Of a stretch of 64,000 bases of DNA, positions 1 to 64,000 are shown one piece after another. Numbering within the stretch: the stretch's first letter is position 1; each line of letters opens with the position of its first letter. This stretch comes from an uncultured Candidatus Saccharibacteria bacterium (GTDB lineage: Bacteria > Patescibacteriota > WWE3 > CAZQFB01). Location: assembly GCA_964592525.1 (NCBI GenBank), contig CAZQFB010000001.1:212413-276412 (forward strand), written 5' to 3'. The notes below the pieces were generated by a model. It did not search any database, had not been told where the DNA came from, and worked only from the letters and a program-made list of their open reading frames with translations. The translations under genes and the position numbers were made by a program.

Positions 1-24
1 GCTTTAAATCTATAAACCTTTGGT

Positions 25-1740
25 TTACAGATTTACCTTGCTATCTTTAAGATCCACGTGTGCTTTTTCTTTATCCACGGCGGTTTTGGGGGTAAATAAA
101 TGAGTAAGTAACTTACCCCCCGCATTCTTCCAGAAAGCGAAGGATTTCATGTTGACCTTAGTTTGGTTGGGATCAAAATCCAACAGATGTCCCATTAATT
201 TCTTGGCGGCAATCAGTAGGAATTTCATATCTGCCAGGCTTCTAATGGCCATAAGTTCTCTGAAAATAAATTGGGGGGACATGAAAGAGCTGTAGAGCTC
301 CTGTTCCAATTCTAGTATTTTCTCATGGGCAAAAGGCATTTTCATTACCGGTTGACGCATATCAAAATCTTCATACTCCTCGGTTAACAACCAACCTTTT
401 TCTTTACACTCCTTGTAAAGTGGAGTGCCGGGGTAGGGGATGACCAGCGTGGCTTGCATAGTTTTGTAATAACCTTTTTTAAAAGCATACTTGGCAATAG
501 CGATAGTCCTTTTGGCATCTTCATAGCTTTCCCAGGGATAACCTAGCATGATCGTGACATGGGGGTGCAGACCGGCTTTAGTGGCCATTTTAGGACCGTT
601 AATGGCGTCGGCTTCCAAAGTGCCTTTATCAAGTTTATCCAAAGTTTTCTGGTTGCCAGATTCCATACCGTAGAGAATAAACCTAAACCCAGCCTTGCCC
701 ATCAGATCATAGTATTCTTGAGTGAGGGCATTAAAGCGCATATTAATGCCGTACTTAATCTTTTTGTGATAACCACTCTCAATCATAAGCTCGCAGAACT
801 TTTTGAGCCTTGGACCAATCATAAAAGTGCCGGCGTCATCAAATACTTCTTTCACACCATAGTTATCCACCACATGCTTAACTTCGGCAAAAAGACGCTC
901 GGGTGACATGGAGCGATAGGATCCTTTCGGGTAGAGAGTGTTGTCCCACACGCAAAAGGTGCACCTATTCCACCAGCAATCACGGCCAGAGTACATATAG
1001 GTACCGGGGAAGTATTTATAGTTGCCATTTTCGTAGGCATATAATTTCCATTTAGTGAGCTCTCTATCCACAAAAGGCAGGTCATCCAGATTGTGTTTAA
1101 GCGAAGCTGGGCCGCTATTGCAGATTTTCTCTCCGGATATTAAGGTGTCGGTGCCCAAGGGTGTGGCTTTGATCAAGGTGTCTTCTGCCCGCCAAAATAC
1201 TCCACCCTCCAGTGCCTCTCCTTGGTGGATATGGTTAAGAAGATTCACAATTACAAAATCGTAATCACCTCCGGTAATGGCGTAATCAACGGGTGAGTGT
1301 TCGAATATTTCCAGAGGAAGATAAGTGATATGATCTCCTACCCAGATAAGCTTGAGTTGCGGGAAGCGCTTTTTAAGATCCTTTATTTGCTCCCAGTGCT
1401 TTTTGACGATAGGGGATTTGGTTTCCACCATTAGGTAATCGGGGTTTAGGGAAGCAAGCTCGTTGGCCCACTGTTCATAATTCTTCCTCTCCGCAATCCC
1501 GTCTAGCCAGTAGACTTTGTAGCCATGTTCCTTTAGCAAGGAAGCGGCGTAAGCGGGAACCATGGGATAGATGTAGGTGGGGGCATTGAAGTACTGAAAC
1601 TGTCTGTTTTGAGATAGAAGTGCCGTACCTTTGTGGCTTTCAATGGGTGGATATCCTACTACAACCTTAATATCAGATAGTGGTTGCTGATCCCTCGCCT
1701 CGGTAGATAAATTGTTGCTGGTTAAATCTTTAGCGCTCAC
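25..1740 (-). CDS. B12-binding domain / radical SAM enzyme (class B rSAM, possible methyltransferase)
   Basis: The N-terminal ~150 aa are Rossmann-like (VVVGYPP...ITGGDYD), typical of a cobalamin-binding domain. A Cys cluster RDCWWNRCTFC (Cx4Cx2C) follows at the position where radical-SAM CxxxCxxC normally sits. A TIM-barrel-like region lies downstream (GMESGNQ, VIPYPGTPLY). Confidence 0.55.
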   Translation of the reverse strand: MSAKDLTSNNLSTEARDQQPLSDIKVVVGYPPIESHKGTALLSQNRQFQYFNAPTYIYPMVPAYAASLLKEHGYKVYWLDGIAERKNYEQWANELASLNPDYLMVETKSPIVKKHWEQIKDLKKRFPQLKLIWVGDHITYLPLEIFEHSPVDYAITGGDYDFVIVNLLNHIHQGEALEGGVFWRAEDTLIKATPLGTDTLISGEKICNSGPASLKHNLDDLPFVDRELTKWKLYAYENGNYKYFPGTYMYSGRDCWWNRCTFCVWDNTLYPKGSYRSMSPERLFAEVKHVVDNYGVKEVFDDAGTFMIGPRLKKFCELMIESGYHKKIKYGINMRFNALTQEYYDLMGKAGFRFILYGMESGNQKTLDKLDKGTLEADAINGPKMATKAGLHPHVTIMLGYPWESYEDAKRTIAIAKYAFKKGYYKTMQATLVIPYPGTPLYKECKEKGWLLTEEYEDFDMRQPVMKMPFAHEKILELEQELYSSFMSPQFIFRELMAIRSLADMKFLLIAAKKLMGHLLDFDPNQTKVNMKSFAFWKNAGGKLLTHLFTPKTAVDKEKAHVDLKDSKVNL

Positions 1741-1781
1741 AGAGTTTGATTTTAAGGGATTAACTAGGGAGGAGCAAATAA

Positions 1782-2069
1782 TTAGTGTTGGGGGTAGATT
1801 TTCTCTCCGTTTTGGTAGACCTCAATCGCAAAAACAGGACAGCTCTGCGCCCCAGCTATTATCTTTTCTAGTTTATCCCACTCGCCTTTTTTGATAATGG
1901 CTATACCCTCCTCATCAAGGTCAAAGGTGTTCGGTGAATACACGGTGCAGGTAGCCGCACTAATACATTTATCCCGCAGAATGTGGATCTCAAGATCACC
2001 TTTTTTTACTATTTCTATGTTAGTTGGATAAGGATTGCTCATTATTACCGTTAAAATATCATCTACCAC
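1782..2069 (-). CDS. small ferredoxin (single-cluster Fe-S protein)
   Basis: A 95 aa protein with CISAATC...SCPVFAIEV, i.e. Cxx(A)xxC...CP spacing typical of small ferredoxins. It is co-directional with and immediately downstream of the radical SAM gene. Confidence 0.5.
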   Translation of the reverse strand: MVDDILTVIMSNPYPTNIEIVKKGDLEIHILRDKCISAATCTVYSPNTFDLDEEGIAIIKKGEWDKLEKIIAGAQSCPVFAIEVYQNGEKIYPQH

Positions 2070-2090
2070 TAAAGGTGTTCAAGCTAGTTT

Positions 2091-3737
2091 TTAGTGGTTG
2101 TTTTGTGCCAACAGAAAAAGCCCGTATTTTTGATCAATTAGTTGCCAATCTCCCGTGGAGATTAGCTGCTGTAAATCGGCAGGTAGCGGAATGGTACCCA
2201 CAAAATTAGAGACTTCTTCAGTATCGTGTACTCCATTGACAGTATCTACTAATATATACTCTGCTTCTTTGTTTACGATAAAGGGATCAGCGGGTGAATA
2301 ATAAATCCATATCTTTTGTCTGGAGGAGAGAGCTCCTGTGAATTTATGATTAGTTGCAGTTGGTGCGTTTTTTGGAATTGAGGCGATCATTTGCCAAGCA
2401 ATTGTATCCCGGGGACTTAACTGGTAGCGAAAGCTGTCACTCTCGGTGAATAAGGCTTTGTATATTGGCGAGTACATATAAAAACCCCATAAGGTAGTTA
2501 TAAGAATTAGAAAAGGAATATAGCGAGCCTTTCTGAAGTATCTAGAAAGATTTGCATTTGCCTGGATAGCTCCAGTTATTAGGAAGGGAATAACGGCAGC
2601 AAAATAATATATCAATACGGGTAAGCGGAAATCCCGGGTTGATACATTGAGTAGAAAATTTCTTCCTATTGTCGGAAGTAGACCGATTAAGTATGTTGGG
2701 CTAAGAATGGGAATATACATAAATGGCTTAAGAAGTAAATTTTTCAAAAACTCTGTTTTTCTCACCTCAAAGAAGAAATCAATAAACGTATACCTGGTAT
2801 GTTCCCGCATATAGGCAATAATTTCATGAGCGTTACTTCCGAAATGACTGTAGTTATCCAAGGGACCATACCTGGGTATTTGCACCTGACTGTATTCAAG
2901 TAAATGTGCAGACCAGCGAGCTGAAATAATAAACCACAATAACCCAACAACTATTGGTACTAAACACCATTTGAATAAGTAGGTAAGCTGAATTTTAATT
3001 GTTTCTTTGTGGCTCGCAGTGAGGATTTTTTTCTTACTACTCTGCTTCCAAGTCAGCACAGTTTTCAAAATGAAGCTCCATTTATTGCCTCTCTTTAACA
3101 TCGGTAATAAGGTCTCAATTTTGTGACTTATTATCTGGAATATTCTGGCAATCAAGGTTAATAACCCAAAACTAGCAATCACTGGGGCGTTTGTTTCGTT
3201 ACACGAGAGAGCTAATACCATAGCTAACAGAAAAAGTTTGTATCTGCTCTGGATATAAAAGTAAATCATTAACAACAGGAAAAAGATTACATAAGTTTCA
3301 AATCTAAGATCAGAAAGCACAATCCAGTGTAATAAGGGGTTTAGCAGATATATTAGTGAAAACAGTACGGCTTGGTTTTTGTTTTTAAGAACTTTTTGCG
3401 CCATTAGAAATATCGGAATTGCTCCCAAGGAGAGAAAGAGAGTTTGTAAAAGTAGAAGCATAGTCACATCTGGCTTGAAGATATAAAAGGGCAGAATAAG
3501 AAACATAATTAGATCTACATGTTGACTAAAAAAGGGTAATCTTTCGTTGTTATATACTGTTTGGAAAAGAGGGTCTTTGCCATAACTTAGGTTATACATC
3601 GTCTGGTTTCTTTGACCAATGTCCATAGCCCACCAGGTTGAAAAAGACCTGTATTGATCGTTCGCCAGAGAGAAACCAATTAGTGTAAATATGGTTATCA
3701 CAGTGCCAAGTAATATCAAATAGTATCTTGATTTCAT
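2091..3737 (-). CDS. polytopic integral membrane protein, DUF2079-like (putative glycan-processing membrane protein)
   Basis: A 548 aa protein with more than 10 predicted TM segments, an N-terminal D-I-G-x-R-N-Q motif and a His-containing loop (SQHVDLIMFL). It sits at the edge of the glycosyltransferase island. Confidence 0.4.
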   Translation of the reverse strand: MKSRYYLILLGTVITIFTLIGFSLANDQYRSFSTWWAMDIGQRNQTMYNLSYGKDPLFQTVYNNERLPFFSQHVDLIMFLILPFYIFKPDVTMLLLLQTLFLSLGAIPIFLMAQKVLKNKNQAVLFSLIYLLNPLLHWIVLSDLRFETYVIFFLLLMIYFYIQSRYKLFLLAMVLALSCNETNAPVIASFGLLTLIARIFQIISHKIETLLPMLKRGNKWSFILKTVLTWKQSSKKKILTASHKETIKIQLTYLFKWCLVPIVVGLLWFIISARWSAHLLEYSQVQIPRYGPLDNYSHFGSNAHEIIAYMREHTRYTFIDFFFEVRKTEFLKNLLLKPFMYIPILSPTYLIGLLPTIGRNFLLNVSTRDFRLPVLIYYFAAVIPFLITGAIQANANLSRYFRKARYIPFLILITTLWGFYMYSPIYKALFTESDSFRYQLSPRDTIAWQMIASIPKNAPTATNHKFTGALSSRQKIWIYYSPADPFIVNKEAEYILVDTVNGVHDTEEVSNFVGTIPLPADLQQLISTGDWQLIDQKYGLFLLAQNNH

Positions 3738-3783
3738 TTTTTAGGGTAACATCTTTGATTATTATATCTGTTTATTGTAATTC

Positions 3784-4533
3784 ATGGTCAATAATAAAAC
3801 CATATCTGTAGTAATACCCTGTCACAATGAGGAGGAAAGTATTCTCCACACACTCTCCATGGTGCCAAAAGAGGTTGATGAGGTAATAGTAGTAGATAAT
3901 CTCTCAAGTGACAGGACTGCTTCTAATGCGCGTGAGGCTGGAGCTACTGTGGTTTTGGAAGAAAATAAGGGCTATGGTTATGCTATCAAGGCAGGTATCA
4001 GAAGCGCTTCCGGAGATGTGGTGATAGTCGCGGACGGTGATGGAACTTATCCTTTTGAGCTTGCGACTACTTTGGCTTCTCATCTTGTAACTAGTAACTT
4101 AGAGTTTATTTCCTGCTCAAGATTTCCTCTTACCACTAAAGAAAGTATGTCGCCGGTAAATGTGCTTGGAACAAAAATATTAAACCTCGTTGCCTTTATG
4201 TTGTATGGTGTTTGGTTTAGGGATATTCTCTCTGGAATGTGGGTTTTTAAAAGAGAGGCAGTAACGCAATTAGATTTGGTGAGTAATGATTGGAATCTTT
4301 CAGAAGAGATAAAGATAGAGGCGGCAAGGAAAACTAAATTTAAAGAGGTTCATATTAACCATAATGTTAGATTAGGTGAAACAAAATTGATGAAATGGTA
4401 CGTGGGTTTGGAAAATTTAGTTTTTCTTTTTTGGAAAAGGTTTTTCCCAACTCGCGCTTTACCAACCTGTTTTAGAATCACACAATATCAGAATAAGTTT
4501 GAACCTACACCAAATATAAAAAATGAAAAGTAA
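3784..4533 (+). CDS. GT2 family glycosyltransferase (polyprenol-phosphate sugar synthase-like)
   Basis: The N-terminal ISVVIPCHNEE...VIVVDNLSSDRT...GYGYAIKAGI...VVIVADGDGTYP is a classical GT-A/DPM-synthase DxD architecture. Confidence 0.75.
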   Translation: MVNNKTISVVIPCHNEEESILHTLSMVPKEVDEVIVVDNLSSDRTASNAREAGATVVLEENKGYGYAIKAGIRSASGDVVIVADGDGTYPFELATTLASHLVTSNLEFISCSRFPLTTKESMSPVNVLGTKILNLVAFMLYGVWFRDILSGMWVFKREAVTQLDLVSNDWNLSEEIKIEAARKTKFKEVHINHNVRLGETKLMKWYVGLENLVFLFWKRFFPTRALPTCFRITQYQNKFEPTPNIKNEK

Positions 4534-5971
4534 CCACACAAAAAATAGGCGAGTTGTTGTTATTGGTGCTGGTCCTACAGGACTCTCGGCGGCTTATTAT
4601 TTAGTCAATGGTGGTGGCGATGCAATTGTGCTTGAAAAGCAATCTGCTGTAGGTGGGATGGCTAAAACAATTAAGTACAAAGACATAAAGGTAGATTTTG
4701 GACCGCATCGTTTCACGCCCCACACTCAACAGGTTAAGGATCTGGTGTTTGACTTGATGGGTAGCAGTATTCTTATAAAACCACAGGTCTCAAAAATATA
4801 TCTTTGGGGAAACTACTTAAGTTACCCCTTAAAAATGACTTCTATACTTAGGTCTGTTAATCCCTTGATTCTTCTTAAGATCGGTTTTTCCTATCTACTC
4901 AAGCTTGTTAAGTCTGGTTTAAGGGGGGGTGCAATCAGAAATTATCGGGAGTATATGGAATATAATTTCGGACCATATTTAGCGCGAGAAGTATTTTGTC
5001 CAATAATTGAGAAGACTTGGAAGTTAGACCCTTCTGAAATTTCGCTTGATCTAGCGAAACAACGCGTAGCAATGGAGAGTTTGTTGAAGACATTTCTTAA
5101 TATTATTCTTAAAAGAAAACCAGCTGTATACGCTACGCAATTAATGCCAGCAGATCACTTCTATTACCCTCAAGGAGGTTTTGGGACTATTTCGGAGAAA
5201 CTAAAAGAAGAGATTCTAAAACAAGGAGGTCACCTTGAGTTGAAGGCAGAGTTAACCGGGATTATTTGTAAAAAGGGAAAGGCTACTGCTGTTACTTATA
5301 AACAAGAGGGTTTGACCAAAACAGTGCTCTGTGACTCGGTAATAGCTACTTGCCCCCTTACGGAAATAGTATCTAAGTTATCAGGTTGTGATATTCCAGC
5401 AGGGATAAAGCAGGCAAGTGAGCATCTTAAGTTTCGTCATCTGCGCATCCTTTTCTTAGTGCTTAATAGAAACAGGCTTAGTGAGGATATTTCTATATTT
5501 TATCCTGATTTGTCCTTGCCTTTTGGGCGATTGTTTGAGCAGAAGAATTACGATGAGCATATGGTGCCAGAGGGTAAAACTGTTCTGGGAGTGGAGTTGA
5601 CTTGTGCGGACGAAGACTATTACTGGTCTGTTTCGGATGAGGGATTAGGCAAGGAAATAATAAATTCGCTAGTAAAGGTGGGTCTTATTACTGCTGAAGA
5701 AGTGTTGGATTATTTCAGCCAGCGCAATTCTTTTTCGTATCCTGTTTATGATCTTGAGTATAAAGATAATTTAGAAAAATTAACCTTGTTTACCGATCAG
5801 ATAACTAATTTAATCATTGTAGGGCGAGCTGCCTCATTTTTATATAACAACACACACCACTCTCTGGAGATGGGTTATTTGGCTGCTAAGCAGGTGCTTT
5901 CAGGGGATGATACTATTAAAGAGTGGGCAAAAGACAGAGAACTTTTTCATTCGTATACGATAGTGGAGTAG
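4523..5971 (+). CDS. FAD/NAD(P)-binding oxidoreductase (amine-oxidase/CrtI/UGM-like fold)
   Basis: The N-terminal dinucleotide-binding motif is VVVIGAGPTGLSAAYYL...LEKQSAVGGMAKT (GxGxxG...E...GG). The protein is 482 aa. Its start overlaps the upstream GT2 stop by 11 nt, which suggests translational coupling. Confidence 0.65.
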   Translation: MKSNHTKNRRVVVIGAGPTGLSAAYYLVNGGGDAIVLEKQSAVGGMAKTIKYKDIKVDFGPHRFTPHTQQVKDLVFDLMGSSILIKPQVSKIYLWGNYLSYPLKMTSILRSVNPLILLKIGFSYLLKLVKSGLRGGAIRNYREYMEYNFGPYLAREVFCPIIEKTWKLDPSEISLDLAKQRVAMESLLKTFLNIILKRKPAVYATQLMPADHFYYPQGGFGTISEKLKEEILKQGGHLELKAELTGIICKKGKATAVTYKQEGLTKTVLCDSVIATCPLTEIVSKLSGCDIPAGIKQASEHLKFRHLRILFLVLNRNRLSEDISIFYPDLSLPFGRLFEQKNYDEHMVPEGKTVLGVELTCADEDYYWSVSDEGLGKEIINSLVKVGLITAEEVLDYFSQRNSFSYPVYDLEYKDNLEKLTLFTDQITNLIIVGRAASFLYNNTHHSLEMGYLAAKQVLSGDDTIKEWAKDRELFHSYTIVE

Positions 5972-5975
5972 ATCA

Positions 5976-6338
5976 ATGAACTCATCTTTCATCTTAATCC
6001 TTATTAACATTCTCCTAGCGGTGTCGGGGCAAACTTTTATTAAACAAGGTGTAGCTAAAGTTGGTGATTATTCGACAATGCCGGTAGTGTTGTTTTTCCA
6101 ACAGGCGCTCCTTTCTCCTTTTGTGATTTTAGGTGTGCTCTTATATATTTTATCTTCTTTTGTGTGGTTTCTTGTTCTTTCCAAATTAGATCTTAGTATA
6201 GCTTATCCAGCGTTAAGCTTAGGTTATATCCTGGTTTTGGCGATTGGTGTTTTTTATCTTAACGAACCACTGACATTTTACAAATTACTTGGTGTTATAT
6301 TTATTTGTTTGGGTACTTTTCTCGTTTTCCATAAATAA
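5976..6338 (+). CDS. small 4-TM SMR/EamA-like membrane protein (candidate lipid-linked sugar flippase subunit, ArnE/ArnF-like)
   Basis: A 120 aa protein with four hydrophobic segments. Its size and topology resemble SMR-type ArnE/F or GtrA-like flippases, and it lies immediately downstream of the GT2 and FAD-enzyme genes. Confidence 0.45.
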   Translation: MNSSFILILINILLAVSGQTFIKQGVAKVGDYSTMPVVLFFQQALLSPFVILGVLLYILSSFVWFLVLSKLDLSIAYPALSLGYILVLAIGVFYLNEPLTFYKLLGVIFICLGTFLVFHK

Positions 6339-6462
6339 TTCAATTTAACACCCAAGTTATTTTGAATGGTAAAAAGCTGAACGTATTTGACTGTTGCTAG
6401 AATACTGTTTATTACCTTGTGAATAAAAGGAGCTGAAGGCGCTTGCCTGAAACAGGTACAGG

Positions 6463-7500
6463 TTAGATTTTTCTTTGCGAATAGCCACTCTTGCCGGTAA
6501 AAAAGCCCTTGAGAAAGGCTACTCCGTAAGTAAGGTGCATTAGAAATAATACCACTGCGGATCTGAAAGCAGTAGTTATTTCTCCGCTTTTAAAAATAAT
6601 TTGGTAGATAAGATCAGATATTAGAATCAGGTAAAGCAATAAAGGCACGGAAAATATCGCCAAATAGTAGGAGGAGATCTTTGTCACCCCCAGATAGGTG
6701 CTACTTATCATTAGGAGTAAGGTGGCAAGGTAGACCACAAAAAGTGAGGGTACTAAATACCACCACCTTAGCGAGTTGGTGTCTCCCTGGGCAAAAAAAG
6801 CTCCTCGATGCTCTCCGTATTGAGCGTGCTGGTGCAAAAACTTGCGCAAGCTGTTTCTGCGGAAGTGATAAACCTGGATGGAAGGGTGATAGTAAATGCT
6901 ACCCCCTAGTATTTTGATTAGATCATTGCATAACTTGCTATCTTCACCCGGCCAGTATTTAACATCAAACCCATTGAGTTTGTTGAAAGCAGATTTCAAA
7001 ATAAAAAAATTCATGGTGGGAAAATCATCCACAAATCTGGGTTTTTCTTTTTGGAACCTGTAGCTCAACCCGCCACTCCCTAGCCAGGTACAAAGTAACG
7101 CGTCAAAGGCTTTTTCCCAAGGTTTGGCTTCTTTGGGCAACATGCCGGGTCCACAGATGGACATTACCTTTTGCTTTTTCAGATGATAACGAGCGGCTTC
7201 TAGCCAATCCGGTTCTGGATAGGCATCATCATCTATAAAGACTAGATATTTGCCTCTGGCTTGGCTGACACCAAGATTCCTTTTTTGTGAAGGGTGAGAA
7301 ATGTTTGGCGTCTCAATAATTTTGAGAAAGGGGTATTTTTTCTGAAGCCTTTTATCCCATTTAGTTGCTTTGTTTGGTAGCACGATGACCTCAAAAGAAT
7401 CTATCGTTTGCTTGGCTAAAGCAGGCAGGTTATATTTTTTAATAAAGGCATTTACCTTGAGGACAGGAATGATTATGGAGAAGGTTGGTTTCTTTTTCAT
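6463..7500 (-). CDS. GT2 family glycosyltransferase with C-terminal TM anchor
   Basis: FSIIIPV...EVIVLPN...YLVFIDDDAYPEPDWL is a GT-A fold with a DDD motif. The C-terminal ~80 aa are hydrophobic. Confidence 0.7.
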   Translation of the reverse strand: MKKKPTFSIIIPVLKVNAFIKKYNLPALAKQTIDSFEVIVLPNKATKWDKRLQKKYPFLKIIETPNISHPSQKRNLGVSQARGKYLVFIDDDAYPEPDWLEAARYHLKKQKVMSICGPGMLPKEAKPWEKAFDALLCTWLGSGGLSYRFQKEKPRFVDDFPTMNFFILKSAFNKLNGFDVKYWPGEDSKLCNDLIKILGGSIYYHPSIQVYHFRRNSLRKFLHQHAQYGEHRGAFFAQGDTNSLRWWYLVPSLFVVYLATLLLMISSTYLGVTKISSYYLAIFSVPLLLYLILISDLIYQIIFKSGEITTAFRSAVVLFLMHLTYGVAFLKGFFTGKSGYSQRKI

Positions 7501-7574
7501 AGTAATTACTATTGTGCGTCTTATATTACCTAATCATCGCCTAGTGTGCAAAAAATGCTATAGTATTTGCTGTT

Positions 7575-8441
7575 ATGGTAAAAGATGTTTCTATTGTCGT
7601 GCCGGTGTATAACGAAGAAAAAGGTATTTCTGCGGTTGTTACCGAAATTAGTCACAAAATCAAAGAGCTAGCACTTAACGCTGAAATTATCATTGTGAAT
7701 GATGGTTCTACGGATAACACGGCTTCCCTTCTGAACAAGTTAGTTAAAGAGCACCAAAATTTGCGGGTGTTAACTCATAAGGGCAATCGTGGTTACGGTG
7801 CGGCTTTAAAAACCGGTATTTTGCAGGCTAATCAGGAAACAATCGCGGTGATTGATGCTGATTGCACCTATCCTCTGGATCATTTTCAAGATCTGCTAGC
7901 GGGAATGGACGAAGCCGATATGGTCGTGGGAGCACGAACAGGAGACACGGTAGAAGTGGAAACTCTGCGCCGACCGGCTAAATGGTTCCTACGCAAATTG
8001 GCTGGCTATTTGGCTGAACGGGATATTCCCGATGTGAACTCGGGTTTTAGAGTGTTTAACCGTGAAATTGCGCTTAGCTATTTTCATATTCTCCCTAATA
8101 AGTTTTCTTTTACTACTACCATTACCTTAGCCATGTTTGCCGATGACTATACGGTGGCTTACGTGCCCATAAATTATTATGGTCGCAAAGGTGATTCCAA
8201 AATTAGACCCTTTGATGCCTGGAATTTTTTGGTGCTAATTCTGAAAACTATTTTTTACTTTAATCCGTTGAAGATAGTGTTACCGTTAGCCCTGATTACC
8301 GGTTTAGCGGGCTTAAGTAAATTGGGTTATGATGTTTTGGTCTTAGATAACCTAACCGATACTACTGTCTTGCTGATTCTCTTCTCCATCCAAATCCTAG
8401 GATTTGGTTTACTGGCCGACTTGATCGTGAGGCGAACGTGA
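7575..8441 (+). CDS. GT2 polyprenol-phosphate glycosyltransferase (DPM synthase / GtrB-like) with C-terminal TM helices
   Basis: VSIVVPVYNEE...IIIVNDGSTDNT...GNRGYGAALKTG...AVIDADCTYP, with two C-terminal TM segments. Confidence 0.75.
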   Translation: MVKDVSIVVPVYNEEKGISAVVTEISHKIKELALNAEIIIVNDGSTDNTASLLNKLVKEHQNLRVLTHKGNRGYGAALKTGILQANQETIAVIDADCTYPLDHFQDLLAGMDEADMVVGARTGDTVEVETLRRPAKWFLRKLAGYLAERDIPDVNSGFRVFNREIALSYFHILPNKFSFTTTITLAMFADDYTVAYVPINYYGRKGDSKIRPFDAWNFLVLILKTIFYFNPLKIVLPLALITGLAGLSKLGYDVLVLDNLTDTTVLLILFSIQILGFGLLADLIVRRT

Positions 8442-9421
8442 ACCCTACTTTAAAGAAATACCTGCTCCCCGCCATTCTGTCATTCGTATTTCTCTTCTTT
8501 CTTTTTAAATTGATTGGTGATCCAAAAGCCTTTATTGAAAACATCTTTAATCTCAACCCTTATTATTTGGGGTTGGCTTTTATCTTTTATACGATAGTCG
8601 CTATCGCTCGTTCCTTAAGAATCCAAGCAGTATACCCGGAGGAAAAGTATCCTTTGGGGAAACTGGTGGCAGTATCTAACCTACACACCTTTATCAGTAA
8701 TGTTTTCCCTTCCCGTTTGGGGGAGTTTTCTTTTATTTACCTGATGCGCAAAGTATTTGGTCAACATGCCGGCCGTAACACCATTGCTCTAATCTTTGTG
8801 CGCATTATGGATACTTTTACCGTCGCCTCTTTTTTCATTGTGTCCGCCGGTATTGTGGGGTTTACTCATGCTGGCATAGATCACCTGTGGGTTTTCTTTA
8901 TGCTAGTGGTCCTGCTCGGGTTAGCCTCTTTCTACCTTGATATTTTGGTTAATATTGGGGTGTCATTAGTAAAAGCTATCATCTCCCTAGTTAAGCTTGA
9001 AGGTGTTAGCCCTGTTCGCAAGCTATTGGATTTTTTAGATGCTTTGCTAGGTTTTAAGATGCTTCGTTCAAAGGGAGTTTATGGGCGAACCATGTTTCTT
9101 TCCTTTGTGGTGTGGACCTTTTTAATGCTGGCGAATAAAGCGATGACCATGGCCATGGGTCTGGATCTTACCTTTCCGGTGCTCTTTTTTGCATCCACTG
9201 GAGCGGTGCTCACCAGTTTAATACCGGTGACGACCTTTGCGGCGGTGGGTACCTATGAGTTGGGGTGGATTGGCGCCTTTGCTCTGATTGGGATGGGTAG
9301 GGAAGAGGCTATTATTACCGGTTTAACTATTCACACGATCAACTTTGTCTTCTCGGCAATTTTGGGTGGATTGGGGTTTTTGGTGATAAATAAAAGTACC
9401 CGACAACAAGAAACCCCATAG
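8438..9421 (+). CDS. UPF0104 / lysyl-PG-synthase-TM-like flippase-like membrane protein
   Basis: A 327 aa polytopic protein. The N-terminal KKYLLPAILSFVFLFFLFK...LNPYYLGLAFIFY...ARSLRIQ is typical of the flippase-like domain family that is often paired with GT2 enzymes. Its start overlaps the upstream GT2 stop. Confidence 0.55.
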   Translation: MNPTLKKYLLPAILSFVFLFFLFKLIGDPKAFIENIFNLNPYYLGLAFIFYTIVAIARSLRIQAVYPEEKYPLGKLVAVSNLHTFISNVFPSRLGEFSFIYLMRKVFGQHAGRNTIALIFVRIMDTFTVASFFIVSAGIVGFTHAGIDHLWVFFMLVVLLGLASFYLDILVNIGVSLVKAIISLVKLEGVSPVRKLLDFLDALLGFKMLRSKGVYGRTMFLSFVVWTFLMLANKAMTMAMGLDLTFPVLFFASTGAVLTSLIPVTTFAAVGTYELGWIGAFALIGMGREEAIITGLTIHTINFVFSAILGGLGFLVINKSTRQQETP

Positions 9422-10372
9422 TTGATTAAGTGTTTCCTCTTTTATATAATTCCTTGGCACTCGGAGTTCGCCGAAGTGTCTATCGCCTCGCTCCAAGGGA
9501 GTGAAGGTGCAGGAGGGATCGTTGTGAGCGACCCAACACTAGCCCAATTGAAGCAGTTTTTTGATCTGCTCGATGGGGTTCTGGATGCCAAGAGAACACT
9601 CCAAGGCATCATTGAGAAGTGGGGAGTAGTAAGATTGGTAGGCAATACTCCTCACACGCAGAAAGAGCTTCTTCAGCTTCTGCAGGACTACCTTGAGGGT
9701 AGGATTGTGCTTGATCGCTTTGCTCTCTTTAGTGAGCTTCTGCTGAGCCCGGCTGATCAGCTGGAGCGTCTCCGAGCATATGACGAGAAATACTGGGGAG
9801 GTGCAATCTGCGAGGAGCTAAAGGGTTTTCAGTTACCCGATGTAGGTCTTCACCCGCAAAGGGTGAAGGATTTGCGGGTTCTTCATGTGGAATTTGGCTC
9901 TCCGGGAGAGACCCTGGAGAGGTGGTGGCAGGTGATCTCAGCTACCCAGCCCGGGTCTTGGCGATCGGGAGATCTCCAGAGTGATTCTGCTCATCTGGGT
10001 CTCCACAGCCAGGCACGCCACTACCCTCCAGGAATCCATGTGGTTCGCCTAGACCTGGCGGCCCATTGGGAGCCGGAAGCGGGGAGAACCCTGGTGGATG
10101 TATACGCTAGGGTTAGGGAAGCTGGGGAGAAGCTTGCCCATGGTGAGATTCTCTCGGCCTGTGGGCTCCATCCTGATCTGGTAAGGGAGATGGATGGAGA
10201 GAATCTGCCTTTCGTGGATCTGGCAGGGTATCAGGTATTAATGCCTGGTTTACCGACCTGTCGGGCTGTTCCGTGTCTTTACTGGGATAGCCTCAGAGGC
10301 AAGGTCGCCCTCGACGTCGACTCCATTGACTATTTCCTTCCCTCTTGGGCGGCTCCGGTGCTCAGGGAGTAA
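9422..10372 (+). CDS. hypothetical protein encoded in an atypically GC-rich segment (possible horizontally acquired gene)
   Basis: The ORF is 316 aa with a TTG-initiated track start, and the true start is uncertain. The DNA is visibly GC-rich (~55%) against ~40% flanks. The codon pattern is coherent (gag/ctg/ggg rich), and no family was recognised. Confidence 0.35.
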   Translation: MIKCFLFYIIPWHSEFAEVSIASLQGSEGAGGIVVSDPTLAQLKQFFDLLDGVLDAKRTLQGIIEKWGVVRLVGNTPHTQKELLQLLQDYLEGRIVLDRFALFSELLLSPADQLERLRAYDEKYWGGAICEELKGFQLPDVGLHPQRVKDLRVLHVEFGSPGETLERWWQVISATQPGSWRSGDLQSDSAHLGLHSQARHYPPGIHVVRLDLAAHWEPEAGRTLVDVYARVREAGEKLAHGEILSACGLHPDLVREMDGENLPFVDLAGYQVLMPGLPTCRAVPCLYWDSLRGKVALDVDSIDYFLPSWAAPVLRE

Positions 10373-10439
10373 GTACTCCTACTTAGGGTCTTAGGGCTTT
10401 TGGTGATAAGTCCTTGGACCTTTGTTTGAGAGAAAGAGA

Positions 10440-10495
10440 AGGGGTGTCTTCTGAAATCTGCTTGCAGATTATGGAGGCACCCCTCTTTGTTTTAT
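10440..10495 (+). terminator. compound hairpin followed by T-tract (intrinsic terminator after GC-rich ORF)
   Basis: aggggtg (10440-10446) pairs with cacccct (10478-10484) around an inner AATCTGC-TT-GCAGATT hairpin, followed by ctttgtttt. Confidence 0.4.
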
Positions 10496-10646
10496 CCATA
10501 AGTAAGGGTATCAAAGGAATTGATTCTGATAATAAGGCGTTAGTGGAAAAGGTGTAGAATTTGGTTCCCCAGTAATCCTTTTACCTTGAGGTTACGTCTA
10601 AACCCATATGTTTACTGCCTGAACCAGGCCTGGCCTAGTTCAGCCT

Positions 10647-11372
10647 TTATTCTATTGGTTTTAGATAGAAGGGTTCGAGGATACCTATATAATTGGTATA
10701 GCCTTCGGGTTGTTGTAGCGTAGTGGCTGACAGGAACTTAAACTCCCTGCTCTCCCCACCAGTGGGGTCGTGAATGATAAGTGAATCAGCAGTACCTGTT
10801 TCGGCGTTATAGCCTTTGATCCCGGTAACTACCATACCATGACCCACCCACCCCATGTAGTTTTGCACGTTAATTATTACGGGGTAACCCTCTGTTAATG
10901 TTTGATAAATTGCCGAGGCATTACGTTCAATCTTAACTGCTTCAAAGTTGTAGATCTTAGCCCCCGAGTACAGATCGTAAAACATTACTCCCTTTACATA
11001 AACACTACTGGGTAGCTTATCAATTACGGTAATAAGATCAGTGTCCACGCCATGATATTGAAAGGACATCGTTAAAGCCGTAGGCCCACAAGCAGACCAC
11101 ATGATCTCACCTTGCCTAGCTTCGGGTAAATCGTAATATTGGTGAACATAAGGCACGTTAAGCTCAAGGTGATCGGTCTCATTGACCTTAAATTGCCCAG
11201 CATTCTCCACCCTTTCTGCAAGGATAAGCTCTGGGGCATTTGGTTGTAGTTGAGGCTCTTGTGGCGCGGTAATTAAAGATAATAGCGCGATTGAGCCAGT
11301 GATTAAGGCGTTCATAATGTACTCCTTAAAAAATAAGCGCCCCGGTTGGGACGCGACGCGGATTATACTCAA
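10647..11372 (-). CDS. secreted C39-like (papain-fold) cysteine peptidase domain protein
   Basis: There is a putative Cys-His-Asp arrangement: WSACGPTALTMS...GHGMVVTGI...IHDP. An internal Met (MNALITGSIALLSLITA) followed by a hydrophobic segment suggests the true start is near 11315 with a signal peptide. Confidence 0.45.
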   Translation of the reverse strand: MSIIRVASQPGRLFFKEYIMNALITGSIALLSLITAPQEPQLQPNAPELILAERVENAGQFKVNETDHLELNVPYVHQYYDLPEARQGEIMWSACGPTALTMSFQYHGVDTDLITVIDKLPSSVYVKGVMFYDLYSGAKIYNFEAVKIERNASAIYQTLTEGYPVIINVQNYMGWVGHGMVVTGIKGYNAETGTADSLIIHDPTGGESREFKFLSATTLQQPEGYTNYIGILEPFYLKPIE

Positions 11373-11408
11373 CTATAGGTTTGTTGTCAAATCACCTCTG
11401 GGTAGTTT

Positions 11409-12755
11409 ATGCTGTTAGTAATGCTCAAGAAAAAACTGTTAATTACGTTATCCCTAGCTGCGGTGGGTTGCTCAATGGTGCTTTTATACATAAGTCAGCA
11501 AACACCACAAGTTGGCGAAGTGGTTATTGGTAATCAATTGTCTCAAGGTACTCGGTTGGGGGAGGTTGATCTCTCTTATTTGACGGTACCAGAAGCGGTC
11601 AGCAAGTTACAGGAGTATGCTCATAAAACTACTCTCGTTGCTTTTCCTCATCGGGCACAAAGATTTAGCTATGCTGATTTAGGGGTGGGTTTTAATTATC
11701 AAGTGCTGGAGGATTATCGCCAGCAATGTACTAAAACCTGGTTTGGTTGTGAAGAACAAGCTTACCCCGTGCCTTTGGCTAACAGGATTATTTCTATTAA
11801 CGAGACTGAATTTAAAGAGTTTGTGAGTTTAATGAACACACAAGTTACTTCTCTTTTGTCAGCTAACGATGTTTCTTTTGAGGATTTAACTTTTCGGGCA
11901 CATGACCCTAATGGTCAAATTGTTGTGGATGAGGTTAAGCTACGGCAGCAATTAAATAGTCAGAAAATATTTAGCCAAAAGATCATTGCGGTGGAAACTA
12001 TGCTAAATCAGGTAAGAGATTTGTCGGCGCAAGAAGAAGCGACTGTTAGCTTAGTAGCGGCGGTAACGACCACTCCGTTATTGATTAAATATGGTCGGCA
12101 ACCAGTTAGCCTTGCTAGTGAAACGCTAACCACTTTTATTGATTTAGTCCCTCGGTCTGGTTTTACCACCGCACAAATTAACACGCTAGCCATCAAAGAT
12201 TATTTAGCCACCTTAGCAAAGCGATACCCTTTAGCGATTGAGTTGGAAGAAAAACAAGCGGTGTTAAGTATTGCTCGTGCGCTACTTTATCGTGCGGGAG
12301 GAGAAAGTCCCGCGACTGTCGTCATATTACCGCTTAAGGGTGAACCGACGACGGATGGTAGTTATGCCCCTAAATATTTGGAACTTATTAAAAGCCAACA
12401 ACGAATGTATGCCTTTGAAAACGGTGCGTTGGTAGATACCTATATTGTGGGCACAGGGTTGACTTGGGAAACCCCGTCGGGGAACTTCCAGATCATGCGC
12501 AAACCGGGGATGTCTATTTCCTATACTGGCGGGTGGTTTATGCCTTACTATATGCCGATTGGCACAATTAATGGTTATTTTTTTGGGTTGCATGAAATTC
12601 CCTACCGCCTGAATGCCTATGGCAATATTACCTCCAGGGACGTGAATACCATGGGATCTCCGGCTACTGGTGGTTGTATCCAGCTATACAGAGAAGATGC
12701 TATTCACTTGTTTGAGTGGGCAGATGTGGGTATGCCAGTACTGATTAGGGAGTGA
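11409..12755 (+). CDS. L,D-transpeptidase (YkuD domain) family protein
   Basis: The C-terminal catalytic domain has GLHEIPY...SPATGGCIQL (His...GGC, the Ldt active-site signature). There is an N-terminal TM/signal segment. Confidence 0.7.
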   Translation: MLLVMLKKKLLITLSLAAVGCSMVLLYISQQTPQVGEVVIGNQLSQGTRLGEVDLSYLTVPEAVSKLQEYAHKTTLVAFPHRAQRFSYADLGVGFNYQVLEDYRQQCTKTWFGCEEQAYPVPLANRIISINETEFKEFVSLMNTQVTSLLSANDVSFEDLTFRAHDPNGQIVVDEVKLRQQLNSQKIFSQKIIAVETMLNQVRDLSAQEEATVSLVAAVTTTPLLIKYGRQPVSLASETLTTFIDLVPRSGFTTAQINTLAIKDYLATLAKRYPLAIELEEKQAVLSIARALLYRAGGESPATVVILPLKGEPTTDGSYAPKYLELIKSQQRMYAFENGALVDTYIVGTGLTWETPSGNFQIMRKPGMSISYTGGWFMPYYMPIGTINGYFFGLHEIPYRLNAYGNITSRDVNTMGSPATGGCIQLYREDAIHLFEWADVGMPVLIRE

Positions 12756-12874
12756 TAAGTCAACCTTCAACTATCACCCGCCAACAACCGACTCAACAGG
12801 GATTTTGGTAAAGGTCCGTCCTTTGGGGAGCGGGGTTACACCAAAGAGCTTAGGTTAATGTATATTGTAAAGAT

Positions 12875-14038
12875 ATGGACAAACCAAAAATAGCCCACAT
12901 CAGCTCAACCTACCTTAGAGCTTCAGAGACATTTGCCTATGCTTATACCCAGAACCTAAAAAAGTATGAGCCGATTGTTTTGTGTGAAGCTACCGAAAAC
13001 TTAAACCGCTTTCCTGGACCAAAGGTTTATCAGATCCGGGAGCTTTCTTTACTAGATAGGGCGATTAATAGATTAGGTAGAGAACTGTTTACCCGGCCCC
13101 TCGTCACCGAAAAAGAATACTCCCAGATCATCAACAGGGAAAAGCCAGCTATCCTGCATGCCCATTTTGCTACCCAAGGGGTTTATACCATCCCTCTAAA
13201 AAATAAACACCAGCTACCCTTGGTGACTTCCGTTTATGGTTTTGATTTTTCTTATAAACGAATTACACAGGTGTTGACGGATTCGTTCGGAGGTGAGGGC
13301 TATTGGCAGAAGGCTTATCAGAAGCTGTTTCAGGAAGGCGATTTATTTCTTACTTACTATGAAAAAGGTAAACGGACCCTAGTGAGTATGGGATGTCCGG
13401 CAGAGAAAATCACCGTTTTTCCAAATGGGATCAATTTAGAAAAATTTCAATTTAAACCATCGGGGTGGGGGAGAGAGATCCAGATACTGATGGTTAATAG
13501 ATTAACGGAGAAAAAGGGAGTGGCATATGCTGTAAGAGCCTTGGCACTCCTCGTGGCTAAATATCCCAAGGTGACCCTCAAAATTTTAGGCGATGGTGAG
13601 CTGGAAAAAGACATCAAAGCATTAGTAAGAGAATTGCATCTTGAGGAAAAAGTTATTATGCCAGGCTTTGTCGGTGAAGAGGAAGTGTTGGCCGAATACG
13701 CAAAATCACACCTTTTCTTGGCACCTGGATTTACAGCTGTAGATGGAGATGACAATGGTGGTGGTAACGTGACTGTTCTGGAAGCAATGGCCACGGGTGT
13801 AGTGGTAATTGGTACCCAGGAGAGCAGTGAACAGTTTGTGGAGGATGGTGTAAACGGTCTTATCTGCAGGCAGAAAGATCCAGAAGACCTGGCGGTTAAA
13901 ATCACGAGTATTCTAGACAACCCAGCTCAAGTAGCGGGAATGGTTGAGAAATCAAGGAAGATGGTGGAAGAAAAGTATGATGCTCATAAACAGGCTAGGA
14001 AGCTGGAGGAGTATTACGATAGTTTGCTGGAGAGGTAA
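12875..14038 (+). CDS. GT4 family glycosyltransferase
   Basis: The C-terminal GT-B motif is VLEAMATGVVVIGTQESSEQFVEDGVNG (E-x7-E-like). Confidence 0.75.
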   Translation: MDKPKIAHISSTYLRASETFAYAYTQNLKKYEPIVLCEATENLNRFPGPKVYQIRELSLLDRAINRLGRELFTRPLVTEKEYSQIINREKPAILHAHFATQGVYTIPLKNKHQLPLVTSVYGFDFSYKRITQVLTDSFGGEGYWQKAYQKLFQEGDLFLTYYEKGKRTLVSMGCPAEKITVFPNGINLEKFQFKPSGWGREIQILMVNRLTEKKGVAYAVRALALLVAKYPKVTLKILGDGELEKDIKALVRELHLEEKVIMPGFVGEEEVLAEYAKSHLFLAPGFTAVDGDDNGGGNVTVLEAMATGVVVIGTQESSEQFVEDGVNGLICRQKDPEDLAVKITSILDNPAQVAGMVEKSRKMVEEKYDAHKQARKLEEYYDSLLER

Positions 14039-14044
14039 CTTTTT

Positions 14045-15265
14045 ATGTTAAGTTCATCTAAACATATTGTTATTTTTGTGCGTTCTTTGCCGCTACATGC
14101 AAGCTTTGGGGGTATGGAAACCCAAGCCCACCTATTAGCCGAAGGTTTGCTAGAAGAAGGTCACAAGGTTGATGTAATTACCAATCCTGCTTTCAAATCG
14201 GTACCAAGCACAAAGTATAAGATTCATTTCACAAGTAAGGGGGATCACACCAAATACACAAAGGAATATTTTTCACAAAGCGCCAATATTTTAAAAGAGA
14301 TTCATGAGCGGGATCCAGTAGATATGGTGATTAGTGAGAGTGCGGCTGGTTTTGGCTATAGCTTAAAACGTAAGGTAGAGTTGGGTATCCCCGTCATTCT
14401 TATTCAACACGGCTCTTTGTGGGGCGAAGTTCAAACCACTCAAGCCAAAGCAACTTCCTTCAAGGATTACCTAAGACTTATTCTGAAAATCTACCCCTAC
14501 GCTTTCAAGACCTACTTTATGCTTGATCTTAAACATATGAAAAAGGTGGATCAGATTATCGCGGTGAGCCAGAGTGTGAAAGAAGCTGTGGTTAAGGAGT
14601 ATCGGGTTGATGCCAGTAAGGTTAGCGTTGTTTATAACGGTATTGAGGTTAATAAATTTCAAGTTGCTAGTGAAGAGGAAAAGATGAACTTGCGTAATAA
14701 CTTAGGCATAGCGCCAAAAGACTTGGTGCTTTTATATGTGGGGAGAGTAATTGCAGAGAAAGGCTTGCAAGATGTAGTGCAAGTGCTCCCTCAACTGCCC
14801 ACAAGCGTCAAATTTATGGTGGTGGGGGCAGGGGATTTCCTCTCCACTCTTAAAGCCAAGATCTCAAAGCAGGGTCTTGAAGAAAGAGTAAGCTTCATGG
14901 GCCGGGTGGGTTATGAAGAGGTGGCTAAATATTACAAAGTAGCTGATGTTTTTGTGTTTCCTACCCATCGGGAGGAAGGTTTCCCCATGACTCTAATTGA
15001 AGCACAAGCTAGCGGGTTACCCGTGATAGTGGCGGATAAGGGTGGGGCTAAAGAGGCTATTGAGGAAGAAGTAACTGGTTGGAGTTACCCTGCGGGAGAT
15101 TTGAAGCAATTGACCCTGACTTTACAGCAAGCTGTTAATAACGCTGATCTTAAAACCATGTCGAGGGAGGCTGAGAGCAGGGCAGTCAAGCTTTTTAGCC
15201 AACGTAAAATGGTAATGGATACCTTAGCGGTGATGGCTAAAGTGCTAGAGAAACCCACTACCTAG
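14045..15265 (+). CDS. GT4 family glycosyltransferase
   Basis: FVFPTHREEGFPMTLIEAQASGLPVIVADKGGAKEAIEEEVTGW is the classical GT4 EX7E region. Confidence 0.75.
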   Translation: MLSSSKHIVIFVRSLPLHASFGGMETQAHLLAEGLLEEGHKVDVITNPAFKSVPSTKYKIHFTSKGDHTKYTKEYFSQSANILKEIHERDPVDMVISESAAGFGYSLKRKVELGIPVILIQHGSLWGEVQTTQAKATSFKDYLRLILKIYPYAFKTYFMLDLKHMKKVDQIIAVSQSVKEAVVKEYRVDASKVSVVYNGIEVNKFQVASEEEKMNLRNNLGIAPKDLVLLYVGRVIAEKGLQDVVQVLPQLPTSVKFMVVGAGDFLSTLKAKISKQGLEERVSFMGRVGYEEVAKYYKVADVFVFPTHREEGFPMTLIEAQASGLPVIVADKGGAKEAIEEEVTGWSYPAGDLKQLTLTLQQAVNNADLKTMSREAESRAVKLFSQRKMVMDTLAVMAKVLEKPTT

Positions 15266-15349
15266 GTTAGTGGGAGAGGCTCCAATTATCTAAAACCACA
15301 ACCCTATAGTTAGCTCTAATACCTATAAACAGTGGTGTAAAAAAGATAC

Positions 15350-15378
15350 TTGACAACCTGTAGTAAGCGGTGTACAAT
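15350..15378 (+). promoter_or_regulatory. sigma70-like promoter TTGACA-17-TACAAT
   Basis: TTGACA at 15350-15355, a 17 nt spacer, then TACAAT at 15373-15378. It lies in a 329 nt intergenic gap upstream of a GC-rich structured region. Confidence 0.5.
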
Positions 15379-15384
15379 TCGCAC

Positions 15385-15570
15385 CGTCCTTAGGGGATGT
15401 TCCCCTTATGAAGGAGGACTACGGGGGAAAGTGCCTGGCGAAAATTCCCCGACACAACTTCAAAGCCAGGAAAGGGGGAGCACAGGGTGACGGACCCTGT
15501 AAGCTTCTGATCTTTTGTGGTACCCGGGTGGGGGTAAACGTCCCCCACCCGGGGTTTGTCCCTCTTTTGC
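15385..15570 (+). ncRNA. GC-rich structured RNA element (candidate small RNA or riboswitch-like leader) ending in an intrinsic terminator
   Basis: The region downstream of the promoter is much more GC-rich than its surroundings and contains multiple perfect hairpins (AGGGGA/TCCCCT, CAGGGT-GACGG-ACCCTG, CCUGGC...GCCAGG). It ends with the 12 bp stem cccgggtggggg-taaacg-cccccacccggg (15523-15553) plus a U-tract. The overlapping 82 aa ORF (15408-15656) is probably spurious. Confidence 0.35.
15523..15570 (+). terminator. rho-independent terminator / attenuator hairpin
   Basis: A 12 bp perfect GC stem (15523-15534 / 15542-15553) with loop TAAACG, followed by gtttgtccctcttttgctt, about 25 nt upstream of the ATG at 15595. 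Confidence 0.55.
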
Positions 15571-15594
15571 TTATTTCCCTGATATACTCATTAC

Positions 15595-17079
15595 ATGCAA
15601 AAAAAGCGCACTTCTTTTGTTGTCTTTTTCATTTTTCTGTTTTCATTAAGTTTTAGGTTATGGGGTATAACCACCATGGGTGAGTATTGGGATGAGGCGC
15701 AAATTGCTGAAACTGGCAGTGAATACCTACGCAATGTTTCTCAATTAGATTTTTCTTCTCAAGCTTGGTCTGTTAATAAAGAACACCCTCCCGTGGCCAA
15801 GTATCTCTACGGTGCTTCCAAACTGGTACCAAAGTATATAACCGCGGTGGCTCGAATTGATAGCGAGTATGCGGTGGGTAAACAGTTAACCTTTGGGCGT
15901 TTGGTGAGTGCCGTGCTTGGTTCGTTGACGGTAGTCTTTTTGTTTCTGGTGGGTAAGACATTATACAACCCAAGAGTGGGTTTGGTGGGGGCTCTCTTTT
16001 TAAGTCTGCTCCCTCATGCTATCGGTCATAATCGGGTGGTGGGTTTGGAAACTCCCCTTTCTTTCTTTATTCTCCTTTCCCTATATTTATTTTTGGTGAA
16101 GAGAACACTATTAGCGAGTGCGGCTTTTGGCTTAGCTTTGGCGACTCGTTTTAACGCCATTTTAATGCTCCCCTTCTTTTTACTTGTACCCCTAGTCCAA
16201 GGAGATCCTGTCAAAAAGGCGGCAAAACAATTATTTTTCCTGGTTCTTGTTTCATTTATCTTGCTCCTTGTTACCTGGCCCTGGCTTTGGAGTAACCCTC
16301 TGGGCAATCTTATTGAGAGTCTGTCCATGTCCACCACCCACACAGACGCGGAGTACTTTTTAGGAAGACTTGGTAATTTGCCCTGGTTTTATTACTTGCT
16401 ATATACCTTAGCGACTCTTCCCTCTATTCTGCTCATTTTTTTGACTGCTTCTGCTGTGAAGTTGGTAAAAGACAGGGGAAAAGAGGATGTAATTCTTTTT
16501 AGTTACCTGCTTCTTCCTTTCGTGGCTTCGTTTTTGCCTCTCAAGCAAGATGGTTTGCGCTACATTTTTCAGGTTTTGCCCGCGCTGGCGCTCGTTTGCG
16601 CAGTGGGGTTTGATTACCTTGTTAAAGGTATTATTCGTCTAAGTCATTTGCCGAGCAAAATTTATTCCCTAAGTTTGGGTTTGGTGATGGTGTTATTACT
16701 AACGAGCTTTTTGCGGTTTAACCCTTATCAAATAGATTTTTACAATTATATGGTTGGGGGAACGAAGTATGTTTATGAGTATAGACTGTTTGAGGTTGGG
16801 TGGTGGGGGGAGGGTATCTATGAGGCTATGCAGTGGGTTAATGATAATGCCAAAGAGGGGGCTAGTATTAATATTGCCTACTCCCCCCAACATGTTGCAC
16901 CGGAACCTCGGAAGGATCTGCAAATTTTTGCTGGTGATTTTGGGCAAGATTATATTCTCTTGAACACCTATTCGCAGTGGTACAAAGAGGTTGGCTTGAG
17001 TCCTGATGATTATGAGTTGGTATATTCGGTAGAGGTGGCAGGGGCTCATTTAGCCGAGGTTTACAGAAGAAGTTATTAA
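15595..17079 (+). CDS. GT-C membrane glycosyltransferase, PMT/ArnT (GT39/GT83-like) family
   Basis: A 494 aa polytopic protein. The first extracytoplasmic loop carries WDE (the DE motif) and EHPPVAKYL (the HPPLxK-type PMT motif). Confidence 0.65.
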   Translation: MQKKRTSFVVFFIFLFSLSFRLWGITTMGEYWDEAQIAETGSEYLRNVSQLDFSSQAWSVNKEHPPVAKYLYGASKLVPKYITAVARIDSEYAVGKQLTFGRLVSAVLGSLTVVFLFLVGKTLYNPRVGLVGALFLSLLPHAIGHNRVVGLETPLSFFILLSLYLFLVKRTLLASAAFGLALATRFNAILMLPFFLLVPLVQGDPVKKAAKQLFFLVLVSFILLLVTWPWLWSNPLGNLIESLSMSTTHTDAEYFLGRLGNLPWFYYLLYTLATLPSILLIFLTASAVKLVKDRGKEDVILFSYLLLPFVASFLPLKQDGLRYIFQVLPALALVCAVGFDYLVKGIIRLSHLPSKIYSLSLGLVMVLLLTSFLRFNPYQIDFYNYMVGGTKYVYEYRLFEVGWWGEGIYEAMQWVNDNAKEGASINIAYSPQHVAPEPRKDLQIFAGDFGQDYILLNTYSQWYKEVGLSPDDYELVYSVEVAGAHLAEVYRRSY

Positions 17080-17121
17080 TAAGTAGTGTAAAGCCTGCCT
17101 GCGGCAGGCAGGTGAAAAGTT

Positions 17122-18792
17122 ATGAACTCTTTGATTAGATCTAAATCCAACCCGCGAAATATTCTTTTGCTGGTTGCTTTAATTGCTACGTTGTTTTTCT
17201 ACTACCTAAACCAGACCCAAGCAATTTGGCAAAACCCTTTCCCCAAAGGTGATGAGGTGGCTTATCTGGCGACGGCGGTAGCTATTCGTGAAGAAGGTGG
17301 GCTGGTGTCTTTAATCCCGCGGATGATAACGGGTGATTACAAGGAAGCCAACAGACACCCGTTCTATGTGGGTCTGCTCTCAATTTTTGCCCATCCGTCT
17401 TTGGATTTTTTTGCCAATGCTAAAGCTTTTAACCTGGTGCTAGGGGGAATCTATCTGCTTTTACTGTTTTGCCTGATGCGCAAACTCCTAGGTTGTTCCT
17501 TAGCTTTCTTGATGGTACTACTGTATGCGGGGAACTATTTTTTTCTCAACCAAGTAGCCAAAGTATCCACCGAACCTCTGTTATTTATTTTCGTTTTATT
17601 GAGTTGGTACTTAATTACTGAATATGGTCAGAAAACAGATAAAAAAATCGTACCTTCGGCAATGGTAGCCTCCTTGAGCTACTTGGCTAAAGTGACAGGG
17701 ATTTTTGTAATCCTTTCTTATCTGGCTACCAACTTAATTGCGGTGCTAACAAAAAAAACAGCCTTGTTCTCCAAAATTAAGCTCACTGCTCCCACACGTA
17801 AGGAAGTTGTTCTGTTTATTGCCACAGTACTCGTGGTAGCCTCCCCCCTTTTGTGGCGAAATACGCTGGTGTACAACAACCCGTTCCATAATTACAACAG
17901 TAAATTACTGTTTATCGCTAGGGGTGAGGAGCGGAGAACGGTGGAGATTTACAAAGGAGAATCACAGGGGTTAGTGGGGTTTATTAAGGAGCAATCTATT
18001 GATGGGACTGTGGGACGGCTCTTGAGAGGTATGGTCAATGAGAGTGTGGTTTTTACCCAAATGGTGTTTTTTGATTATGGGCGGATTAGAGGTTCTTTAA
18101 TTCTGTTTGGTTTGTTCTTGATGTCTATGTTAAGGGACAGGAATAGGTGGCGCGCGTTGTATTCAGTCTTCCTTTTTTCTGCCTTTTTTATCTTCTTCTC
18201 TTGGTATTACCCTATCAGCGGTCACTTTCGCTATGTTCTCCCCGTACTCTTTATTGTTTACTTCTATCTTTTTCTTCTTCTAAAAGATTTTGTAAAGTAC
18301 CTTTCTATGAAGTGGCGTTGGTTAGCAAAGTTTACCTTAGTAACACCGTTACTTCTTATGCTGCTAGGGTTCTACCTAATATATGAAGAACTTGATGAAC
18401 ACGAATATATTACCCCGGCGCATGCCCATAAAGTGACGACAGCTTATTTAGATCTTGCTTCGTGGATTGAAGACAATATTACCCCCGAAACTTTATACTT
18501 AAATGGGCCTGGTCATGAGTTTCAAGTTGAATGGCTCACGGGTACCTCTGAACAATCAATTGAAATGCCAATTGTTACTAGTCTGTCAGAACTTAATCAG
18601 TTTATTTCTGATTATGGCATAAAATATGTCATCCTCTCTCAACCAACTATTACTGGTCGCGAGCTTATTTTGAAGGATTATTTTATACTTAAAGGAGATG
18701 GGTTGCAGGAAGTATCAAAACCCCAAGGATGGGCATTAATTGCCCATGAGCACCGAAGTGACCCTCGCTATTTAATCTATGAAATTCAATAA
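17122..18792 (+). CDS. GT-C membrane glycosyltransferase, PMT/ArnT-like
   Basis: PFPKGDEVAYLA...ANRHPFYVGL gives DE and HP loop motifs. The N-terminal half is polytopic and there is a C-terminal soluble domain. Confidence 0.6.
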   Translation: MNSLIRSKSNPRNILLLVALIATLFFYYLNQTQAIWQNPFPKGDEVAYLATAVAIREEGGLVSLIPRMITGDYKEANRHPFYVGLLSIFAHPSLDFFANAKAFNLVLGGIYLLLLFCLMRKLLGCSLAFLMVLLYAGNYFFLNQVAKVSTEPLLFIFVLLSWYLITEYGQKTDKKIVPSAMVASLSYLAKVTGIFVILSYLATNLIAVLTKKTALFSKIKLTAPTRKEVVLFIATVLVVASPLLWRNTLVYNNPFHNYNSKLLFIARGEERRTVEIYKGESQGLVGFIKEQSIDGTVGRLLRGMVNESVVFTQMVFFDYGRIRGSLILFGLFLMSMLRDRNRWRALYSVFLFSAFFIFFSWYYPISGHFRYVLPVLFIVYFYLFLLLKDFVKYLSMKWRWLAKFTLVTPLLLMLLGFYLIYEELDEHEYITPAHAHKVTTAYLDLASWIEDNITPETLYLNGPGHEFQVEWLTGTSEQSIEMPIVTSLSELNQFISDYGIKYVILSQPTITGRELILKDYFILKGDGLQEVSKPQGWALIAHEHRSDPRYLIYEIQ

Positions 18793-20350
18793 TAAACCGG
18801 TCTTGCTAGTATTACTGTTAGTTGTCCTGGTACGTTTACTCCTGCTCAATGTTAATTTGGCTGAAATCGGCGATTCTTATAATCTCCTTACGGCTGGAGA
18901 GGCTCTAAAATCCTTGCAGTACCCTCTGGAGGAGAAGAGGTTACCTCTGCTGCCACTGCTTCTTTCTCTGAATCGTGTTATTGAACCGCTTTTGTTTGGT
19001 CGTTTATTGATGTTAGTGCTTAGCACTTTAAGCATAATTATCACTTTGAAGCTTTATTATCACTTATCTGCTGGTAAAAATTACGGGTGGTTTCTAGTGC
19101 TTCTATTGGCTACCCAACCACTTTGGTCTTACTGGTCTTTACGGATTATGACTGACGTGTTGTTTGCATTGCTGTTTATGCTTTTTGTCTATCTGACCAT
19201 GAGTAAAACACCTAGTCCGCGCCTAGCCATTTATCTTGGAGTAGTTACTGGGCTAGCAGCGCAAACTAGGTTTGAAGGGTTTTTGTTACTAGCTGCTTAT
19301 CTACTATTTCTGTTTATAAAAAATAAGTATCGGTATTTGGTTTACTTTTTAACGCCAGCCTTGCTGATTGTTTTGCCTTTTTTTATTCGTAACTGGCTGC
19401 ACTTTGGTAGTCTGTTTTATTCGTCTTATGCCCAAGAAGCTTCACAGTATCTTCCCGATTTAAGGTTAATAGCGATTTTTATTACTTATTTAGTTTTTTT
19501 AATGGGTCCTTTAACCACTTGGTTTGTCCGCTTGGGGGTCTCTCAAGTGGCGCGTTTGAAAGTGACCCAAATTTTGCCAACAGTGATTTATCTGTTTTTA
19601 TTTATGCCCTTAATTGGTGTTTGGACAGCAGCGGTACCGAGACTTTTCTACTCTCTAGTACCTCTTTTTGCCTTGTTAGTGGTACTCGGTTTTGAGCAAG
19701 CTTCTGGTAGAGGAAAAGAGGAGCTAAAACCAAGCGCCGTCTTATTTGGATTGTTCTTGGTGTTAGCTTGGTTTTTAAGAGTGGATTTTATCACCGGCAG
19801 TTTTTCTGCCATGGTCTTGGTAAGCTTTTTAAGTTTGTTGGGTTTAATTTCCCTTGGGCTGACTGCTAATTACCGACCTTGGTTAATGACGGTGATGCTT
19901 CTTTCTAATTTAATAGTTGCCACCTCGGTTATTTCCCAAGCTAAAGACAGAGCGAGTACGACATGGCAAGCAGTGCAATACGCTTCTAAATTGCCTGGTT
20001 TGATTGGTTATGCTGACGAAACTGGTGTGAGTTCATGGTATTTGCGCAAGACTGGTCGCTACTGGCGTGATGACCCTGGGTTTACAGAAGCGCTTAATTG
20101 GCTGCGGGATAATCAAATTAAATATGTGCTGCTTACTAACGAACACTACGAGGAAGGGGCGCAATTTTTGGTTGTTTATGACAGGCATGATGCCCATATG
20201 TTTAAATTGCTAACCAGATTTGAGCGGGTTGGTGATCAAGATCTCTTCAATCAATTGTTTGCAAAATTGGGTTGGAAAGACGCCAAACAATTAATACCAA
20301 AATATGCTGAAGTCTATGAAGTTATTTCGTACCGATCACCAAGCGATTAA
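18779..20350 (+). CDS. polytopic membrane protein, GT-C-like (putative glycosyltransferase)
   Basis: A 523 aa protein with about 12 TM segments and a GT-C-like architecture. The motifs are weaker. The start overlaps the upstream gene. Confidence 0.45.
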   Translation: MKFNNKPVLLVLLLVVLVRLLLLNVNLAEIGDSYNLLTAGEALKSLQYPLEEKRLPLLPLLLSLNRVIEPLLFGRLLMLVLSTLSIIITLKLYYHLSAGKNYGWFLVLLLATQPLWSYWSLRIMTDVLFALLFMLFVYLTMSKTPSPRLAIYLGVVTGLAAQTRFEGFLLLAAYLLFLFIKNKYRYLVYFLTPALLIVLPFFIRNWLHFGSLFYSSYAQEASQYLPDLRLIAIFITYLVFLMGPLTTWFVRLGVSQVARLKVTQILPTVIYLFLFMPLIGVWTAAVPRLFYSLVPLFALLVVLGFEQASGRGKEELKPSAVLFGLFLVLAWFLRVDFITGSFSAMVLVSFLSLLGLISLGLTANYRPWLMTVMLLSNLIVATSVISQAKDRASTTWQAVQYASKLPGLIGYADETGVSSWYLRKTGRYWRDDPGFTEALNWLRDNQIKYVLLTNEHYEEGAQFLVVYDRHDAHMFKLLTRFERVGDQDLFNQLFAKLGWKDAKQLIPKYAEVYEVISYRSPSD

Positions 20351-21731
20351 ACTTTTTTGGTTGGTCTTTTTTGTTTATACCCTTAGTTGGTTGTGTTTTT
20401 ATTTTAGCGGTATCAATCGGACGTTGCTTCCCAGTGAAGATGCTTTACCAGCCACTTATCTGCCAGTATCTTTGGTTAGCGAAGGTAATTTGGATTTGAA
20501 CGAATACTATGATTATTTAGTTAGTCACTATCCCAACCCAGACGATAAAGACGCCTTGCCCTTTTATGTGCGGTATATTAATGACAGGTATGTTTCCGGG
20601 TTTCCCGTGGTTAATGTACTAATGGTGGCCCCGATATATGCCTTTTTTATATGGGGTGCTTCACTCTTTTCAGGGCTCATGCCTTCTCTAGCCGACCTAA
20701 CCTCAAGTGTTGTTTTTATTCTCGCTTTAGGAAAAATAGCTTCGGCGATTATAGCGGCTTTTTCGGTGTTGGTTGTTTATTTGATAGGTAAGGAAATGTC
20801 AACTAGCAAGGTTGCGCTTGTGGTGAGTTTGATTTATGGATTAGCCACTTCTACTTTTAGTGTTTCTAGTCAGGGGATGTGGCAACATGGTTCAGTTGAG
20901 TTGTTTTTAAGTTTAGCTCTTCTTTTTCTGGTTAGAGGTGGCTCAAAAGCATACCTTTCTGCTCTCTTTTTATCTCTGGCTACTTTAACCAGACCGACTA
21001 TGGGTTTGGTGGCAATAATTTTTGCGGTGTATTTTATCTGGCAACACCAAGAGCAACTGCACAGATTTATCTTGCTCGCTCTGCTCCCTCTTGTGCCTTG
21101 GTTTATCTATAACCGCATTTATTTCGGTGCTTTTTTGTCTCATGCCTATAATACCGGGGTAGGCACTCAAGGTAACTGGACCGGTAGCTTTCCAGAAGGG
21201 TTCTTAGGTTTGTTGCTCTCGCCAAGCAAGGGCTTATTTATCTATTCACCCGTTCTGCTATTTGTATGGTGGGGGATAGGGTTGTTATTTAAACAAAGAA
21301 TTCAACCCAAACGCTTACTTAACTTCTATTATTTTGCCCTTTTTGCAGTGGTAGCTTATATCTTACTGATGGGAAGGTGGTATCACTGGTTTGGTGGTTG
21401 GTCTTTTAGTTACCGCATGATTGTGGATATTTTACCTTTAATAGTGCTGTTTTTAGTTCCGGTGATGGCGCACCAGCTCCTCTTTTGGTGGCGGTTTCTC
21501 TTTAGCCTATTATTTATTTATTCTTTTGGTATTCAGCTTCTTGGAGTCGCTTTTTTTGATGGCGAGTGGCATGCGCGCTATGATGATGGGCCTTATGATA
21601 CGAGGTGGTTATGGTCAATTGAGAATTCAGAGCTGTTGTACTACTCCAGAAAAATTAAATGCAAGCTAGGGACTAGTAGTGTGTCGGAATATCTTGAGTG
21701 TCAGGGTTTTAGAAAAGAGAGTGCAAACTAA
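20304..21731 (+). CDS. polytopic membrane protein, GT-C-like (putative glycosyltransferase)
   Basis: A 475 aa protein with an N-terminal loop (LPSEDALPATYLP...NEYYDYL) followed by multiple TM segments. The likely true start is an internal Met near 20316. Confidence 0.4.
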   Translation: MLKSMKLFRTDHQAIKLFWLVFFVYTLSWLCFYFSGINRTLLPSEDALPATYLPVSLVSEGNLDLNEYYDYLVSHYPNPDDKDALPFYVRYINDRYVSGFPVVNVLMVAPIYAFFIWGASLFSGLMPSLADLTSSVVFILALGKIASAIIAAFSVLVVYLIGKEMSTSKVALVVSLIYGLATSTFSVSSQGMWQHGSVELFLSLALLFLVRGGSKAYLSALFLSLATLTRPTMGLVAIIFAVYFIWQHQEQLHRFILLALLPLVPWFIYNRIYFGAFLSHAYNTGVGTQGNWTGSFPEGFLGLLLSPSKGLFIYSPVLLFVWWGIGLLFKQRIQPKRLLNFYYFALFAVVAYILLMGRWYHWFGGWSFSYRMIVDILPLIVLFLVPVMAHQLLFWWRFLFSLLFIYSFGIQLLGVAFFDGEWHARYDDGPYDTRWLWSIENSELLYYSRKIKCKLGTSSVSEYLECQGFRKESAN

Positions 21732-21755
21732 ATTGTCACTTGTTATTGTAGTTTT

Positions 21756-22460
21756 ATGTTTTTATCAGTAGTAATTCCTGTTTATAACGAAAGAAATACG
21801 ATTAGAGAGATTGTGGCTAAAGTGTATAACCTCAATATCAATAAAGAGATTATTTTGGTTGATGACGGCAGTACTGATGGTACTATCCAGGAACTTAAAA
21901 ATATTGAGCGTGAGTTTGACGAGGTGAGGGTGATCTTCCACAGCCGAAATCAGGGCAAAGGAGCGGCTTTGCGAACTGGTTTTGGCCAGGTGAAAGGTGA
22001 TTATGTTATTGTCCAAGATGCCGATTTGGAATATGATCCCGCAGATTTCCACAAACTTTTGGAAGTGGTAGAAAGTGGTGAGGCTGAAGTGGTTTATGGT
22101 TCCCGCTTTGTAGGCAAAACTAAGCGAGATATTTACCGCAAAGGCAACATGCATTGGCTGCATTTGATAGGTAATAAATTCCTGACCAAAGCGACCAACC
22201 TTTTATATGGAGTAAAGCTTACGGATATGGAAACATGTTACAAGTTAATACCCGCCAATTTGATTCGTCAGATTAAGATCAGGTCCGATCGGTTTAACTT
22301 TGAACCGGAAATTACCGCTAAAATTTTAAAAAGAGGCTACAAAATAAAAGAGGTGCCTATCCACTATTCTGGTAGGGAAATGAGTGAAGGTAAAAATATC
22401 TCTTGGCGAGATGGTCCTGCGGCGCTTTGGGCTCTGATCAAGTTTAGGTTTATGGAATAG
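21756..22460 (+). CDS. GT2 polyprenol-phosphate glycosyltransferase (DPM synthase-like, soluble form)
   Basis: LSVVIPVYNE...IILVDDGSTDGT...NQGKGAALRTG...VIVQDADLEYDP. Confidence 0.75.
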   Translation: MFLSVVIPVYNERNTIREIVAKVYNLNINKEIILVDDGSTDGTIQELKNIEREFDEVRVIFHSRNQGKGAALRTGFGQVKGDYVIVQDADLEYDPADFHKLLEVVESGEAEVVYGSRFVGKTKRDIYRKGNMHWLHLIGNKFLTKATNLLYGVKLTDMETCYKLIPANLIRQIKIRSDRFNFEPEITAKILKRGYKIKEVPIHYSGREMSEGKNISWRDGPAALWALIKFRFME

Positions 22461-22462
22461 CT

Positions 22463-24028
22463 ATGTCCGTTAATTCGCGTATTGCTGTAGATTCTATAAA
22501 AACAGCTATAGCCACTTTTGGTATGCAGGCTGTGGCTTTTGCGGTTTCTATTCTGGTAGCTCAATTTTACGGAGCTACTAAGGTTATGGATGCCTACTTT
22601 TTTGCTTTAGCAGTTCCGGCTCTTTTTACGGCGGCCTTGTTTGGTGCTCTGAAAGCTGTTTTTATTCCGGTTTACACTGATTATGTTAGTAAACATCCCA
22701 AACAGAAGCAAGCGGTTTTGGGGGCAGCTTATAGTAGTGTAACACTGCTGTCGGTGACGGCCGCGCTGCTGCTTTATTATCTCGCTCCCTTGCTCATGCC
22801 CTTAGTGGCTTCTGGACTAGAAGGGGAAGAAGCCAAGTTGTTGGTGGTCACACTCGCTCGGGAATTAATGCCTTTGGTAGTGCTCTCCTCAATCATTGGC
22901 TTGATGAATTCTATTTACCAAGCCGAGCAGCGATTTGTCATGCCCATTCTGACTCCTTTTGCTCGTAGTTTGGTGTTATTTATTTTTGTTGTTTTTTTCC
23001 GAGATCAATTGGGCATACACGCTTTAACCTATGGTTCGGTTTTGGGTGAGCTGTTAAACCTGTTGCTCATGTTTGGGGCGCTGAAAGTTCGCGGTATTTA
23101 CTTTGGCTTTAGATCCATGTTTCACCCAGTTATTAAAAGAATGGCTAGGTTGTCCATAGCTCCATTGGTAGGTAACCTGGTTCTCGAGTTTAATCCTTTG
23201 GTGGATAAGATTATGATCGCTTCTACGGCGGTTGGTTCGGTAACTGCTTTAAACATAGCTTATAAATGGAACGATATCCCTCTCATGCTTCTAAGCTCGG
23301 GTGGATTTATGTCGGTTATTCTTTCTCATTGGTCCAAACTCAAAGCTGAAGAAGATATGGATAAAGTGGTCCAAAGTTTGCATCAGTCTCTAACCATGGT
23401 GGTCTTTATCTTAATGCCTTTTCTAACTGCCTTTTTTGTTTTACGTTCAGAGATTATCACCTTTTTTTACCTTAGAAAGGAATTTAGTGTGGAAGCGGCA
23501 GATAATGTGGCTTTATTATGGGGTGTTTTGCTTTGGGGTGTTCTGCCCGTTCTCACCGGTCGTATTTTGGTGCGGGTGTATCATGTGATGCAAGATACCT
23601 CCACTCCATTTTGGATAGGTATCTCCCGTACCATTCTCAATATAGTCTTAAATTTCATTTTCAAGGCTATGTTTGGGTTGGTGGGGATAGCTATTTCAAG
23701 TATTGTGACCCAATACATCCTCACCACTATTAATTTTTACCTATTAAAGAAAAAACTTTTTCAGCTTGAGTTGAGATTTTTAACTCTTTCCTGGCTTAAG
23801 ATATTTTTATGTGCTCTGCCCATGGCTTTGGTGATGAGGTTTAGCTATCATCCTTTGCTCAATCTTGCTCAAATTATCATTAATCAAGAACTGCTTTATC
23901 CTGTGCTGGCCATAGGTGCCACTTCTTTTCTTGGGTTACTGATCTATTTATTAGTCTCAAGAGTAATTAAACTGGCTGAATTTGAGCTGCTCTTTTCCAA
24001 TATGAGTAAATTGCTGCGCAAATCTTAA
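22463..24028 (+). CDS. MurJ/MviN-family (MOP superfamily) lipid-linked glycan flippase
   Basis: The N-terminus SRIAVDSIKTAIATFGMQAVAFAVSILVAQFYGATKVMDAYFFALAVP matches the MurJ signature region. The protein is 521 aa with about 14 TM segments. Confidence 0.65.
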   Translation: MSVNSRIAVDSIKTAIATFGMQAVAFAVSILVAQFYGATKVMDAYFFALAVPALFTAALFGALKAVFIPVYTDYVSKHPKQKQAVLGAAYSSVTLLSVTAALLLYYLAPLLMPLVASGLEGEEAKLLVVTLARELMPLVVLSSIIGLMNSIYQAEQRFVMPILTPFARSLVLFIFVVFFRDQLGIHALTYGSVLGELLNLLLMFGALKVRGIYFGFRSMFHPVIKRMARLSIAPLVGNLVLEFNPLVDKIMIASTAVGSVTALNIAYKWNDIPLMLLSSGGFMSVILSHWSKLKAEEDMDKVVQSLHQSLTMVVFILMPFLTAFFVLRSEIITFFYLRKEFSVEAADNVALLWGVLLWGVLPVLTGRILVRVYHVMQDTSTPFWIGISRTILNIVLNFIFKAMFGLVGIAISSIVTQYILTTINFYLLKKKLFQLELRFLTLSWLKIFLCALPMALVMRFSYHPLLNLAQIIINQELLYPVLAIGATSFLGLLIYLLVSRVIKLAEFELLFSNMSKLLRKS

Positions 24029-24041
24029 TCTGGAGACCCCG

Positions 24042-24100
24042 CTCGGGGCACTCCTGCTGGGAATGCCCCGAGGCGAGGTTTAAGGAGTTCCCTCCTTTTG
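24042..24100. terminator. bidirectional terminator hairpins between convergent genes
   Basis: ctcggggca (24042-24050) pairs with tgccccgag (24064-24072) as a 9 bp stem. A second small hairpin ggag-ttcc-ctcc follows, then ttttg. The element lies between the MurJ (+) stop and the stop of the 109 aa (-) ORF. Confidence 0.45.
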
Positions 24101-24122
24101 CTGGAAAACCCAACCAACTAGA

Positions 24123-24452
24123 TTAAGATGAGTTATCATCCCACCACGTAAAAAAGCCGAAGTAACCTAATACTTCAACAGCTATTTGGATGGGGATGAA
24201 GATACCCGCCAAGCTACTTGGTAGTATTTCCATCGGAACCTCAACGATACTACCTTTCTCGTTACGCGCTTTGAGGTGCTCCTCCTGAACATTGCCCACG
24301 CAATAAGCGCAAACCTGGGTGATCTCTAGGGGGCTCCTTCCCACGGTCTTTTGCAGAGTTGCTACCAAATTGGAGAGGCGGACGAAGAAGCTAGGGCTGG
24401 GGAGTCCGGGATGCTTTGAGTACTCCCAGACACCAGGGTACTTCATTTTCAC
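24123..24452 (-). CDS. small hypothetical protein with C-terminal hydrophobic segment
   Basis: A 109 aa protein. No family was recognised. GGAGG lies 13 nt upstream of the ATG, and the local GC is slightly raised. Confidence 0.3.
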   Translation of the reverse strand: MKMKYPGVWEYSKHPGLPSPSFFVRLSNLVATLQKTVGRSPLEITQVCAYCVGNVQEEHLKARNEKGSIVEVPMEILPSSLAGIFIPIQIAVEVLGYFGFFTWWDDNSS

Positions 24453-24534
24453 GTTGGTACCTCCTCACTTGCACGGTTGTACCGAATAGGTACGGGAATT
24501 ATAGCAGAATATTAAGGTTATTTTGTTCAAACTG

Positions 24535-26130
24535 CTACTTGGGTTTTTTTACCACCCAAGCATAGGTAAAATCATTAAGCTTACTTTCAAAGATAATATT
24601 GTCTTCCTTAAAGTATTTATCGATCATGATGTTTTCTTTTTCCCTTTGCAGTTGGTTAACATAAAAGACGAGATAGGTAACGTCTTCTTCTTCGTATCTA
24701 AAGGTTGGTCTAACCTCGCATAAACAACCAGGGGCTACCGTAGCTTCGTACCAAGAAGATACTCTAATGTTTTCGGGGTCTTCCAGGGAGTTAAGATACT
24801 TGGTGACCTCTTTCATACCTTCTCCCCAGCCAACCCTAATAAACCGAACCGCGCTTTGTTGACCCCCAAGCAGAGGGTTGTAGTAGCCCAGGTATTGATT
24901 CTCCAAACCATTGGTGGACAAAATGAAAATAGTGATCACCGCTAAACCCAAGAAAGGTATTAACCAATTCTTTATTCGTGGCCACTTTTCCTCAAATTTA
25001 GTAAATAGCCAATAAAAAGAAACAGAGGCCACTAAATCAAGGAAAACAAGTGTTTCCAGGCTGTAGCGGTCTTCTTTTTTACTAGGTATGGCCAGGATCA
25101 CGATCCAATAGATGGCAAAAAGTAGGAAAATTAAGATTAGTCTTTTGATGTTTGTGTCCTTGATCTTTTTGGTGAGAAGAAGGATCAAGGTTAAAGGTAA
25201 CCCTATAAAGGTGAGTACGCTTTGTCTAAAAAGAATAGCCAAAAGGTAAAAGAGGCGTGGTTCTCCATTATCGTATAACCGTCCAAAGAAAAACTCATTA
25301 CCTTCAAACGCTCCTTTTAAGCCTTCCTCAAAGATTGATTTTCTGAAGGCCTCAATGGTGCCGGAGAAGTTGGTAACCCAAGAGGGTAAGAGCAGAATAG
25401 AAACGAGTAGGAAGGTCACTGTTAGTAACACACTATCTTTGATTATGGTTTGTGGTATTTTTTTGCTCCTCATCATTTCCCCCACGCTGTCCCAGGAGAG
25501 GATTAGCCAAACCAGGGGTAAAATACTTAGCCCGTATATTTTGGTCATGCCGTTTAGGGCTAATAGGACTCCCGTAGTAATTAACCAAATTCTCGTTTTT
25601 TGCCTTTGATACAGCAGGGCAGATAAAACAGAGCCTATGATAAAAGAAGTCTGGATAGCGTCCATTTGCACTACTCGAGAATGCGCTAGAAAGTAAACAT
25701 TGCTTAGGACCAAGAACGTTGCAATAGAAGCGAATTTGCTGTTGGTTAATTTTTGTAAGCTGTAAAAGATAAAGGCGATGAGTAAAGAGGTGATTAGAAT
25801 AATCGGAAGCTGATAAGCAAAGTGGACTCTGTTGAAAGTATGGGAGAGATAGGGATAATCTTGGTAATCAAAAGTAGGATCAAATTGGCGATAAATCAGC
25901 CTTAAAGTTCTTAAGGAAATAACTGATTGCCATGTAATGGTAGCTCCAGGGTGACCGGCTACCATGGCATCTTCCCATCTACCCTCTTTGACGACATGAT
26001 AAAAATCATTAGTTCTCTCATGCCAATGGTATTCATCTGGGTTAATGGCTTCAGCATTAATCTGCCAAAGTCTAAGCCCCAGCGCCAGTAGAAATATTGC
26101 TACAGTAAATAGAAAGGTTCTACGGTTCAT
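24535..26130 (-). CDS. GT-C membrane glycosyltransferase, PMT/ArnT-like
   Basis: NPDEYHWHERTND...AGHPGATITW gives a DE motif and an HP motif in the first loop. The protein is 531 aa and polytopic. Confidence 0.6.
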   Translation of the reverse strand: MNRRTFLFTVAIFLLALGLRLWQINAEAINPDEYHWHERTNDFYHVVKEGRWEDAMVAGHPGATITWQSVISLRTLRLIYRQFDPTFDYQDYPYLSHTFNRVHFAYQLPIILITSLLIAFIFYSLQKLTNSKFASIATFLVLSNVYFLAHSRVVQMDAIQTSFIIGSVLSALLYQRQKTRIWLITTGVLLALNGMTKIYGLSILPLVWLILSWDSVGEMMRSKKIPQTIIKDSVLLTVTFLLVSILLLPSWVTNFSGTIEAFRKSIFEEGLKGAFEGNEFFFGRLYDNGEPRLFYLLAILFRQSVLTFIGLPLTLILLLTKKIKDTNIKRLILIFLLFAIYWIVILAIPSKKEDRYSLETLVFLDLVASVSFYWLFTKFEEKWPRIKNWLIPFLGLAVITIFILSTNGLENQYLGYYNPLLGGQQSAVRFIRVGWGEGMKEVTKYLNSLEDPENIRVSSWYEATVAPGCLCEVRPTFRYEEEDVTYLVFYVNQLQREKENIMIDKYFKEDNIIFESKLNDFTYAWVVKKPK

Positions 26131-26241
26131 TAGTTCAGTATAGACTACGAGGAAATGTGTATAAAGTCTAAAATCTCTATAAAGGAGACTCCTTGCAAGG
26201 AGTCTCCTTAATTTATTTACGAGGTGAGGTAGAATAAGGTT

Positions 26242-27903
26242 GTGGCAAAGTACCTAAAGAGAAGTAATTCTATATTGATCGTAATTCTGATCGTTTCTTT
26301 TTTGTTGCGGGTATGGGGAATTAATTTTGGCTTTCCTTTCTTTTTGCATCCGGATGAAACTAAGATTGTGGAAAAAGCTATTACCATGGCCTTCGGTTTT
26401 AAAGAGGCTATCTTTGCCGGCGACCTTAAATTTTTTGATCCTAATTTTTATTTTTACCCCAGCTTCTTAACCTATTTGCTTATGTTTAATATTTTAGGCC
26501 TTAAGGTTATATTTCTAATTCTTAAATTCTTGACTCTGGGGAAAGTTACTTTTGCTCTGGTTTCCAAACCTCTTTTTTACTTCCTAGCTCGTTTGATTTC
26601 GGTTCTTTTTGGTACAGCTACTATTTACTTAACCTATCTATTGGGGAAAAGAATCTCTGGTAACACGGTGGGACTTATCGCGGCCTTGATTTTGGGTACC
26701 AACTTTTTCCACGCCCTTAACTCCCATTACTATACTGGTGATGTGGGGGCTACCTTTTTCACAGTCCTGTCGTTTCTATTTATTTTTATGTATTTGGATC
26801 GGGTAAAAATTATGAGAGCAGGATGGCGGAATGAATACTGGGTTTATTTAGCAGCTCTATCTATTGGTTTTGGTGCCGCTACAAAGTACTACCCAGTACT
26901 AATGCTTGCTATTTTGGTCATTAGTGTTTTTCTGGTAGAACCAGATTTTGCTGCACGCGTAAGAAAGGTAATTACTTCGGTACTAATATCTTTGGCAACC
27001 TTTATGCTGATAGTGCCTTTTAGCGTGTTTAATTTCTCGGCTTTTATTGATGAGCTGAAGGAGTCTAGTGCGCGGTCGGCTACGGGAGTGTTTGGTTTCA
27101 CTAGCGATAATTTTTTCCATTACCTGACCTCCACCGAGCCAACGTTTATTGAACCAATAGCACAAAATTCACTATTGCATGGTTTGGGCTTGGTTTTCAT
27201 GTTGCTTTTCCTTGCTTCTTTAGGGCTATTGCCGGCTAAAAAGAATAAGAAGGTTCTGCTACTGATAATTTATGTGTTGGGACACTATCTTTTCTTTGCG
27301 CACAACCTCACCAAAATTTTAAGGTGGCTCTTGCCGCTTGCTCCTCTTGGGTCTGTTTTGGTTGCTATTCTCATTGTCGAGCTGGGTAATAAGCTGGTTA
27401 GAATAAAGCTGTGGTTAGTGGGTGGTGTTTTACTCGCCATTATCATTCCTAACCTCTACAGAACTATTCTTGTTGATGATGCTTTTACCAAAGAAGATAC
27501 GAGAGTTCAGCTTTACCATTGGGTGGAGAATCATATTCCCGAAAACAGTCGAATCGTGTTTGAGTATTTCAACATCGCCCAGTTTACCAGAAGAGATCTT
27601 TATTATTTTGAATTTGATCATCCCCGCTATAACATTAATGGAGAGATAGCAGCTAGCCGACCACCTGATTACCTGTGGCTTAAAAATGTTTACCAGCCAG
27701 AGTATATTGTTATCAATGGGAGTTTGAGAGATCGCTATAAACAAAAGAGTATGCAAAAATTATTTCCGGAAACCTGCTCAGCCTGGCTTGAAATCTATGA
27801 TAATATTCACAAAGATTATCAGGTAGCCGTTAGGTTTAGGCCATCGTTTCCCGACAGAATCATGTCGGGGCCAGAGATGATTGTTTATGTGCCTAGAAAG
27901 TAA
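26242..27903 (+). CDS. GT-C membrane glycosyltransferase, PMT/ArnT-like (paralog set A)
   Basis: GFPFFLHPDETKIV. It shares the N-terminal RxWGI...GFPF(L)YHPDEP motif with the genes at 33355 and 34946. Confidence 0.6.
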   Translation: MAKYLKRSNSILIVILIVSFLLRVWGINFGFPFFLHPDETKIVEKAITMAFGFKEAIFAGDLKFFDPNFYFYPSFLTYLLMFNILGLKVIFLILKFLTLGKVTFALVSKPLFYFLARLISVLFGTATIYLTYLLGKRISGNTVGLIAALILGTNFFHALNSHYYTGDVGATFFTVLSFLFIFMYLDRVKIMRAGWRNEYWVYLAALSIGFGAATKYYPVLMLAILVISVFLVEPDFAARVRKVITSVLISLATFMLIVPFSVFNFSAFIDELKESSARSATGVFGFTSDNFFHYLTSTEPTFIEPIAQNSLLHGLGLVFMLLFLASLGLLPAKKNKKVLLLIIYVLGHYLFFAHNLTKILRWLLPLAPLGSVLVAILIVELGNKLVRIKLWLVGGVLLAIIIPNLYRTILVDDAFTKEDTRVQLYHWVENHIPENSRIVFEYFNIAQFTRRDLYYFEFDHPRYNINGEIAASRPPDYLWLKNVYQPEYIVINGSLRDRYKQKSMQKLFPETCSAWLEIYDNIHKDYQVAVRFRPSFPDRIMSGPEMIVYVPRK

Positions 27904-27926
27904 AAAGTGGAAAGCGAAAAATAAAT

Positions 27927-28913
27927 ATGATTGAGGATAGCCAACCAAGGGATAGTAGTAAGATTGATCTTTCTATTGTCATACCGCTTTACAACGAGGA
28001 GGAAAGTATTCCTTATCTCTATGAGGAAATTAAGGCGGTGATAGATAGTCAAAATTATAATGTTGAAGTGATAATTGTGGATGACGGGTCTTCGGATAAT
28101 TCTTTTGAAAAGCTAAGGAAAATTCATGACAAAGACAACAGGTTCAAAGTGATTTCTTTTAGAAGGAACTTTGGTCAAACTGCCGCCTTGCAAGCGGGTT
28201 TTGACAAAGCTAAAGGTGAGGTGATTGTTACCCTTGATGCTGATTTGGAGAATGATCCTAAAAACATACCAGATTTATTGGCTAAGTTAGATGAAGGTTA
28301 TGATATTGTTTCTGGCTTAAGAGCCGAACGATGGTCAGGTGGGTTGATGAGTTTAATCAAGAGGAAACTGCCTTCGGCTGCAGCAAACTATTTAATTTCT
28401 CGGACCTCACAAGTTCGTCTTCATGATACGGGTTGTACGCTGAAAGCTTATCGACGTGAGGTATTAAGTCAGATCAGGTTATATGGTGATTCTCACCGAT
28501 TTATCCCAGCAATGGCTAGTCAATATGGGGCTAGGGTTAGTGAGGTGGAAGTCAACTTCCGCCCCAGACGTTTTGGTACTTCCAAGTATGGGTTTTCTCG
28601 CACCATCAAAGTATTCTTAGACGTTATTCTGTTAAGGTTTATGTTAGAGTTTTCCACCCGACCGATGCAGTTTTTTGGGTTTTGGGGTTTACTCGCTGGT
28701 GGTTTGGGGTTTGTTTTTGGTTTGTATTTAACCCTTCTTAAGATCTTAGGTCATCAAAATATTGGTAGTCGACCACTTCTGCTCTTATCTGTACTCCTTC
28801 TTTTTCTGGGCGTTCAGTTGGTGATGATGGGACTTCTGGGTGAACTGCTCTCCCGCACCTACTTTGAATCACAAGGTAAAAAAACATACAGTATCAAAGA
28901 AGCCTTGCTTTAA
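27927..28913 (+). CDS. GT2 polyprenol-phosphate glycosyltransferase (ArnC/GtrB-like) with C-terminal double TM
   Basis: LSIVIPLYNEEESI...VIIVDDGSSDNS...RNFGQTAALQAGF...VTLDADLENDP, plus two C-terminal TM helices. This is a very typical ArnC/GtrB architecture. Confidence 0.8.
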   Translation: MIEDSQPRDSSKIDLSIVIPLYNEEESIPYLYEEIKAVIDSQNYNVEVIIVDDGSSDNSFEKLRKIHDKDNRFKVISFRRNFGQTAALQAGFDKAKGEVIVTLDADLENDPKNIPDLLAKLDEGYDIVSGLRAERWSGGLMSLIKRKLPSAAANYLISRTSQVRLHDTGCTLKAYRREVLSQIRLYGDSHRFIPAMASQYGARVSEVEVNFRPRRFGTSKYGFSRTIKVFLDVILLRFMLEFSTRPMQFFGFWGLLAGGLGFVFGLYLTLLKILGHQNIGSRPLLLLSVLLLFLGVQLVMMGLLGELLSRTYFESQGKKTYSIKEALL

Positions 28914-28918
28914 TTTGT

Positions 28919-30493
28919 ATGAAATTGATTTCCTTTGCTAAAAAAATAAGTGGCCAAGATTTTCGTTTGTTAATGGCTGTGTTTTTAATTGCTTTTCTAC
29001 CTCTTATTTATCAAATGGGTAATACGCATATTCAACCGACTGCTGATTTGTGGGTGCAAAGAAGTGTCAGTTTCATGACCGAGTTTAGACGGTTCAATTT
29101 TGCCGGTACTTTCCAGCAATACCACCCCGGGGTGATGGTGATGTGGCCGGTGGCGGTGGGTTCCTGGTTTTTTTACCACATTGTGCATGCTTCAAGCCCC
29201 GTAGTGCCTGATATCTTTAGCCCTCAATATTTCTCGGAATATGTTGTGTATGCCAAGATACCGCTGATGTTGCTGCAAGCGATCTTCATGGTCTTAATCT
29301 TTTTAATTCTTAGAAAAATTTCGGGAGTTAAAATAGCTTTGCTATCTACACTGCTTTTGGCACTAGAGCCTTTTTATCTGGCTAATGCTCGTACTATCCA
29401 TTTGGATACCATGCTGACTTTGACCATGTTTGCGGCTATATTAAGTATGTACCGGAGTTTGGGTACTAAGCTTAGTGCTATTAAAGCGTGGGATGTGCTC
29501 ACGGGGGCTTTATTTGGATTCAGTTGGCTCTCCAAGATTGTCACTGCCTATCTTATTCCCTTCAGTGCTTTGGCTTTATTGATCACTCCAGGTTCTATTA
29601 GGGATAAGTTCAAAAAGTTTGCTTTATACCTCTTAATTGGGTTGGGGATCTTTGTTATTTTTTATCCGGCGATGTGGGTAGCTCCTTATGAAACGTTGGT
29701 GGGCAAGATTATTCACGGTGGGGTTTTGGAGGTGGGTTTGGAAGATGTCAGTCGGGGTCTTTTGATTGGGAGTAACTCTGGTTTGTTCTATCATTTGTTT
29801 GGTTACCCTCTGACTATTATCTACAGGCTTTCTCCCCTTATTTCTCTTGGTTTAGCTGCCTTTATGGCGCAGTTATTATTTTTTAGAAAAAGTGATCCGG
29901 TCAATAAAAGATTTACTCTTTATCTTTTCCTTTTTGCCTTTTTTTATCTTGCCATGATGTCTTTTTCCACCAAGAAGATCTATCGGTATATGTTACCAGT
30001 CTTTCCGGTGTTGGCTGTTTATTCAGCTTATGGTTGGTTTTTTATCTCAACAGTCTTGAAGGAGAATTTGGCTTTCAATAAAGAAAGAGTTTTTACTTAC
30101 GTGGTTGCCTTTATTATGTTTGCTTATGCTGCTTGTTTTTTAAGGATAGCGCCCAATTTTTTTGCTTACTTTAATCCTCTTTTAGGCGGTATTACTGGCG
30201 CTAAGGAAATAGTTGATCTAAACCAGGATGCTACTGGGTATTATCTAGTGGCGGATTATTTAAACCAACTTGCTCCCGGGAAAGTGGTGGCTTGTTATGA
30301 TTGGAAAATATTAGGTTTGCTATATCAAGGTGAAACGCTCAGTATCCGCAGGGAGGAAAAGCCTATTACCGCTGATTTTATCTTGTTACCGCTCCAGCGA
30401 GGTTATGAGTGGTTAACGAATGAGTATAACCTGATCAAAACCTTTAAAGTTGCTGGTGTTGATTACTGGTATTTATATCAGCGAGCTAATTAA
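28919..30493 (+). CDS. polytopic membrane protein, GT-C-like (putative glycosyltransferase)
   Basis: A 524 aa protein. A YHPGV motif follows the first TM segment, and there are about 11 more TM segments. Confidence 0.45.
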   Translation: MKLISFAKKISGQDFRLLMAVFLIAFLPLIYQMGNTHIQPTADLWVQRSVSFMTEFRRFNFAGTFQQYHPGVMVMWPVAVGSWFFYHIVHASSPVVPDIFSPQYFSEYVVYAKIPLMLLQAIFMVLIFLILRKISGVKIALLSTLLLALEPFYLANARTIHLDTMLTLTMFAAILSMYRSLGTKLSAIKAWDVLTGALFGFSWLSKIVTAYLIPFSALALLITPGSIRDKFKKFALYLLIGLGIFVIFYPAMWVAPYETLVGKIIHGGVLEVGLEDVSRGLLIGSNSGLFYHLFGYPLTIIYRLSPLISLGLAAFMAQLLFFRKSDPVNKRFTLYLFLFAFFYLAMMSFSTKKIYRYMLPVFPVLAVYSAYGWFFISTVLKENLAFNKERVFTYVVAFIMFAYAACFLRIAPNFFAYFNPLLGGITGAKEIVDLNQDATGYYLVADYLNQLAPGKVVACYDWKILGLLYQGETLSIRREEKPITADFILLPLQRGYEWLTNEYNLIKTFKVAGVDYWYLYQRAN

Positions 30494-30540
30494 GACCTTC
30501 GCTGTTTCTTGTTTGATGCCTTAAGAGAGAGCTATTTTGC

Positions 30541-32175
30541 TTAGAGTTGGTAAAGATAAATGGTGTTGCCAATGATGGTGCTAGGTTTTTCTTTTCTTAG
30601 CCACGAGAAACAAGCTGCCTGTTCTTTGCTTAAACCCACCAAATGGTTGATGCTAATTCCAATAAATCCTGTCGTGGGGGTACAGGTTAACGGTTCACAA
30701 GTGATCTCTCGATACTCGCAGCGATCATAGCCAAAATAACTTAATTTGATGGCTTGTTGGTGATTTGTTTTCATGTAGTTGGCTAATTGTTTAAGGTCTT
30801 GCCCCCAATCTAGATTGGAATCAATTAAGATACGGTGTCCTTTGCTTGGTCCTCCGGCCAACTCATTAAAATAAGTCAAATAGTCCGGGTAAATACTCAA
30901 ATTAGCAAGGAGAAACCACAAAGGTAGACCAACTAGTAACGCTTTGGCAAGGTAATTTTGGCGTTTGAGCAAAATAAATTGACCTAAAAAGGTAAATAGA
31001 AATGGGTATATAGGAAGGATGTATCTTAAGCCAATATTAATGTGGGTGGTAAATGATAGGAGCACCGTAGCTAATATGGGAAGGAGAAGATAAACCTCTT
31101 TGTTGAAGAAGCTCTTCTTGCCCCTTTTCCTTGCACCCAGACCTACAATGATGAGCATGATGATTATGGCCAGAGGAGTTTTTACTAAAAAAGCAATTAA
31201 AAAATAGTACCACCAACCCTGCGTAGAGTGTTGACCTAGTAAATAACTGGGATGCCCATGTTGGTTATGGCTAAGTTGTATCAACAGTCCTTTAAAGAAG
31301 GTAGCTATTTCGGTAAAGTGATAAAGGGAAGCCAGAGCTAGCAAGGCAACGATCATTAAGCTTAAGCTGTATTTTTTTATCATTTTTTTGGCGTTTCTGA
31401 TTTCCGGTAGAGTGGGTCTTTCTTTTAAGAGGTAGTATTTTCTAAATTGGTGATTGAAGAGGAGAAAGTACGACACTAAGAAGAACAACAACCCGGAGTG
31501 TTTTGAGCCCACACACAGCCCCAGGCTTAGTCCGGCGAGCAGTAAATGTTTGTTTTTGCCCCCTTTTTCCAGGAACAGATATAAAAGAAAAATAGCCAGA
31601 TACGCAAAGATGGTTACCCCAAAATCAACCGAGACTAACTGGGTAAAAGAAAGTATTGTTGGTGAGAAAGTGTAAAGGAACAAAGAAAACAGTCCTGCTT
31701 TGGTGCCATACAGTGTAGAGCTAAAATGATAAATGATTAAACCTAGTAATAGACCAAGAAGGATCACCGGAACTCTACCAGCTAAAACGAGACGATCGGT
31801 ATTATTATTTTGGAAATACAACAGCTGGTGAGCAAAATTAATATCATCTGCCTCTAGCCAAGAAAGGTGATCAAGGGGTAGGTGGGGTTTGAGTAATAGT
31901 AAAGGTGCTCCGGCAATAAGTTTGATTAGCGGTGCGGTTTCGGGATTAAGTCGGTAATCTCCAGTAGTCAGATACGAGTAACCAGCGGGAATGTAGATTA
32001 TTTCATCCATGGTGACAGATTTTTGGCTAAGACTCGTTAGCGCTAAGATAAAAAAACATGTCAGCAGGATAAGAATTACGGAAAGGGTTAGCTTTTGTCC
32101 AGGGAACATAATCTTTGAGAGTGTGACTGATAATATCATATCAGGAAAGAGAGATCGTGCTAAAATGTGAAGCAA
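30541..32175 (-). CDS. GT-C membrane glycosyltransferase, PMT/ArnT-like
   Basis: VTMDEIIYIP...ETAPLIKLI gives a DE motif and a PPLxK-like motif. The protein is 544 aa. Confidence 0.6.
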   Translation of the reverse strand: MLHILARSLFPDMILSVTLSKIMFPGQKLTLSVILILLTCFFILALTSLSQKSVTMDEIIYIPAGYSYLTTGDYRLNPETAPLIKLIAGAPLLLLKPHLPLDHLSWLEADDINFAHQLLYFQNNNTDRLVLAGRVPVILLGLLLGLIIYHFSSTLYGTKAGLFSLFLYTFSPTILSFTQLVSVDFGVTIFAYLAIFLLYLFLEKGGKNKHLLLAGLSLGLCVGSKHSGLLFFLVSYFLLFNHQFRKYYLLKERPTLPEIRNAKKMIKKYSLSLMIVALLALASLYHFTEIATFFKGLLIQLSHNQHGHPSYLLGQHSTQGWWYYFLIAFLVKTPLAIIIMLIIVGLGARKRGKKSFFNKEVYLLLPILATVLLSFTTHINIGLRYILPIYPFLFTFLGQFILLKRQNYLAKALLVGLPLWFLLANLSIYPDYLTYFNELAGGPSKGHRILIDSNLDWGQDLKQLANYMKTNHQQAIKLSYFGYDRCEYREITCEPLTCTPTTGFIGISINHLVGLSKEQAACFSWLRKEKPSTIIGNTIYLYQL

Positions 32176-33368
32176 TGAAAATAGCCATTTTTTCCACGAC
32201 CTTTTTTCCTCAAACCGGTGGTGCGGAAAGGTTTATGCACGGTTTGGCGACAAGGTTGGTTAAGCAAGGTCATCAAGTGGTGGTTATTGCCCCGATTGCG
32301 AAAGAATTAAACACCCACTCTTTTAGTTATAAGGTTTTTCGTTTGAGATTGCTGGCTCTTTTTATCCCCAGCAGTGTTTTTTATAACCTGACGTTACTGC
32401 TTAATTTATTTGTCTGTTACTGGCGGCATCGTTTTGAGGTTTTACAGGTAGTGGGTTTATATCCAGCCGGTGAGGCAGCGCGCTGGTTGGTTCGCTTCTT
32501 GCCAAAGGTGACTTTGGTGGCTAGGGCAACTGGTTCTGATATCTTGATTTTTCCAACCATTAATTACGGCTTGCGACTTGATCCCAAGATGGATGCTCGG
32601 ATTAAAAATATTATTCATGCTGCAGATGCGCTGGTTGCCAACAGTAATTCTGTTAAAGAAGAGTACCTCAAAGTTACTCCCGAGTCAGATAAAATTGTGG
32701 TTATACCCAATGCTCTGGATCTGGATAAATTTGTTACCACTCAAGAAAGTAACAGAGTGGTACGGAGGAAATGGTGTGATAATGATAACGCTCGCATCGT
32801 TCTTTCTGTGGGTCGTAATGAAGAAAGAAAAAACTTTGCGCTTTTAATCCAAAGTATGGAAGAGATAATGGTTAAGGAAGAGTATGAAGATGTTTATTGT
32901 GTCATCGTGGGAGCGGAAACGAAAAAACTAAAATCTTTGGTGGAGGCTTCGGTGATTGAAAATAGGTTTATTTTTGCCGGTCCGTTGCCGGTAGAAGGCA
33001 CTATGGAATATGAGAATTATCCTCCCCCCGAACTGATCGAGTTGTATTTGGCAAGCTCTCTCTTTGCCTTACCTTCTACCATTGAAGGTCAACCCAATGT
33101 TCTTTTGGAGGCTATGGCTGCAGGTTTGCCCATGGTGGCTGGAAATGTGCCCGGTAGTAAAGATGTTATTGAACATGGCAAGACAGGTTTTCTAGTTGAT
33201 CTGGAGCATCCCGCCGAGTTTACCGCGGCTTTGGAAAGATTATTATTACAGCCCGAGCTTCATCAGCGAATGAGTTTAGAGGCAAAGAAAAAAGCACAGG
33301 ATTATAATTGGGATATAGTCGTTGATCAGTATTTAAGACTTTATCTAAGTTGTAATGAGCATAAGTAG
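32157..33368 (+). CDS. GT4 family glycosyltransferase
   Basis: VLLEAMAAGLPMVAGNVPGSKDVIEHGKTGFLV. Confidence 0.75.
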   Translation: MLKCEAMKIAIFSTTFFPQTGGAERFMHGLATRLVKQGHQVVVIAPIAKELNTHSFSYKVFRLRLLALFIPSSVFYNLTLLLNLFVCYWRHRFEVLQVVGLYPAGEAARWLVRFLPKVTLVARATGSDILIFPTINYGLRLDPKMDARIKNIIHAADALVANSNSVKEEYLKVTPESDKIVVIPNALDLDKFVTTQESNRVVRRKWCDNDNARIVLSVGRNEERKNFALLIQSMEEIMVKEEYEDVYCVIVGAETKKLKSLVEASVIENRFIFAGPLPVEGTMEYENYPPPELIELYLASSLFALPSTIEGQPNVLLEAMAAGLPMVAGNVPGSKDVIEHGKTGFLVDLEHPAEFTAALERLLLQPELHQRMSLEAKKKAQDYNWDIVVDQYLRLYLSCNEHK

Positions 33369-35013
33369 ACCACAAAAATTAAGCAGAGCTCTGGTGCTGA
33401 TATTATTGTTGTCCTTTATTTTAAGAATATGGGGCATTTGGCATGGTTTCCCGTTTCTTTATCACCCAGACGAACCAACAGTAGTGAATAGTGCCCTCAC
33501 TTTATGGGGTAAAGGTTTTAATCCCGGTCACTTTGATTGGCCGCATTTTCATTATTATCTAACCGCCTTGATTTATCTGCCCTTGGTTCTTTTATTGTGG
33601 TTTAAGAATGGAGGTATTGAGGGTTTACTTGCTAACCTGGTTCCTTTTTTTCTCCTAGCACGTTTACTTTCGGCGGGTATGGGTGTTGCTAGTGTATATT
33701 TAACCTATAAGATTGCCGAGAAGTTGTTTAATCACAAGACAGCTTATCTGGCGGCTCTTTTCCTGGCGATAAATACTACCCATGTTTTTAATTGCCAACA
33801 CGCTTTGATTGATGTCCCCATGACTTTTTGGCTTTTAGTGTCTTTTTACTTTTCTGTTCTTATCATTGCCCGCCCTACCCTAAGAACTTATGCCTTAGCG
33901 GGGTTTTTCCTTGGGTTGGCCACTTCCACAAAATACAACGCCGCTTTAGGACTCATGTTCATTTTAGGGGCTCATTGGTCTAGGCATCTTAATATTTTAG
34001 TACCTAGGAATTATCAGGAAGTGAGAAAGTTTGTTTTGAGTTTGGGTTCAATACTTCAGCCATTAAAACCTTTAGTTATTGGAGTTTTAGCCTCGCTATT
34101 GGGTTTCTTTCTAGGTACACCTTTTGCTCTTCTCGATTATAAAACCTTCCTGATGACAGATAACCCAGATGGAGCCCTATGGCAGTTTGTTCATGTTGGT
34201 AGTGGTGGGTTTAACACAGGTGTTCTGGAAAGGTTGCTTTCGGTGCTCTTTGGTGTTTTAGCTCAGGGAACGGGCATATTAATTATCCTGTTAGCTATAT
34301 ATGGATTATTTAAAATCCGAGCCTTCAAGAGGGAAGCAGCTTACCTTATTGTTCCTTTTGTTGTTTTTTATCTGATTTTTGTGGGGGCTTTTAGTTATTC
34401 TCCTGTTCATTTTTTTATCCCCCTAATTCCGTTCCTTTGTATTTTAGCTGGTATCGGTTTTGTATTAATCATCGATTTGATAAATTCTTTTTTTAACCTT
34501 AACAAGAGTAAACAGAAGGTAACCTTTTCAGCTATTTTAATATTGGTTTGTCTTTCTCCCCTGGCTAGATCTGCTTATTCTGACTTTGTGCTTACGCAAA
34601 AAGATACCAGAACCTTGGCTTATGAATGGGTGAGTGAAAATATTACCCCTGGCGCTGGTATTGTGATGGGTAACGATTACGAACCTTTGCTCGACGCGGC
34701 AAGGTATCAGCTTTATGACTTACACGAATTTTTGTTAGATGAAGATTTGTCCGAACCCATTTATCCCAAATTTGAGGACAAAGGAATTAAGTATGGGGTG
34801 TTAGGTAGTTATAATTTGCTGGATAATCTAACCCGGGCCAATTGGGATCCCCAAGAACCAGAGTTCACCGATTACCTACTAGATAATGCTAAGATAGTAG
34901 CAAGGTTTGAGCCCCAAGGTCATCCTGGTCCAGTAGTGATGATTTTTGAGATTGGTTATGACTATGAAGTTTTGCAAAAACACAAAATTTCTCCAGAAAC
35001 TGACAAGAGATAA
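33355..35013 (+). CDS. GT-C membrane glycosyltransferase, PMT/ArnT-like (paralog set A)
   Basis: GFPFLYHPDEPTVV, a paralog of the genes at 26242 and 34946. Confidence 0.6.
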   Translation: MSISRPQKLSRALVLILLLSFILRIWGIWHGFPFLYHPDEPTVVNSALTLWGKGFNPGHFDWPHFHYYLTALIYLPLVLLLWFKNGGIEGLLANLVPFFLLARLLSAGMGVASVYLTYKIAEKLFNHKTAYLAALFLAINTTHVFNCQHALIDVPMTFWLLVSFYFSVLIIARPTLRTYALAGFFLGLATSTKYNAALGLMFILGAHWSRHLNILVPRNYQEVRKFVLSLGSILQPLKPLVIGVLASLLGFFLGTPFALLDYKTFLMTDNPDGALWQFVHVGSGGFNTGVLERLLSVLFGVLAQGTGILIILLAIYGLFKIRAFKREAAYLIVPFVVFYLIFVGAFSYSPVHFFIPLIPFLCILAGIGFVLIIDLINSFFNLNKSKQKVTFSAILILVCLSPLARSAYSDFVLTQKDTRTLAYEWVSENITPGAGIVMGNDYEPLLDAARYQLYDLHEFLLDEDLSEPIYPKFEDKGIKYGVLGSYNLLDNLTRANWDPQEPEFTDYLLDNAKIVARFEPQGHPGPVVMIFEIGYDYEVLQKHKISPETDKR

Positions 35014-36598
35014 ACCATTTTTACTATTAGTATCAGTTTCATTTATTTTGAATCTATTTGGCGTTACTTGGGGGTTTCCCCATTTATACCATCCCGATGA
35101 ACCAGTCATTATCAGAGATGCTCTTGGTGTTTCCCAATATGAGGTCAAGTTAGAACATTTTGATTGGCCGCATCTGCAGACTTATCTTGATTCTTTCTCC
35201 TTTACTATTTTTATTAAGGGGAGGGGTTTTATTAGAGCCGTAGGACTAGAAGATTTTACCAGAACACAATTTCCATTGCTGTGGAATGACAATATTGTCT
35301 TTTATTTTTTGGGTAGACTTTGGACGGTGTTATACGGTGCTCTTACGGTTGGTCTTGTCTATCTAATAGGAAAGCATTTCTTTACCAAAAGAGCGGCTTT
35401 GTTCTCTGCCTTGCTTCTGCTACTTAACTCACTGTTTTTAACCAATACCCGACTTGCTACTATTGATATTCCCATGTTGTTCTGGCTTACCTTTTCTCTT
35501 TATTTCTGTTTTCGAGTAGTAACACTAGGATCATTAGCGAGTTATATGTTAGCTGGACTTTTAGCAGGCTTGGCTGCTTCTACCAAGTACAACGGTGGGT
35601 TTGCGGTGATCACCTTGTTGGTAGCCTTTATGTTATCCGTTTTGGTAAAGAAGAAAAATATCCTGGCGGAGTTTAGAAAACTTGTAATTTCGGGAGCAAC
35701 TAGTCTGTTTGGTTTCTTTCTCGGTACACCGAATGCTTTATTTGAATATCATACTTTTCTAAACACAGAAAACCCTTCTGGGGCAATGTGGCAGTTTACT
35801 AGACCCGGTAACTCGGGGGGGATAACTTACCTGGAAAAAATAAGAGGCAGGCTATTTGTATTGATGGACGCTATGGGGTTTTTGCCTCTAGTATCCGCTG
35901 TGGTGGGTGTGCTTAACGCTTTTATTAAGCGTCACTGGTCATTAATCCTCCTGTCGGTTTTCCCCACCGCATATTATTTATATGTGGGGGGGTTTGAGTA
36001 CTTTCAACCCCATTTTTTACTGCCAACCATGCCCTATCTTTCTTTGCTGGCGGGAGTAACCTTTTCTTCATTATTAGGTAAAGTTGAGCAGCATACTTCT
36101 TTGCGTACGGACAAAAGGAGGGTTATTAATGTCATTCTTTGTTTGTTGTTTTTTGTTGGCCCTCTTTATTTAGCTATGCTTAATAAACAAATTGTGCTGA
36201 AGAAAGATAGCAGAACCGTGGCTCTGGAGTGGATTAATGAGAACATCCCCGCTGGCTCAACAATTGCACAAGGTAGTGATTATGAGCCACCATTAGAAAG
36301 CCGAGAGGGACTAAAAGGTATTGATAACAGACCAGACAGATATTATCTAAAGTCGTTTTCTGAACTTGAACGTACGCATCATTTAGAGGCTTCTTTAGCA
36401 GAAAAGTTGAAGGCAGAGGGGGTTGAGTATCTTGTTTTCGGTACTTTTGGTATGGCTAAAGATTACGAAGAAGCGGTTTGGGATGAGGAGGTTCCTACTA
36501 GGTTGGGTTGGCTTAAGAAGTATGCGGAAATGATTTATCGCGTGGATGAAGAAGGTCGTTTAGGACCAACTATATTTGTGTTTAAAATAAAACCGTGA
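34946..36598 (+). CDS. GT-C membrane glycosyltransferase, PMT/ArnT-like (paralog set A)
   Basis: GFPHLYHPDEPVII. The probable start is at the internal Met (MKFCKN, about 34964), which leaves about 50 nt of overlap with the upstream paralog. Confidence 0.6.
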   Translation: MRLVMTMKFCKNTKFLQKLTRDKPFLLLVSVSFILNLFGVTWGFPHLYHPDEPVIIRDALGVSQYEVKLEHFDWPHLQTYLDSFSFTIFIKGRGFIRAVGLEDFTRTQFPLLWNDNIVFYFLGRLWTVLYGALTVGLVYLIGKHFFTKRAALFSALLLLLNSLFLTNTRLATIDIPMLFWLTFSLYFCFRVVTLGSLASYMLAGLLAGLAASTKYNGGFAVITLLVAFMLSVLVKKKNILAEFRKLVISGATSLFGFFLGTPNALFEYHTFLNTENPSGAMWQFTRPGNSGGITYLEKIRGRLFVLMDAMGFLPLVSAVVGVLNAFIKRHWSLILLSVFPTAYYLYVGGFEYFQPHFLLPTMPYLSLLAGVTFSSLLGKVEQHTSLRTDKRRVINVILCLLFFVGPLYLAMLNKQIVLKKDSRTVALEWINENIPAGSTIAQGSDYEPPLESREGLKGIDNRPDRYYLKSFSELERTHHLEASLAEKLKAEGVEYLVFGTFGMAKDYEEAVWDEEVPTRLGWLKKYAEMIYRVDEEGRLGPTIFVFKIKP

Positions 36599-38187
36599 CA
36601 GTTGTTAGTACTCTAATTAGAGTGGTTAAAACAGACAGAAGTTATCAGCTATTAATAGTGGTTCTGTTTTTGGCATCCTTTTTAAGGTTTTATCGAGTGG
36701 GTTCAGATATTTTTAATGATGACGCCCAGTTTTGGTTTGCGCGTTCAATTACTCATATTGAGGCTCTCAAGGAATTGGATTTTGAGGACACTTTTATCAA
36801 TACAAAACCGGGGGTGACTATTCAATGGTTAACCGGCTTGAGCTTGGATATTTTTCTCAATCTTTATAACAAGATTTTTCATTTCAAACCCCTTTTATAT
36901 ACAGCGGAAACTTTTAGGTGGGTTGATCTAGCGGCCAAATCTCCTCTTATTCTGCTTACAATATTATTTTTGCCCTTTTTATATGCGATTATCGAAAAAA
37001 ATCTGAATAGAGATATCGCTATTTTTACCACTATATTTTTAGCCTTTGAGCCTTTTTATATAGGTATAAGTAGGTGGTTGCACGTGGAGGGTATCTTGGC
37101 TGTTTTTATGCCTGTTTCAGTTTTTCTTTTTATTCAGTACTTATTTGATAAAAATAAAAAATGGTTGCTATTATCGGGCATAGCTTCTGGTTTGGCTCTG
37201 CTTACTAAATCCCCTGCTGTGTTTTTGTGGCTATTCATCCCTTTATCCTTTCTTGTCTATTCAACCATTTATAAAAGTACAAATATCTTTAAGCAAAAAA
37301 TCAAGTTTTTTGTCCGGGATTACCTTGCCTGGTTGTTAATTACTTTGGTTACCTTCATATTACTTTTTCCGGCTATGTGGGTTCAACCCGTTGAGGTTGT
37401 AGGAAGGATAATTGGGGATACGATCTATACCGGCTCGGTAGGTCGCAACAATATTGAGGGTCCCTTGTTTTATAGCTATGCCTTTTTTATGAGAACCTCT
37501 CCTTTGTTAATCTTATCTTTTTTGGGGGGGTTATTTGTACTTATCAAGAGGTATAAGAAGCTCCCTCAAAAGACAAGACTTGTGCTAGTGCTATCTGGTC
37601 TTTTTGTCTTTTTCTATTTCTTAATGATGAGTTTGGCGGCCCAAAAAATGGATCGTTATTTACTGACGATTTATCCTTTTATTGCCATAATCGCCTCTTT
37701 TGGGGTGGTTTCTTTATTAGCTAGTTTTGAGAGTAAACATGCTCTTGTGCTAGGGATGGTTATTATTTGCCAGTTTGCTTTCGCTTTATATTACACACCA
37801 TATTTCACTACTTACTACAACCCTCTGCTGGGGGGTAGAGAAACAGCCTCAAAATTATGGCGTGTAGAATCTACCGGTCAGCTTTACCCGGAAGTGGCTA
37901 AGTGGGTTAATTCCCATGATAATCCTTACGAGCTGAACACGGTGGTAAATTATACGGGGCATAGTTTAAGGCCTTACATTTTGGGTAAAGTTTTTAGTAA
38001 GAATGAAAACCTGCCCGAGGGTTTGGAGGCAGACTTTTTTATTGTGCCTTGGGACCAAACCTTGTCTTTGAGATGGCAACAATGTTTCCCAATGGATGAG
38101 ATTAGGTATCATGGTGATTTGTACTGGACTATTTATGGGTGTAATGAAAAGTGGAGGGGAGAGGTGAAGAGCGAGCAAACCTATTAG
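36595..38187 (+). CDS. polytopic membrane protein, GT-C-like (ArnT-like DD loop)
   Basis: A 530 aa protein. The first loop carries FNDDAQFW (an acidic pair), and there are about 12 TM segments. Confidence 0.45.
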   Translation: MTVVSTLIRVVKTDRSYQLLIVVLFLASFLRFYRVGSDIFNDDAQFWFARSITHIEALKELDFEDTFINTKPGVTIQWLTGLSLDIFLNLYNKIFHFKPLLYTAETFRWVDLAAKSPLILLTILFLPFLYAIIEKNLNRDIAIFTTIFLAFEPFYIGISRWLHVEGILAVFMPVSVFLFIQYLFDKNKKWLLLSGIASGLALLTKSPAVFLWLFIPLSFLVYSTIYKSTNIFKQKIKFFVRDYLAWLLITLVTFILLFPAMWVQPVEVVGRIIGDTIYTGSVGRNNIEGPLFYSYAFFMRTSPLLILSFLGGLFVLIKRYKKLPQKTRLVLVLSGLFVFFYFLMMSLAAQKMDRYLLTIYPFIAIIASFGVVSLLASFESKHALVLGMVIICQFAFALYYTPYFTTYYNPLLGGRETASKLWRVESTGQLYPEVAKWVNSHDNPYELNTVVNYTGHSLRPYILGKVFSKNENLPEGLEADFFIVPWDQTLSLRWQQCFPMDEIRYHGDLYWTIYGCNEKWRGEVKSEQTY

Positions 38188-38269
38188 TTCAGTACCGGTA
38201 GTTGCCAGCATATCATTAAACTAGCGTTTAGCTTCGCACTACCTACACTCTCGATCGGGGGGTAACAAA

Positions 38270-38797
38270 GTGATATTCTGTTTTTGGTTACACCTGATCT
38301 GCGAGAGTTACTTCACTAATGGTTTGCTCACTCTTAAGGAAAATAATTTAATGAAAGATTGTATTTTTTGCTCCATTGTTAAAGGTGACGTGCCTTGTCA
38401 TAAGGTGTGGGAGAGTAACACTCATCTGGCTTTTTTGGATATTTTCCCTAACACCGAGGGGGTAACAGTGGTGATAAGTAAAGACCACGAAGGAAGTGAT
38501 CCTTGTCAGGTGAATGAAAAAACATATGTGGCTTTAATGTTGGCGGCTTGGGAGGTTGGCAAGTTGCTGGTTGAAAAAATGGCTGATGTGGGGAGGGTGG
38601 GGATAATGATTGAAGGGACCGGGGTGGATCATTTACACGCTAAGCTATTTCCCATGCATGGTACGGTCGATGGTTCTTGGCAAGCAATGGAGGAGAAAAG
38701 ATTTTTTACCAAATATCCGGGGTTTATTTCCTCTAATACAGCAGAGCAAGCGACTGAAGATGAGTTAGCTTCCCTTGCACGTAAAATCCGCACCTAA
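38270..38797 (+). CDS. HIT (histidine triad)-like nucleotide hydrolase/transferase family protein
   Basis: CIFCSIVKGDVP...AFLDIFPNTEG has the HIT fold signature. The C-terminal GVDHLHAKLFPM is a partially degenerate HxHxH triad. The true start is probably the internal Met near 38351. Confidence 0.5.
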   Translation: MIFCFWLHLICESYFTNGLLTLKENNLMKDCIFCSIVKGDVPCHKVWESNTHLAFLDIFPNTEGVTVVISKDHEGSDPCQVNEKTYVALMLAAWEVGKLLVEKMADVGRVGIMIEGTGVDHLHAKLFPMHGTVDGSWQAMEEKRFFTKYPGFISSNTAEQATEDELASLARKIRT

Positions 38798-38873
38798 AAA
38801 GGTCGGACCTTTTTATCGCCTATAAATACTGGGGTTTAGCACGGCGGTGCTATACTACTGTTATAGGATATTG

Positions 38874-39998
38874 TCAAATGCGTTTGGAGAGGTTTTGCCA
38901 AGAGTAATAATTGGCAATGTACTCTCTATTTACAGGGGAGTTAATGTCTTCCTCTACAGCTAGCTTCAAGCTTAAAGGATCAACTTGCTTCAGAAGATGT
39001 AAACCCTCAAGATCTTGTTGGGGTTTGAAACCTGATGCCACTACAGGTACTCCACAAGCGAGAGCCTCCAGGACTACTTTGGGAAAACCCTCATACGAGG
39101 AGGGTAGGAGCAAAATATCCGCCGTGCGATAGTAGTCTGCCAAGGGGTATGGAACATAACCGGCAAAGCGTACTCTCTGCTCTAATCCTTTATCCTCCAC
39201 CAGGGTTTTGAGTTTCATTTCATAATCCTTGTTGCCACTACCCACGATGAGTAACTTGTAGTGGGGCTCAAGATCCGTGAGGGTTTCAAGTGCCACCTCC
39301 AGACCCTTTCTTTCGTTTAAAGTGCCCACATAAAGAAGGATGCGATCATTTTCCATATAACCCAGCTCTCGCTTTAAGTTTTTGCCCTGGGGGTTAAAGG
39401 TATGGGGATTGACACCATTTTCCAGCACGGTGATGTGCTCTTCCGTAACTTTGTAATAATTAATCGCTTCCTCTTTAATGTTTTCTCCGGTGACAAAGAT
39501 CTTATCTGCCACCTTGCAACCTAAACGGTCGGAAAGCTCGTGCAGAGGCCATTCAAACCACTTTTCCAGAAAAGAGACTCTATCTCCCTTGAGTTTGGCT
39601 TGTTCTTTTCTACCCCTAGCGGTGACGTGCAAAAAGAAATAGTAGGGGGTTTTCCTAAAAGGTCTAAATAGAAATCTAATTCGGTGGTAACAGGCAGGTA
39701 AATGGCCATGACCCTGGATTAGATCATAGTGACCAAAGAGCAGTTCTTTGATGATGATGATTAAAGCGAGGGGGGCGGTGGTGATGAGCATGGTATGAGG
39801 AATAATTTCCCTGGGGATTCTAATTAGTCTCAAGCCTTCAGGTAAAGGAGGAAGTTTGGGTTTGGCTTTTGGCCAGTGACCACAAATCACCGTGACCTGG
39901 TGCCCCTGCTCAACCTGGGCTAGTGAAAGCTCATATGGAAATGGCGCTAAACCATTCCAAGGAGGTGGGAAGTCATAAATTATTCTTAAAATCTTCAT
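38874..39998 (-). CDS. GT4 family glycosyltransferase
   Basis: LLLPSSYEGFPKVVLEALACGVPVVASGF. Confidence 0.7.
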   Translation of the reverse strand: MKILRIIYDFPPPWNGLAPFPYELSLAQVEQGHQVTVICGHWPKAKPKLPPLPEGLRLIRIPREIIPHTMLITTAPLALIIIIKELLFGHYDLIQGHGHLPACYHRIRFLFRPFRKTPYYFFLHVTARGRKEQAKLKGDRVSFLEKWFEWPLHELSDRLGCKVADKIFVTGENIKEEAINYYKVTEEHITVLENGVNPHTFNPQGKNLKRELGYMENDRILLYVGTLNERKGLEVALETLTDLEPHYKLLIVGSGNKDYEMKLKTLVEDKGLEQRVRFAGYVPYPLADYYRTADILLLPSSYEGFPKVVLEALACGVPVVASGFKPQQDLEGLHLLKQVDPLSLKLAVEEDINSPVNREYIANYYSWQNLSKRI

Positions 39999-40026
39999 CT
40001 ATTTGGCAGTATAGCATCCGCAAGGG

Positions 40027-41241
40027 ATGCTACAATATCTGTGTATGACTACGCACAACATAGTATGCCTTTCGACCCAGCTTTGGGATGATCCCATGTG
40101 GACCAACAAACAGCACGTCATGAGCCGTTTGGCCAAAAGGGGTCATAAAATTATGTATGTTGATCCTCTCATCAGGATTAGGATGCTAGCCAGTAACATG
40201 GTCTTCAAAAGGAGATATTCTCCTAAAAGGCTTTTCACCTTTAAAAAAGAAGTAGAGAATAATCTCACAGTTTTATCTCCCGTGAAGTTTCTCTTTTCAA
40301 AAGAGAGGGAAAGAAGATTTAATTTGAAATTGATTAATAGAACAATCAGTCAGTCTGCAATCAATAAACCCATTCTCTGGGTTTATGATCCCGATTTTGC
40401 TGATTATGTGGAGCAGATACCCCATCAACTACTTATATATGATTGTGTGGATGATTACTCAAACATGCCCCAGGAACGTTACCCCGATAACAAAAAAGCA
40501 GAGATCATTGAAAAGGAGAAGAAGCTTATTAAAAGAGCAGATTTGGTTTTTGCCACTTCGCCTTTTCTTTATAAATTAAGAAAAGAGCAAAACCCAAATA
40601 CTTACTACACTCCCAATGTGGCGGATTTTGAGCATAACAGCCAAGCTCTTAAAGAAACGTTAGCCGTACCTGAAGAAATCAAAGATTTAGCCAAACCAAT
40701 CATAGGTTTTCAAGGTAATCTTTCTGCCTATAAATTTGATTTTGATTTGCTTGAAGCCGTTATCGCTAGTCACCCAGAATGGTCCTTTGTGTTTATTGGG
40801 CCGGTGGAAACCAGTAAAACCCTGACCGATACCTCTCGTAACACTCAAGTAGCTAAGCTGGAAAAACATGAAAACACACACTTTTTAGGTGTCCAACCTT
40901 ATGAACGATTACCCGCCTTTTACAAAGCTTTTGATGTCGCTATCATGCCCAATAAACAAAATGATTATAACCGCAGTTCATTTCCGCTTAAATTTTTTGA
41001 GTTTCTAGGAGCTGGTTTACCGGTGGTAATGACAAAATTACCTGCTTTGGCAGAATTTTATAATACTTCTGGAGTCTATGTTTCCGTTAGTGTGCAAGAT
41101 TTTATTAGGAACTTAGAGGAAGCTGTAACTAAAGGTCGCGCTTTTAGTCAAGAGGATAGATTGGTGCTCGCTAAACAGTACTCCTGGGAAAGTAAGATAG
41201 ATACTATGATAGCTTTGATTGAGGAAAGACTTAATAAATGA
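40027..41241 (+). CDS. GT-B fold glycosyltransferase (GT4-like)
   Basis: The C-terminal FFEFLGAGLPVVMTKLPALAEFY has a GT-B architecture. Confidence 0.5.
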   Translation: MLQYLCMTTHNIVCLSTQLWDDPMWTNKQHVMSRLAKRGHKIMYVDPLIRIRMLASNMVFKRRYSPKRLFTFKKEVENNLTVLSPVKFLFSKERERRFNLKLINRTISQSAINKPILWVYDPDFADYVEQIPHQLLIYDCVDDYSNMPQERYPDNKKAEIIEKEKKLIKRADLVFATSPFLYKLRKEQNPNTYYTPNVADFEHNSQALKETLAVPEEIKDLAKPIIGFQGNLSAYKFDFDLLEAVIASHPEWSFVFIGPVETSKTLTDTSRNTQVAKLEKHENTHFLGVQPYERLPAFYKAFDVAIMPNKQNDYNRSSFPLKFFEFLGAGLPVVMTKLPALAEFYNTSGVYVSVSVQDFIRNLEEAVTKGRAFSQEDRLVLAKQYSWESKIDTMIALIEERLNK

Positions 41242-42470
41242 TTTCGGATAAAGTTCAAAAAATACTGGTCATACTGCTTCTTGTTATTATGGGCGTGTAC
41301 TTGTGTTGGATGATTTTGGCTGGCTTTTTAAACCAGGGGGTGTCGGACTTTGCCACTTATTATCATGCTACAACTTTCGCACTGGCAGAGGATTGGAGGA
41401 ATCCTTACAGCAATCTTGCTCCTTTTCCTCCTTACTATTACCCACCACCGTCAATTCTGCTCTTTGCACCACTTACTTGGATGGATCGGACCATAGCTAA
41501 AACCGTTTTCTCCTCATTATCTGTGGTGGTCATGTTTTTATCGGTGTGGTTGATCATTAAGTTGAGAGGCGAGTCTCTAAGTGATCTACAAAAAACTATC
41601 TGTTACGCGATACCTGTCTTTTTCTACCCCTTCTGGTTTACTGTGGACGATGGTCAAGTAAACGCCTATCTCCTGTTATTGATCACCCTAACCTACTATT
41701 TTTATGAAAAAAATCGGGGGGTACTATCCGGGATGTTCCTTTCCCTTGCTATTCTTTTCAAAATAACCCCAGCGCTGATGGCTGTTTATTTATTGTTTAA
41801 GAAAAAGTACAAGATCATTTTGGTGGGTGGCTTGGTGTTTATTGTGCTGACTGTTGCCTCCGAGATGAGGTTGAAACCAGGGATAAATTGGATGTATTGG
41901 CGGTACATTGTTAATGATGTTTCGGCGCAAGGCGGTCCTGGTTATCGAGATCAGTCTCTTAATTCTTTTATTATGGAAACTGGGATAGTTGAATATCTCT
42001 GGGAAAATAAATTAAGGTATTTGTCTTTGCCCTCAAAAGTTGATGAACACGTGGTGACCAACCTGGTTAATTATGCCATTGTGGGGGTACTTTCACTATT
42101 TATATTTTTCAAATCTATTAAAGAGAAGGTGACCGAAACTTCAACTATTATTTATGAGTATTCCTTGCTGACTATTATTGCTGTAGTTGGGTCTGGGTTA
42201 ACCTGGTATCACCAATATACCATGCTCCTATTTCCATTTTTAATAGCGGTGATTGCAGTGATGAGAATGATCCCGTCCAAGAGACGCGTGATTTTAACTT
42301 TTATTCTTGCCGTGGCTTATGTCTTAATGGCAGTTAGTTTAGAAAGGCAAATCAATGTTGCTGATAGGTTGGTTGATTTTCAAAGGGGTGTGATGTTTTA
42401 TGGGGCTGTTTTAACGGCTTTAGTTCTGGGGTACTTTAGATATAGCCCTAGTTTTAAGGAGAGAAAATGA
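41238..42470 (+). CDS. DUF2029 / GT87-like membrane glycosyltransferase
   Basis: The N-terminus VSDFATYYHATTFALAEDWRNPY...YPPPSILLFAPL matches the DUF2029 DF-x2-YY...NPY...YPP pattern. The protein is polytopic. Confidence 0.5.
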   Translation: MISDKVQKILVILLLVIMGVYLCWMILAGFLNQGVSDFATYYHATTFALAEDWRNPYSNLAPFPPYYYPPPSILLFAPLTWMDRTIAKTVFSSLSVVVMFLSVWLIIKLRGESLSDLQKTICYAIPVFFYPFWFTVDDGQVNAYLLLLITLTYYFYEKNRGVLSGMFLSLAILFKITPALMAVYLLFKKKYKIILVGGLVFIVLTVASEMRLKPGINWMYWRYIVNDVSAQGGPGYRDQSLNSFIMETGIVEYLWENKLRYLSLPSKVDEHVVTNLVNYAIVGVLSLFIFFKSIKEKVTETSTIIYEYSLLTIIAVVGSGLTWYHQYTMLLFPFLIAVIAVMRMIPSKRRVILTFILAVAYVLMAVSLERQINVADRLVDFQRGVMFYGAVLTALVLGYFRYSPSFKERK

Positions 42471-43615
42471 AAATTGCTTATGTCCTTAATTCCGGTAACG
42501 TAGGAGGTGCCGAGAAACATGTTTTGGATTTAGTTGAGGGATTTAGTCATGATAATGAGGTAGTGGTGGTATGTCCTGAAGGGGAGATGGTTAATAAATA
42601 TAAACTGGCTGGGGCGGATGTTATCATTGACAAACCCTCTTTTGACATTGATATCTTCTATATTTTCAGACTGAAGAGGTTACTTGTATCCAGGTCAATA
42701 GATATTGCTCATCTACATCAGCTCAAGACAGTAATAAATGGGTTGATCTCGGCTAGTCTAGCTCAAACTAAGGTTAAGATTGCACATATCCACTCTCCCC
42801 TTTCTAAGTGGCAAATCCCTTTATATAAAAAGATATTGGATCTATTGATGAACTTCCTGGTGGTAAATCTGCTGGCGGATGTTGTGATAGCCCTTACCGA
42901 GGAAACAAAGCAGGAAAGGATGCGGGGTGAACATATTCGCGAAGATTTGATCAGAGTCATTCCCAACGGAGTGACAATTGAAAAGATAAAGCCTCAAGCG
43001 CACGATATGGAAGAGGCAGGAGTGTGGTTGAGAAAGAAGTACCAGCTAAATAAAGAGTATTTAGTTGGTACCTTAAGTAGATTAACGGAAGAGAAAGGGA
43101 CGGATGTATTCATAAAGGCTATTTCAAGAATGCCTGCTTTGGATGAGAATCTGTATCGAAATTGTCATTTTTTTATTGCTGGGGAGGGTCATTTACGGGG
43201 TGAGTTGGAGAAGTTGGTCAAATCAACAAACCTTGAAAGTATGGTGACTTTTCTTGGCTTTCTTTCAGAGGATGACCATGCAAAGTATTTTAAGTCCTTG
43301 AATCTTTTTGTTTTTCCTACTCTCCATGAGGGTTTTGGGCTTGTTTTAGCCGAAGCGATGGCTTATGGGGTGGCTACCCTTTCCTCGGATCTCCCTGTCC
43401 TTAAGGAAATTACCAACGCTGGTCGATTTGGCAAACACTTTGCGCGGGGCAGTGAGGATGATTTGGCAGAAAAGATGATTTCACAGCTTAAGGGTGAAGA
43501 AGGCGATAGCGCTACGATCCTAGCGGCTCAACAATGGATCAAGCAAAACTACTCCAAAGAACTTTTTATAAGTAGGTATAGGAAGTTATATCAGGAGGCA
43601 TTGGGTAATAAATGA
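42467..43615 (+). CDS. GT4 family glycosyltransferase
   Basis: FVFPTLHEGFGLVLAEAMAYGVATLSSDLP. Confidence 0.75.
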   Translation: MKIAYVLNSGNVGGAEKHVLDLVEGFSHDNEVVVVCPEGEMVNKYKLAGADVIIDKPSFDIDIFYIFRLKRLLVSRSIDIAHLHQLKTVINGLISASLAQTKVKIAHIHSPLSKWQIPLYKKILDLLMNFLVVNLLADVVIALTEETKQERMRGEHIREDLIRVIPNGVTIEKIKPQAHDMEEAGVWLRKKYQLNKEYLVGTLSRLTEEKGTDVFIKAISRMPALDENLYRNCHFFIAGEGHLRGELEKLVKSTNLESMVTFLGFLSEDDHAKYFKSLNLFVFPTLHEGFGLVLAEAMAYGVATLSSDLPVLKEITNAGRFGKHFARGSEDDLAEKMISQLKGEEGDSATILAAQQWIKQNYSKELFISRYRKLYQEALGNK

Positions 43616-44754
43616 AGGTAGTTATTCCACTTAGAGTGGATGCTTATGATAAGCCAGGTGGTGATGTAGTTCACGCGGAAAAGATCATGGCTTCTTTAAC
43701 GAAACTAGGTGTTGAGGTGGCCATGACTACTGACTTAAAGCCAGATTTATCTGGGGTAGATCTGGTCCATCTTTTTAACATGGATTGGGTTAGAGATCCC
43801 TTAATGCAAGCTAGACATGCCTATCGGTACCAGGTGCCAATTGTGCTCACCCCAATCCACCACTCCTTTAGGGAGATAGATGGCTTTGAAAGACAGGAGA
43901 GATATGGTTTGAGAAGGCTGACTAATATTGTCCTAAGGTCTTATGAACAACGTGAAACAGCCAAAAACATTTACCGTGCCTTTGTTGAGTTGGATCGGCG
44001 CAAATGGTGGGGTACTCTTGGTCTACTTAAGCAGGGTCTAACAGCACAATATCAGGAGCTGTTATCTCTAGCTACGGTTGTCATGCCTAATACCTATTTG
44101 GAGGAGGCAGAGCTGGAGCGGGAATTTGGGGTGGAGATGGAGACAGTAGTAGTACCGGCAGGAGTTGATCCAAACTTTTTAAACGCTACGGCTGATTGGT
44201 TAAACCACAATTATCCCGAGGTACTTGCTCGCTTGGGTTCTGATTTTGTGGCGATGGTGGGACGGATTGAACCGCGTAAAAATCAATTAAGAGTGATTGA
44301 AGCCTTAGCGGTGGCAAAGATACCCTTGTTACTAGTAGGCGATTTCAACCCCCATCATTTTGAATATAGTTGGCGAGTTCAGCAGGCGTTGTTAAAAAAT
44401 AAGCAAACAGTACATTTGGAGAGTATTCCTCATCAGCATATCGGTTCGGTTTATGCCTCCTGCAAAGTCCATCTGTTAGCTAGTTGGTTTGAAACGACTG
44501 GTTTAGTTAATTTAGAAGCGGCTTTGGCTGGGGCAACGGTGGTGTCCACAAACAAAGGTTTTGGTAAAGAGTATCTGGCACAGCAAGCAATTTTAGTTGA
44601 TCCTGCTAGGTCTGAATCTATTTTGTGTGGGGTTGAAAAAGGGTTACGGGAGGGGCGTAATGACAAATTGCAGGCGCATATTTTGCAAAATTACACTTGG
44701 GATATTGTGGGCGAACAAACTTTAGCGGTGTACCAAAAAGTATTAAAGAAGTAG
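43612..44754 (+). CDS. GT-B fold glycosyltransferase (GT4-like)
   Basis: ETTGLVNLEAALAGATVVSTNKGFGKEYL. Confidence 0.6.
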   Translation: MKVVIPLRVDAYDKPGGDVVHAEKIMASLTKLGVEVAMTTDLKPDLSGVDLVHLFNMDWVRDPLMQARHAYRYQVPIVLTPIHHSFREIDGFERQERYGLRRLTNIVLRSYEQRETAKNIYRAFVELDRRKWWGTLGLLKQGLTAQYQELLSLATVVMPNTYLEEAELEREFGVEMETVVVPAGVDPNFLNATADWLNHNYPEVLARLGSDFVAMVGRIEPRKNQLRVIEALAVAKIPLLLVGDFNPHHFEYSWRVQQALLKNKQTVHLESIPHQHIGSVYASCKVHLLASWFETTGLVNLEAALAGATVVSTNKGFGKEYLAQQAILVDPARSESILCGVEKGLREGRNDKLQAHILQNYTWDIVGEQTLAVYQKVLKK

Positions 44755-44765
44755 TATAAAGAATA

Positions 44766-47555
44766 ATGGAACTAGCCTTTTTAACCTTACTTTTTTGTTG
44801 CCTAGCACTATACATTACCTCTCGTGATCTCAAGTGGGGGTTAGTGTTATTGGTGCTAACTCTCCCCTTAAATAATCGCTTGATGTTTGATTTATTTATT
44901 TCTCAACAACTATTACCGGTTAGGTTAGTTTTGGTAGCTGTGCTGATAGTGCTGCTTAAGAACACATGGCTTGCATACCACCCATTCTCTGTGAAAGAAA
45001 GGTGGTCTTCTCTACTTAAAATGGGGCGACAAGACCCATTTCTATTTTTACTGATAAGTTTGTTGGGGGTGCGGGTTTTGTCTTTAATCAATGTGATTAA
45101 CTTTAAATTTTCTTTAACCTTTATGGTTTTTTATCTGGCGATGATTGGCATGTATTTGGTGATGAAGTATGTTTATGCTCGTGAGGGGCGCGAATTTTTC
45201 TACCAACTTTTCCAACTTCATGCTGGGGTGGTGGTAGCTACGAGTTTGTTTAGTGTGGTGCAATTTTTCTTTTTTAAAGGTATTGGTAGAGTGTTGCCGG
45301 GAGTCTGGCCTTCCACCACCGAACCGACTAGGTTTGGGTCAACTTTTTGGGATATTAATCACTATGCTCCCTATGTAGGTAGTGTGATTCCTTATTTCTT
45401 GATAAGGCTGATTGCTGCTAAGACTAATAAGGAACGAGTATTATTTGGTTTTTGTTTTGGGCTGACTAATATCAGCTTGCTGATGACGTTGTCTCGAAGT
45501 GGTTGGTTAGGTTATGCTTTTGGGCTCGGTGTCTTTGGTTTGTTGCTGATAATCAGAAAGATGTGGCGTGGTTTTTCTTGGTATTTAGCTGCCATGATAT
45601 TGATTATGCTAGCCGCTTTAGCAGGGGATATGTACTTCAACCATCCGATCTCAAGAAGGATAAAATCCTTAGGTACTAATGTTTACAACGAATCTTTTAA
45701 TGCGCACCAAATTCTGAATAAAGGTCATTTTGAGTTGTTCTCTAGACATCCGGTGATTGGTTCTGGGTATGGTAACTTTAGTGACCAGTTTAGAACTACC
45801 CCACATGCGGCTAAATATTTTGAGATTGATCCGGTTGCAGAAGTGCGTTTGCCTTCTCATAGTGTCTGGTTAGAAATAATGTCTGAAACAGGGATGCTGG
45901 GATTAACCACATTTTTGGTCTTAGTGGCTTATGTTTTTAGACGGTTATTTTTAGCGATGAACACTAGTGAAGAGAAGTGGCGCTATCTAGGTGTAGCGCT
46001 GTTTGCCTCAATTGCTGGCATGTTATTTTCTTCTCTTTTTTACCACTATAACCTGGAGTATTTCTGGCTGATAATTTTCCTAGCGGTCTTTGTGGCGCGC
46101 AGTGTGTTGCCCACCGAACAGTATCAACCTCAAGATTACTTGGTCACCTTTTTACTGGTTGGTTTAGCCACTGCCATGATTTTTCCACAGCTGGGTAAGA
46201 ACGCTCTTATTGACTGGGATGAATCCATTTATGCACAAGTCGCCAAAAATATTGCTCGCTTTCGTGATCCGATCACCCTGCGTTGGCATTTAGAGAAATA
46301 TTGGTTTGAAAAGCCTCCGCTCTATTTTTGGTTCACAGCAGCGCTTTACTTGGTTCATGAGGTGTCTGAATTTTCAGCTCGCTTTTGGTCCGCACTGTCT
46401 GGTGTTTTGGGGGTAGTGCTCGTCTATTTTTTTGGTCGTGACTTAGCAGGTAGAGCTGTTGGGTTGGCTTCGGCACTGACCTTGCTCTCTACTGTTCATT
46501 GGTTGTTCCAGTCAAGAAATGGCACTTTAGATGTGATGGCAGCAACTTGTATAGTGGCCACACTTTGGTTGTTTTACCGAGCACGGACGCGGTTGAGGGA
46601 CTGGTGGTTGGTGGGAGTTGGTTTGGGTCTGACCTTGATGGTTAAAGGAGCCGTGGCAGCGGTTCCTTTATTGATTATGGTTATATTTGGGGGATATGAA
46701 TATTTTCTGCAGCAGAAAAAAAATTACTACCCCTGCCGACAGCTTTTTGTAAGAATACTGGTGCCTTTCAGTGTGCTTGTCTTACCCTGGCATATCGCTG
46801 TTATCTGGCTTCATGGTCGGCAATTTATTGATTCGTACTTTTTTTATCATGTTCTGCAACGATCAACCACTGGTATTGAGCAACATGGTCATTCTTTTTT
46901 CTGGTATTTGATTGTCATTAAAGTGTGGGCTAGACATAATTTTGTACTGCTGCTTGGCTCTTTAGCCTTACTGTTTACAAGTTGGCTGAAAAAAAGGCGC
47001 CGTGGTCTAAAAGCAAATACGCCAGAAGTGTTTTTGATTTTATATTTACTAGTAGCGTGGCTGATATTTTCCCTTTCGGCTTCAAAGATTCAGTGGTACA
47101 TTATGCCCTTGTATCCAGCGATGTCTTTAATTGTGGGTTATAGTTTGGTAATACTGTTTAGGTGGTTACCTTTGAAAAGGTTTATACCCATATTATTAAT
47201 GGTCTTGACTTTAAGTGTGCCTTTTTTTAAAGATCGTTATCAGTCACTATGGAATCTGGAAGATGCTTGGCGAGGCGTTGCCGAAGTTGTGCCTCATCTT
47301 AAGTATGAAGCGCGAAAAGTCTCCTCGCCGCGACTGTTAATAATTGATATGTCTCCAGGTCCGGCAATGTTTTACAGCCCCCATCCAACGGAAACAGGTA
47401 ACTTTTCAACGTTGGTTAAAGCGGCGGAAAGTGAGAACTCTTTCTTTGCCGTTGCTAGAGTAGGGCAAGCCGAAGATCTGATAAAGCTTTATCCGGAAAG
47501 GAAGGTTAAAATATATAAACAGTCTGAAGATTTTGCGCTGCTGGGTAGATGGTAA
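44766..47555 (+). CDS. fusion protein: N-terminal O-antigen ligase/polymerase-like (Wzy_C) domain + C-terminal PMT/ArnT-like GT-C domain
   Basis: The 929 aa protein has a first half containing LMTLSRSGWLGYAFGLGVFGLLL (Wzy_C/O-antigen ligase motif) and a long periplasmic loop. The second half contains IDWDESIYAQVAKNI...FEKPPLYFWF (DE motif plus KPPL, the ArnT/PMT signature). Confidence 0.55.
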   Translation: MELAFLTLLFCCLALYITSRDLKWGLVLLVLTLPLNNRLMFDLFISQQLLPVRLVLVAVLIVLLKNTWLAYHPFSVKERWSSLLKMGRQDPFLFLLISLLGVRVLSLINVINFKFSLTFMVFYLAMIGMYLVMKYVYAREGREFFYQLFQLHAGVVVATSLFSVVQFFFFKGIGRVLPGVWPSTTEPTRFGSTFWDINHYAPYVGSVIPYFLIRLIAAKTNKERVLFGFCFGLTNISLLMTLSRSGWLGYAFGLGVFGLLLIIRKMWRGFSWYLAAMILIMLAALAGDMYFNHPISRRIKSLGTNVYNESFNAHQILNKGHFELFSRHPVIGSGYGNFSDQFRTTPHAAKYFEIDPVAEVRLPSHSVWLEIMSETGMLGLTTFLVLVAYVFRRLFLAMNTSEEKWRYLGVALFASIAGMLFSSLFYHYNLEYFWLIIFLAVFVARSVLPTEQYQPQDYLVTFLLVGLATAMIFPQLGKNALIDWDESIYAQVAKNIARFRDPITLRWHLEKYWFEKPPLYFWFTAALYLVHEVSEFSARFWSALSGVLGVVLVYFFGRDLAGRAVGLASALTLLSTVHWLFQSRNGTLDVMAATCIVATLWLFYRARTRLRDWWLVGVGLGLTLMVKGAVAAVPLLIMVIFGGYEYFLQQKKNYYPCRQLFVRILVPFSVLVLPWHIAVIWLHGRQFIDSYFFYHVLQRSTTGIEQHGHSFFWYLIVIKVWARHNFVLLLGSLALLFTSWLKKRRRGLKANTPEVFLILYLLVAWLIFSLSASKIQWYIMPLYPAMSLIVGYSLVILFRWLPLKRFIPILLMVLTLSVPFFKDRYQSLWNLEDAWRGVAEVVPHLKYEARKVSSPRLLIIDMSPGPAMFYSPHPTETGNFSTLVKAAESENSFFAVARVGQAEDLIKLYPERKVKIYKQSEDFALLGRW

Positions 47556-47588
47556 GTTGGTTATAAGTTATTAGGTGTTAACTAGAGG

Positions 47589-48467
47589 ATGAAATTAAGT
47601 ATTATCACAGTTACCTACAACGTAGAAAGTGTGCTTGACGGTTATCTTAAATCGCTGGAGCAGAGTGAAGTCGGCTTAGGTCTATTGGCGGGGGAAGTGC
47701 TTGTAGTGGATAATGCCTCCGAGGATAATACGGTTGCACAGCTTAAAAAGTCTGCTGTACCGATAAAGATAATATGTTCAAAAGAAAATTTGGGTTTTTC
47801 CGCCGCTAATAATTTAGGGTTAAAAGAAGCTTGTGGCGAAAACCTCCTTTTCTTGAATCCAGATACGGAGTTTAAAGCAGGGGTGCTCACTACTCTCCTT
47901 GAGTACCTTGATGCTCACGAAGAGGTGGGTGCTGTTACACCACGAGTTTTGCTCCCCGATGGTCAAGATGACTTAAATACGCGTCGTAATTTTCCTACCC
48001 CCCTGTCAGCCCTTCAGCACTTTTTACATTTACCAGGCAGTGATTACTACATCACTAAAGAGCCAACACAAGAACAAGCGGTACCAGCTATTGGGGGTGC
48101 TTTTTTAATGGCTAAACAAGCGGTGGTGACAAAAGTTGGCTCCTGGGATGAGGATTTTTTCCTGTACGGAGAGGATTTGGATTATTGTTATCGTATCAAT
48201 GAAGCGGGTTATAAAATTATGTATGTACCTGCAGTGCAAATAACCCATTTGGGTGGGGTTAGTACGGGGATCAAAAAGAGTGGGGAGCGTTGGTCAAAAG
48301 CAAGCAAAAAACAAAAAAGAGCGATGGCTAAGTACTCTGTGGAGGCAATGGCGCTTTTTTACCAAAAACATCTAGCTAATAAACACAACTTGATCATCAA
48401 TGCTTTAGTGGCGTTTGGTTTTCGCGTTCTGTGTATGGTGCGTGTTCTTCAATTTTCTCTGAAGTGA
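47589..48467 (+). CDS. GT2 family glycosyltransferase (rhamnosyltransferase-like)
   Basis: LSIITVTYNVE...LVVDNASEDNT...FLNPDTEF...GGAFLMAK. Confidence 0.7.
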   Translation: MKLSIITVTYNVESVLDGYLKSLEQSEVGLGLLAGEVLVVDNASEDNTVAQLKKSAVPIKIICSKENLGFSAANNLGLKEACGENLLFLNPDTEFKAGVLTTLLEYLDAHEEVGAVTPRVLLPDGQDDLNTRRNFPTPLSALQHFLHLPGSDYYITKEPTQEQAVPAIGGAFLMAKQAVVTKVGSWDEDFFLYGEDLDYCYRINEAGYKIMYVPAVQITHLGGVSTGIKKSGERWSKASKKQKRAMAKYSVEAMALFYQKHLANKHNLIINALVAFGFRVLCMVRVLQFSLK

Positions 48468-48678
48468 ACCAGACAAAATTACTACTACTTGAGGAAAAGC
48501 ATCCTCTCTCTAGTGTCGCTTCTGTTAGCGCGTATGGGGATTTTGGTAAGGTTAGAGCTCGGGTGCGCAAGTAATATTTGCGTCGGGGTGTTTAGCTAGG
48601 CTGCTAAGCCAAGACAGCTCTTGTACGGTGAGGTTATGCAACTGCTTAAACAAATGTGTCATGTAAGTATGACAGCTA

Positions 48679-49821
48679 ATGTCTTATAATAACCCCATGA
48701 AGATTGCGATTGATGCTAGGTTCTGGGGACCTCGCCAGACCGGTTTGGGTCGTTATACGGAAAATCTGGTTCGGGCGCTTGCCAAACTGAAAAGCGACCA
48801 CCAATTTACTCTTTTTGTAGAACAGGACACCTTGGCTGAAATAACAGCTTTACCAGCTAACTTTCAGTTAGCCAAACTGACAGTTAAGCACCATACCGCT
48901 AGGGAGCAATTAAGTGTTTCGATGGCGATTAATCAGGGTCACTATGATCTAGTACACTTTCCTCATTATATTGTGCCTTTGCTTAACCTCCGCACTCCCT
49001 TTGTAATTACGATGCATGATCTAATTAAATTGAAATATCCCGGTTCAGCAGCTACCACCTTACCACCTTTAATGTACCACCTTAAAAATGTTTTTTATCG
49101 TTTGGATAACTGGTGGGCAGTCAACCATAGCCAGCATATCATTACTGATACCCAAGTAGTTAAAAATGATTTAATCTCTTTTTTCTCCATACCCCCCGAA
49201 AAAATCACCCCAATCCCCCTTGGCATTGATGATAGTATTAAATTATCTACTGCCAGGGAGGTTGTTTTGGCTAAATATGCTCTGCACGCGAAAAAGTATT
49301 TGTTATTTGTGGGTAATGCCTATCCTTATAAAAATGTGGAGACCTTGATTTTGGCTGTTAAAAACTGCCCCGCTGATTTAGAACTAGTGTTAGTGGGGGC
49401 GAGAGATAGTTTTCAAGAACGTTTGTCTGTTTTAGCTAAGGAAACTGGGGTAAGTCATAAGGTTAAACAGCTTGGTTTTGTTAGTGATGGGGAGCTGGCG
49501 GTTTTGTATTCAGCTGCTTATGCCTATGTCTCTTTAAGTTTGGAAGAAGGGTTTGGTCTACAACCTTTAGAAGCTATGCTTCATGGTTGTCCCGTAATTT
49601 TATCTGATATTCCGGTATACCGGGAAGTTTGTGGCGAGGCAGCACTTTATGCACCCCCACAAAACGCACGCGCTTTTTTAGTACAAGTGCAAATCTTAGC
49701 TGATCCCGCGGTCAGAAAAAAACTAATCACTAAAGGGGCTGAACAAGTGAAGCAGTACCGCTGGAGCAAAACCGCAGCGGCGACTTTAGCTGTTTATAAC
49801 GACATTCTGCAATGCGTATAG
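48679..49821 (+). CDS. GT4 family glycosyltransferase
   Basis: EEGFGLQPLEAMLHGCPVILSDIPVYREV. The probable true start is the ATG at 48697. Confidence 0.75.
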   Translation: MSYNNPMKIAIDARFWGPRQTGLGRYTENLVRALAKLKSDHQFTLFVEQDTLAEITALPANFQLAKLTVKHHTAREQLSVSMAINQGHYDLVHFPHYIVPLLNLRTPFVITMHDLIKLKYPGSAATTLPPLMYHLKNVFYRLDNWWAVNHSQHIITDTQVVKNDLISFFSIPPEKITPIPLGIDDSIKLSTAREVVLAKYALHAKKYLLFVGNAYPYKNVETLILAVKNCPADLELVLVGARDSFQERLSVLAKETGVSHKVKQLGFVSDGELAVLYSAAYAYVSLSLEEGFGLQPLEAMLHGCPVILSDIPVYREVCGEAALYAPPQNARAFLVQVQILADPAVRKKLITKGAEQVKQYRWSKTAAATLAVYNDILQCV

Positions 49822-50897
49822 CTATTGTCCATGATGATTTTGTGCAGTGGGGTGGTGCGGAGCGTTTAGTTAAAGCTTGGGCTGAAGTATGGCCCCAAGC
49901 CGATATCTATACCGTCCAGTATGCACCTTTAGTAGGTGAGCTTAGCTGGTTGCAGCAACGTCGGTTGGTAGCTAGTTTTGTTCAACGTATTCCAGGCCAC
50001 ATTAAGTTGTATAAAACTTTGTTTTGGCTATACCCTTTGGCGGTAGAAAGCTTTGATCTTCGTGGTTATGATGTGGTGCTATCTTCGTCAGCACGTTTTG
50101 CCCATGGCGTGATAACTGCACCAGAAACCTTACATATTGCCTATATCAATTCTCCTCCCCGCATGCTTTGGGAGGAGTACTCCTACTTTGCGCATTCCTG
50201 GTTAAGACTGGGGTTAGCCCCACTGTTACACCTACTTAGATTGTGGGATTTTGTGGCTGGGCAAAGACCAGACTGGTTAATTGCTAATTCTCATTATGTG
50301 GCAGCTAAAATTGAGAAGCGCTACCATCGCCAAGTTACTAAAGTTATTCATCCTTTTACAGAAATTGCTCAATTGTATGAGTCTACAGAGCCTTGTAGAG
50401 AGGAAGTTGGCTTTTTAGTGGTCTCCCGTTTATTAGCTTGGAAACAATTAGCTCTGGTGATAAAAGTCTTTAATGATTTAGGGCTACCGTTGACTATTAT
50501 TGGGCAAGGTCCCGATTATCATCGGTTGCATAAATTAGCTGGTCCCACCATAAATTTCAAACAAGGTTTGACAGACGAAGAAGTGGCTAGCTATTATCTT
50601 AAGAGTATCGCTTTGCTCCATCCGCAGGAGGAGGATTTTGGCTTGACGCCACTGGAGGCTATGGCTCTGGGTAAGGGCGTGATAGCGTACCAAGCCGGAG
50701 GCGCTTTGGAAACAGTGGTCGCTGGTGTTACGGGGGAGTTTTTTAAGCCTCAAACAGCAGCCGCCTTAAAGAAAGTGATACTGGCTTATCAACCGCAAAA
50801 ATATCACCCGGAGACTTGTCGGGCGGTGGCAAGAAAGTTTAGCAAGGATAAATTTATATTAGCATTTCAGGAGTTGCTTAAAGGAAAAAATACGTGA
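49812..50897 (+). CDS. GT-B fold glycosyltransferase (GT4-like)
   Basis: EEDFGLTPLEAMALGKGVIAYQAGGALETV. Confidence 0.65.
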   Translation: MRIAIVHDDFVQWGGAERLVKAWAEVWPQADIYTVQYAPLVGELSWLQQRRLVASFVQRIPGHIKLYKTLFWLYPLAVESFDLRGYDVVLSSSARFAHGVITAPETLHIAYINSPPRMLWEEYSYFAHSWLRLGLAPLLHLLRLWDFVAGQRPDWLIANSHYVAAKIEKRYHRQVTKVIHPFTEIAQLYESTEPCREEVGFLVVSRLLAWKQLALVIKVFNDLGLPLTIIGQGPDYHRLHKLAGPTINFKQGLTDEEVASYYLKSIALLHPQEEDFGLTPLEAMALGKGVIAYQAGGALETVVAGVTGEFFKPQTAAALKKVILAYQPQKYHPETCRAVARKFSKDKFILAFQELLKGKNT

Positions 50898-51523
50898 GTT
50901 ATCAAACACAAAAGCGAATTGTAGATTTAGTGGGCGGTTTTTTTGGTGTGCTTCTTTTTTCTCCCCTGCTGCTATTTTTAGCAGTTTACATATTTATGGT
51001 CTCTCCTGGTCCGGTATTAGCAGATACACCCAAAAGGGTAGGTAAAAACAACCGTCTTTTTCGGATGTACAAGTTTAGAACGATGATTCTGAATGCCCAT
51101 CAATATTTACTTGAACACCCTGATTTATATGAAGAATACAAAAATAATGATTACAAATTAGATAACGATCCACGCTGGATTCCGGGAGCACAGGTTATTA
51201 GAAAGTTCAGCCTTGATGAGTTCCCGCAGTTTTTTAATGTGCTAAAAGGAGAAATGAGTTTGGTGGGACCACGGGCTTACTACCCGTTTGAACTTAAGAG
51301 TCAGCAAGAAGTCTACCCGGAAGCAAGTCCTTATATTAAAAAACTGCTGCAAAGCAAACCAGGTTTAACTGGTCCGTGGCAAGTGGGTGGTAGGTCCGAA
51401 TTAAATTTTGTAGAGAGAGTGAAGCTAGATGCTACTTATGCTGATAATCAGTCTATCTGGTATGATCTGCAAATTATCTTTAAAACGCCTTTAGCAGTAA
51501 TCAGTGGAAAAGGAGCTTTGTGA
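50894..51523 (+). CDS. initiating sugar-phosphate transferase (bacterial sugar transferase family, PglC/WbaP C-terminal-domain type)
   Basis: One N-terminal TM segment, then MYKFRTM...DEFPQFFNVLKGEMSLVGPR, the classical Bac_transf motifs. Confidence 0.8.
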   Translation: MSYQTQKRIVDLVGGFFGVLLFSPLLLFLAVYIFMVSPGPVLADTPKRVGKNNRLFRMYKFRTMILNAHQYLLEHPDLYEEYKNNDYKLDNDPRWIPGAQVIRKFSLDEFPQFFNVLKGEMSLVGPRAYYPFELKSQQEVYPEASPYIKKLLQSKPGLTGPWQVGGRSELNFVERVKLDATYADNQSIWYDLQIIFKTPLAVISGKGAL

Positions 51524-53394
51524 AGAAAAGAAAGTATTATGCTCCTTCCCACATTGGTAAACTGGCTTGGCGGCGGAATTCGCGCCAGCCTAAATTTTCC
51601 CCCGCTAAATTTTTAACCCGGAAGAGAAAAACGATCATTGCTGTATTAACCCTAGTATTAGTGATTAGTTATTTTGCCTTGTTAAGACCTGTGGTGGTAG
51701 CTTACGCGACGGCGTCTAGTTTTAAAAAGAGTGCTCATAAGATAGCTGAAGAAATGAGGGAGCAAGATTTTGAAGCAATCTTGAAGGAGCTAGGCAAGAT
51801 GGAAAAAAAGATGGTTAAGCTTAATGATGTGGTGGGTCAATACCAGTATCTCTCTTTTATTCCCGGTACTGCAGTTTATTTTAAGGACTCGGAACATTTA
51901 ACGACAGCAGGGGTTCATGGCTTAAAGGCTTTAAGGATTGGCTTTGAAGCCTTAGAGCCGTATAAAGAAATTTTGGGGTTTAAGGATGATGTTGGTAGTA
52001 ATAAAGAACAGGACGTAAATAAATTAGTGGCAGCGGTAAACGTGTTACCGAAACTTGAGCCCCGCTATGACGAAATTGCGGTGGAAGTACATGCTGTTAG
52101 GTTGGCCTTAGATCAGGTAAAGCCAGCTGACTACCCCCAGCAACTAAAGGGTATTAAGGTCCAAGAGCAGCTATATTTTGCGCAAGAAATGTTACATCGT
52201 TTTGATGATGGTGCGCCCACAATTAAAGCATTCTTATCTAAACTACCTTCGGTTATGGGTGATCCGGCGTTTGGGGATAAGAAATATTTGATTTTAATGC
52301 AAAACGACAAAGAGCTTAGGGCTTCAGGAGGTTTTTTGACTTCTTATGCCATATTAACCTTGCGTGAGGGTAGTGTGGCTGATGTTGTGGCTGCCGATAC
52401 TTATGATTTAGATCAGCGGATCGGTTTGGTAACCGAACCCCACCCGGTGTTATCAAAATATCTGCAATTAGACCACTGGTTTGCCCGAGATGCTAACTTT
52501 TCCCCTGATTATGTGGAATCAGCCAAAACATTTTATGAGTTTTGGCAGATGGTGCCAAATGAAAATATTGACGGTATCTTTGCCATTGACACTGAAGTAC
52601 CGGCTGGGTTTTTGGAAGTGTTAGGCCCTGTCACTATTGAAGGCTATGAGGAGAAGTTTGATAGTGGAAATATTATTGAATTAATGAGTGACCAGGCTCG
52701 TGAATTGAGGGAGCATCGTGATCGTAAAGCCCTTATTGGGTTGTTGTTAGCTTCTTTGGAAAGCAAGGTTTTTGATGCTCCCCAAGAGCAATGGGCGCCT
52801 TTGTTTAAAAAGGTGCTGGAATTGCTATATGAAAAACATTTGTTACTCTATGCATTTGATCCGGAAGTGCAGAGTTTTTTTGAGGCCTTTAATTTTGCTG
52901 GTCGGGTAGTTGAATACCCCAACGATTATCTCTATGTTAATGACACAAATTTAGCTGGTGGTAAAGCCAACTTTTATATTGAGCAAACTATTACTAAAGA
53001 GGTGTACCCAGAGGGTGATAGCCTGGTATCAAGGGTTGCTGTAAAGTACCACAACCAGGGTGAGTATGAAGCGGAGATTAACCCGGGGTATCAGAGTTAC
53101 GTGCGGGTCCATGTGCCTCTGGGTTCAGAGTTGCTGGCTTCTTCAGGCTCCCTGGAGGCGGTCAAAACCGATACTGATTTAGGTAAAACTGTCTTTATCG
53201 CTCTTAATTTAACTCCGCCCAAGGAAGAGTCAGAATTAATATTCCGTTATAAATTACCTTCTCACCTCACTTTGGCTAATTATTCACTCTTGCTGCAAAA
53301 ACAGCCGGGTAAACCAAATGATCCTTATCGCGTGGTGGTTGGTGATTTTGTTGAGGAATTTGAGTTACGAACTGATAAGGAAATCAAGCTCTAG
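51520..53394 (+). CDS. large secreted/anchored protein, DUF4012-like
   Basis: The 624 aa protein has an N-terminal TM anchor and is hydrophilic thereafter. The DUF4012 assignment rests only on size, topology and location after the initiating transferase; no motif was matched. Confidence 0.3.
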   Translation: MKKRKYYAPSHIGKLAWRRNSRQPKFSPAKFLTRKRKTIIAVLTLVLVISYFALLRPVVVAYATASSFKKSAHKIAEEMREQDFEAILKELGKMEKKMVKLNDVVGQYQYLSFIPGTAVYFKDSEHLTTAGVHGLKALRIGFEALEPYKEILGFKDDVGSNKEQDVNKLVAAVNVLPKLEPRYDEIAVEVHAVRLALDQVKPADYPQQLKGIKVQEQLYFAQEMLHRFDDGAPTIKAFLSKLPSVMGDPAFGDKKYLILMQNDKELRASGGFLTSYAILTLREGSVADVVAADTYDLDQRIGLVTEPHPVLSKYLQLDHWFARDANFSPDYVESAKTFYEFWQMVPNENIDGIFAIDTEVPAGFLEVLGPVTIEGYEEKFDSGNIIELMSDQARELREHRDRKALIGLLLASLESKVFDAPQEQWAPLFKKVLELLYEKHLLLYAFDPEVQSFFEAFNFAGRVVEYPNDYLYVNDTNLAGGKANFYIEQTITKEVYPEGDSLVSRVAVKYHNQGEYEAEINPGYQSYVRVHVPLGSELLASSGSLEAVKTDTDLGKTVFIALNLTPPKEESELIFRYKLPSHLTLANYSLLLQKQPGKPNDPYRVVVGDFVEEFELRTDKEIKL

Positions 53395-54158
53395 TGTCCA
53401 CTATCAGAATTGAGGGGGTGGTGGTTAAAGTACGGAAATATGGAGAGAAAGATCGCCTGCTCACCATTTTTACCAGGGAACGGGGGAAAATTACAGCTTT
53501 AGCAAAAGGTTCTCGTTCTTTATGTAGCAAACGTTCACCTCATCTTGATTTGTTGTGCCACAATGAATTTATTTTAGCTACTGGATATGCTTGGGACATA
53601 GTGTTGGATACTTTTCCCATCCCCGGTAAGCGCCGAGATACGCCAACTCTTTCCCACATCGCGCAACTGTATTATTCAGGTGAGTTACTGGATTTATTTT
53701 TAGCGGATAAGCAAGCTAATGCTTTAATTTACGATGCTTTGGTAAACTTTCTCAATTCGCTAGTGAGATACCCAAGCCATGGGAATTTGTATACACAATT
53801 TCTCCTTCGTTATCAGTTGGCGGTACTAGAAGCGAGTGGTTTTAGTCCAGAGCTCCATAAATGTTTAGTATGCCAGCAACCCCTTTCTCCCACGACAGTC
53901 TATTTTAGCCCCCAAAAAGGTGGGGTGATATGTGCATCTTGTGCCGGTCAGGTACTAGATTCAGTTGTGATGAGTTTAGAGGCGCTTAAAGTAATGCGCT
54001 TTCTCAAAAAAGCGAGTGATGATGAAATAGCTTTATTGCTATTGCGACAGAAATTGCTGGCCGAGGTTCAAACGCAACTTAATCGGCATATTGAGTGGGT
54101 GGGCGAACGAAAAATGAGGACAACTTCACTATTTAATGAACTTAATAAGTTTAGCTAA
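53394..54158 (+). CDS. recO: DNA repair protein RecO
   Basis: The N-terminal OB fold is IEGVVVKVRKYGEKDRLLTIFTRERGKITALAKGSRS. A C-terminal Cys4 zinc finger is present (CLVCQQ...CASC). Confidence 0.75.
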   Translation: MSTIRIEGVVVKVRKYGEKDRLLTIFTRERGKITALAKGSRSLCSKRSPHLDLLCHNEFILATGYAWDIVLDTFPIPGKRRDTPTLSHIAQLYYSGELLDLFLADKQANALIYDALVNFLNSLVRYPSHGNLYTQFLLRYQLAVLEASGFSPELHKCLVCQQPLSPTTVYFSPQKGGVICASCAGQVLDSVVMSLEALKVMRFLKKASDDEIALLLLRQKLLAEVQTQLNRHIEWVGERKMRTTSLFNELNKFS

Positions 54159-54312
54159 CGTTAGGGATATGAGAAGTTGCGACCAACGGGAGCAATTTGG
54201 GTGGAGAAGTCTGCAAGACTTCGTAACCTCATATCCCTTGTTATATTCCCCGAAGGGCTGAAATTTAGTGCAACGTCCCGAAGGGAAATTTCAGAGTTGC
54301 TCGGCGGCGGCG
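54158..54312. repeat. repeat element A (imperfect palindrome GGGATATGAG...CTCATATCCC, a duplicated CCCGAAGGG motif and the IR arm ttgctcggcggc)
   Basis: The inverted-repeat arms lie at 54158-54167 and 54208-54217. A CTAACGTTAG palindrome overlaps the recO stop. ttgctcggcggc at 54297-54308 is the reverse complement of 55152-55163. Confidence 0.5.
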
Positions 54313-55125
54313 TTAAACTTTAATCTCCATTCCATCAAAGACAAAATCAAAATCCATATCAGAATATTGTTTTTTCATTTTTTGGAGATGCTTCTCTCCC
54401 CAAATATTGATTTCAACTTCTTCAATGTGGGTTATAAGGGTTCTTTTTGGTCTAATCTCTCTCAATCTTTGCATCAAGGCATCGAAAGAAATTTCAGAAG
54501 GAATATCGGAAAATAAACCGCATTCATTTATCAATAAATCTAAATCTCTGAAATTTTTGTAATTATCGAAACTAATAGTATCACAAGGAGCATATAAAAC
54601 TTTTTTGCCGTTACTTTCAATCAAGAAGGCATAAGTTTCGGATTCTTTTCCCTTATAACCCACAACAGTTATAGAAACATCTCCGATTTTGATTTTGTCT
54701 CCATCTTCGATAAGGTGCAATGCCCCTGTTTTCTGGACATTGATATAGTATTCAATAACAGGAAATCTTTGCTTAAGGGTCTCGAAAACTTTTTTTGCAA
54801 CATAAATATTAACAGTTCTATCTGCTTTGCCTGTTCTGAAATTATAATACGATTCAAGAAGATGTCTTAAACCGAATGTATGATCTGGATGCCAATGAGT
54901 AATAAATAGATTATCTACTTGTTTTATATTTCTTCGGTTTAAAGAATCCGCAATATCTTCACCGCAATCAATAACTGTATTTATCTCATTGATAAAGATA
55001 GAACTGCTGTTTCGTTTGAATGGTTCTCCAAGTTTTCGAGCTTTCTTGCAAATTGTACATTGGCAGTATGGTCTTGGTGTGGGCATTGCACCGCCAGAAC
55101 CTAAAATCGTAAGTTTCATACTCAT
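54313..55125 (-). CDS. MBL-fold metallo-hydrolase (PhnP/PqqB-like phosphodiesterase type)
   Basis: ILGSGGAMPTPRPYCQCTIC...ITHWHPDHTFGL has the HxHxDH motif plus the N-terminal Cys cluster typical of PhnP-like enzymes. It lies in an AT-rich segment. Confidence 0.65.
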   Translation of the reverse strand: MSMKLTILGSGGAMPTPRPYCQCTICKKARKLGEPFKRNSSSIFINEINTVIDCGEDIADSLNRRNIKQVDNLFITHWHPDHTFGLRHLLESYYNFRTGKADRTVNIYVAKKVFETLKQRFPVIEYYINVQKTGALHLIEDGDKIKIGDVSITVVGYKGKESETYAFLIESNGKKVLYAPCDTISFDNYKNFRDLDLLINECGLFSDIPSEISFDALMQRLREIRPKRTLITHIEEVEINIWGEKHLQKMKKQYSDMDFDFVFDGMEIKV

Positions 55126-55300
55126 ACTATTTTCCTTAAAGTTTATAATTGTTTTGATTTAGCCGCCGAGCAATTGAATATAACGTCTGCGTGTATGAGA
55201 AGTTTCGCCGACTTCTCTATTATCTATAAAATGGAGGCGAAATTTGGGTGAAAGAAAAAGTGCAACCCTTGAAAATCATTAACGCACTTTTTCTTGAATC
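55126..55300. repeat. repeat element B (degenerate copy of element A: GTGTATGAGA...TCTCATACAC palindrome, atgagaagtt / aatttgggtg / agtgcaac blocks)
   Basis: The inverted-repeat arms lie at 55181-55190 and 55290-55299. It shares ordered sequence blocks with element A, and gccgccgagcaa at 55152-55163 is inverted relative to A. Confidence 0.5.
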
Positions 55301-55326
55301 TCATACACACTGTTATCGGATGTAAT

Positions 55327-55809
55327 TTAATAATTTTTTGGTATAAGCGAGATAATCTCCTCTACTGTTTCTTCTGGCGTTTGGTCAGTGTTATCAATAA
55401 TTTTGCCAAAAGCAGGCTGCGATATTCCAATATCATAATGATGCTTAATGCGATCGCGTTCCCATTGTGTCAATACTCTATCATTTGTATCGCTTTGCGC
55501 CTTTTTGATATCCGGCGATAGCGTGAAGAAATGTAATTCACTCCCCGTAAGTGCTGTTTTTAAATACTCATAGTTTTTTTGAGATAAGGGATAAGTAATC
55601 ACAACGTTATATCCATGTTTGGCAAAATTATTGATAACTAACACAGCATTTTCTAGGTTAATCGGAATCGCTTTATCTATTTCCAGCCAATGGATAAATT
55701 CGCGAAAACTATCAATCTCCACATTTGCTGTGTTTGGTATTTTACTGGTAAGTATTTTGGCTACCGTAGATTTTCCAGCGTTTATTGAGCCATTAATAAA
55801 GATGATCAT
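55327..55809 (-). CDS. P-loop kinase, chloramphenicol-phosphotransferase (CPT)-like / zeta-toxin-like small NTP-binding protein
   Basis: A Walker A motif sits at the extreme N-terminus (MIIFINGSINAGKST). The protein is 160 aa and lies in an AT-rich segment. Confidence 0.5.
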   Translation of the reverse strand: MIIFINGSINAGKSTVAKILTSKIPNTANVEIDSFREFIHWLEIDKAIPINLENAVLVINNFAKHGYNVVITYPLSQKNYEYLKTALTGSELHFFTLSPDIKKAQSDTNDRVLTQWERDRIKHHYDIGISQPAFGKIIDNTDQTPEETVEEIISLIPKNY

Positions 55810-55884
55810 TTAAAAAAAATTATTAAATTATTTCCGATAACTGGTAATTATGCAATTATTATAATATAACATATACCATATTAT

Positions 55885-56733
55885 GTGTATTATGCATACT
55901 TATGTTATTTTGTTAATATGCAAAACATATTAAATAATACCGATAGAGCTTTGCGCTTGCGAAACTATTCCCCAAGAACAAAAAGCGCATATTTGCTTTA
56001 TATTAAGGACTATATCACCTTCTCAAAGCGTGCTGAATTCAAGAACAAACAACAAGCTGTTGAAGACTTTTTGCTTGATAAGCACAAACAAGGAAAATCC
56101 CCGCAAACAATTAATCTCGCCCTCAATGCTATAAAATTCTTGTACCATGAGGTAATAAAAGATCCGCAGAAAATTGATGTGAGGTATGCAAAAAGAAGTA
56201 AGAAACTGCCCATTGTATTGTCCCGAGCAGAAATTAATAAAATTATTGAGGCTACAGAAAACCCTAAATACAGACTGATGATTTCACTTAGCTATGGCTG
56301 TGGTATGAGAGTGAGTGAAGTTGTTAATCTAAAAGTTGCTGATTTGGATATTGACGATCTTGTGGTGCATATCAAAGGAGCAAAAGGCAGAAAAGATAGA
56401 ATTAGCGTGTTGCCCGAAAAGTTGCAGAACGACTTGCGAAACAGCATTGCTGGCAAATATATGAGCGAGTTTGTCTTTGCTTCCAATCGCGGGGGTAACC
56501 TAACAACCACATCATTGCAAAAAATGTTCCGCCAAAGTCTGACCAAGGCAAAGGTGCATAAACCCGCTACTTTTCACTCACTCCGACATTCTTTCGCAAC
56601 ACATCTACTTGAAAACGGTGTTGATGTTCGCTATGTGCAGGAGCTTCTTGGTCATCAAAATATTCGGACTACGCAAATATACACGCAAGTTACAAACCCA
56701 AGCCTTAAAAATATCAGCAGCCCCCTTTGTTAA
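55885..56733 (+). CDS. tyrosine-type site-specific recombinase (XerC/XerD-IntI superfamily integrase)
   Basis: The C-terminal catalytic region is HSLRHSFATHLLENGVDVRYVQELLGHQNIRTTQIYTQV (R-H-R-Y). An upstream box I is present (GMRVSEVVNLKVADLD). It is divergent from the two AT-rich cassette-like genes. Confidence 0.8.
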   Translation: MYYAYLCYFVNMQNILNNTDRALRLRNYSPRTKSAYLLYIKDYITFSKRAEFKNKQQAVEDFLLDKHKQGKSPQTINLALNAIKFLYHEVIKDPQKIDVRYAKRSKKLPIVLSRAEINKIIEATENPKYRLMISLSYGCGMRVSEVVNLKVADLDIDDLVVHIKGAKGRKDRISVLPEKLQNDLRNSIAGKYMSEFVFASNRGGNLTTTSLQKMFRQSLTKAKVHKPATFHSLRHSFATHLLENGVDVRYVQELLGHQNIRTTQIYTQVTNPSLKNISSPLC

Positions 56734-56785
56734 AGCTTGTTCTACTGAATGATAGATTGTATTGTAATTTTGCTATACTCAGACT

Positions 56786-58141
56786 ATGGCGACTTTGGAG
56801 CAGATAGTTTCTTTATGCAAAAGACGTGGGTTTGTTTTTCAATCTTCTGAAATCTATGGCGGTTTCTCCGCTGTATATGACTATGGCCCCTATGGTGTGG
56901 AGCTGGCTAGAAACATTACCCACCATTGGTGGAAAGCCATGGTTCAGGATCATGAGAATATCGTGGGTTTAGATGCGGCTATTTTTATGCATCCCAAGGT
57001 GTGGGAAGCCTCTGGTCATATGAGTGGGTTCTCCGACCCTTTGGTGGAATGCAAGAGTACGGGTGAAAGATTGCGGGTAGATCTTCTTTTGGAGGAGGTT
57101 GGGGTAAGGGCCGATGAAAAAATGAGCCTTTCCGAAATCCAACAACTCTTTGATGAAAACTTTGAGCAACTCAACCTGCCTTCCCAAGACAGAGCAGACT
57201 ACTCACCAGTTCGCGCCTTCAATCTACTCGTAAAATCAAATCTTGGTGACTTCACTCAAGAAGGAGACGAGGTTTCTTATTTAAGAGGAGAAACCGCACA
57301 AGGAATCTATGTCAATTTTAAAAATGTGGTGGATTCCACTAGGCAAAAAGTACCTTTTGGCATCGCTCAAGTGGGTAAAGCTTTTAGAAACGAAGTAACC
57401 GCTCGTCAGTTTATCTTTCGCACCCGTGAGTTTGAGCAAATGGAGATGCAATATTTTGTGCACCCTGATTTGGAGATGAAAGAATATGAGGGTTGGAAAG
57501 AAAGAAGAATGCAGTACTACCAAGATTTAGGCATTGCCGAGAATAAACTACGTTGGGCTAAGCATGAAAACTTGGTTTTTTATGCTAAAGAGGCTTTTGA
57601 TATTGAATATGAATTTCCCTTTGGGTTTAAAGAAGTTGAGGGGTTACATGCCAGGGGTGATTATGACCTTTCCCAGCATAGTAAATATTCCGGGGTGGAT
57701 TTGACTTACTTTGACCCCCACACCGAGGAGAAATATATACCTCATGTGGTGGAAACTTCCACGGGAGTGGCTCGCAATCTGCTGATGCATTTGTGTAATG
57801 CGTACGCGGAAGAAGAAGAACGGGTTGTGCTTAAGCTTCCCTATCAATTGGCTCCCGTTAAAGTGGCTGTTTTTCCTCTGCTTAGGAACAAGCCAGAGCT
57901 GGTGACTCGTGCCAGGGAAATATTTAACAACTTAAAAGTCAGTTATATGTGCGAGTTTGATGATAACGGCAACATCGGTAAGCGTTACCGTCGTCAAGAT
58001 GAGATCGGCACTCCCTTTTGTGTCACTGTAGATTTTGATTCCCTTCAGCAAGGTGATGTGACAGTCAGAGAAAGAGACTCAATGAAGCAGGAGCGGTTGA
58101 GTGCTGACGCACTGCTTGCATATTTATCACCAAAACTTTAG
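56786..58141 (+). CDS. glyQS: glycine--tRNA ligase (dimeric class II GlyQS type)
   Basis: The N-terminus LCKRRGFVFQSSEIYGGFSAVYDYGPYG is very characteristic. The FRNE motif and a C-terminal anticodon-binding domain are present. Confidence 0.85.
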   Translation: MATLEQIVSLCKRRGFVFQSSEIYGGFSAVYDYGPYGVELARNITHHWWKAMVQDHENIVGLDAAIFMHPKVWEASGHMSGFSDPLVECKSTGERLRVDLLLEEVGVRADEKMSLSEIQQLFDENFEQLNLPSQDRADYSPVRAFNLLVKSNLGDFTQEGDEVSYLRGETAQGIYVNFKNVVDSTRQKVPFGIAQVGKAFRNEVTARQFIFRTREFEQMEMQYFVHPDLEMKEYEGWKERRMQYYQDLGIAENKLRWAKHENLVFYAKEAFDIEYEFPFGFKEVEGLHARGDYDLSQHSKYSGVDLTYFDPHTEEKYIPHVVETSTGVARNLLMHLCNAYAEEEERVVLKLPYQLAPVKVAVFPLLRNKPELVTRAREIFNNLKVSYMCEFDDNGNIGKRYRRQDEIGTPFCVTVDFDSLQQGDVTVRERDSMKQERLSADALLAYLSPKL

Positions 58142-58329
58142 TAATCACCCCAAAAACAAATATAAAACACGGTATTTTAACCACTTACTCTTGCTCCTTC
58201 TACTTTGCATCTGCAAACTAAAGTATTGAGTAAATCCAACCTTATTTTGAGTCACTTACCCTTTGTTTATCCTGCGCTAAATCTTGGTAGAGCAGGTACT
58301 GCGGAGGCTAATTAACTTGCATTACTATA

Positions 58330-58359
58330 TTGACACCACCATATAGTTAAAGGTAGTAT
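58330..58359 (+). promoter_or_regulatory. sigma70-like promoter of the mraZ/dcw operon (TTGACA-18-TAGTAT)
   Basis: TTGACA at 58330-58335 and TAGTAT at 58354-58359, upstream of mraZ. Confidence 0.5.
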
Positions 58360-58384
58360 GGTGATTAGTGGTGAATTATGGTGA
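58359..58384 (+). promoter_or_regulatory. three direct TGGTGA repeats at 10 bp periodicity (candidate MraZ operator)
   Basis: TGGTGA occurs at 58359-58364, 58369-58374 and 58379-58384, immediately downstream of the -10 element. Confidence 0.45.
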
Positions 58385-58917
58385 TTTACCACCCTGTCCT
58401 GCCCAACCTTTTTATTTGGACAGGAGTATGCACTTTAATAACCTGTCCGCCAAAACACCATCCTATGCTTATTGGGGAATATACTAGTCAAATTACCTCT
58501 GGAAACAGAACTGCCCTGCCCAAAAAGCTAAGAAGTGAACTTGGTAACTCAATTCTGCTTACGCGTGGCTATGAAAAATCTTTGCTGATTCTTTCTACGC
58601 TGGCTTGGCGGGAGCTAATCAGTAGTACGGCACGTGGTCCCTTTACCTCGCAAGCAGTTCGTGATACCGCTCGGTTTTTACTAGGTGGGGCGCATGAGGT
58701 CAGTCTTGATGGGCAAGGGCGCTTTGTCGTACCACCAGCCTTAGTTGAGTATGCTCAATTGCACAATGAAGTAATCTTTTTGGGTTTGGAGCGTTGGGTA
58801 GAATTATGGGATAAACAGCAGTGGCGCGAACGAGAAAAATATCTGGTTAAACATAGTGCGGTGATTGGGGAAGTGCTAACTAAGCTACAAGGAGATAATG
58901 AACAACCCGAATTTTAA
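58378..58917 (+). CDS. mraZ: transcriptional regulator MraZ
   Basis: The tandem MraZ halves are GEYTSQITSGNRTALPKKLRSEL and LDGQGRFVVPPALVEYAQL. The true start is probably the internal Met near 58465, since the ORF's 5' end overlaps the operator repeats. Confidence 0.7.
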   Translation: MVIYHPVLPNLFIWTGVCTLITCPPKHHPMLIGEYTSQITSGNRTALPKKLRSELGNSILLTRGYEKSLLILSTLAWRELISSTARGPFTSQAVRDTARFLLGGAHEVSLDGQGRFVVPPALVEYAQLHNEVIFLGLERWVELWDKQQWREREKYLVKHSAVIGEVLTKLQGDNEQPEF

Positions 58918-59767
58918 ACACACGAGTGTTATGGCTCAAGAAGCAATAGAGTATCTAAATGTTCAGCCAGGTTGTTGGTATGTTGATGCTACTTTAGGAG
59001 GGGGAGGTCATGCCCAGAAGATTCTTGCCTTGGGAGGAAAAGTGCTCGGTTTGGATCAAGACCCCAATGCTTGTGCGTATGTGGCTTCATTAACTTTAAA
59101 AAATCTTAGCGTGAAGCAAGCTAATTTTAGGGAGCTGGAGAGAGTGGTTGCGGAGGAAGGGCTTGATCAGGTGATGGGAGTGCTTTTTGACTTGGGTATG
59201 AGTAGCTATCAATTGGAGCAATCGGGTTTGGGTTTTTCCTTTCAAAAAGATGAACCTTTAGATATGCGTATGGCTCCTACCATGGGAGTTACCGCTGCCG
59301 ATTTAGTTAATGGTTTAACGAAAAAAGAACTTAGTGAATTATTTAGTAAATATGGGGAAGAAAAGTTGGCTCGTTTGTATAGCGCGGCTATTGTTGAAGC
59401 CCGTTTAAAAAAACCGATAATGACTACTGCCGAATTAGTCACGATTTTAAAGAGTGTTTCAAGGTTTAGATTTTCGGGCTCTAAACATCCGGCGACTAGG
59501 GTTTTTCAAGCCTTACGCATAGCCGTCAATGATGAAATTAATGCCCTTAACCAAGGCTTAGCTGCGACCTTTCAGGTTTTGGCTGTGGGGGGTAGGTTAG
59601 TGGTGATTTCGTTTCATTCACTGGAGGATCGGGTGGTTAAAAACCTGCGCCAGGACAATCGCTGGCAGGAGCTTTCCGGGGTGATAACACCGACGGTTGA
59701 GGAAAGTAAAGCTAATCGTCGCTCGTCAAGTGCAAAATTAAGAGCTTATGAAAAAAGAAGTAACTAA
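58898..59767 (+). CDS. rsmH: 16S rRNA (cytosine1402-N4)-methyltransferase RsmH (MraW)
   Basis: HTSVMAQEAIEYL...YVDATLGGGGHAQKIL...FDLGMSSYQLE matches the RsmH signature. Confidence 0.85.
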   Translation: MNNPNFKHTSVMAQEAIEYLNVQPGCWYVDATLGGGGHAQKILALGGKVLGLDQDPNACAYVASLTLKNLSVKQANFRELERVVAEEGLDQVMGVLFDLGMSSYQLEQSGLGFSFQKDEPLDMRMAPTMGVTAADLVNGLTKKELSELFSKYGEEKLARLYSAAIVEARLKKPIMTTAELVTILKSVSRFRFSGSKHPATRVFQALRIAVNDEINALNQGLAATFQVLAVGGRLVVISFHSLEDRVVKNLRQDNRWQELSGVITPTVEESKANRRSSSAKLRAYEKRSN

Positions 59768-60107
59768 TCATAATTTTAGGGGAAACCCGCAGGCTGATAA
59801 TAGGTTAACTAAGCTATCAAAATACCGTCGTCTTTTGGTATTAATGGTGATGTTTATTGGGGTATTGGGTTCTTTCTTTATCCAATTGGTATTTGCCAAT
59901 GGTTTAGCGACTAGAAGTGGGGAAATTAATAGTTTAGAGCGGGAAAAGAGTGCTTTGCATAAGGAGCTTGCCTTGCTTAATGAGGAGCGAAATCAGTTGT
60001 GTGCTGTGGACAGAATCATCAAACTGGCGACGGAAGAGCTGGGTCTTTCTTACCAGACCTCTCAATTTGAGTATCTCACTAATAAAGAATACGCTTATGA
60101 AGAATGA
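59748..60107 (+). CDS. ftsL: FtsL-like cell division protein (small bitopic, coiled coil)
   Basis: A 119 aa protein with a single TM segment (LVLMVMFIGVLGSFFIQLVF) followed by a coiled-coil (LEREKSALHKELALLNEERNQL). It sits between rsmH and ftsI. Confidence 0.45.
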   Translation: MKKEVTNHNFRGNPQADNRLTKLSKYRRLLVLMVMFIGVLGSFFIQLVFANGLATRSGEINSLEREKSALHKELALLNEERNQLCAVDRIIKLATEELGLSYQTSQFEYLTNKEYAYEE

Positions 60108-61930
60108 AGCATTTCTTAGTTGGTACTGATCGAATTAGTGTCCTGCTCTTTTTTGCTCTTATCTACTCGTCTTTGCTAATTTTAGGTTTATTTAATATTC
60201 AAGTTGTACAGGGAGAAAAATATGCCGTTGCTGCCGATAGACAGCATTGGGCTGGCTCAACAGTGTTGGCGAAGCGGGGAGAAATTTACTCCCGAGATGG
60301 TTACGTGTTAGCGACTAATAAAATATCTTATGAATTATATGCCGAACCGCTAAAAATTGTTTCTCCAATTGAAACAGCTGAAAAGATAATTAGTATTTTA
60401 GGTTTGGAGAAAACAGCCGAAACAGTTAATTTTGATGAGCACCAGTCAGAGAGGACTCCTTCCGAAAAGGAAGCTGTGGTTTTGGGTCACTTGACGGAGG
60501 TGTTGTCAACCAAACTGGATTGGGTTTCTTTATATCACCGAATTACTGAAGAACAACAGCTAACTTTTAAGCAGCAGCAAATTGATGGTTTGGGTTTTAG
60601 AGAAGAGACACATCGGTATTACCCCGAGGGATCATTAGCTGCGCATGTTTTGGGTTTTGTGGGTTCTGATTATCGGGGTGGGACGCAAGGTTATTATGGG
60701 ATTGAAGGTTATTACGATGGTGATTTAAGGGGTGCAGATGGCGAAATTTATCAGGAACAAACTGCTCGCGGCGAGCCTCTTTTAGTTGGTGGCTATCGCA
60801 GAGTGCCTGCTGTGGATGGGCGGGAATTACATCTTACGCTAGACAGGACGATCCAAGCTATCATTGAAAAGCATCTGCAAGCCGGTGTCGAACATTACGA
60901 TGCTTTGTCTGGTTCGGTGGTGGTGTTGGATCCCCAAACAGGGGCGCTTTTAGCCTTAGCTAATTACCCAGCCTTTGATCCTAACAATCCCTTTTTGGAA
61001 GAGAAAAAGCAGTTGGTATCTCCTCAAGAGGAGGATGTTGCGGTTTTGACCATTGAACCTAAAAGACCTAGCCAAGAAAGACGTAATCTGGCCATCGCCG
61101 CTACTTACGAGCCTGGTTCTATTATTAAGCCTTTCACTGTGGCAGCGGCTTTAGCGCTGCAAAAAGTGACACCCACGACTACAGTTTATGATAATGGTAA
61201 GATTTTTACCGCTGGGTACGAAATAGATAACTGGGATGGGGTTCATCACGGCGAAATCAGTGTGGTAGATATCTTAATCCTTTCTGATAATGTCGGTTCC
61301 GCCCAGATAGGCAAAATGGTTGGGGCAGTGTCATTATATGACTATTTTAGTAACTTTGGCTTAGGTACGATTACGGGTGTTGATCTTGAAGGTGAAGATA
61401 CCGGTTTGTTAAAAGACCCTTCGGTGTGGCGTGAACTTGATCTTATGACGGCGGCATTTGGTCAGGGTTTTTCGGCTACGCCCTTACAGCTGACTACTGC
61501 CTTTGGTGTATTTGCCAATCGTGGTGTATTAATGAAACCGTATGTAGTGGAGTCGGTGGTGGAGAGTGGTCTGGCGACGGAGTTTCCACCAGAAGAAATT
61601 ACGCGAGTACTCCCCGAAGAAATTGCGTTAACAGTGCAGGATATGTTGGTAAAAGCGGCCGAGGCGGGGGAGGCTAAGTTTTATAACATTCGTAATTACA
61701 CGATTGCGGGTAAAACCGGTACAGCGCAAATAGCCGAGGCTGGTAAATACCTTAAAGATAAAACTAATGCTTCTTTTGTCGGTTACTTGCCTAAGGAGCC
61801 GAAGTTTGTGCTTTTGGTTAAATTAGAAAAACCAACAGCTAGTGTTTATGCTGCTGAAACAGCAGTACCTTTGTGGATGGATATTACTAAGGATTTAATT
61901 ATTTATTTTGGCATTAGACCCGATAAATAA
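60104..61930 (+). CDS. ftsI: penicillin-binding protein 2 / FtsI-type class B transpeptidase
   Basis: The SxxK (SIIKPF), SxN (SDNVGS) and KTG (KTGTA) motifs are present, with an N-terminal TM segment. Confidence 0.8.
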   Translation: MKHFLVGTDRISVLLFFALIYSSLLILGLFNIQVVQGEKYAVAADRQHWAGSTVLAKRGEIYSRDGYVLATNKISYELYAEPLKIVSPIETAEKIISILGLEKTAETVNFDEHQSERTPSEKEAVVLGHLTEVLSTKLDWVSLYHRITEEQQLTFKQQQIDGLGFREETHRYYPEGSLAAHVLGFVGSDYRGGTQGYYGIEGYYDGDLRGADGEIYQEQTARGEPLLVGGYRRVPAVDGRELHLTLDRTIQAIIEKHLQAGVEHYDALSGSVVVLDPQTGALLALANYPAFDPNNPFLEEKKQLVSPQEEDVAVLTIEPKRPSQERRNLAIAATYEPGSIIKPFTVAAALALQKVTPTTTVYDNGKIFTAGYEIDNWDGVHHGEISVVDILILSDNVGSAQIGKMVGAVSLYDYFSNFGLGTITGVDLEGEDTGLLKDPSVWRELDLMTAAFGQGFSATPLQLTTAFGVFANRGVLMKPYVVESVVESGLATEFPPEEITRVLPEEIALTVQDMLVKAAEAGEAKFYNIRNYTIAGKTGTAQIAEAGKYLKDKTNASFVGYLPKEPKFVLLVKLEKPTASVYAAETAVPLWMDITKDLIIYFGIRPDK

Positions 61931-61995
61931 ATTTAGTGGCGTGATAATATCTTTTTATGAAGAAGTATTTCCAGCATATTGTCAATTGAGCTATC

Positions 61996-63237
61996 TTGGC
62001 CATGTCACAAATATTTAAGCGTATTTATCATAGGTTCATAGCGGTTTTGGCGACGGTCCGCTTTGGTTTTCCCGCGCGAAAATTAAAGTTGATTGGCGTT
62101 ACTGGTACTGATGGTAAAACTACTACTGCCCATTTAATTTATTTATTACTTTCTGCTGCGGGTAAAAAGGTGGGTCTTGTGACTACGGTTGATGCTCGTA
62201 TTGGTGGTCAGATCTATGATACTGGTTTTCATACTACCTCACCAGATGCTTGGCACTTACAGAAGTATCTGCACCAAATGGTAGAGGCGGGTGAAGAATA
62301 TGCTGTGTTGGAAACGACTTCTCATGGTCTAGCTCAAGATCGCTTTTGGGGGTTATCTTTTGCTGTGGGAGTGGTTACTAATTTGACCCACGAGCATTTA
62401 GATTACCACGGTTCGATAGCTAATTATCGAAAAGCGAAAGCTATTTTGTTTAGAAACTCAAAAGTGGCAGTCTTAAATGCTGATGATGAGTCGGTTGATT
62501 ATTTTAAAAGCGTGACTAAGGGTAAAGTGTTAACTTATGCGCTAAAAAACATAGCCGAGATTACTCCTCAAGCAGTCACTTATGATCAGGCAGGGCAAGA
62601 GCTTAAGATCGGCGATCAGTTATGGCGGGTACCTTTATATGGTGTATACAACACTTATAATTTATTAGCTGCTTGGGGAGTGGCGAATCTAGTAGGGGTT
62701 ACTAGTCAGGTTGCTCAAGAAGCTTTAAATAATTACCAGCCTTTGCCGGGTAGGTTTGAGCTAATTGATGAGGGGCAGGATTATCAAGTAGTGGTTGATT
62801 TTGCGCATACGCCAAATGCCTTAGAAAAATTATTATCATTAGCGCGTTCTCTGGTTAAGGATAAAAGAATTGTTGTTGTTTTTGGGTGTGCGGGTTTGAG
62901 AGATACCGAAAAACGTCCTCTGATGGGGCGAATAGCGGTTACCTTAGCTGATTTAAGTGTTTTTACCTCGGAGGACCCACGTACCGAAGATGAAGATACT
63001 ATTATCAGCGAAATAGTCAGTGGAGCTGTTGCGGTTGGTGGTGTGGAGGGGGTCCATTTTTTTCGCAAACCGGATAGAGGAGAGGCGATTGCCTTTGCCA
63101 TTCAGGAGTTAATGATGACTGGTGATATGCTTATAGTAACCGGTAAAGGTCATGAACACACTATGTGTTATGGTTCTCAAGAGGTGCCTTGGAGCGACCA
63201 AGAGTTTATTAGGCAAACTTTACGTAGCGCCCAATGA
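61996..63237 (+). CDS. murE: Mur ligase, probably UDP-MurNAc-L-Ala-D-Glu:2,6-diaminopimelate (or L-Lys) ligase MurE, short form
   Basis: GVTGTDGKTTT (P-loop), ETTSHGL and NLTHEHLDYHGS motifs are present. It occupies the murE position after ftsI. The 413 aa length means it lacks most of the usual N-terminal domain. Confidence 0.7.
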   Translation: MAMSQIFKRIYHRFIAVLATVRFGFPARKLKLIGVTGTDGKTTTAHLIYLLLSAAGKKVGLVTTVDARIGGQIYDTGFHTTSPDAWHLQKYLHQMVEAGEEYAVLETTSHGLAQDRFWGLSFAVGVVTNLTHEHLDYHGSIANYRKAKAILFRNSKVAVLNADDESVDYFKSVTKGKVLTYALKNIAEITPQAVTYDQAGQELKIGDQLWRVPLYGVYNTYNLLAAWGVANLVGVTSQVAQEALNNYQPLPGRFELIDEGQDYQVVVDFAHTPNALEKLLSLARSLVKDKRIVVVFGCAGLRDTEKRPLMGRIAVTLADLSVFTSEDPRTEDEDTIISEIVSGAVAVGGVEGVHFFRKPDRGEAIAFAIQELMMTGDMLIVTGKGHEHTMCYGSQEVPWSDQEFIRQTLRSAQ

Positions 63238-64000
63238 AGAAAAAAGCATATATCATTGGTATTGCCGGTAAAGCGACTGCTTCTCTAGCGGAGATGTTTA
63301 TTAAAATGGGTTGGGAAGTAGAAGGTTCAGATCAAGGTTGTTACCCCCCCGCCAGCACCTTTTTGGATACTTTGGGAGTTAAGTACCACATCCCATACTC
63401 CGCCGATAATTTGAAAGCAGAGCCCGATTTGGTTGTGGTTGGTGGTAATGCTTTAATTGTTGATAAAAACAACCCAGAATTCTTTAAAGCCAAAGAGCTG
63501 GGTCTTAAGGTGGTAGGTTTCCCAGAGGTTCTGCGGGAGTTTGTAGTAAAAAAGAACTCTATTGTGTCTGTCGGCAACTACGGAAAAACCAGTACTGTTG
63601 GGATTCTTTCTTGGGTTCTTTACCAGAACGGGTTTGATCCCAGCTTCATGATCGGGGCTATTCCCTTAAACTTCAACTCGGGTATTCGTATCTCTGCTGG
63701 TAACTGGAGTGTGCTTGAAGGAGATGAACATCCTACTATTGGGTATAGTCCCAAACCAAAATTTTATTGGTACGACCCCACCATTCTCCTTTTTACCTCG
63801 GCGCAATGGGATCATATCAATGTTTATCCGACCGAAGAAGCTTATGTTCAAGTCTATAAAGAGCAAGTGAAAACGATGCCGAAAGATGGGGTTATTGTTG
63901 CTTGTCTTGATGGACAGCATGTTTCAGAGGTTATTAAAGAAGCCAGTTGTGAGGTGGTTACTTATTCGGTTCATGATACCAGCGCGGACTATTATGTAGA
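63234..64000 (+). CDS. Mur ligase family protein, partial (MurC/Mpl-like N-terminus), runs off window end
   Basis: The ATG at 63234 overlaps the murE stop (ATGA). The N-terminal domain is KKAYIIGIAGKATASLAEMF...EGSD, followed by the central P-loop SVGNYGKTST. The frame remains open to position 64000. Confidence 0.5.
   Translation, partial: MKKKAYIIGIAGKATASLAEMFIKMGWEVEGSDQGCYPPASTFLDTLGVKYHIPYSADNLKAEPDLVVVGGNALIVDKNNPEFFKAKELGLKVVGFPEVLREFVVKKNSIVSVGNYGKTSTVGILSWVLYQNGFDPSFMIGAIPLNFNSGIRISAGNWSVLEGDEHPTIGYSPKPKFYWYDPTILLFTSAQWDHINVYPTEEAYVQVYKEQVKTMPKDGVIVACLDGQHVSEVIKEASCEVVTYSVHDTSADYYV

Follow-up and report, generated by a model that had tools for sequence, protein, structure and literature searches.

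Glycosylation systems made up of a GT-A enzyme, a flippase and a GT-C enzyme have been described (PMC8035078; PMC11127046), with GtlA/GtcA/GtlB, CsdC/CflA/CsdD, GacI/GacL and GtrA/B/V as examples. The locus studied here, in a window of 64,000 nucleotides from an uncultured, ultra-small Patescibacteria bacterium, resembles these three-component systems in that a membrane-anchored GT2 synthase adjoins GT-C genes with PMT_2 domains, in that SMR-type and other flippase candidates occur in the same island, and in its predicted logic, according to which the donor would be made inside, flipped and transferred outside (PMC8035078; PMC11127046). It departs from them in that the known systems have one GT-C per GT2, whereas the window has about 14 GT-C-type genes and three or four GT2 synthase candidates, and in that no GtrA-family flippase was found in the window. 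Moreover, three of its GT-C proteins (A, B and C in Table 1) have an additional alpha/beta domain at the C-terminus, and also a GFPxxxHPDE motif that is specific to their subfamily and after which we call it the HPDE subfamily.

Protein O-mannosyltransferases (PMT; CAZy GT39), such as Pmt1/Pmt2/Pmt4 and the actinobacterial Pmt, are the second system to be considered. They provide the best solved sequence match of A, B and C (6p25_A, E 3e-21), they share with them an Asp-Glu pair after TM1, and the Pfam PMT model scores above threshold in two of the three paralogues (B and C). However, PMTs are 750-820 aa long as opposed to about 550 aa, they do not have the C-terminal domain, and the identity in structural alignments is only 13-19%. 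In eukaryote-type GT39 enzymes, TM7 and TM8 are separated by a MIR domain (a lumenal beta-trefoil); membership in that group was rejected for A, B and C, as the Pfam search found no MIR in these proteins of about 550 aa and the structure model contains no such domain.

ArnT (CAZy GT83) is the undecaprenyl-phosphate-L-Ara4N:lipid A transferase, and it has a similar layout: about 550 aa, with a GT-C membrane module followed by a small periplasmic domain at the C-terminus. The window also encodes an ArnC-like GT2 and a small protein that resembles ArnE/F. Nevertheless, A, B and C gave no match to the NCBIfam ArnT model PRK13279 at E 0.01 or better and were not assigned to GT83; the only match was a 929-aa fusion protein encoded at 44766 (71.7 bits against a cut-off of 567). 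The acceptor of ArnT should also be absent, because lipid A is reportedly missing from the group containing this organism (Kantor et al. 2013, PMC3812714). The oligosaccharyltransferases STT3/AglB/PglB (GT66) were discarded as well, since A, B and C do not combine the WWDYG motif at the start of the C-terminal domain with a match to the STT3 models, the motif itself being absent. Finally, mycobacterial Emb/Aft and PimE and eukaryotic ALG3/9/12/6/8/10 are comparable as batteries of paralogous GT-C enzymes that use polyprenyl-phosphate monosaccharide donors for one external glycan, and a GT87 (PimE-family) gene is present in the same island; yet A, B and C do not belong to any of these batteries at the sequence level, nor do they have carbohydrate-binding modules of the kind found in Emb and AftD. 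By analogy with these batteries, the GT-C enzymes of the island may act sequentially.

We consider it likely that A, B and C are paralogues of one GT-C subfamily that arose long ago and have since differentiated in function, and that they are located in a chromosomal surface glycosylation island of a deep-branching member of the Patescibacteria (CPR).

Table 1. Features of the locus; positions are counted from the first nucleotide of the window
Feature	Position	Strand	Description
Small SMR/EamA protein	5976..6338	+	4 TM, ArnF/ArnE-like; candidate polyprenyl-phosphate sugar flippase
Flippase-like domain protein (LPG_synthase_TM)	8438..9421	+	TIGR00374 66.4 bits (cut-off 43.2); Pfam 92 bits
MurJ/MOP-family flippase	22463..24028	+	Pfam MurJ 169.6 bits; NCBIfam murJ 190 bits (under cut-off 235)
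Second-subfamily GT-C (with 28919 and 36595)	24535..26130	-	Pfam PMT 42.6 bits
GT-C paralogue A	26242..27903	+	553 aa; basal member of HPDE subfamily
Motif LRVWGINFGFPFFLHPDET of A	26305..26361	+	End of TM1 and start of first extracytoplasmic loop; Asp38-Glu39
C-terminal extracytoplasmic alpha/beta domain of A	27490..27900	+	Begins K-E-D-T-R
GT2 polyprenyl-phosphate sugar synthase, GtrB/ArnC/PgfS-like	27927..28913	+	Pfam Glycos_transf_2 122 bits
Second-subfamily GT-C	28919..30493	+	Directly 3' of GT2; Pfam PMT_2 58.1 bits
Solitary GT-C	30541..32175	-	Pfam PMT_2 50.3 bits
GT4 cytoplasmic glycosyltransferase	32157..33368	+	Pfam Glycos_transf_1 118 bits
GT-C paralogue B	33355..35013	+	552 aa
Motif LRIWGIWHGFPFLYHPDEP of B	33421..33477	+	Asp39-Glu40
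C-terminal extracytoplasmic domain of B	34597..35010	+	Begins Q-K-D-T-R
B/C gene overlap	34946..35013	+	50-68 nt, set by the start codon chosen
GT-C paralogue C	34946..36598	+	550 aa from TTG 34946; more likely 544 aa from ATG 34964
Motif LNLFGVTWGFPHLYHPDEP of C	35048..35104	+	Contains Asp-Glu pair
C-terminal extracytoplasmic domain of C	36200..36595	+	Begins K-K-D-S-R
Second-subfamily GT-C	36595..38187	+	Pfam PMT_2 43.6 bits; 4-nt overlap with stop of C

Homology and age of the three paralogues

The initial annotation had described a recently duplicated tandem family of three genes for proteins of about 550 aa. The three open reading frames and the motif segments that it quoted are all present (Table 1), and the family is real, although the same 12-kb stretch contains more than these three genes, namely four further GT-C genes of PMT_2 type. 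A, B and C are homologous over almost their full length (BLASTP E values of 1e-84, 2e-31 and 9e-22), and all of them exceed the gathering threshold of Pfam PMT_2 (PF13231; 34.6, 46.8 and 59.8 bits for A, B and C, cut-off 26.1). Pfam PMT (PF02366, cut-off 22.7) matches B with 42.6 and C with 54.1 bits, and the Pfam search returned no match of this model in A. The structure model supports a place in the GT-C fold superfamily (GT-C_A class), with a multi-span membrane module whose overall fold is that of solved GT-C enzymes. A profile of the family gave 546, 534 and 346 bits for the three paralogues, the last value being that of A, and not more than 75 bits for the other GT-C genes of the window, which sets A, B and C apart as a subfamily of their own. 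A protein identical to A (P0106) is encoded on an NCBI contig.

The overlap of about 50 nt between the last two genes was also confirmed. It amounts to 68 nt if C starts at TTG 34946, 56 nt from ATG 34958 and 50 nt from ATG 34964, the start favoured by alignment to the paralogues. In this overlap a low-confidence tail of B (residues 543-552, pLDDT below 50 in the structure model) coincides with the N-terminal cytoplasmic tail of C, and it is not kept in relatives, in which there are 44 nt (L087) or 11 nt (L001) of overlap or a 13-nt gap (L004).

The N-terminal segments had been called nearly identical, which was an overstatement: the quoted 19-mers agree between copies at 13/19, 12/19 and 9/19 positions, and over the first 60 residues identity is 29-42%. 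Over the whole proteins pairwise identity is 25-33%, that is, the low identity outside the motif that had been named beforehand as evidence against a recent duplication. At the DNA level, megablast detected no similarity among the copies except the physical B/C overlap, and a direct-repeat search recovered only short stretches of 72-81% at conserved motifs and nothing that would point to gene conversion. Among the copies, identity at third codon positions is 33-36%, so that synonymous sites are saturated.

Each copy is most similar to its positional counterpart in one of three related contigs (L001, L004 or L087), with 41-55% identity. For A the orthologues are L087_3281 (49%), L001_4812 (41%) and, in a WWE3 locus, L085_10001 (39%), and for C they are L004_2147 (51%), L087_11318 (47%) and L001_11694 (34%); besides its A-type gene (39%), the WWE3 locus has a single B/C-type gene (33%/32%). 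In a neighbor-joining tree, built with a simple distance correction and not with a maximum-likelihood model, the clades of A, of B and of C (the window with L004) each had 100% bootstrap support and the family including A had 99%. The B and C clades were sisters with 62% and the basal placement of A had 35%, and because of these two values we are less sure of the order in which the duplications occurred than of their great age. In all four related contigs (L001, L003, L004 and L087) B and C are neighbours and keep their order. As their clades are sisters, a local tandem duplication is the best explanation for this pair. Thus, the proposal of a local duplication of one GT-C type holds for the pair, and the three genes are paralogues, but none of this is recent.

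A scenario in which one GT-C gene duplicated locally and recently and the copies then diversified rapidly under positive selection, leading to surface variation between strains, would fit the adjacency, common strand and overlap of B and C and the sister position of their clades; and as 77 of 84 other Patescibacteria loci have only one member of the family when 10 kb to each side are considered, the extra copies are specific to this lineage. Nevertheless, we find this explanation hardly tenable, given the divergence of the copies, the saturation of their synonymous sites and the existence, in three independent relatives, of positional orthologues that are closer to each copy than the copies are to one another. 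Strain-level variation is also difficult to reconcile with the gene order, which relatives have conserved even though their GT-C proteins share only about 35-55% identity with those of the window. Regarding positive selection, dN/dS was judged uninformative because of the third-position identity of the paralogues and the orthologue protein identity of at most 55%, and a comparison of conservation by domain, both inside and across orthologue groups, was used in its place. Inside these groups the C-terminal domain is 33-65% identical (46-65% once the most distant comparison within group A and within group C is set aside; 33-53% for A against its own orthologues), and relative to the membrane core it is clearly more conserved in the 33355 group and about equally in the 34946 group. 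Overall, conservation of this domain does not fall below that of the core, which also counts against the view of rapid diversification.

Invariant residues and the C-terminal domain

Seven residues (P33, D39, E40, R103, G187, Y194 and P256) are invariant in 67 homologues, A, B and C included. As all three copies retain every one of them, pseudo-enzyme status for one copy was ruled out. In the structure model, D39-E40 sits between TM1 (helix 11-25) and the next helix, beginning at residue 39. It is thus the conserved acidic pair in the first extracytoplasmic loop after TM1 by which GT-C enzymes are recognized, with a putative catalytic role, and it may be equivalent to the catalytic Asp/Glu of PMT, ArnT or PglB, as judged from position and invariance only. 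A comparison of the N-terminal 102 residues with PDB sequences, aimed at aligning HPDE with the 'DE' of PMT, gave chance-level matches only (E above 0.6).

The C-terminal soluble domain had been reported as shared and conserved. It is shared, with the K-D-T/S-R and G-P landmarks common to all copies, but between copies it is only 14-34% identical, and 16-17% when A is compared to B or C. The acceptor diversification suggested by the initial annotation is compatible with the domain-wise conservation pattern. Since the invariant residues are kept and the C-terminal domains are strongly different, A, B and C most likely work on one and the same surface glycan or glycoprotein, each of them adding a sugar to another position or another acceptor. 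By analogy, such a set would resemble a fixed assembly line, like those of mycobacterial arabinan/mannan synthesis or of the lumenal ALG steps, rather than a variable repertoire.

The surrounding glycosylation island

A membrane-anchored GT2 synthase is encoded together with the GT-C genes. It lies between 26242 and 28919, a position kept in L001 and L087, has two C-terminal TM segments (residues 250-302) and orthologues with 74% (L087) and 57% (L085) identity, and scores 220 bits with NCBIfam ArnC and 172 with PgfS, both under the equivalog cut-offs; it is the presumed maker of the lipid-linked donor. The GT4 gene is kept at the same position in L001 and L087 (51%), and a 14-nt overlap with the beginning of B makes it a probable member of the same operon. 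The three second-subfamily GT-C genes also have orthologues in L087 and L001: 53% and 50% for the one at 24535, which is transcribed divergently from A and is 21-27% identical to the other two, 48% and 42% for the one at 28919, and 43% and 35% for the one at 36595. The solitary GT-C gene at 30541 has no counterpart in the gene order of the syntenic contigs L001 and L087.

None of the three flippase candidates adjoins A, B or C. The ArnE/F-like gene, with NCBIfam ArnF at 57.1 bits (E 2e-15, under the cut-off of 99) and Pfam EamA at 28.3 bits, is 20 kb distant from them, and the MurJ homologue may simply be a lipid II flippase. The flippase-like gene at 8438 is coupled by a 4-nt overlap to a GT2 gene (7575-8441), and this pairing of GT2 and flippase-like protein (7575-9421) recurs in the WWE3 locus. 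The island contains, in addition, a phosphoglycosyltransferase (Bac_transf), about ten GT4 genes and the fusion protein of 929 aa already mentioned (44766-47555), in which a Wzy_C domain is fused to a PMT_2 domain. Scans of the window for tRNAs and Rfam families found nothing, and a promoter and terminator scan yielded fewer sites than shuffled controls.

Taken by themselves, the paralogues are ordinary: they belong to a known class of GT-C enzymes, have diverged, carry a signature motif of their family and did not arise by recent duplication. What gives them weight is their setting in an uncultured Patescibacteria bacterium, whose genome is presumably reduced like those of its group: surface glycosylation takes up most of a 45-kb stretch. 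Since the gene order is conserved in spite of the low GT-C identity, it is probable that a surface glycan or glycoprotein, both complex and stable, has a central place in the biology of this lineage.

Proposed mechanism and possible acceptors

The mechanism that we propose is derived from the families involved, and it extends to the donor, lipid carrier, flippase, acceptor and division of labour of A, B and C. At the cytoplasmic face, a membrane-anchored GT2 would take single sugars from nucleotide sugars and attach them to undecaprenyl phosphate; the main candidate is the enzyme at 27927-28913, and those at 7575-8441 and 21756-22460 are also possible. A flippase, for which the three proteins listed in Table 1 are candidates, would then bring the lipid-linked sugar to the outer face, where each GT-C would pass it to an acceptor outside the membrane. 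The Asp-Glu pair of the HPDE motif, with which the first extracytoplasmic loop begins, would serve as catalytic acid/base and acceptor-activating site, and the outer loops together with the small alpha/beta domain at the C-terminus would choose the acceptor.

The acceptors could instead be secreted or surface proteins, such as S-layer proteins or pilins, with A, B and C as bacterial counterparts of PMT or oligosaccharyltransferase and a different set of proteins for each paralogue. In favour of this, the best solved sequence relatives are Pmt1, Pmt4 and Pmt2 (E 3e-21 to 5e-5), some homologues have precomputed STT3 Pfam matches, and the Wzy_C domain of the fusion protein is of the O-antigen ligase / O-oligosaccharyltransferase type. 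However, A, B and C have neither a MIR domain nor a WWDYG motif, and the island has the full set for a lipid-linked polysaccharide (the phosphoglycosyltransferase, many GT4 genes and a MOP flippase). Furthermore, Gram-positive GT-Cs of PMT_2 type that work with a GtrB/CsbB-type GT2 modify teichoic acids and wall polysaccharides (PMC8035078), and we therefore regard an exclusive role in protein glycosylation as unlikely.

The constant adjacency of B and C and their translational coupling could also be explained if 33355 and 34946 formed an obligate heterodimer like eukaryotic Pmt1-Pmt2. The order of the pair in the four related contigs, genes that overlap or nearly abut, the retention of all invariant residues in both proteins and the fact that PMTs, their closest solved sequence relatives, are dimers according to structure entry titles would all agree with this. 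We consider it quite improbable, as consecutive steps of one pathway predict adjacency and coupling equally well and the next gene (36595), from the other subfamily, is coupled in the same way. A still bolder scenario, to which we give a slim chance, would combine such a Pmt1/Pmt2-like heterodimer, glycosylating surface proteins for host attachment, with an HPDE subfamily that forms a new CAZy-level family with an AglB-like C-terminal domain and an island that is an extracytoplasmic glycan assembly line as complex as those of mycobacterial walls and the eukaryotic ER, the only ones so far known. Our preferred reading is still that of differentiated paralogues acting on one surface glycan or glycoprotein.

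The HPDE subfamily comprises over 10,000 clusters at 50% identity (E 1e-30 or better) and to our knowledge has no characterized member, so that one biochemical characterization would annotate many genes. Our literature search found no paper on GT-C expansions in Patescibacteria, and for WWE3 there is a general remark on the abundance of glycosyltransferases (PMC3812714).

The three paralogues and their family

The initial annotation had named three ORFs of about 550 aa, and they are present on the plus strand (see the table; genes are called by their first nucleotide). The N-terminal segments that it quoted were located at nt 26305-26361, 33421-33477 and 35048-35104. The proteins align over nearly their full length, with 33% identity between 33355 and 34946 (BLASTP, E 1e-84), 26% between 26242 and 33355 (E 2e-31) and 25% between 26242 and 34946 (E 9e-22), which at the sequence level is homology far above chance. 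However, the N-terminal segments are not nearly identical, as had been claimed, because the quoted 19-mers share only 13/19, 12/19 and 9/19 positions and residues 1-60 are 29-42% identical. The overlap of 33355 and 34946 is real and measures 68, 56 or 50 nt for a start of 34946 at TTG 34946, ATG 34958 or ATG 34964, the last being favoured by alignment with the paralogues. The overlapped end of the 33355 protein is a low-confidence tail in the predicted structure, and the overlap is not kept in three syntenic contigs, where it measures 44 nt or 11 nt or gives way to a 13-nt gap.

Coordinates of the paralogues and other features of the window
Feature	Position (nt)	Strand	Length
Paralogue A (26242)	26242-27903	+	553 aa
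Paralogue B (33355)	33355-35013	+	552 aa
Paralogue C (34946)	34946-36598	+	550 aa
B12-binding radical-SAM protein	25-1740	-	
DUF2079 protein	2091-3737	-	
FAD amine-oxidase-like oxidoreductase	4523-5971	+	
ArnF/ArnE-like ORF	5976-6338	+	120 aa
GT2 and flippase-like pair	7575-9421	+	
Membrane protein, ~ten predicted TM segments	20304-21731	+	475 aa
Gap, MurJ-like gene to 24535	24029-24534		506 nt
ORF in this gap	24123-24452	-	109 aa
Palindrome	26179-26212		
27927 GT2	27927-28913		
GT-C 30541	30541-32175	-	
GT87	41238-42470		
Wzy_C and PMT_2 fusion	44766-47555	+	929 aa
Phosphoglycosyltransferase (followed by a DUF4012 protein)	50894-51523		

We assign the three proteins by sequence to the GT-C superfamily and the Pfam PMT_2/PMT families, as all of them pass the PMT_2 gathering score and two of the three that of PMT; the nearest solved structure by sequence is yeast Pmt1 (E 3e-21). 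Seven positions (P33, D39, E40, R103, G187, Y194 and P256, numbered as in 33355) are invariant in a profile built from 67 homologues, and the three paralogues retain all of them. Their scores against this profile are 546, 534 and 346 bits, whereas no other GT-C protein of the window exceeds 75 bits, so the grouping made in the initial annotation corresponds to a genuine subfamily, here called HPDE after its N-terminal GFPxxxHPDE motif. In the 33355 model the motif is predicted to run from the last part of TM1 (helix 11-25) into the beginning of the first outer loop, and the helix that follows begins with D39-E40. The catalytic acidic residues of GT-C enzymes sit at this position, and D39-E40 are their putative counterparts. 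No member of HPDE has been characterised, and NCBIfam offers no model specific to it. It comprises 10,170 clusters at 50% identity (E 1e-30 or better). HPDE proteins occur mainly in MAGs of WWE3 and other Patescibacteria, and in a few Chloroflexota. Membership tests came out against ArnT, oligosaccharyltransferase and eukaryote-type PMT identities, and in predicted function the paralogues most resemble the GT-C enzyme of Gtr/Csb-type systems. The three paralogues are further members of an already known enzyme kind. A literature search turned up no publication on expanded GT-C sets in Patescibacteria; what came closest was a general comment on the glycosyltransferase richness of WWE3 genomes (PMC3812714).

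Age and divergence of the copies

Megablast found no DNA similarity among the three genes apart from the physical overlap, and a repeat search found merely short stretches (72-81%) at conserved motifs. Third codon positions are 33-36% identical, so synonymous sites are saturated. The closest database homologues lie on three independent metagenome contigs (L001, L004 and L087) with the gene order of the window, where the best match of each paralogue is the gene in the same position: 49% (L087) and 41% (L001) for 26242; 55% (L004), 49% (L087) and 44% (L001) for 33355; and 51% (L004) and 47% (L087) for 34946. Neighbouring genes match their same-position orthologues at 74% (GT2), 51% (GT4) and 35-53% (other GT-Cs).

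In a neighbour-joining tree (104 sequences, 100 bootstraps) the 26242, 33355 and 34946+L004 clades each have 100% bootstrap. The 33355 clade groups with that of 34946 as its sister (62%), and the family including 26242 has 99%, with weak support (35%) for the basal branching of 26242. The WWE3 (Katanobacteria) contig L085 has a comparable island with a single gene of the 26242 type (39%) and a single, undivided gene of the 33355/34946 type (33%/32%), so the split between these two types predates the separation from WWE3. The 33355/34946 duplication is younger, but it took place before the window lineage separated from L001, L004 and L087. The recent local duplication of one GT-C enzyme that had been proposed is therefore contradicted in its date by the low identity, which the initial annotation itself had named as evidence against it, and the paralogy stands.

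Since dN/dS is inestimable at such divergence, we compared identity domain by domain. Within the 33355 orthologue group it is 38-50% in the membrane core and 58-65% in the C-terminal extracytoplasmic domain; the respective values are 36-46% and 33-53% for the 26242 group, 34-50% and 33-51% for the 34946 group, and 25-26% and 16-17% when 26242 is compared with 33355 and 34946. Inside orthologue groups the C-terminal domain is on the whole not less conserved than the core. We read this pattern as that of old copies under purifying selection for differing specificities, and it is neither that of diversifying selection still at work nor that of surface variation at strain level.

The glycosylation island and a proposed mechanism

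The window is chromosomal: its part from 53 to 63 kb contains mraZ, rsmH, ftsI, recO and genes for a Mur ligase and an aminoacyl-tRNA synthetase. RsmH is identical to a protein encoded on a 344-kb NCBI contig, and its best non-identical matches reach only 53-55%, from Microgenomates-type and other Patescibacteria, which together with the HPDE distribution indicates a deep-branching Patescibacteria bacterium. Nearly every gene of 2091-53394 is a glycosylation gene. There are 11 PMT_2-type GT-C genes (15595, 17122, 18779, 24535 (-), 26242, 28919, 30541 (-), 33355, 34946, 36595 and 44766), one gene each for a GT87, a DUF2079 protein, an unassigned 10-TM protein and a phosphoglycosyltransferase, about ten GT4 and six GT2 genes, and three candidate flippase genes, which encode a MurJ/MOP flippase, a GT2-coupled flippase-like-domain protein and a small SMR protein resembling ArnE/F. 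The 27927 GT2, directly 3' of 26242, is ArnC/GtrB/PgfS-like with two C-terminal TM helices. In other Patescibacteria loci of at least 20 kb the HPDE member is accompanied by three GT-C-like genes in the median, so that GT-C clustering is general and the set is expanded in the window lineage. This GT-C gene density is unusual for a small-genome bacterium, and the island as a whole is more noteworthy than the three paralogues.

To the fold, family, invariant residues, orthology and context demonstrated for the paralogues we add a mechanism that follows the published logic of three- and multi-component transmembrane glycosylation systems (PMC8035078, PMC11127046). GT2 enzymes would make undecaprenyl-phosphate monosaccharides at the inner membrane face, a flippase would export them, and each GT-C, using Asp-Glu as its catalytic pair, would pass the sugar on to an extracytoplasmic acceptor chosen by the outer loops and the C-terminal domain. 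That about 14 GT-C-type genes stand against three or four donor synthases is most economically explained if the island is a fixed line for extracytoplasmic assembly or decoration; each of the three paralogues would then act at a sugar position of its own. The PMT and AglB resemblances weakly support proteins instead of glycans as acceptors, although the paralogues have no MIR or WWDYG features and the gene set is of polysaccharide type. A Pmt1/Pmt2-like heterodimer of 33355 and 34946 was also considered, for which the one piece of evidence is their conserved adjacency.

Other genes and non-coding stretches

The ArnF/ArnE-like ORF (4 TM) lies in an apparent intergenic gap and is easily missed at 150-aa ORF cut-offs; it scores 57 bits with NCBIfam (E 2e-15, below cut-off) and 28.3 bits with Pfam EamA. 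ArnF/ArnE are SMR-type undecaprenyl-phosphate-sugar flippase subunits. The GT2 and flippase-like pair consists of an AglJ/dolichyl-phosphate-hexose-transferase-like GT2, which has two TM helices, and a flippase-like-domain protein (LPG_synthase_TM; TIGR00374 above cut-off), whose genes share a 4-nt overlap. The pair recurs in L085 (14552-16440), there with the orthologue of the 27927 GT2, and may represent a conserved module of synthase and flippase.

The start of the island is flanked by the radical-SAM protein and by the oxidoreductase, which has a weak UDP-galactopyranose-mutase match; both may be sugar-modifying enzymes. The 475-aa protein has no Pfam match and a 39% orthologue in L085 (5676-7127), and is probably a further unrecognised membrane glycosyltransferase or polymerase. 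The fusion of Wzy_C (O-antigen ligase/polymerase-type) with a PMT_2 GT-C has a 931-aa counterpart in L001 (20824-end). GT-C 30541 has no same-position counterpart in L001 or L087 and no close paralogue in the window (at most 25%), and was apparently either gained in this lineage or lost from the relatives. The L087 orthologue (6056-8344) of 28919-30493 has 762 aa instead of 524 aa, and its ~240 extra residues are possibly an added extracytoplasmic domain.

The 506-nt gap between the MurJ-like gene and GT-C 24535 (-) is without a convincing ORF, its 109-aa ORF having no Pfam match, and contains no tRNA or Rfam match. Finally, the 111-nt divergent intergenic region between 24535 (-) and 26242 (+) contains a perfect palindrome with 12-bp arms, AAGGAGACTCCTT-GCAA-GGAGTCTCCTT (arms of 17 nt at 94%), unique in the window, with 0 expected by chance. 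Neither L087 nor L001 conserves this sequence, and a role as operator or as bidirectional terminator-like hairpin is possible.

Follow-up and report, generated by a model that had tools for sequence, protein, structure and literature searches.

Patescibacteria (CPR) make up a large share of bacterial diversity, and to our knowledge nothing has been established by experiment on the glycans of their surface, through which they probably attach to host cells; WWE3, one of their groups, consists of ultra-small, uncultured bacteria. A gene at 44766..47555 of a 64-kb window from a WWE3 genome (64,000 nucleotides, the whole stretch of DNA that was analysed; this and all further features lie on the + strand) raises the question of whether two membrane glycosyltransferases of different types are joined in one polypeptide, and what such a pair would do. 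The gene encodes a bimodular GT-C protein of 929 aa, composed of a WaaL-like module, an ArnT-like module and a small C-terminal soluble domain, of which the existing annotation, 'glycosyltransferase family 39 protein', covers just one half. A literature search on the fusion of Wzy_C with PMT_2, on CPR O-antigen ligases and on WWE3 glycosyltransferases found no description of the fusion.

The preliminary description had claimed a single 929 aa ORF, and this is borne out by the ORF list and the translation, which runs uninterrupted from an ATG start with zero internal stops. The remaining two frames across the gene hold 85 and 67 stops, the junction at ~46.09-46.15 kb contains neither N bases nor a homopolymer, and GC3 is alike in both halves (0.42 vs 0.41). 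Relatives are encoded in at least 117 GTDB species representatives, nearly all of them WWE3/Patescibacteria, and the same fusion, for which the preliminary description had proposed a search in related genomes, is present there: one stop-free ORF holds both halves in 71/80 retrieved loci (species-level, with closed and curated genomes among them), and relatives at 42-53% identity likewise have a single ORF. A merger of neighbouring genes by frameshift or mis-assembly would find support in the nearest-neighbour clade of the window protein, where the two modules are separate genes, adjacent and overlapping or abutting; this split form was found repeatedly in independent samples, and its gene junctions match the junction position of the fusion exactly. 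Against such an artefact stand the continuous ORF, the clean junction, the stop-rich alternative frames and above all the single ORF kept in 71 of the 80 independent genomes, which makes a frameshift untenable, and the chance of an artefact is regarded as negligible. The fusion of a WaaL-type with an ArnT-type module is genuine, and the coexistence of fused and split forms is a Rosetta-stone pattern.

Both domain families named in the preliminary description score above GA in Pfam, with Wzy_C (PF04932) at aa 233-384 in the first half (E 2.1e-14, 54 bits vs GA 31.7), and PMT_2 (PF13231) at aa 516-668 (E 3e-19, 70.2 bits vs GA 26.1) and PMT (PF02366) at aa 510-677 (E 3.2e-11, 43.7 bits vs GA 22.7) in the second. 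The matches are unchanged when the halves are scanned separately, and the Wzy_C annotation is also carried by 16/16 homologs. The motifs quoted for the two halves are likewise in place, the Wzy_C-type loop SRSGWLGYAFGLG at aa 243-255, DE as D485-E486 in DWDES, and KPPL as aa 516-519 in WFEKPPLY. None of the NCBIfam ligase and ArnT models attains its cut-off against the fusion. In an alignment of 68 fusions (68 species, 29-53% overall identity), from which all residue counts below are taken, the putative catalytic residues hardly vary in either half.

The N module (aa 1-447, 44766..46106) has a multi-TM GT-C(B) fold, in which a large extracytoplasmic loop, predicted at aa ~291-366, precedes the final three TM helices. 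In WaaL, the catalytic His (E. coli H338 / C. metallidurans H313) activates the acceptor, whereas inverting Wzy families use Asp/Glu, and two Args, Cm R191 / Ec R215 and Cm R265 / Ec R288, bind the Und-PP phosphates (PMC10920833). When aligned to WaaL by hhalign (E 8e-4, probability 24%), H365 of the motif H365-S-x9-G376-x-x-G379 (45858..45902) falls on Ec H338, E370 on E343 and G376 on G349, and would thus represent the catalytic His and the following E...G; H365, G376 and G379 are kept in 68/68 and E370 in 65/68. R244 in the MTLSRS motif (45495..45497; 67/68) pairs, in this low-probability alignment, with Ec R215, the first phosphate-binding Arg. At the second, R288, the same low-confidence alignment places H314 (45705..45707; 68/68), with S310 on Ec S284. 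Both the His at this position and the low confidence of the match count against the WaaL-like reading. Another invariant Arg, R189, could take the place of the second WaaL Arg; it opens the loop motif R189-G-S-x-F-W-D196-x-N198-H199 (45330..45362), which is predicted to be extracytoplasmic, may have a functional role, and keeps R189, D196, N198 and H199 in 68/68 each. Since the profile of the N half gave zero matches to PDB sequences even at E <= 10, the link to WaaL rests on the fold and on the weak hhalign match.

The C module (aa 459-825, 46140..47240) has the GT-C(A) fold of an ArnT-like membrane glycosyltransferase. In the alignment to 5ezm, D485-E486-S-I-Y489 (46218..46232), in the predicted first extracytoplasmic loop, corresponds to ArnT D55-E56...Y59; at the position of the RYA motif the window protein reads S-I-Y489-A, with the Tyr invariant and the Arg absent (D485 and Y489 in 68/68, E486 in 67/68). 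The stretch W513-F-E515-K516-P-P518 (46302..46319) corresponds to the YFEKP motif with E84 and K85 (E515, K516 and P517 in 68/68 each), and within 46530..47102 the residues D589, K627, R699 and Y778 correspond to D158, K203, R270 and Y345, Y778 being kept in 67/68 and the other three in 68/68. Functional roles have been reported for the loop-1 RYA motif and the YFEKP motif of ArnT (PMC5377068; for YFEKP also PMC7443731), and K85, R270 and Y345 are located at the Und-P phosphate site (PMC7443731). The functional set aligned to ArnT, D485, E486, E515, K516, R699 and Y778, which includes the counterparts of the acidic catalytic residues of loop 1, is kept in 67-68/68. As the score against the NCBIfam ArnT equivalog NF009784 (71.7 bits) lies far under the cut-off of 567, the C module is a homolog of ArnT, not an ortholog. 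In Pfam, no MIR family was found in the fusion at E <= 1, so the combination of PF02366 with luminal MIR that marks a PMT is not present, and no PMT chain was found in PDB by sequence profile. A recent origin of the C module by copying from any of the 10 PMT_2 paralogs in the window was ruled out, as identity is at most 27% and FEKPP occurs in none of them.

The C-terminal alpha/beta soluble domain (aa 826-929, 47241..47552; predicted secondary structure, pLDDT ~88-93) is presumably extracytoplasmic, as in ArnT, and is the most divergent part between homologs, with many tblastn matches ending near aa 791. The two modules are joined by a short linker (aa 448-458, 46107..46139), predicted to be cytoplasmic, whose conservation is low (mean column majority 0.34 vs 0.56-0.58 in the two modules). 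The linker region of the 68 fusions measures 19-41 aa, that of the window being the shortest, and is net basic (KR 3.7 vs DE 1.75). From the helices of the predicted model, the positive-inside rule and homology, Kyte-Doolittle TM calls being too noisy, both catalytic loops are predicted to lie on the outer side of the cell membrane.

It might be supposed that one module is a dead scaffold, for example the ArnT-like domain as a membrane partner or substrate platform, leaving a single activity. Nothing specific speaks for this, other than that H314 in place of the second WaaL Arg is readable as a degenerate ligase site. All checked ArnT residues and the WaaL Arg/His pair are invariant in 68 species at 29-53% identity, and the N and C halves evolve at similar rates, both of which argue against a scaffold and make it very improbable. 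The co-divergence of the halves reaches r = 0.91, the same being expected of any two co-inherited genes.

Around the gene lies a conserved glycan locus of the Wzx-dependent kind, with GT4s, Wzx, Bac_transf and DUF4012. The co-directional upstream block (40027..44754) carries, according to Pfam, GT4 genes at 40027-41241, 42467-43615 and 43612-44754, and a GT87 gene at 41238-42470; in WWE3, all three GT4s share synteny with the fusion (54-62/71 loci), and the GT87 was not seen at fusion loci of WWE3. In the downstream block (47589..53394), Pfam and NCBIfam identify a GT2 (47589-48467), two GT4s (48679-49821 and 49812-50897), a Bac_transf, that is, a small polyprenyl-P sugar-1-P transferase (PGT, 50894-51523), and DUF4012 (51520-53394), which in the synteny analysis follows the PGT in every case. 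A Wzx homolog was not found in the 64-kb window; with the PGT and GTs in the window, and Wzx as a direct neighbour of the fusion elsewhere in WWE3, the locus is of the Wzx/Wzy type.

We lean towards the explanation that the protein is a bimodular glycosyltransferase, the two active modules of which act consecutively on the same glycoconjugate, probably in the last extracytoplasmic steps of surface glycan assembly in WWE3/Patescibacteria. An oligosaccharide would be built on Und-PP in the cytoplasm, primed by Bac_transf and extended by the neighbouring GT4/GT2 enzymes, and would be flipped outward by a Wzx-type flippase. The N module, more as a ligase than as a polymerase, would then transfer the Und-PP-linked oligosaccharide en bloc to an acceptor hydroxyl, and the C module would draw on a polyprenyl-monophosphate-sugar donor to transfer one sugar, the short cytoplasmic linker joining the membrane bundles such that both catalytic loops lie outside. 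The ArnT-like module may add the sugar that serves as acceptor for the ligase module, comparable to GT25 in WadA, or it may decorate the glycan newly attached by the ligase module. The earlier interpretation, in which one polypeptide ligates or polymerises a glycan and decorates it, is supported, with donor classes and a coupling of the two reactions that we infer. A more specific form is put forward only tentatively, namely a composite extracytoplasmic two-donor ligase, made either as one chain or as two translationally coupled ones, in which the acceptor would be passed directly between the lipid-P-monosaccharide and lipid-PP-oligosaccharide sites.

The N module could also be the polymerase of the pathway, since most loci have no Wzy_C protein besides the fusion and no Wzz or LCP was recognisable in the locus. 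As a Wzy-type polymerase it would join Und-PP repeats, while the C module would add a side-branch sugar to each unit during chain growth, as Gtr-type GT-C enzymes decorate O-antigen, and another protein, possibly DUF4012, would attach the product. Pfam Wzy_C includes polymerases and ligases alike, and a second Wzy_C gene in nine loci suggests that polymerase and ligase roles are separable. In a fold comparison, DUF4012 weakly matched YvhJ, an LCP-family protein of B. subtilis (3nxh, E 0.02, TM 0.52 on target), which would release the N module from a ligase role; sequence comparison gave no support for DUF4012 acting as an LCP ligase or as a co-polymerase of the Wzz kind. Taken together, polymerisation with decoration is considered a rather unlikely possibility.

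With regard to the acceptor, which may be a lipid, a wall polymer or a protein, the lipid A-core used by WaaL is not to be assumed for the N module; no LPS genes were noted in the 64-kb window, and we know of no LPS production in the host lineage. The target might instead be a surface protein (S-layer, pilin), with the N module as an O-oligosaccharyltransferase of the PglL/PilO/WsaB type and the C module as a PMT-like enzyme, a sugar on Ser/Thr being followed by the en bloc oligosaccharide, or two kinds of site being served on one substrate; such protein O-glycosylation is judged improbable.

For the supply of polyprenyl-P-sugar to GT-C enzymes, the window holds candidate genes. An ArnC/GtrB/PgfS-like GT2 (27927..28913; NCBIfam NF007986 220 bits over full length, below the cut-off of 529; PgfS 171 bits) is a candidate synthase for GT-C enzymes including the C module, and an ArnF/ArnE-like small SMR protein (5976..6338; NCBIfam ArnF 57 bits against a cut-off of 99, ArnE 33 bits; Pfam EamA) is a candidate flippase subunit. 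They lie 17-40 kb from the fusion, outside the conserved locus, and the 10 other GT-C enzymes of the window could be their clients. Both points speak against the explanation favoured above, as do the absence of a Wzx homolog from the window and the NCBIfam scores below cut-off. The adjacent GT2 (47589-48467) was rejected as the synthase for the C module, as it resembles rhamnosyl/EPS GT2s and occurs in 14/71 loci.

WWE3 has a core glycan locus with the fusion gene at its conserved centre; as the sole Wzy_C-type enzyme there in most genomes, the protein offers an obvious handle on the identity of the glycan and on attachment. Two GT-C structural classes, the users of lipid-PP-oligosaccharides and of lipid-P-monosaccharides, are here covalently paired in a natural protein, and the coexisting fused and split forms provide a ready test of whether such enzymes form physical complexes. 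If true, the composite two-donor ligase would be of an undescribed type, defining a signature envelope glycan of WWE3/Patescibacteria, and would be the first case of a natural GT-C(A)-GT-C(B) pair demonstrated to function as a unit.

Among known systems, GtrA/GtrB/GtrC-type and S. mutans Pgf systems employ a GT2 to make a polyprenyl-P-sugar, a small flippase to export it and a GT-C to place the sugar on an envelope glycoconjugate. The window likewise has GtrB/ArnC/PgfS-like and ArnE/F-like genes; in the known systems the GT-C stands alone, whereas here it is fused to an Und-PP-glycan transferase, with the synthase and flippase candidates outside the conserved locus. The His pair that we take to form the Zn site of ArnT aligns inexactly with the C module. 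In ArnT (CAZy GT83; 5EZM/5F15) the motif is RYA, in the C module IYA, and the C-terminal domain is shorter here; unlike ArnT, the C module is placed downstream of a ligase-like module and fused to it. The N module has marginal sequence similarity to WaaL (CAZy GT121; 7TPG/7TPJ), differing from it in the additional invariant motifs R189...D196-x-N-H199 and FYSYN, in being joined to another enzyme, and probably at the second Arg position, where the low-confidence alignment puts His314.

The closest precedent for the fusion itself is WadA of Brucella/Mesorhizobium, a bimodular O-antigen ligase of GT25 and GT121 (PMC9938171, PMC10920833), and the idea of a bifunctional ligase, for which WadA has been the only known precedent to date, is here extended. 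In both, an O-antigen-ligase-type membrane module is covalently fused to a second glycosyltransferase, here probably one of the same pathway as it is in WadA, and the fused enzyme of WadA, which produces the acceptor sugar for the ligase, offers a logic for the fusion here. Neither a GT25 nor any other soluble GT domain was found in the fusion by Pfam, and the likeness to WadA is one of logic only. The partner in WadA is a soluble cytoplasmic GT-A-like GT25, N-terminal and using a nucleotide-sugar donor, so that the active sites lie on opposite sides of the membrane, whereas the partner here is a C-terminal integral-membrane GT-C, which would use a lipid-P-sugar donor, and both sites are predicted to lie outside.

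The ORF at 44766..47555 (+), which begins with ATG and runs for 929 codons with no internal stop in the ORF listing and translation, encodes a protein with a WaaL-like N module (aa 1-447) and an ArnT-like C module (aa 459-825). The preliminary description had proposed, from the sequence alone, that a Wzy_C domain is fused here to an ArnT/PMT-like GT-C domain, and each motif that it quoted is present in the translation, the Wzy_C-type loop SRSGWLGYAFGLG at aa 243-255, DE as D485-E486 inside DWDES, and KPPL from K516 inside WFEKPPLY. The domain assignment holds as well, with Wzy_C (PF04932, aa 233-384, 54 bits), PMT_2 (PF13231, aa 516-668, 70 bits) and PMT (PF02366, aa 510-677, 44 bits) all over the Pfam gathering score, and matches are unchanged when the halves are scanned separately. 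In NCBIfam, aa 463-795 resemble ArnT and aa 91-422 resemble IctB/Wzy_C, with scores well short of the equivalog cut-offs in either case. The protein is not an ArnT ortholog by this score, nor, with no MIR match in its Pfam scan, a canonical PMT.

The fusion is genuine, and the chance that it is an artefact is negligible. The junction DNA (~46.09-46.15 kb) contains neither homopolymers nor ambiguous bases, 85 and 67 stops interrupt the remaining two frames of the gene, and the halves have equal GC3. Searched by word index, 5.8 billion proteins yielded 16 full-length homologs of 917-1033 aa with 30-53% identity, from NCBI, JGI, ENA and Logan assemblies, all 16 with both Pfam domains; where a name is given it is 'glycosyltransferase family 39 protein', and the source is Patescibacteria or WWE3. 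Both domains are thus already tagged on homologs in public databases, under names that describe the GT39 half only. When 1.84 billion 50%-cluster representatives were searched exhaustively with HMMER, 259 matched at E <= 1e-30, about 50 of them covering both halves in one aligned stretch, and a scan of one genome per species found relatives in at least 117 GTDB species. The best 80 loci of this set, which include the closed genome CP006914 and one curated complete genome, belong nearly all to candidate division WWE3 or to MAGs labelled generically as Patescibacteria or 'Saccharibacteria'. In 71 of these 80 species-level loci the best matches of the two halves share one stop-free ORF, so the same fusion occurs in related genomes; most of the exceptions are cut by contig ends. 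Two retrieved loci are labelled 'Gammaproteobacteria' (L011) and 'Woesearchaeota archaeon' (L027), with a fusion and neighbours of typical WWE3 type, and their labels probably reflect mis-binning or mislabelling.

Split forms also exist. Used alone as query, the N half recovered four separate Wzy_C proteins of 411-452 aa (405-436 bits), and in all three contigs fetched a PMT_2 gene (483-496 aa) follows directly, in surroundings of GT4 and GT2-GT4-GT4 genes as around the fusion. The genes are separated by an in-frame gap of 9 nt in locus L082, by an ATGA-type stop/start overlap in L083/L084, where the DNA of an NCBI MAG and that of a JGI sample are identical, and by an overlap of 29 nt in L085/L086, with 99.96% identity across two samples; a diverged GTDB MAG (L074) has an overlapping junction of the last type. 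Recovery of these junctions across samples and in L074 indicates a maintained gene structure with no sequencing error. A distance tree gathers the split forms into a single clade, the one closest to the window protein (42-43% identity). One chain versus a translationally coupled pair is the classical Rosetta-stone pattern, and the occurrence of the modules as one or the other argues for joint working. Pairwise distances of the two halves are correlated (r = 0.91, Mantel 0/999), as those of any two co-inherited genes would be, and show no sign of domain swapping; evolutionary rates are similar between the halves.

The 16-sequence alignment gave an AlphaFold2 model (mean pLDDT 81, pTM 0.84) that matches ArnT (E 3.6e-12) and WaaL (E 4.8e-5, TM 0.64 on target) in Foldseek. 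By sequence profile, the sole PDB match is ArnT 5ezm (E 1.1e-40, query 463-802), the N half having none. In the model, the N module resembles WaaL in having a large loop (aa ~291-366) ahead of three TM helices; a short linker comes next, leading to the ArnT-like module with its first helix and a loop that bears DWDE and FEKPP. The linker region measures 19-41 aa in the 68 fusions, where it is net basic and poorly conserved, and the positive-inside rule predicts it to be cytoplasmic. Since this fits the C-terminus-in of WaaL and the N-terminus-in of ArnT, the catalytic loops of both modules are predicted to face outward.

The two-module GT-C protein is conserved with both catalytic residue sets intact, and a version in which one module is dead is very improbable. 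Among 68 aligned full-length fusions (the window protein and 67 species), the N module retains R189, D196, N198, H199, T241, S310, H314, P363, H365, G376, G379 and Y426 in 68/68; R244 (67/68) and E370 (65/68) are near-invariant, and in the motif G332-x-G334-Y-G336 the three Gly are present in 68/68 and Y335 in 63/68. In the C module, D485, Y489, E515, K516, P517, D589, K627, H676, R699, R723 and K774 occur in 68/68 and E486, H695 and Y778 in 67/68, and D483, the first D of 'DWDE', is variable (Pro in 52 of 68). In the HMMER alignment with the ArnT of C. metallidurans (chain index = native + 3), D485, E515, K516, D589, K627, R699 and Y778 are equivalent to D55, E84, K85, D158, K203, R270 and Y345. 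Functional weight is documented for the ArnT loop-1 RYA and YFEKP motifs and loop-2 Arg (PMC5377068), and for K85, R270 and Y345 at the Und-P phosphate site (PMC7443731).

The N module is a divergent WaaL relative rather than a demonstrable GT121 member. Aligned with E. coli K-12 WaaL by hhalign, it scores weakly as a whole (E 8e-4, probability 24%), yet the alignment is anchored on known motifs (R244/R215, H365/H338, E370/E343, G376/G349) and places invariant H314 on WaaL R288; the K-12 Wzy polymerase WbbH (E 0.15) and WzyE (E 0.35) give no meaningful alignment with the N-half profile. WaaL binds Und-PP phosphates by two Args and activates the acceptor by His, and inverting Wzy families of the same clan have Asp or Glu in place of this His (PMC10920833). 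Given correct alignment, the N module differs from WaaL in having His at the second Arg position. As His365 is invariant, the chemistry of the N module tilts toward that of a ligase/O-oligosaccharyltransferase.

The fusion lies in a co-directional glycan locus, preceded by GT4 genes at 40027, 42467 and, immediately before it, 43612, and followed by GT2 (47589), GT4 (48679 and 49812) and a small Bac_transf polyprenyl-P sugar-1-P transferase (PGT, 50894), then DUF4012 (51520-53394) and RecO. In dozens of WWE3 species the order is GT4-GT4-GT4-fusion-(variable segment)-GT4-(GT4)-GT4-Bac_transf-DUF4012-RecO. A GT87 membrane mannosyltransferase-like gene (41238-42470) separates two GT4 genes that directly neighbour each other in syntenic WWE3 loci, and looks like a lineage-specific addition. 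A Wzx-type flippase (PF01943) lies inside the variable segment in 8 of 10 loci sampled and adjoins the fusion, on either strand, in the majority of WWE3 genomes (for example L009, L014, L025, L044, L007, L030 and L003), so the pathway is Wzx-dependent, with the fusion usually its only Wzy_C protein. No Wzx homolog is detectable across the 64-kb window, which has a single MOP-family flippase, the MurJ-like gene at 22463. A second Wzy_C gene (~740 aa) occurs in nine loci (L004, L005, L006, L022, L027, L031, L037, L058 and L079), directly downstream of the fusion in one subclade (e.g. L004:11044-13269) in which the fusions are also longer (1013-1043 aa) and additional PMT_2 genes lie upstream.

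On balance, we lean to a candidate two-module enzyme combining WaaL-like en bloc ligation with ArnT-like single-sugar addition on the same glycoconjugate. An oligosaccharide would be assembled on Und-PP by the PGT and the GT4/GT2 enzymes and flipped by Wzx; the WaaL-like module would transfer it en bloc to an acceptor hydroxyl, and the ArnT-like module would add one sugar from a polyprenyl-P-sugar, either as the acceptor for the ligase module (cf. the GT25 of WadA) or as a decoration of the product. The main rival, in which the N module acts as the pathway polymerase, with a side branch attached by the C module in the course of chain growth, is somewhat unlikely; in its favour, most loci are without another Wzy_C gene, and, more weakly, the DUF4012 protein, conserved directly 3' of the priming transferase across WWE3 loci, has a weak Foldseek match (E 0.02, TM 0.52 on target) to the LCP-family protein YvhJ of B. 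subtilis (3nxh). The DUF4012 model (AF2, pLDDT 85) comprises an N-terminal TM anchor, long helices, a beta-sandwich and an alpha/beta domain in which QND-E-R-GGF, R-D-x-N and D motifs are invariant, and its sequence finds neither Pfam LCP or Wzz support nor a PDB match. A version with protein O-glycosylation is improbable.

Outside the locus, the window encodes candidate genes for supplying donors to GT-C enzymes. An ArnC/GtrB/PgfS-like GT2 (27927-28913; 220 bits over full length, NCBIfam), two AglJ/DPM1-like GT2s (21756-22460 and 3784-4533) and an ArnF/ArnE-like small SMR protein (5976-6338) putatively form a tool-kit for polyprenyl-P-sugar synthesis and flipping that serves GT-C enzymes. Ten more PMT_2-type GT-C genes occupy 23 kb (window 15595-38187), at 15595, 17122, 18779, 24535(-), 26242, 28919, 30541(-), 33355, 34946 and 36595, interspersed with GT2s and the MurJ-like flippase; sharing <=27% identity with the C module and FEKPP in none, they are a striking local expansion of lipid-P-sugar-dependent transferases. 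A DUF2079 membrane protein (2091-3737, minus strand), an LA_3751/3752-like putative glycosyltransferase (20304-21731) and an LPG_synthase_TM protein (8438-9421) are predicted to be further membrane glycan or lipid enzymes, and envelope-glycan-like genes make up well over half of the window ORFs. GC falls to 0.35 at 54-56 kb; genes in this region (54000-56733) encode an MBL-fold hydrolase (-), a CPT/zeta-toxin-like kinase (-) and, at 55885-56733, a tyrosine recombinase of XerC/D type. The start of the dcw cluster follows at 58378-63237 (MraZ, MraW/RsmH, FtsL-like protein, class B PBP, Mur ligase), indicating that the organism makes peptidoglycan, a possible acceptor of the glycan; the host lineage is not known to make lipid A.

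No description of a Wzy_C/ArnT-like fusion was found in the literature searched. Among documented proteins, WadA (GT25 + GT121) comes nearest; a 2023 paper introduced it as the first O-antigen ligase with two functions (PMC9938171), and it is the only bimodular entry listed in PMC10920833. In WadA, the GT25 module creates the acceptor sugar for the ligase module. The two proteins share a logic but not their parts: in the window protein the partner is a membrane GT-C that would use lipid-P-sugar, both sites are predicted to lie on one face of the membrane, and the protein occurs in Patescibacteria.

What the first reader, a model, noticed from the sequence alone, without database searches (positions are those of the whole stretch)
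54158..56733. AT-rich two-gene cassette-like islet (MBL hydrolase + CPT-like kinase) bracketed by repeat elements next to a divergent tyrosine recombinase
Between recO and glyQS lies a low-GC segment with two minus-strand genes: a PhnP-like MBL phosphodiesterase and a chloramphenicol-phosphotransferase-like P-loop kinase. A plus-strand Xer/IntI-type tyrosine recombinase faces them across a very AT-rich 75 bp spacer. Divergent integrase, spacer and co-oriented gene cassettes is the layout of an integron platform. Alternatively it is a small integrative element inserted beside recO, or the recombinase is simply the housekeeping Xer.
Basis: partly seen in the sequence, partly recalled or inferred. 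Interest (0 to 1): 0.65.

Follow-up and report, generated by a model that had tools for sequence, protein, structure and literature searches.

The report
Integron-like cassette array, atypical integrase
Two horizontally acquired genes sit as mobile single-gene cassettes, each ending in a folded DNA recombination site, next to a recombinase that resembles integron integrases but lacks their hallmark domain; the same undescribed cassette system recurs in many ultra-small (CPR/Patescibacteria) bacteria.

Summary
Between recO and glyQS lies a low-GC islet (34% vs 41%) with two minus-strand genes and a divergent tyrosine recombinase. Each gene is a discrete cassette that ends in a structured imperfect palindrome, ..YAAC-stem-two hairpins-stem-GTT. 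The inverse core of each cassette matches the start of that same cassette, as in integrons. The same kinase and MBL cassettes (up to 90% and 96% protein identity) occur in other genomes behind different neighbours. Their DNA homology starts, and in the best cases ends, exactly at the predicted G|TT crossover. The 76 nt between the recombinase ATG and the first G|TT are conserved in dozens of CPR genomes, and everything beyond them varies. A covariance model built without the window finds the site family only on the cassette strand upstream of the recombinase (53 of 53 hits). It recovers both window sites. The recombinase scores best against integron integrases (VchIntIA, TIGR02249) but lacks the IntI-specific I2 insertion. 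The sites are three-way junctions, not canonical attC hairpins. GC skew places the locus mid-replichore, which argues against a terminus dif. I read this as an integron-like platform of a new, apparently undescribed variety. Recombination activity itself is inferred, not shown.

The parts
54157..54159 (-). Distal crossover core G|TT, the last R' box (GTTAGCTAAACT on the cassette strand). It overlaps the recO stop codon (TAA, 54156-54158). I infer it is the original right half of the insertion site.
   Evidence: Sequence. Homology with the L086 MBL cassette ends here.
54157..54251 (-). attC-like site of the MBL cassette ('type B', 95 nt): GGGGAATATAAC-aa-GGGATATGAG / hairpin 1 / CACCCAAATT / hairpin 2 / AACTT-CTCATATCCC-taac-GTT.
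   Evidence: Scans. Fold. CM R1, built without the window, gives 65.1 bits, E=3e-12.
54252..54312 (-). Extra hairpin module between the MBL stop codon and its R'' box (CTGAAATTTCCCTTCGGGACGTTGCACTAAATTTCAGCCCTTCGGGG). It is conserved with the cassette in L085 and L086, and similar modules precede other type B sites.
54159..55183 (-). Cassette 2 (1025 nt): the MBL-fold hydrolase gene (54313-55125) plus its attC-like site. It runs from the TT of G|TT at 55183 to the G at 54159.
   Evidence: DNA homology to L085, L086 and L097 starts at 55183-55187. In L086 the aligned flanks run on to the G|TT core at 54157-54159. Its R'' box GAATATAAC is complementary to its own start GTTATATTC.
55182..55323 (-). 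attC-like site of the kinase cassette ('type A', 142 nt): ACATCCGATAAC-ag-TGTGTATGAG / hairpin 1 / TCACCCAAATT / hairpin 2 / AACTT-CTCATACACG-cagac-GTT.
   Evidence: Near-identical sites follow the kinase gene in L165, L167, L064 and L054. CM R1 gives 20.2 bits, E=0.035.
55184..55840 (-). Cassette 1 (657 nt): the CPT-like P-loop kinase gene (55327-55809) plus its attC-like site. It is the cassette adjacent to the attI-like site.
   Evidence: A 28-nt inverted repeat, 55312-55339 / 55814-55841. The same cassette sits behind different partners in L165, L167 and L168, with breakpoints at G|TT.
55839..55917 (.). attI-like platform. The AAC/GTT core is at 55839-55841, followed by a conserved 76-nt region up to the recombinase ATG (AAC|TGGTAATTATGCAA...TTATGCATAC...). 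It holds two TTATGCAWAC-type direct repeats and promoter-like hexamers facing the cassettes.
   Evidence: A sharp boundary between conserved and variable sequence at AAC| in 67 loci. The spacing is 76 nt in 21 of them. Promoter-like matches are weak.
55918..56733 (+). Tyrosine recombinase, 271 aa. It is IntI-related (Phage_int_SAM_4 + Phage_integrase) and lacks the IntI-specific I2 insertion. The catalytic R, K, H-x-x-R, H and Y motifs are present.

Best explanation
The islet is a two-cassette array of an integron-like gene-capture platform.

The platform consists of the recombinase gene (55918-56733) and a conserved attI-like site directly upstream, with its core AAC/GTT at 55839-55841. Circular single-gene cassettes insert at that site by recombinase-catalysed exchange at G|TT. 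The newest cassette therefore lies next to the recombinase, and the oldest junction lies at the recO stop codon.

Each cassette carries one gene followed by a structured site: an R'' box (..TCnnnYAAC), a 10-12 bp L stem, two variable hairpins joined by an unpaired CACCCAAATT linker, and an R' box (GTTRnnnGAAAT).

In the free circle, R'' pairs with the cassette's own R'. This builds a folded, probably bottom-strand, single-stranded substrate that mimics a two-arm core site.

The recombining partners share only about (A)C-GTT-R, not a 6-8 bp overlap. Exchange of a single strand, resolved by replication as in integrons and CTX-phage integration, is therefore the most likely chemistry.

Shown: the anatomy, the site family, the strand and position specificity, the crossover position, cassette mobility between genomes, and the foreign origin of the islet.

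Inferred: catalysis by this recombinase, the single-stranded folded substrate, single-strand exchange, and expression from an attI-proximal promoter.
For: 1. Layout and composition.

2. attI-like site:
- In 67 homologous loci the sequence is conserved from the recombinase ATG up to ..TTATCCAAAAACCA on the cassette strand, and becomes variable exactly after the AAC/GTT core.
- The spacing is 76 nt in the window and in 21 other loci.

3. Site family:
- A strict pattern scan finds 46 sites on the cassette strand in 196 kb upstream of the recombinase. It finds none on that strand in 398 kb downstream.
- CM R1 gives 53 of 53 hits (E<=1e-3) on the cassette strand. Every listed coordinate lies upstream of the recombinase.
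- Built without the window, R1 ranks the two window sites first and second in 64 kb.

4. Structure:
- 9 of 12 L-stem pairs show compensatory changes.
- The interior, which was not used to select the sites, folds into two or more hairpins in 58 of 63 sites, with median z of -3.7.
- The conserved linker is unpaired in 53 of 63 sites.
- The strand opposite the coding strand folds more stably in 59 of 63 sites, p=1.5e-10. This argues for a DNA role rather than an mRNA role.

5. Integron-type cassette signature:
- The R'' box matches the R' of the previous boundary, which is the cassette's own start, better than its own R' in 31 cases against 4.
- The 4 nt next to AAC match perfectly in 20 of 39 cases against 3 of 39.
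- The window shows this with a 28-nt and a 12+9-nt match.

6. Mobility:
- The kinase cassette (protein up to 90% identical) occurs in L165, L167 and L168. Homology begins at G|TTATCGGAAAT, behind three different upstream sequences: the attI-like site in the window, a type A site in L165 and a type B site in L168. In L167 it is fused to a truncated site.
- In L165 and L167 the homology ends at ...G|TT and different DNA follows.
- The MBL cassette (up to 96%) starts homology at window 55183-55187 in L085, L086 and L097.
- In L086 the aligned flanks run on to the G|TT at 54157-54159.
- In L095 it sits directly at an attI-like site.

7. Foreign origin:
- The host RecO has no non-self homolog above 32% identity.
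- The recombinase has more than 100 homologs at 76-81% identity.

8. The recombinase is closest to integron integrases:
- VchIntIA (2a3v) scores 172.6 bits, XerA 136.6 and XerD 83.4.
- TIGR02249 is the top NCBIfam hit.

9. The site is a hot spot of variation: contigs end within 420 nt upstream of the recombinase in 31 of 80 loci, against 2 of 80 downstream.
Against: - The recombinase lacks the roughly 30-40 residue IntI-specific insertion with the I2 helix.
- That insertion is reported to be essential for attC recombination in studied integrons (cited in PMC9668308 and PMC8138268; see also PMC7790495).
- It scores below the cut-off of every named NCBIfam family.
- The sites do not have the canonical attC architecture.
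- I could not run IntegronFinder's attC model.
- There is no evidence of activity in this organism. Only one arrangement is on record, and the three Logan contigs simply break inside the hairpins.
- No close relative exists for an empty-site comparison.
- The recombinase family is so widespread and so tightly embedded among housekeeping genes that a chromosomal Xer-type role is conceivable. The literature assumes such a role for the 'Cand' subgroup (PMC8138268).
- Whether the substrate is single- or double-stranded cannot be decided from sequence.
Confidence: 0.7

Rival explanations
1. The recombinase is the organism's housekeeping single Xer, comparable to XerS, XerH or XerA. The conserved site next to its gene is the chromosomal dif. 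The two genes are then IMEX-like elements that hijacked Xer and integrated at dif, and the arrays are tandem IMEX insertions rather than an integron.
For: - The recombinase is 271 aa with no IntI insertion, which is Xer-like architecture.
- It scores 206 bits on the archaeal XerA model and 180 bits on XerC and XerD.
- The family is very widespread in CPR and sits tightly among housekeeping genes.
- The literature groups such proteins as Xer-related 'Cand' recombinases.
- The attI-like site has two inverted RTTTSnnnYAA arms about 7 nt apart, like a dif-type core.
- From established knowledge: XerS/difSL and XerH/difH have the site next to the gene, and CTX phage shows that Xer can use folded single-stranded hairpins.
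Against: - GC skew is positive on both sides of the locus, and flanking genes are on the + strand on both sides. The site is therefore mid-replichore, at least 7 kb from any skew switch.
- The skew sign flips across the locus in only 2 of 20 other loci.
- All Xer family cut-offs are missed.
- The protein is closer to IntI than to any Xer with a solved structure.
- Single-gene cassettes with their own structured sites, stacked in arrays in one orientation, are not the known IMEX pattern.
- The two readings are not mutually exclusive.
Confidence: 0.15
2. The whole islet, recombinase plus both genes, is one small integrative element that inserted as a unit beside recO. The palindromes are its attachment sites or internal terminators.
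For: - The segment, including the 5' part of the recombinase gene, has low GC.
- The genomic context of the recombinase differs between genomes.
- The islet's proteins are far more similar to foreign homologs than the host RecO is.
Against: - The kinase and MBL genes occur separately, in other orders and with other neighbours, each bounded at G|TT.
- No conserved sequence or repeat marks the far side of the recombinase gene.
- The site family occurs up to 5-6 times per array, once after each gene.
Confidence: 0.05
3. The palindromes are ordinary intergenic elements: transcription terminators, REP/MITE-like repeats or structured RNA in 3' UTRs. They would have no link to the recombinase, whose neighbourhood is coincidental.
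For: - They lie after stop codons.
- One terminator-like match overlaps the kinase site.
- They would also fold in mRNA.
Against: - All 53 CM hits are on one strand, and every listed hit lies upstream of the recombinase.
- Homology breakpoints fall at the G|TT cores.
- R'' covaries with the start of the same cassette, hundreds of nucleotides away.
- The non-transcribed strand folds better in 59 of 63 sites.
- No T-tract follows most sites.
- There is no Rfam match.
- The exact shared motifs of the two window sites occur nowhere else in the 64 kb.
Confidence: 0.03

Closest known systems
Sedentary chromosomal integrons (IntI + attI + attC cassette arrays)
   Same: - The recombinase gene is divergent from a one-orientation array of mostly single-gene cassettes.
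- There is a conserved insertion site next to the recombinase gene.
- Each cassette ends in an imperfect palindrome with ..YAAC / GTTR.. cores.
- The crossover is at G|TT, so the inverse core matches the cassette's own start.
- Cassettes are shared between genomes.
- The bottom strand folds better.
- The recombinase's best structural and HMM relatives are IntI proteins.
   Different: - The recombinase has no IntI-specific insertion or I2 helix (271 aa against about 320).
- It scores below the TIGR02249 cut-off.
- The sites are three-way junctions with a conserved unpaired CACCCAAATT linker and extended 12-nt R boxes (ACATCnnnYAAC / GTTRnnnGAAAT).
- They are not the R/L-box hairpin with extrahelical bases.
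- The hosts are CPR/Patescibacteria, where I found no reports of integrons.
Single-recombinase Xer systems with the site next to the gene (XerS/difSL, XerH/difH, archaeal XerA/dif)
   Same: - A compact Xer-sized recombinase.
- A conserved two-arm core site immediately upstream of its gene.
- A chromosomal, housekeeping-like neighbourhood.
   Different: - The locus is not at a GC-skew switch.
- The site is followed by variable cassette arrays.
- The family cut-offs are not reached.
- The protein is closer to IntI than to XerA, XerD or XerH.
IMEX elements, especially CTX-phage integration of a folded ssDNA hairpin by XerCD
   Same: A recombinase without an I2 domain acting, by inference here, on a folded single-stranded site against a double-stranded chromosomal site, with one strand exchanged and replication resolving the product. 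Tandem insertions accumulate at one site.
   Different: - The elements here are single genes with no replication or phage functions.
- They share one family of structured sites.
- They are shuffled between arrays like integron cassettes.
'Cand' subgroup of Xer-related tyrosine recombinases (Smyshlyaev et al. 2021, PMC8138268)
   Same: Probably the same protein family: simple tyrosine recombinases typical of candidate phyla.
   Different: That work treats them as presumptive Xer substitutes. It describes no associated sites or cassettes. I did not test membership against their HMMs.
pdif modules of Acinetobacter plasmids
   Same: Small gene modules bounded by recombinase core sites and found in varying contexts.
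   Different: - pdif sites are 28-bp XerC/XerD double-stranded sites in alternating orientation.
- They have no long folded palindromes.
- There is no fixed platform next to a recombinase gene.
- The arrays are not in one orientation.

Membership tests
Integron (IntI/attI/attC) | Integrase carries the IntI-specific additional domain (I2 helix) near patch III. | tested here: not met
   The alignment to VchIntIA (2a3v) splits in two. Query 11-206 aligns to IntI 12-212 and query 194-270 to IntI 241-317, so about 30-40 IntI residues have no counterpart.
Integron (IntI/attI/attC) | Integrase passes the curated integron-integrase HMM (TIGR02249 / PRK15417). | tested here: not met
   TIGR02249 is the best hit at 230.3 bits, against a cut-off of 265. 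PRK15417 gives 143.7 bits against 435.
Integron (IntI/attI/attC) | A conserved primary insertion site (attI) lies beside the integrase gene, and the cassettes are divergent from it and co-oriented. | tested here: met
   There is a sharp conserved/variable boundary at AAC| 76 nt upstream of the ATG in the window and in many loci. ORF length upstream is overwhelmingly on the cassette strand.
Integron (IntI/attI/attC) | Cassettes consist of one ORF plus an imperfect palindromic site with an inverse core RYYYAAC and a core GTTRRRY. | tested here: met
   ..ATAAC / GTTAT.. and ..ATAAC / GTTAG.. in the window. The family consensus is YAAC...GTTR.
Integron (IntI/attI/attC) | Crossover at G|TT: the inverse core is complementary to the start of the same cassette, and cassette boundaries fall at GTT. 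| tested here: met
   31 cases against 4, and 20 of 39 against 3 of 39 perfect matches. Homology breakpoints fall at G|TT.
Integron (IntI/attI/attC) | Canonical attC fold (R box, unpaired central spacer, L box with extrahelical bases, variable terminal loop), detectable with the IntegronFinder attC covariance model. | not testable with these tools
   The IntegronFinder model is not available and Rfam has no attC family. What is seen differs: a 2-nt against a 4-6-nt spacer asymmetry, and a three-way junction with a conserved linker.
Integron (IntI/attI/attC) | The same cassette is found in different arrays or positions (mobility). | tested here: met
   Kinase cassette in the window, L165, L167 and L168. 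MBL cassette in the window, L085, L086, L087, L095 and L097.
Integron (IntI/attI/attC) | Integrase-catalysed recombination of the folded bottom strand. | not testable with these tools
   Only indirect evidence: the bottom strand is more stable in 59 of 63 sites.
Xer/dif chromosome dimer resolution | Recombinase passes an Xer equivalog model (XerC, XerD, XerA, XerS). | tested here: not met
   XerA_Arch 206 bits against a cut-off of 220. XerC 180.5 against 335. XerD 179.7 against 330. XerS 81 against 267.
Xer/dif chromosome dimer resolution | The site lies at the replication terminus, at the GC-skew switch with converging gene orientation. | tested here: not met
   Skew is positive on both sides across the 64 kb, and genes are on the + strand on both sides. 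The sign flips in 2 of 20 other loci. Caveat: only 7.3 kb lies downstream in the window, and cassette DNA distorts the skew upstream in the other loci.
Xer/dif chromosome dimer resolution | A roughly 28-31 bp core with two inverted recombinase-binding arms around a 6-8 bp central region. | tested here: inconclusive
   The attI-like site can be read as ATTTCnnnYAA - 7 nt - TTATCCAAAC, with arms RTTTSnnnYAA. Any tyrosine-recombinase core site looks like this.
IS200/IS605-type or REP/MITE palindromic elements | An HUH (Y1) transposase or RAYT gene is associated, and copies are dispersed on both strands. | tested here: not met
   The only associated enzyme is a tyrosine recombinase. The sites are strand- and position-restricted, and there are none elsewhere in the window.

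The most novel reading that the evidence does not exclude
CPR/Patescibacteria carry a widespread lineage of integron-like gene-capture platforms. Their integrase is IntI-related but never had, or has lost, the I2 domain. Their cassettes use a three-way-junction single-stranded DNA site. If so, folded-hairpin cassette recombination does not require the I2 innovation. This lineage would then be either a living relative of the pre-integron state or an independent invention, and it would be a major route of gene exchange in these reduced genomes.
Probability: 0.5. Interest if true: 0.9.

Novelty: new variant of a known kind. Interest (0 to 1): 0.8.

Why it matters
1. Integron biology holds that acquiring the I2 helix is what let a Xer-like recombinase use folded single-stranded attC sites (PMC7790495). 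A natural cassette system run by an I2-less relative would test that idea directly, and it would offer a second structure-specific recombination system for engineering.

2. How the ultra-small, host-dependent CPR bacteria exchange genes is poorly understood. A platform that stockpiles and swaps single small genes would be a concrete mechanism. The cassettes seen here encode kinases, hydrolases, nucleotide-salvage enzymes, methyltransferases, transporters, restriction-modification parts and putative antibiotic-modifying enzymes.

3. Standard tools such as IntegronFinder require the IntI-specific domain. They would miss these elements, so current surveys may underestimate how widely integron-type systems are distributed.

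4. In practice, these sites break metagenome assemblies. Contigs end at the attI side in 31 of 80 loci.

Tried and rejected
An exact look-up of RecO found nothing. A homolog search found no non-self RecO above 32% identity. The three Logan contigs of the same organism only break inside the hairpins. No empty-site or variant array could therefore be examined.
- **recO or glyQS next to the recombinase in 80 other loci.** None was found. This shows that context is not conserved, but those genomes are too distant to prove an insertion.
- **GlyQS against the 50%-clustered representative library**. The best hits are 53-54% identical. Because of the clustering, this says nothing about the nearest relative, so I dropped it as a calibration.
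- **AlphaFold2 model of the recombinase** from 18 close homologs. Mean pLDDT was 58, too poor for a fold search, so I did not use it.
- **Rfam search of the islet.** Nothing relevant came up; the only hit was a chance snoRNA match at E=0.64.
- **RNAalifold on the MAFFT alignment.** It recovered only the L stem, because the inner hairpins are misaligned. I assessed the inner hairpins by folding each site on its own.
- **Host taxonomy from cluster names.** No names are held. That the host is a CPR organism is inferred from gene content and from the labels on relatives of the islet genes.
- **Literature searches** for integrons or attC in CPR/Patescibacteria. I found no description of such arrays. 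The library is incomplete, so this is absence of evidence only.
- **Rejected readings:** an IS200/IS605 or REP-type element, a phage integrase with attL/attR, and a shufflon or inversion system. None fits arrays of single genes in one orientation, each ending in a site of one family, with breakpoints at G|TT.

Full report
**1. Observation**

- recO (53394-54158, +) is followed by two minus-strand genes.
- The first is an MBL-fold hydrolase (54313-55125; Pfam Lactamase_B_2, 1.8e-21).
- The second is a small P-loop kinase (55327-55809; Pfam CPT 22.9 bits, just above its cut-off of 22).
- A plus-strand tyrosine recombinase follows, and then glyQS.
- The recombinase ORF starts at a GTG at 55885. 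Its homologs are 270-271 aa, so the start is the ATG at 55918.
- The islet 54159-55917 has 34.5% GC against 41.5% for the window.
- The gene-to-gene spacer has 15-17% GC.

**2. The 'repeat elements' in the window**

I read everything below on the minus strand, which is the coding strand of the two genes. Each gene is followed by an imperfect palindrome.
- After the kinase gene: ACATCCGATAAC-ag-TGTGTATGAG...CTCATACACG-cagac-GTT (55323 down to 55182).
- After the MBL gene: GGGGAATATAAC-aa-GGGATATGAG...CTCATATCCC-taac-GTT (54251 down to 54157).
- The second site ends inside the recO stop codon.
- Both fold far better than shuffled sequence, with z from -2.75 to -5.6.
- Their shared motifs are unique in the 64 kb.
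- A 28-nt inverted repeat (93%) links the sequence just before the kinase site's AAC with the sequence just after the GTT next to the recombinase.
- A 12-nt perfect repeat plus GAATATAAC/GTTATATTC does the same for the MBL gene.
- So each gene's ..YAAC box is complementary to the start of that same gene unit, not to the GTT box that follows it.
- That is the classical signature of integron cassettes that circularise and recombine at G|TT.

**3. Generality**

The recombinase.
- It has thousands of homologs. More than a hundred are 76-81% identical, and they come from MAGs labelled Kerfeld-, Vogel-, Morani-, Roizman-, Zambryski-, Peregrini-, Gracili- and Saccharibacteria among others.

The attI-like site.
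- I fetched 80 genomic loci.
- In 67 of them the DNA is conserved from the recombinase ATG to a sharp boundary, ...YAAC|TGGTTTTTATCCAAAC....
- The boundary lies 76 nt upstream in 21 loci and in the window.
- Everything beyond the AAC differs between genomes.
- It consists of genes divergent from the recombinase.

The site family.
- A pattern scan found a family of sites with one architecture:
  - an R'' box (ACATCnnnYAAC or CCCTCnnnYAAC),
  - 2-3 nt,
  - a 10-12 bp stem containing TAT,
  - hairpin 1,
  - an unpaired CACCCAAATT or CCCATATT linker,
  - hairpin 2,
  - AAC(T/A)TC and the return of the stem,
  - 4-6 nt,
  - GTT.
- Under a strict filter, 46 sites lie on the cassette strand upstream of the recombinase (196 kb). 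None lies on that strand downstream (398 kb).

The covariance model.
- I built it from 33 sites of other genomes, leaving out the window and its closest homologs.
- It finds 53 hits at E<=1e-3 in 659 kb, all on the cassette strand. Every listed coordinate lies upstream of the recombinase.
- In the window it ranks the MBL site first (65.1 bits, E=3e-12) and the kinase site second (20.2 bits, E=0.035). Nothing else is significant.
- Arrays reach five to six sites in L079 and L004.

**4. Structure**
- Nine of the twelve stem pairs show compensatory double changes. This is partly circular, because the scan demanded complementarity.
- The interior was not used for selection. It folds into two or more hairpins in 58 of 63 sites, with median z of -3.7.
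- The conserved linker is unpaired in 53 of 63 sites.
- The strand complementary to the coding strand folds more stably in 59 of 63 sites, by 1.9 kcal/mol on average (p=1.5e-10).
- This is what one expects of a DNA element used as a folded bottom strand, as in integrons. It is not what one expects of an mRNA structure.
- Rfam has nothing like it.

**5. Crossover point and mobility**

Across arrays.
- The R'' box matches the R' box of the preceding boundary better than its own R' in 31 cases against 4.
- The four variable nucleotides next to AAC match perfectly in 20 of 39 cases against 3 of 39.

Both window cassettes exist elsewhere.

The kinase cassette.
- The protein has homologs up to 90% identical in many CPR lineages.
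- In L165, L167 and L168 the DNA homology to the window begins at G|TTATCGGAAATAATTTAATAA.
- The sequence upstream differs in each case:
  - the attI-like site in the window,
  - a type A site in L165,
  - a type B site in L168,
  - a truncated site in L167.
- In L165 and L167 the homology ends at ...CTCATACA(C/T)GCA..G|TT, and three different sequences follow.

The MBL cassette.
- It has relatives up to 96% identical.
- Homology starts at window 55183-55187 in L085, L086 and L097.
- In L086 the aligned flanks run on through a homologous site, which carries compensatory stem changes, to the G|TT.
- After that point the window continues into recO and L086 continues into another cassette.
- In L095 an 84% relative sits directly at an attI-like site.
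- More distant MBL homologs (80% or less) are ordinary chromosomal genes without such sites.

These observations show mobile cassettes with boundaries at G|TT.

**6. Foreign origin**
- The host RecO has no non-self homolog above 32% identity in 5.8 billion clustered proteins.
- The recombinase reaches 81% identity to proteins of other organisms, the kinase 90% and the MBL 96%.
- Together with the low GC, this shows that the islet was acquired horizontally.
- Because insertion at an attI-type site leaves the distal junction fixed, the last half-site probably preserves the original junction ...AAGTTTAGCTAAC|TGGTAATTATGC.... This is an inference.

**7. The recombinase**
- Its best solved relative is the Vibrio integron integrase VchIntIA (172.6 bits). 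XerA scores 136.6 and XerD 83.4.
- Its best NCBIfam model is the integron integrase TIGR02249 (230 bits), which is below the cut-off of 265.
- Both alignments split in two. The IntI-specific segment that carries the I2 helix is absent, and about 17 residues stand where IntI has about 50.
- The catalytic R, K, HxxR, H and Y motifs and the C-terminal ..SPL tail are conserved.
- Plasmid-borne relatives, including class 1 IntI, are at most 40% identical.
- Smyshlyaev et al. 2021 grouped Xer-related recombinases of candidate phyla as 'Cand' and treated them as possible Xer substitutes. They describe no cassettes.
- I found no paper that describes integron-type arrays in CPR.

**8. Is the site simply dif?**
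- GC skew is positive in every 2-kb bin on either side of the islet across the 64 kb window.
- Flanking genes are on the + strand on both sides.
- The locus is therefore inside a replichore.
- In 20 other loci with enough flank, the skew sign flips in only two, although cassette DNA blurs that test.
- This weakens the Xer/dif reading but does not eliminate it.
- A dual role remains possible.
- There is no second tyrosine recombinase in the window. The rest of the genome is unseen.

**9. Mechanism**

Shown:
- the platform, the site family and its strand and position specificity;
- the crossover position and cassette exchange between genomes.

Inferred:
- The recombinase catalyses the exchange.
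- In the excised circle, R'' and R' pair (12 nt, with a conserved AA/CA mismatch: ACATC against GAAAT).
- Together with the L stem, they form a folded two-arm substrate with an asymmetric 2-nt/4-6-nt spacer.
- The partner sites share only about (A)C-GTT-R rather than a 6-8 bp overlap: AAACCA|GTT at the attI-like site, against GCGAAC|GTT, CCTAAC|GTT or CTGAT|GTT at cassette sites.
- A single strand is therefore exchanged and replication resolves the product, as in integrons and in CTX-phage integration.
- Promoter-like hexamers that face the cassettes lie in the conserved 76 nt. This is weak evidence in AT-rich DNA.

**10. Cassette cargo**
- I sampled 20 cassette ORFs from other arrays against Pfam. 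They include an Asp/Glu racemase, SAM methyltransferases, a LysE exporter, a DpnI-like nuclease, Ham1, RibD_C, isochorismatase, CYTH, NUDIX, DUF711, a trypsin-like protease, a SET domain, a cytidine deaminase and HIT.
- Arrays that hold the kinase also carry APH, HD, HAD, PPDK_N/PEP-utilising and MccF-like S66 genes.
- The window's kinase and MBL hydrolase fit this picture of small accessory enzymes. Their substrates are unknown.

**11. Verdict**
- It works like an integron but fails two defining membership tests, the IntI domain and the canonical attC.
- I therefore class it as a new variant of a known kind.
- My confidence in the integron-like cassette-platform explanation is about 0.7.
- The main rival is a Xer/dif site exploited by IMEX-like cassettes, at about 0.15.

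Noticed in passing
window 15595-38187 and 44766-47555: About a dozen tandem ORFs of 475-556 aa. Two of the three I tested are PMT_2-type membrane glycosyltransferases and the third is MurJ. There is also a 929-aa Wzy_C+PMT_2 fusion. This is a large paralog array for cell-envelope glycosylation.
   Followed up: partly
L085:~880-945 and L167:~3560-3645: In two loci the cassette start is joined not to a complete site but to R''-spacer-L'' (..CCCTCATTTAAC AG CGA|TTATATTC.. and ..CCCTCGTCTAAC AC AGC|TTATGCGGAAGT..). It looks as if recombination or deletion took place between the L'' box (..TTATG..) and an R' box (GTTAT..). This suggests secondary-site events.
   Followed up: no
window 54252-54312 (-); also L057, L086, L087, L167: Type B sites are preceded by an extra conserved hairpin with the loop ACGTTGCACT, flanked by CCCTTCGGG repeats. 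GTTGCAC also recurs in hairpin 1 of type A sites. Its function is unknown.
   Followed up: no
L002:~5890-5925, L011, L026, L038, L058, L167:~4360-4400: Gene-less mini-cassettes: perfect hairpins such as GTTATTCAAAAT-(loop CCGCTTCACTCC)-ATTTTGAATAAC lie directly at the attI-like site or between sites. Some appear nested inside a larger palindrome.
   Followed up: no
L010, L012, L014, L026, L027 (first cassettes): Two features recur upstream of restriction-modification and HTH genes in different genomes. One is a leader (GTTAnnnGAAATATTCCTTTTCTTTT.GGGCTA.CGCCCAATTGTTTTAAAAAATTTT). The other is a repeated short hairpin motif (..AGGGG.A.ATAAGGTGTTTTCTCCGCT.CGCTCCGAAAACGATTTATTTATAAGG..). Their role is unknown.
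   Followed up: no
L001-L080; L081-L084: Metagenome contigs end within 420 nt upstream of the recombinase in 31 of 80 loci, against 2 of 80 downstream. Logan contigs of the window's own organism stop inside the two hairpin sites. These sites break assemblies.
   Followed up: partly
L009, L034, L040 (tsaD); L017, L019 (ruvC); L003 (tRNA): Immediately after the recombinase stop codon there is no conserved DNA. Housekeeping genes follow, and some recur between loci. The platform therefore looks resident in the chromosome rather than carried on a larger mobile element.
   Followed up: no
window 58378-58917: The MraZ ORF as listed is 179 aa, and the Pfam MraZ domains start around residue 45-100. 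Either it has an N-terminal extension or the listed start codon is too far upstream.
   Followed up: no
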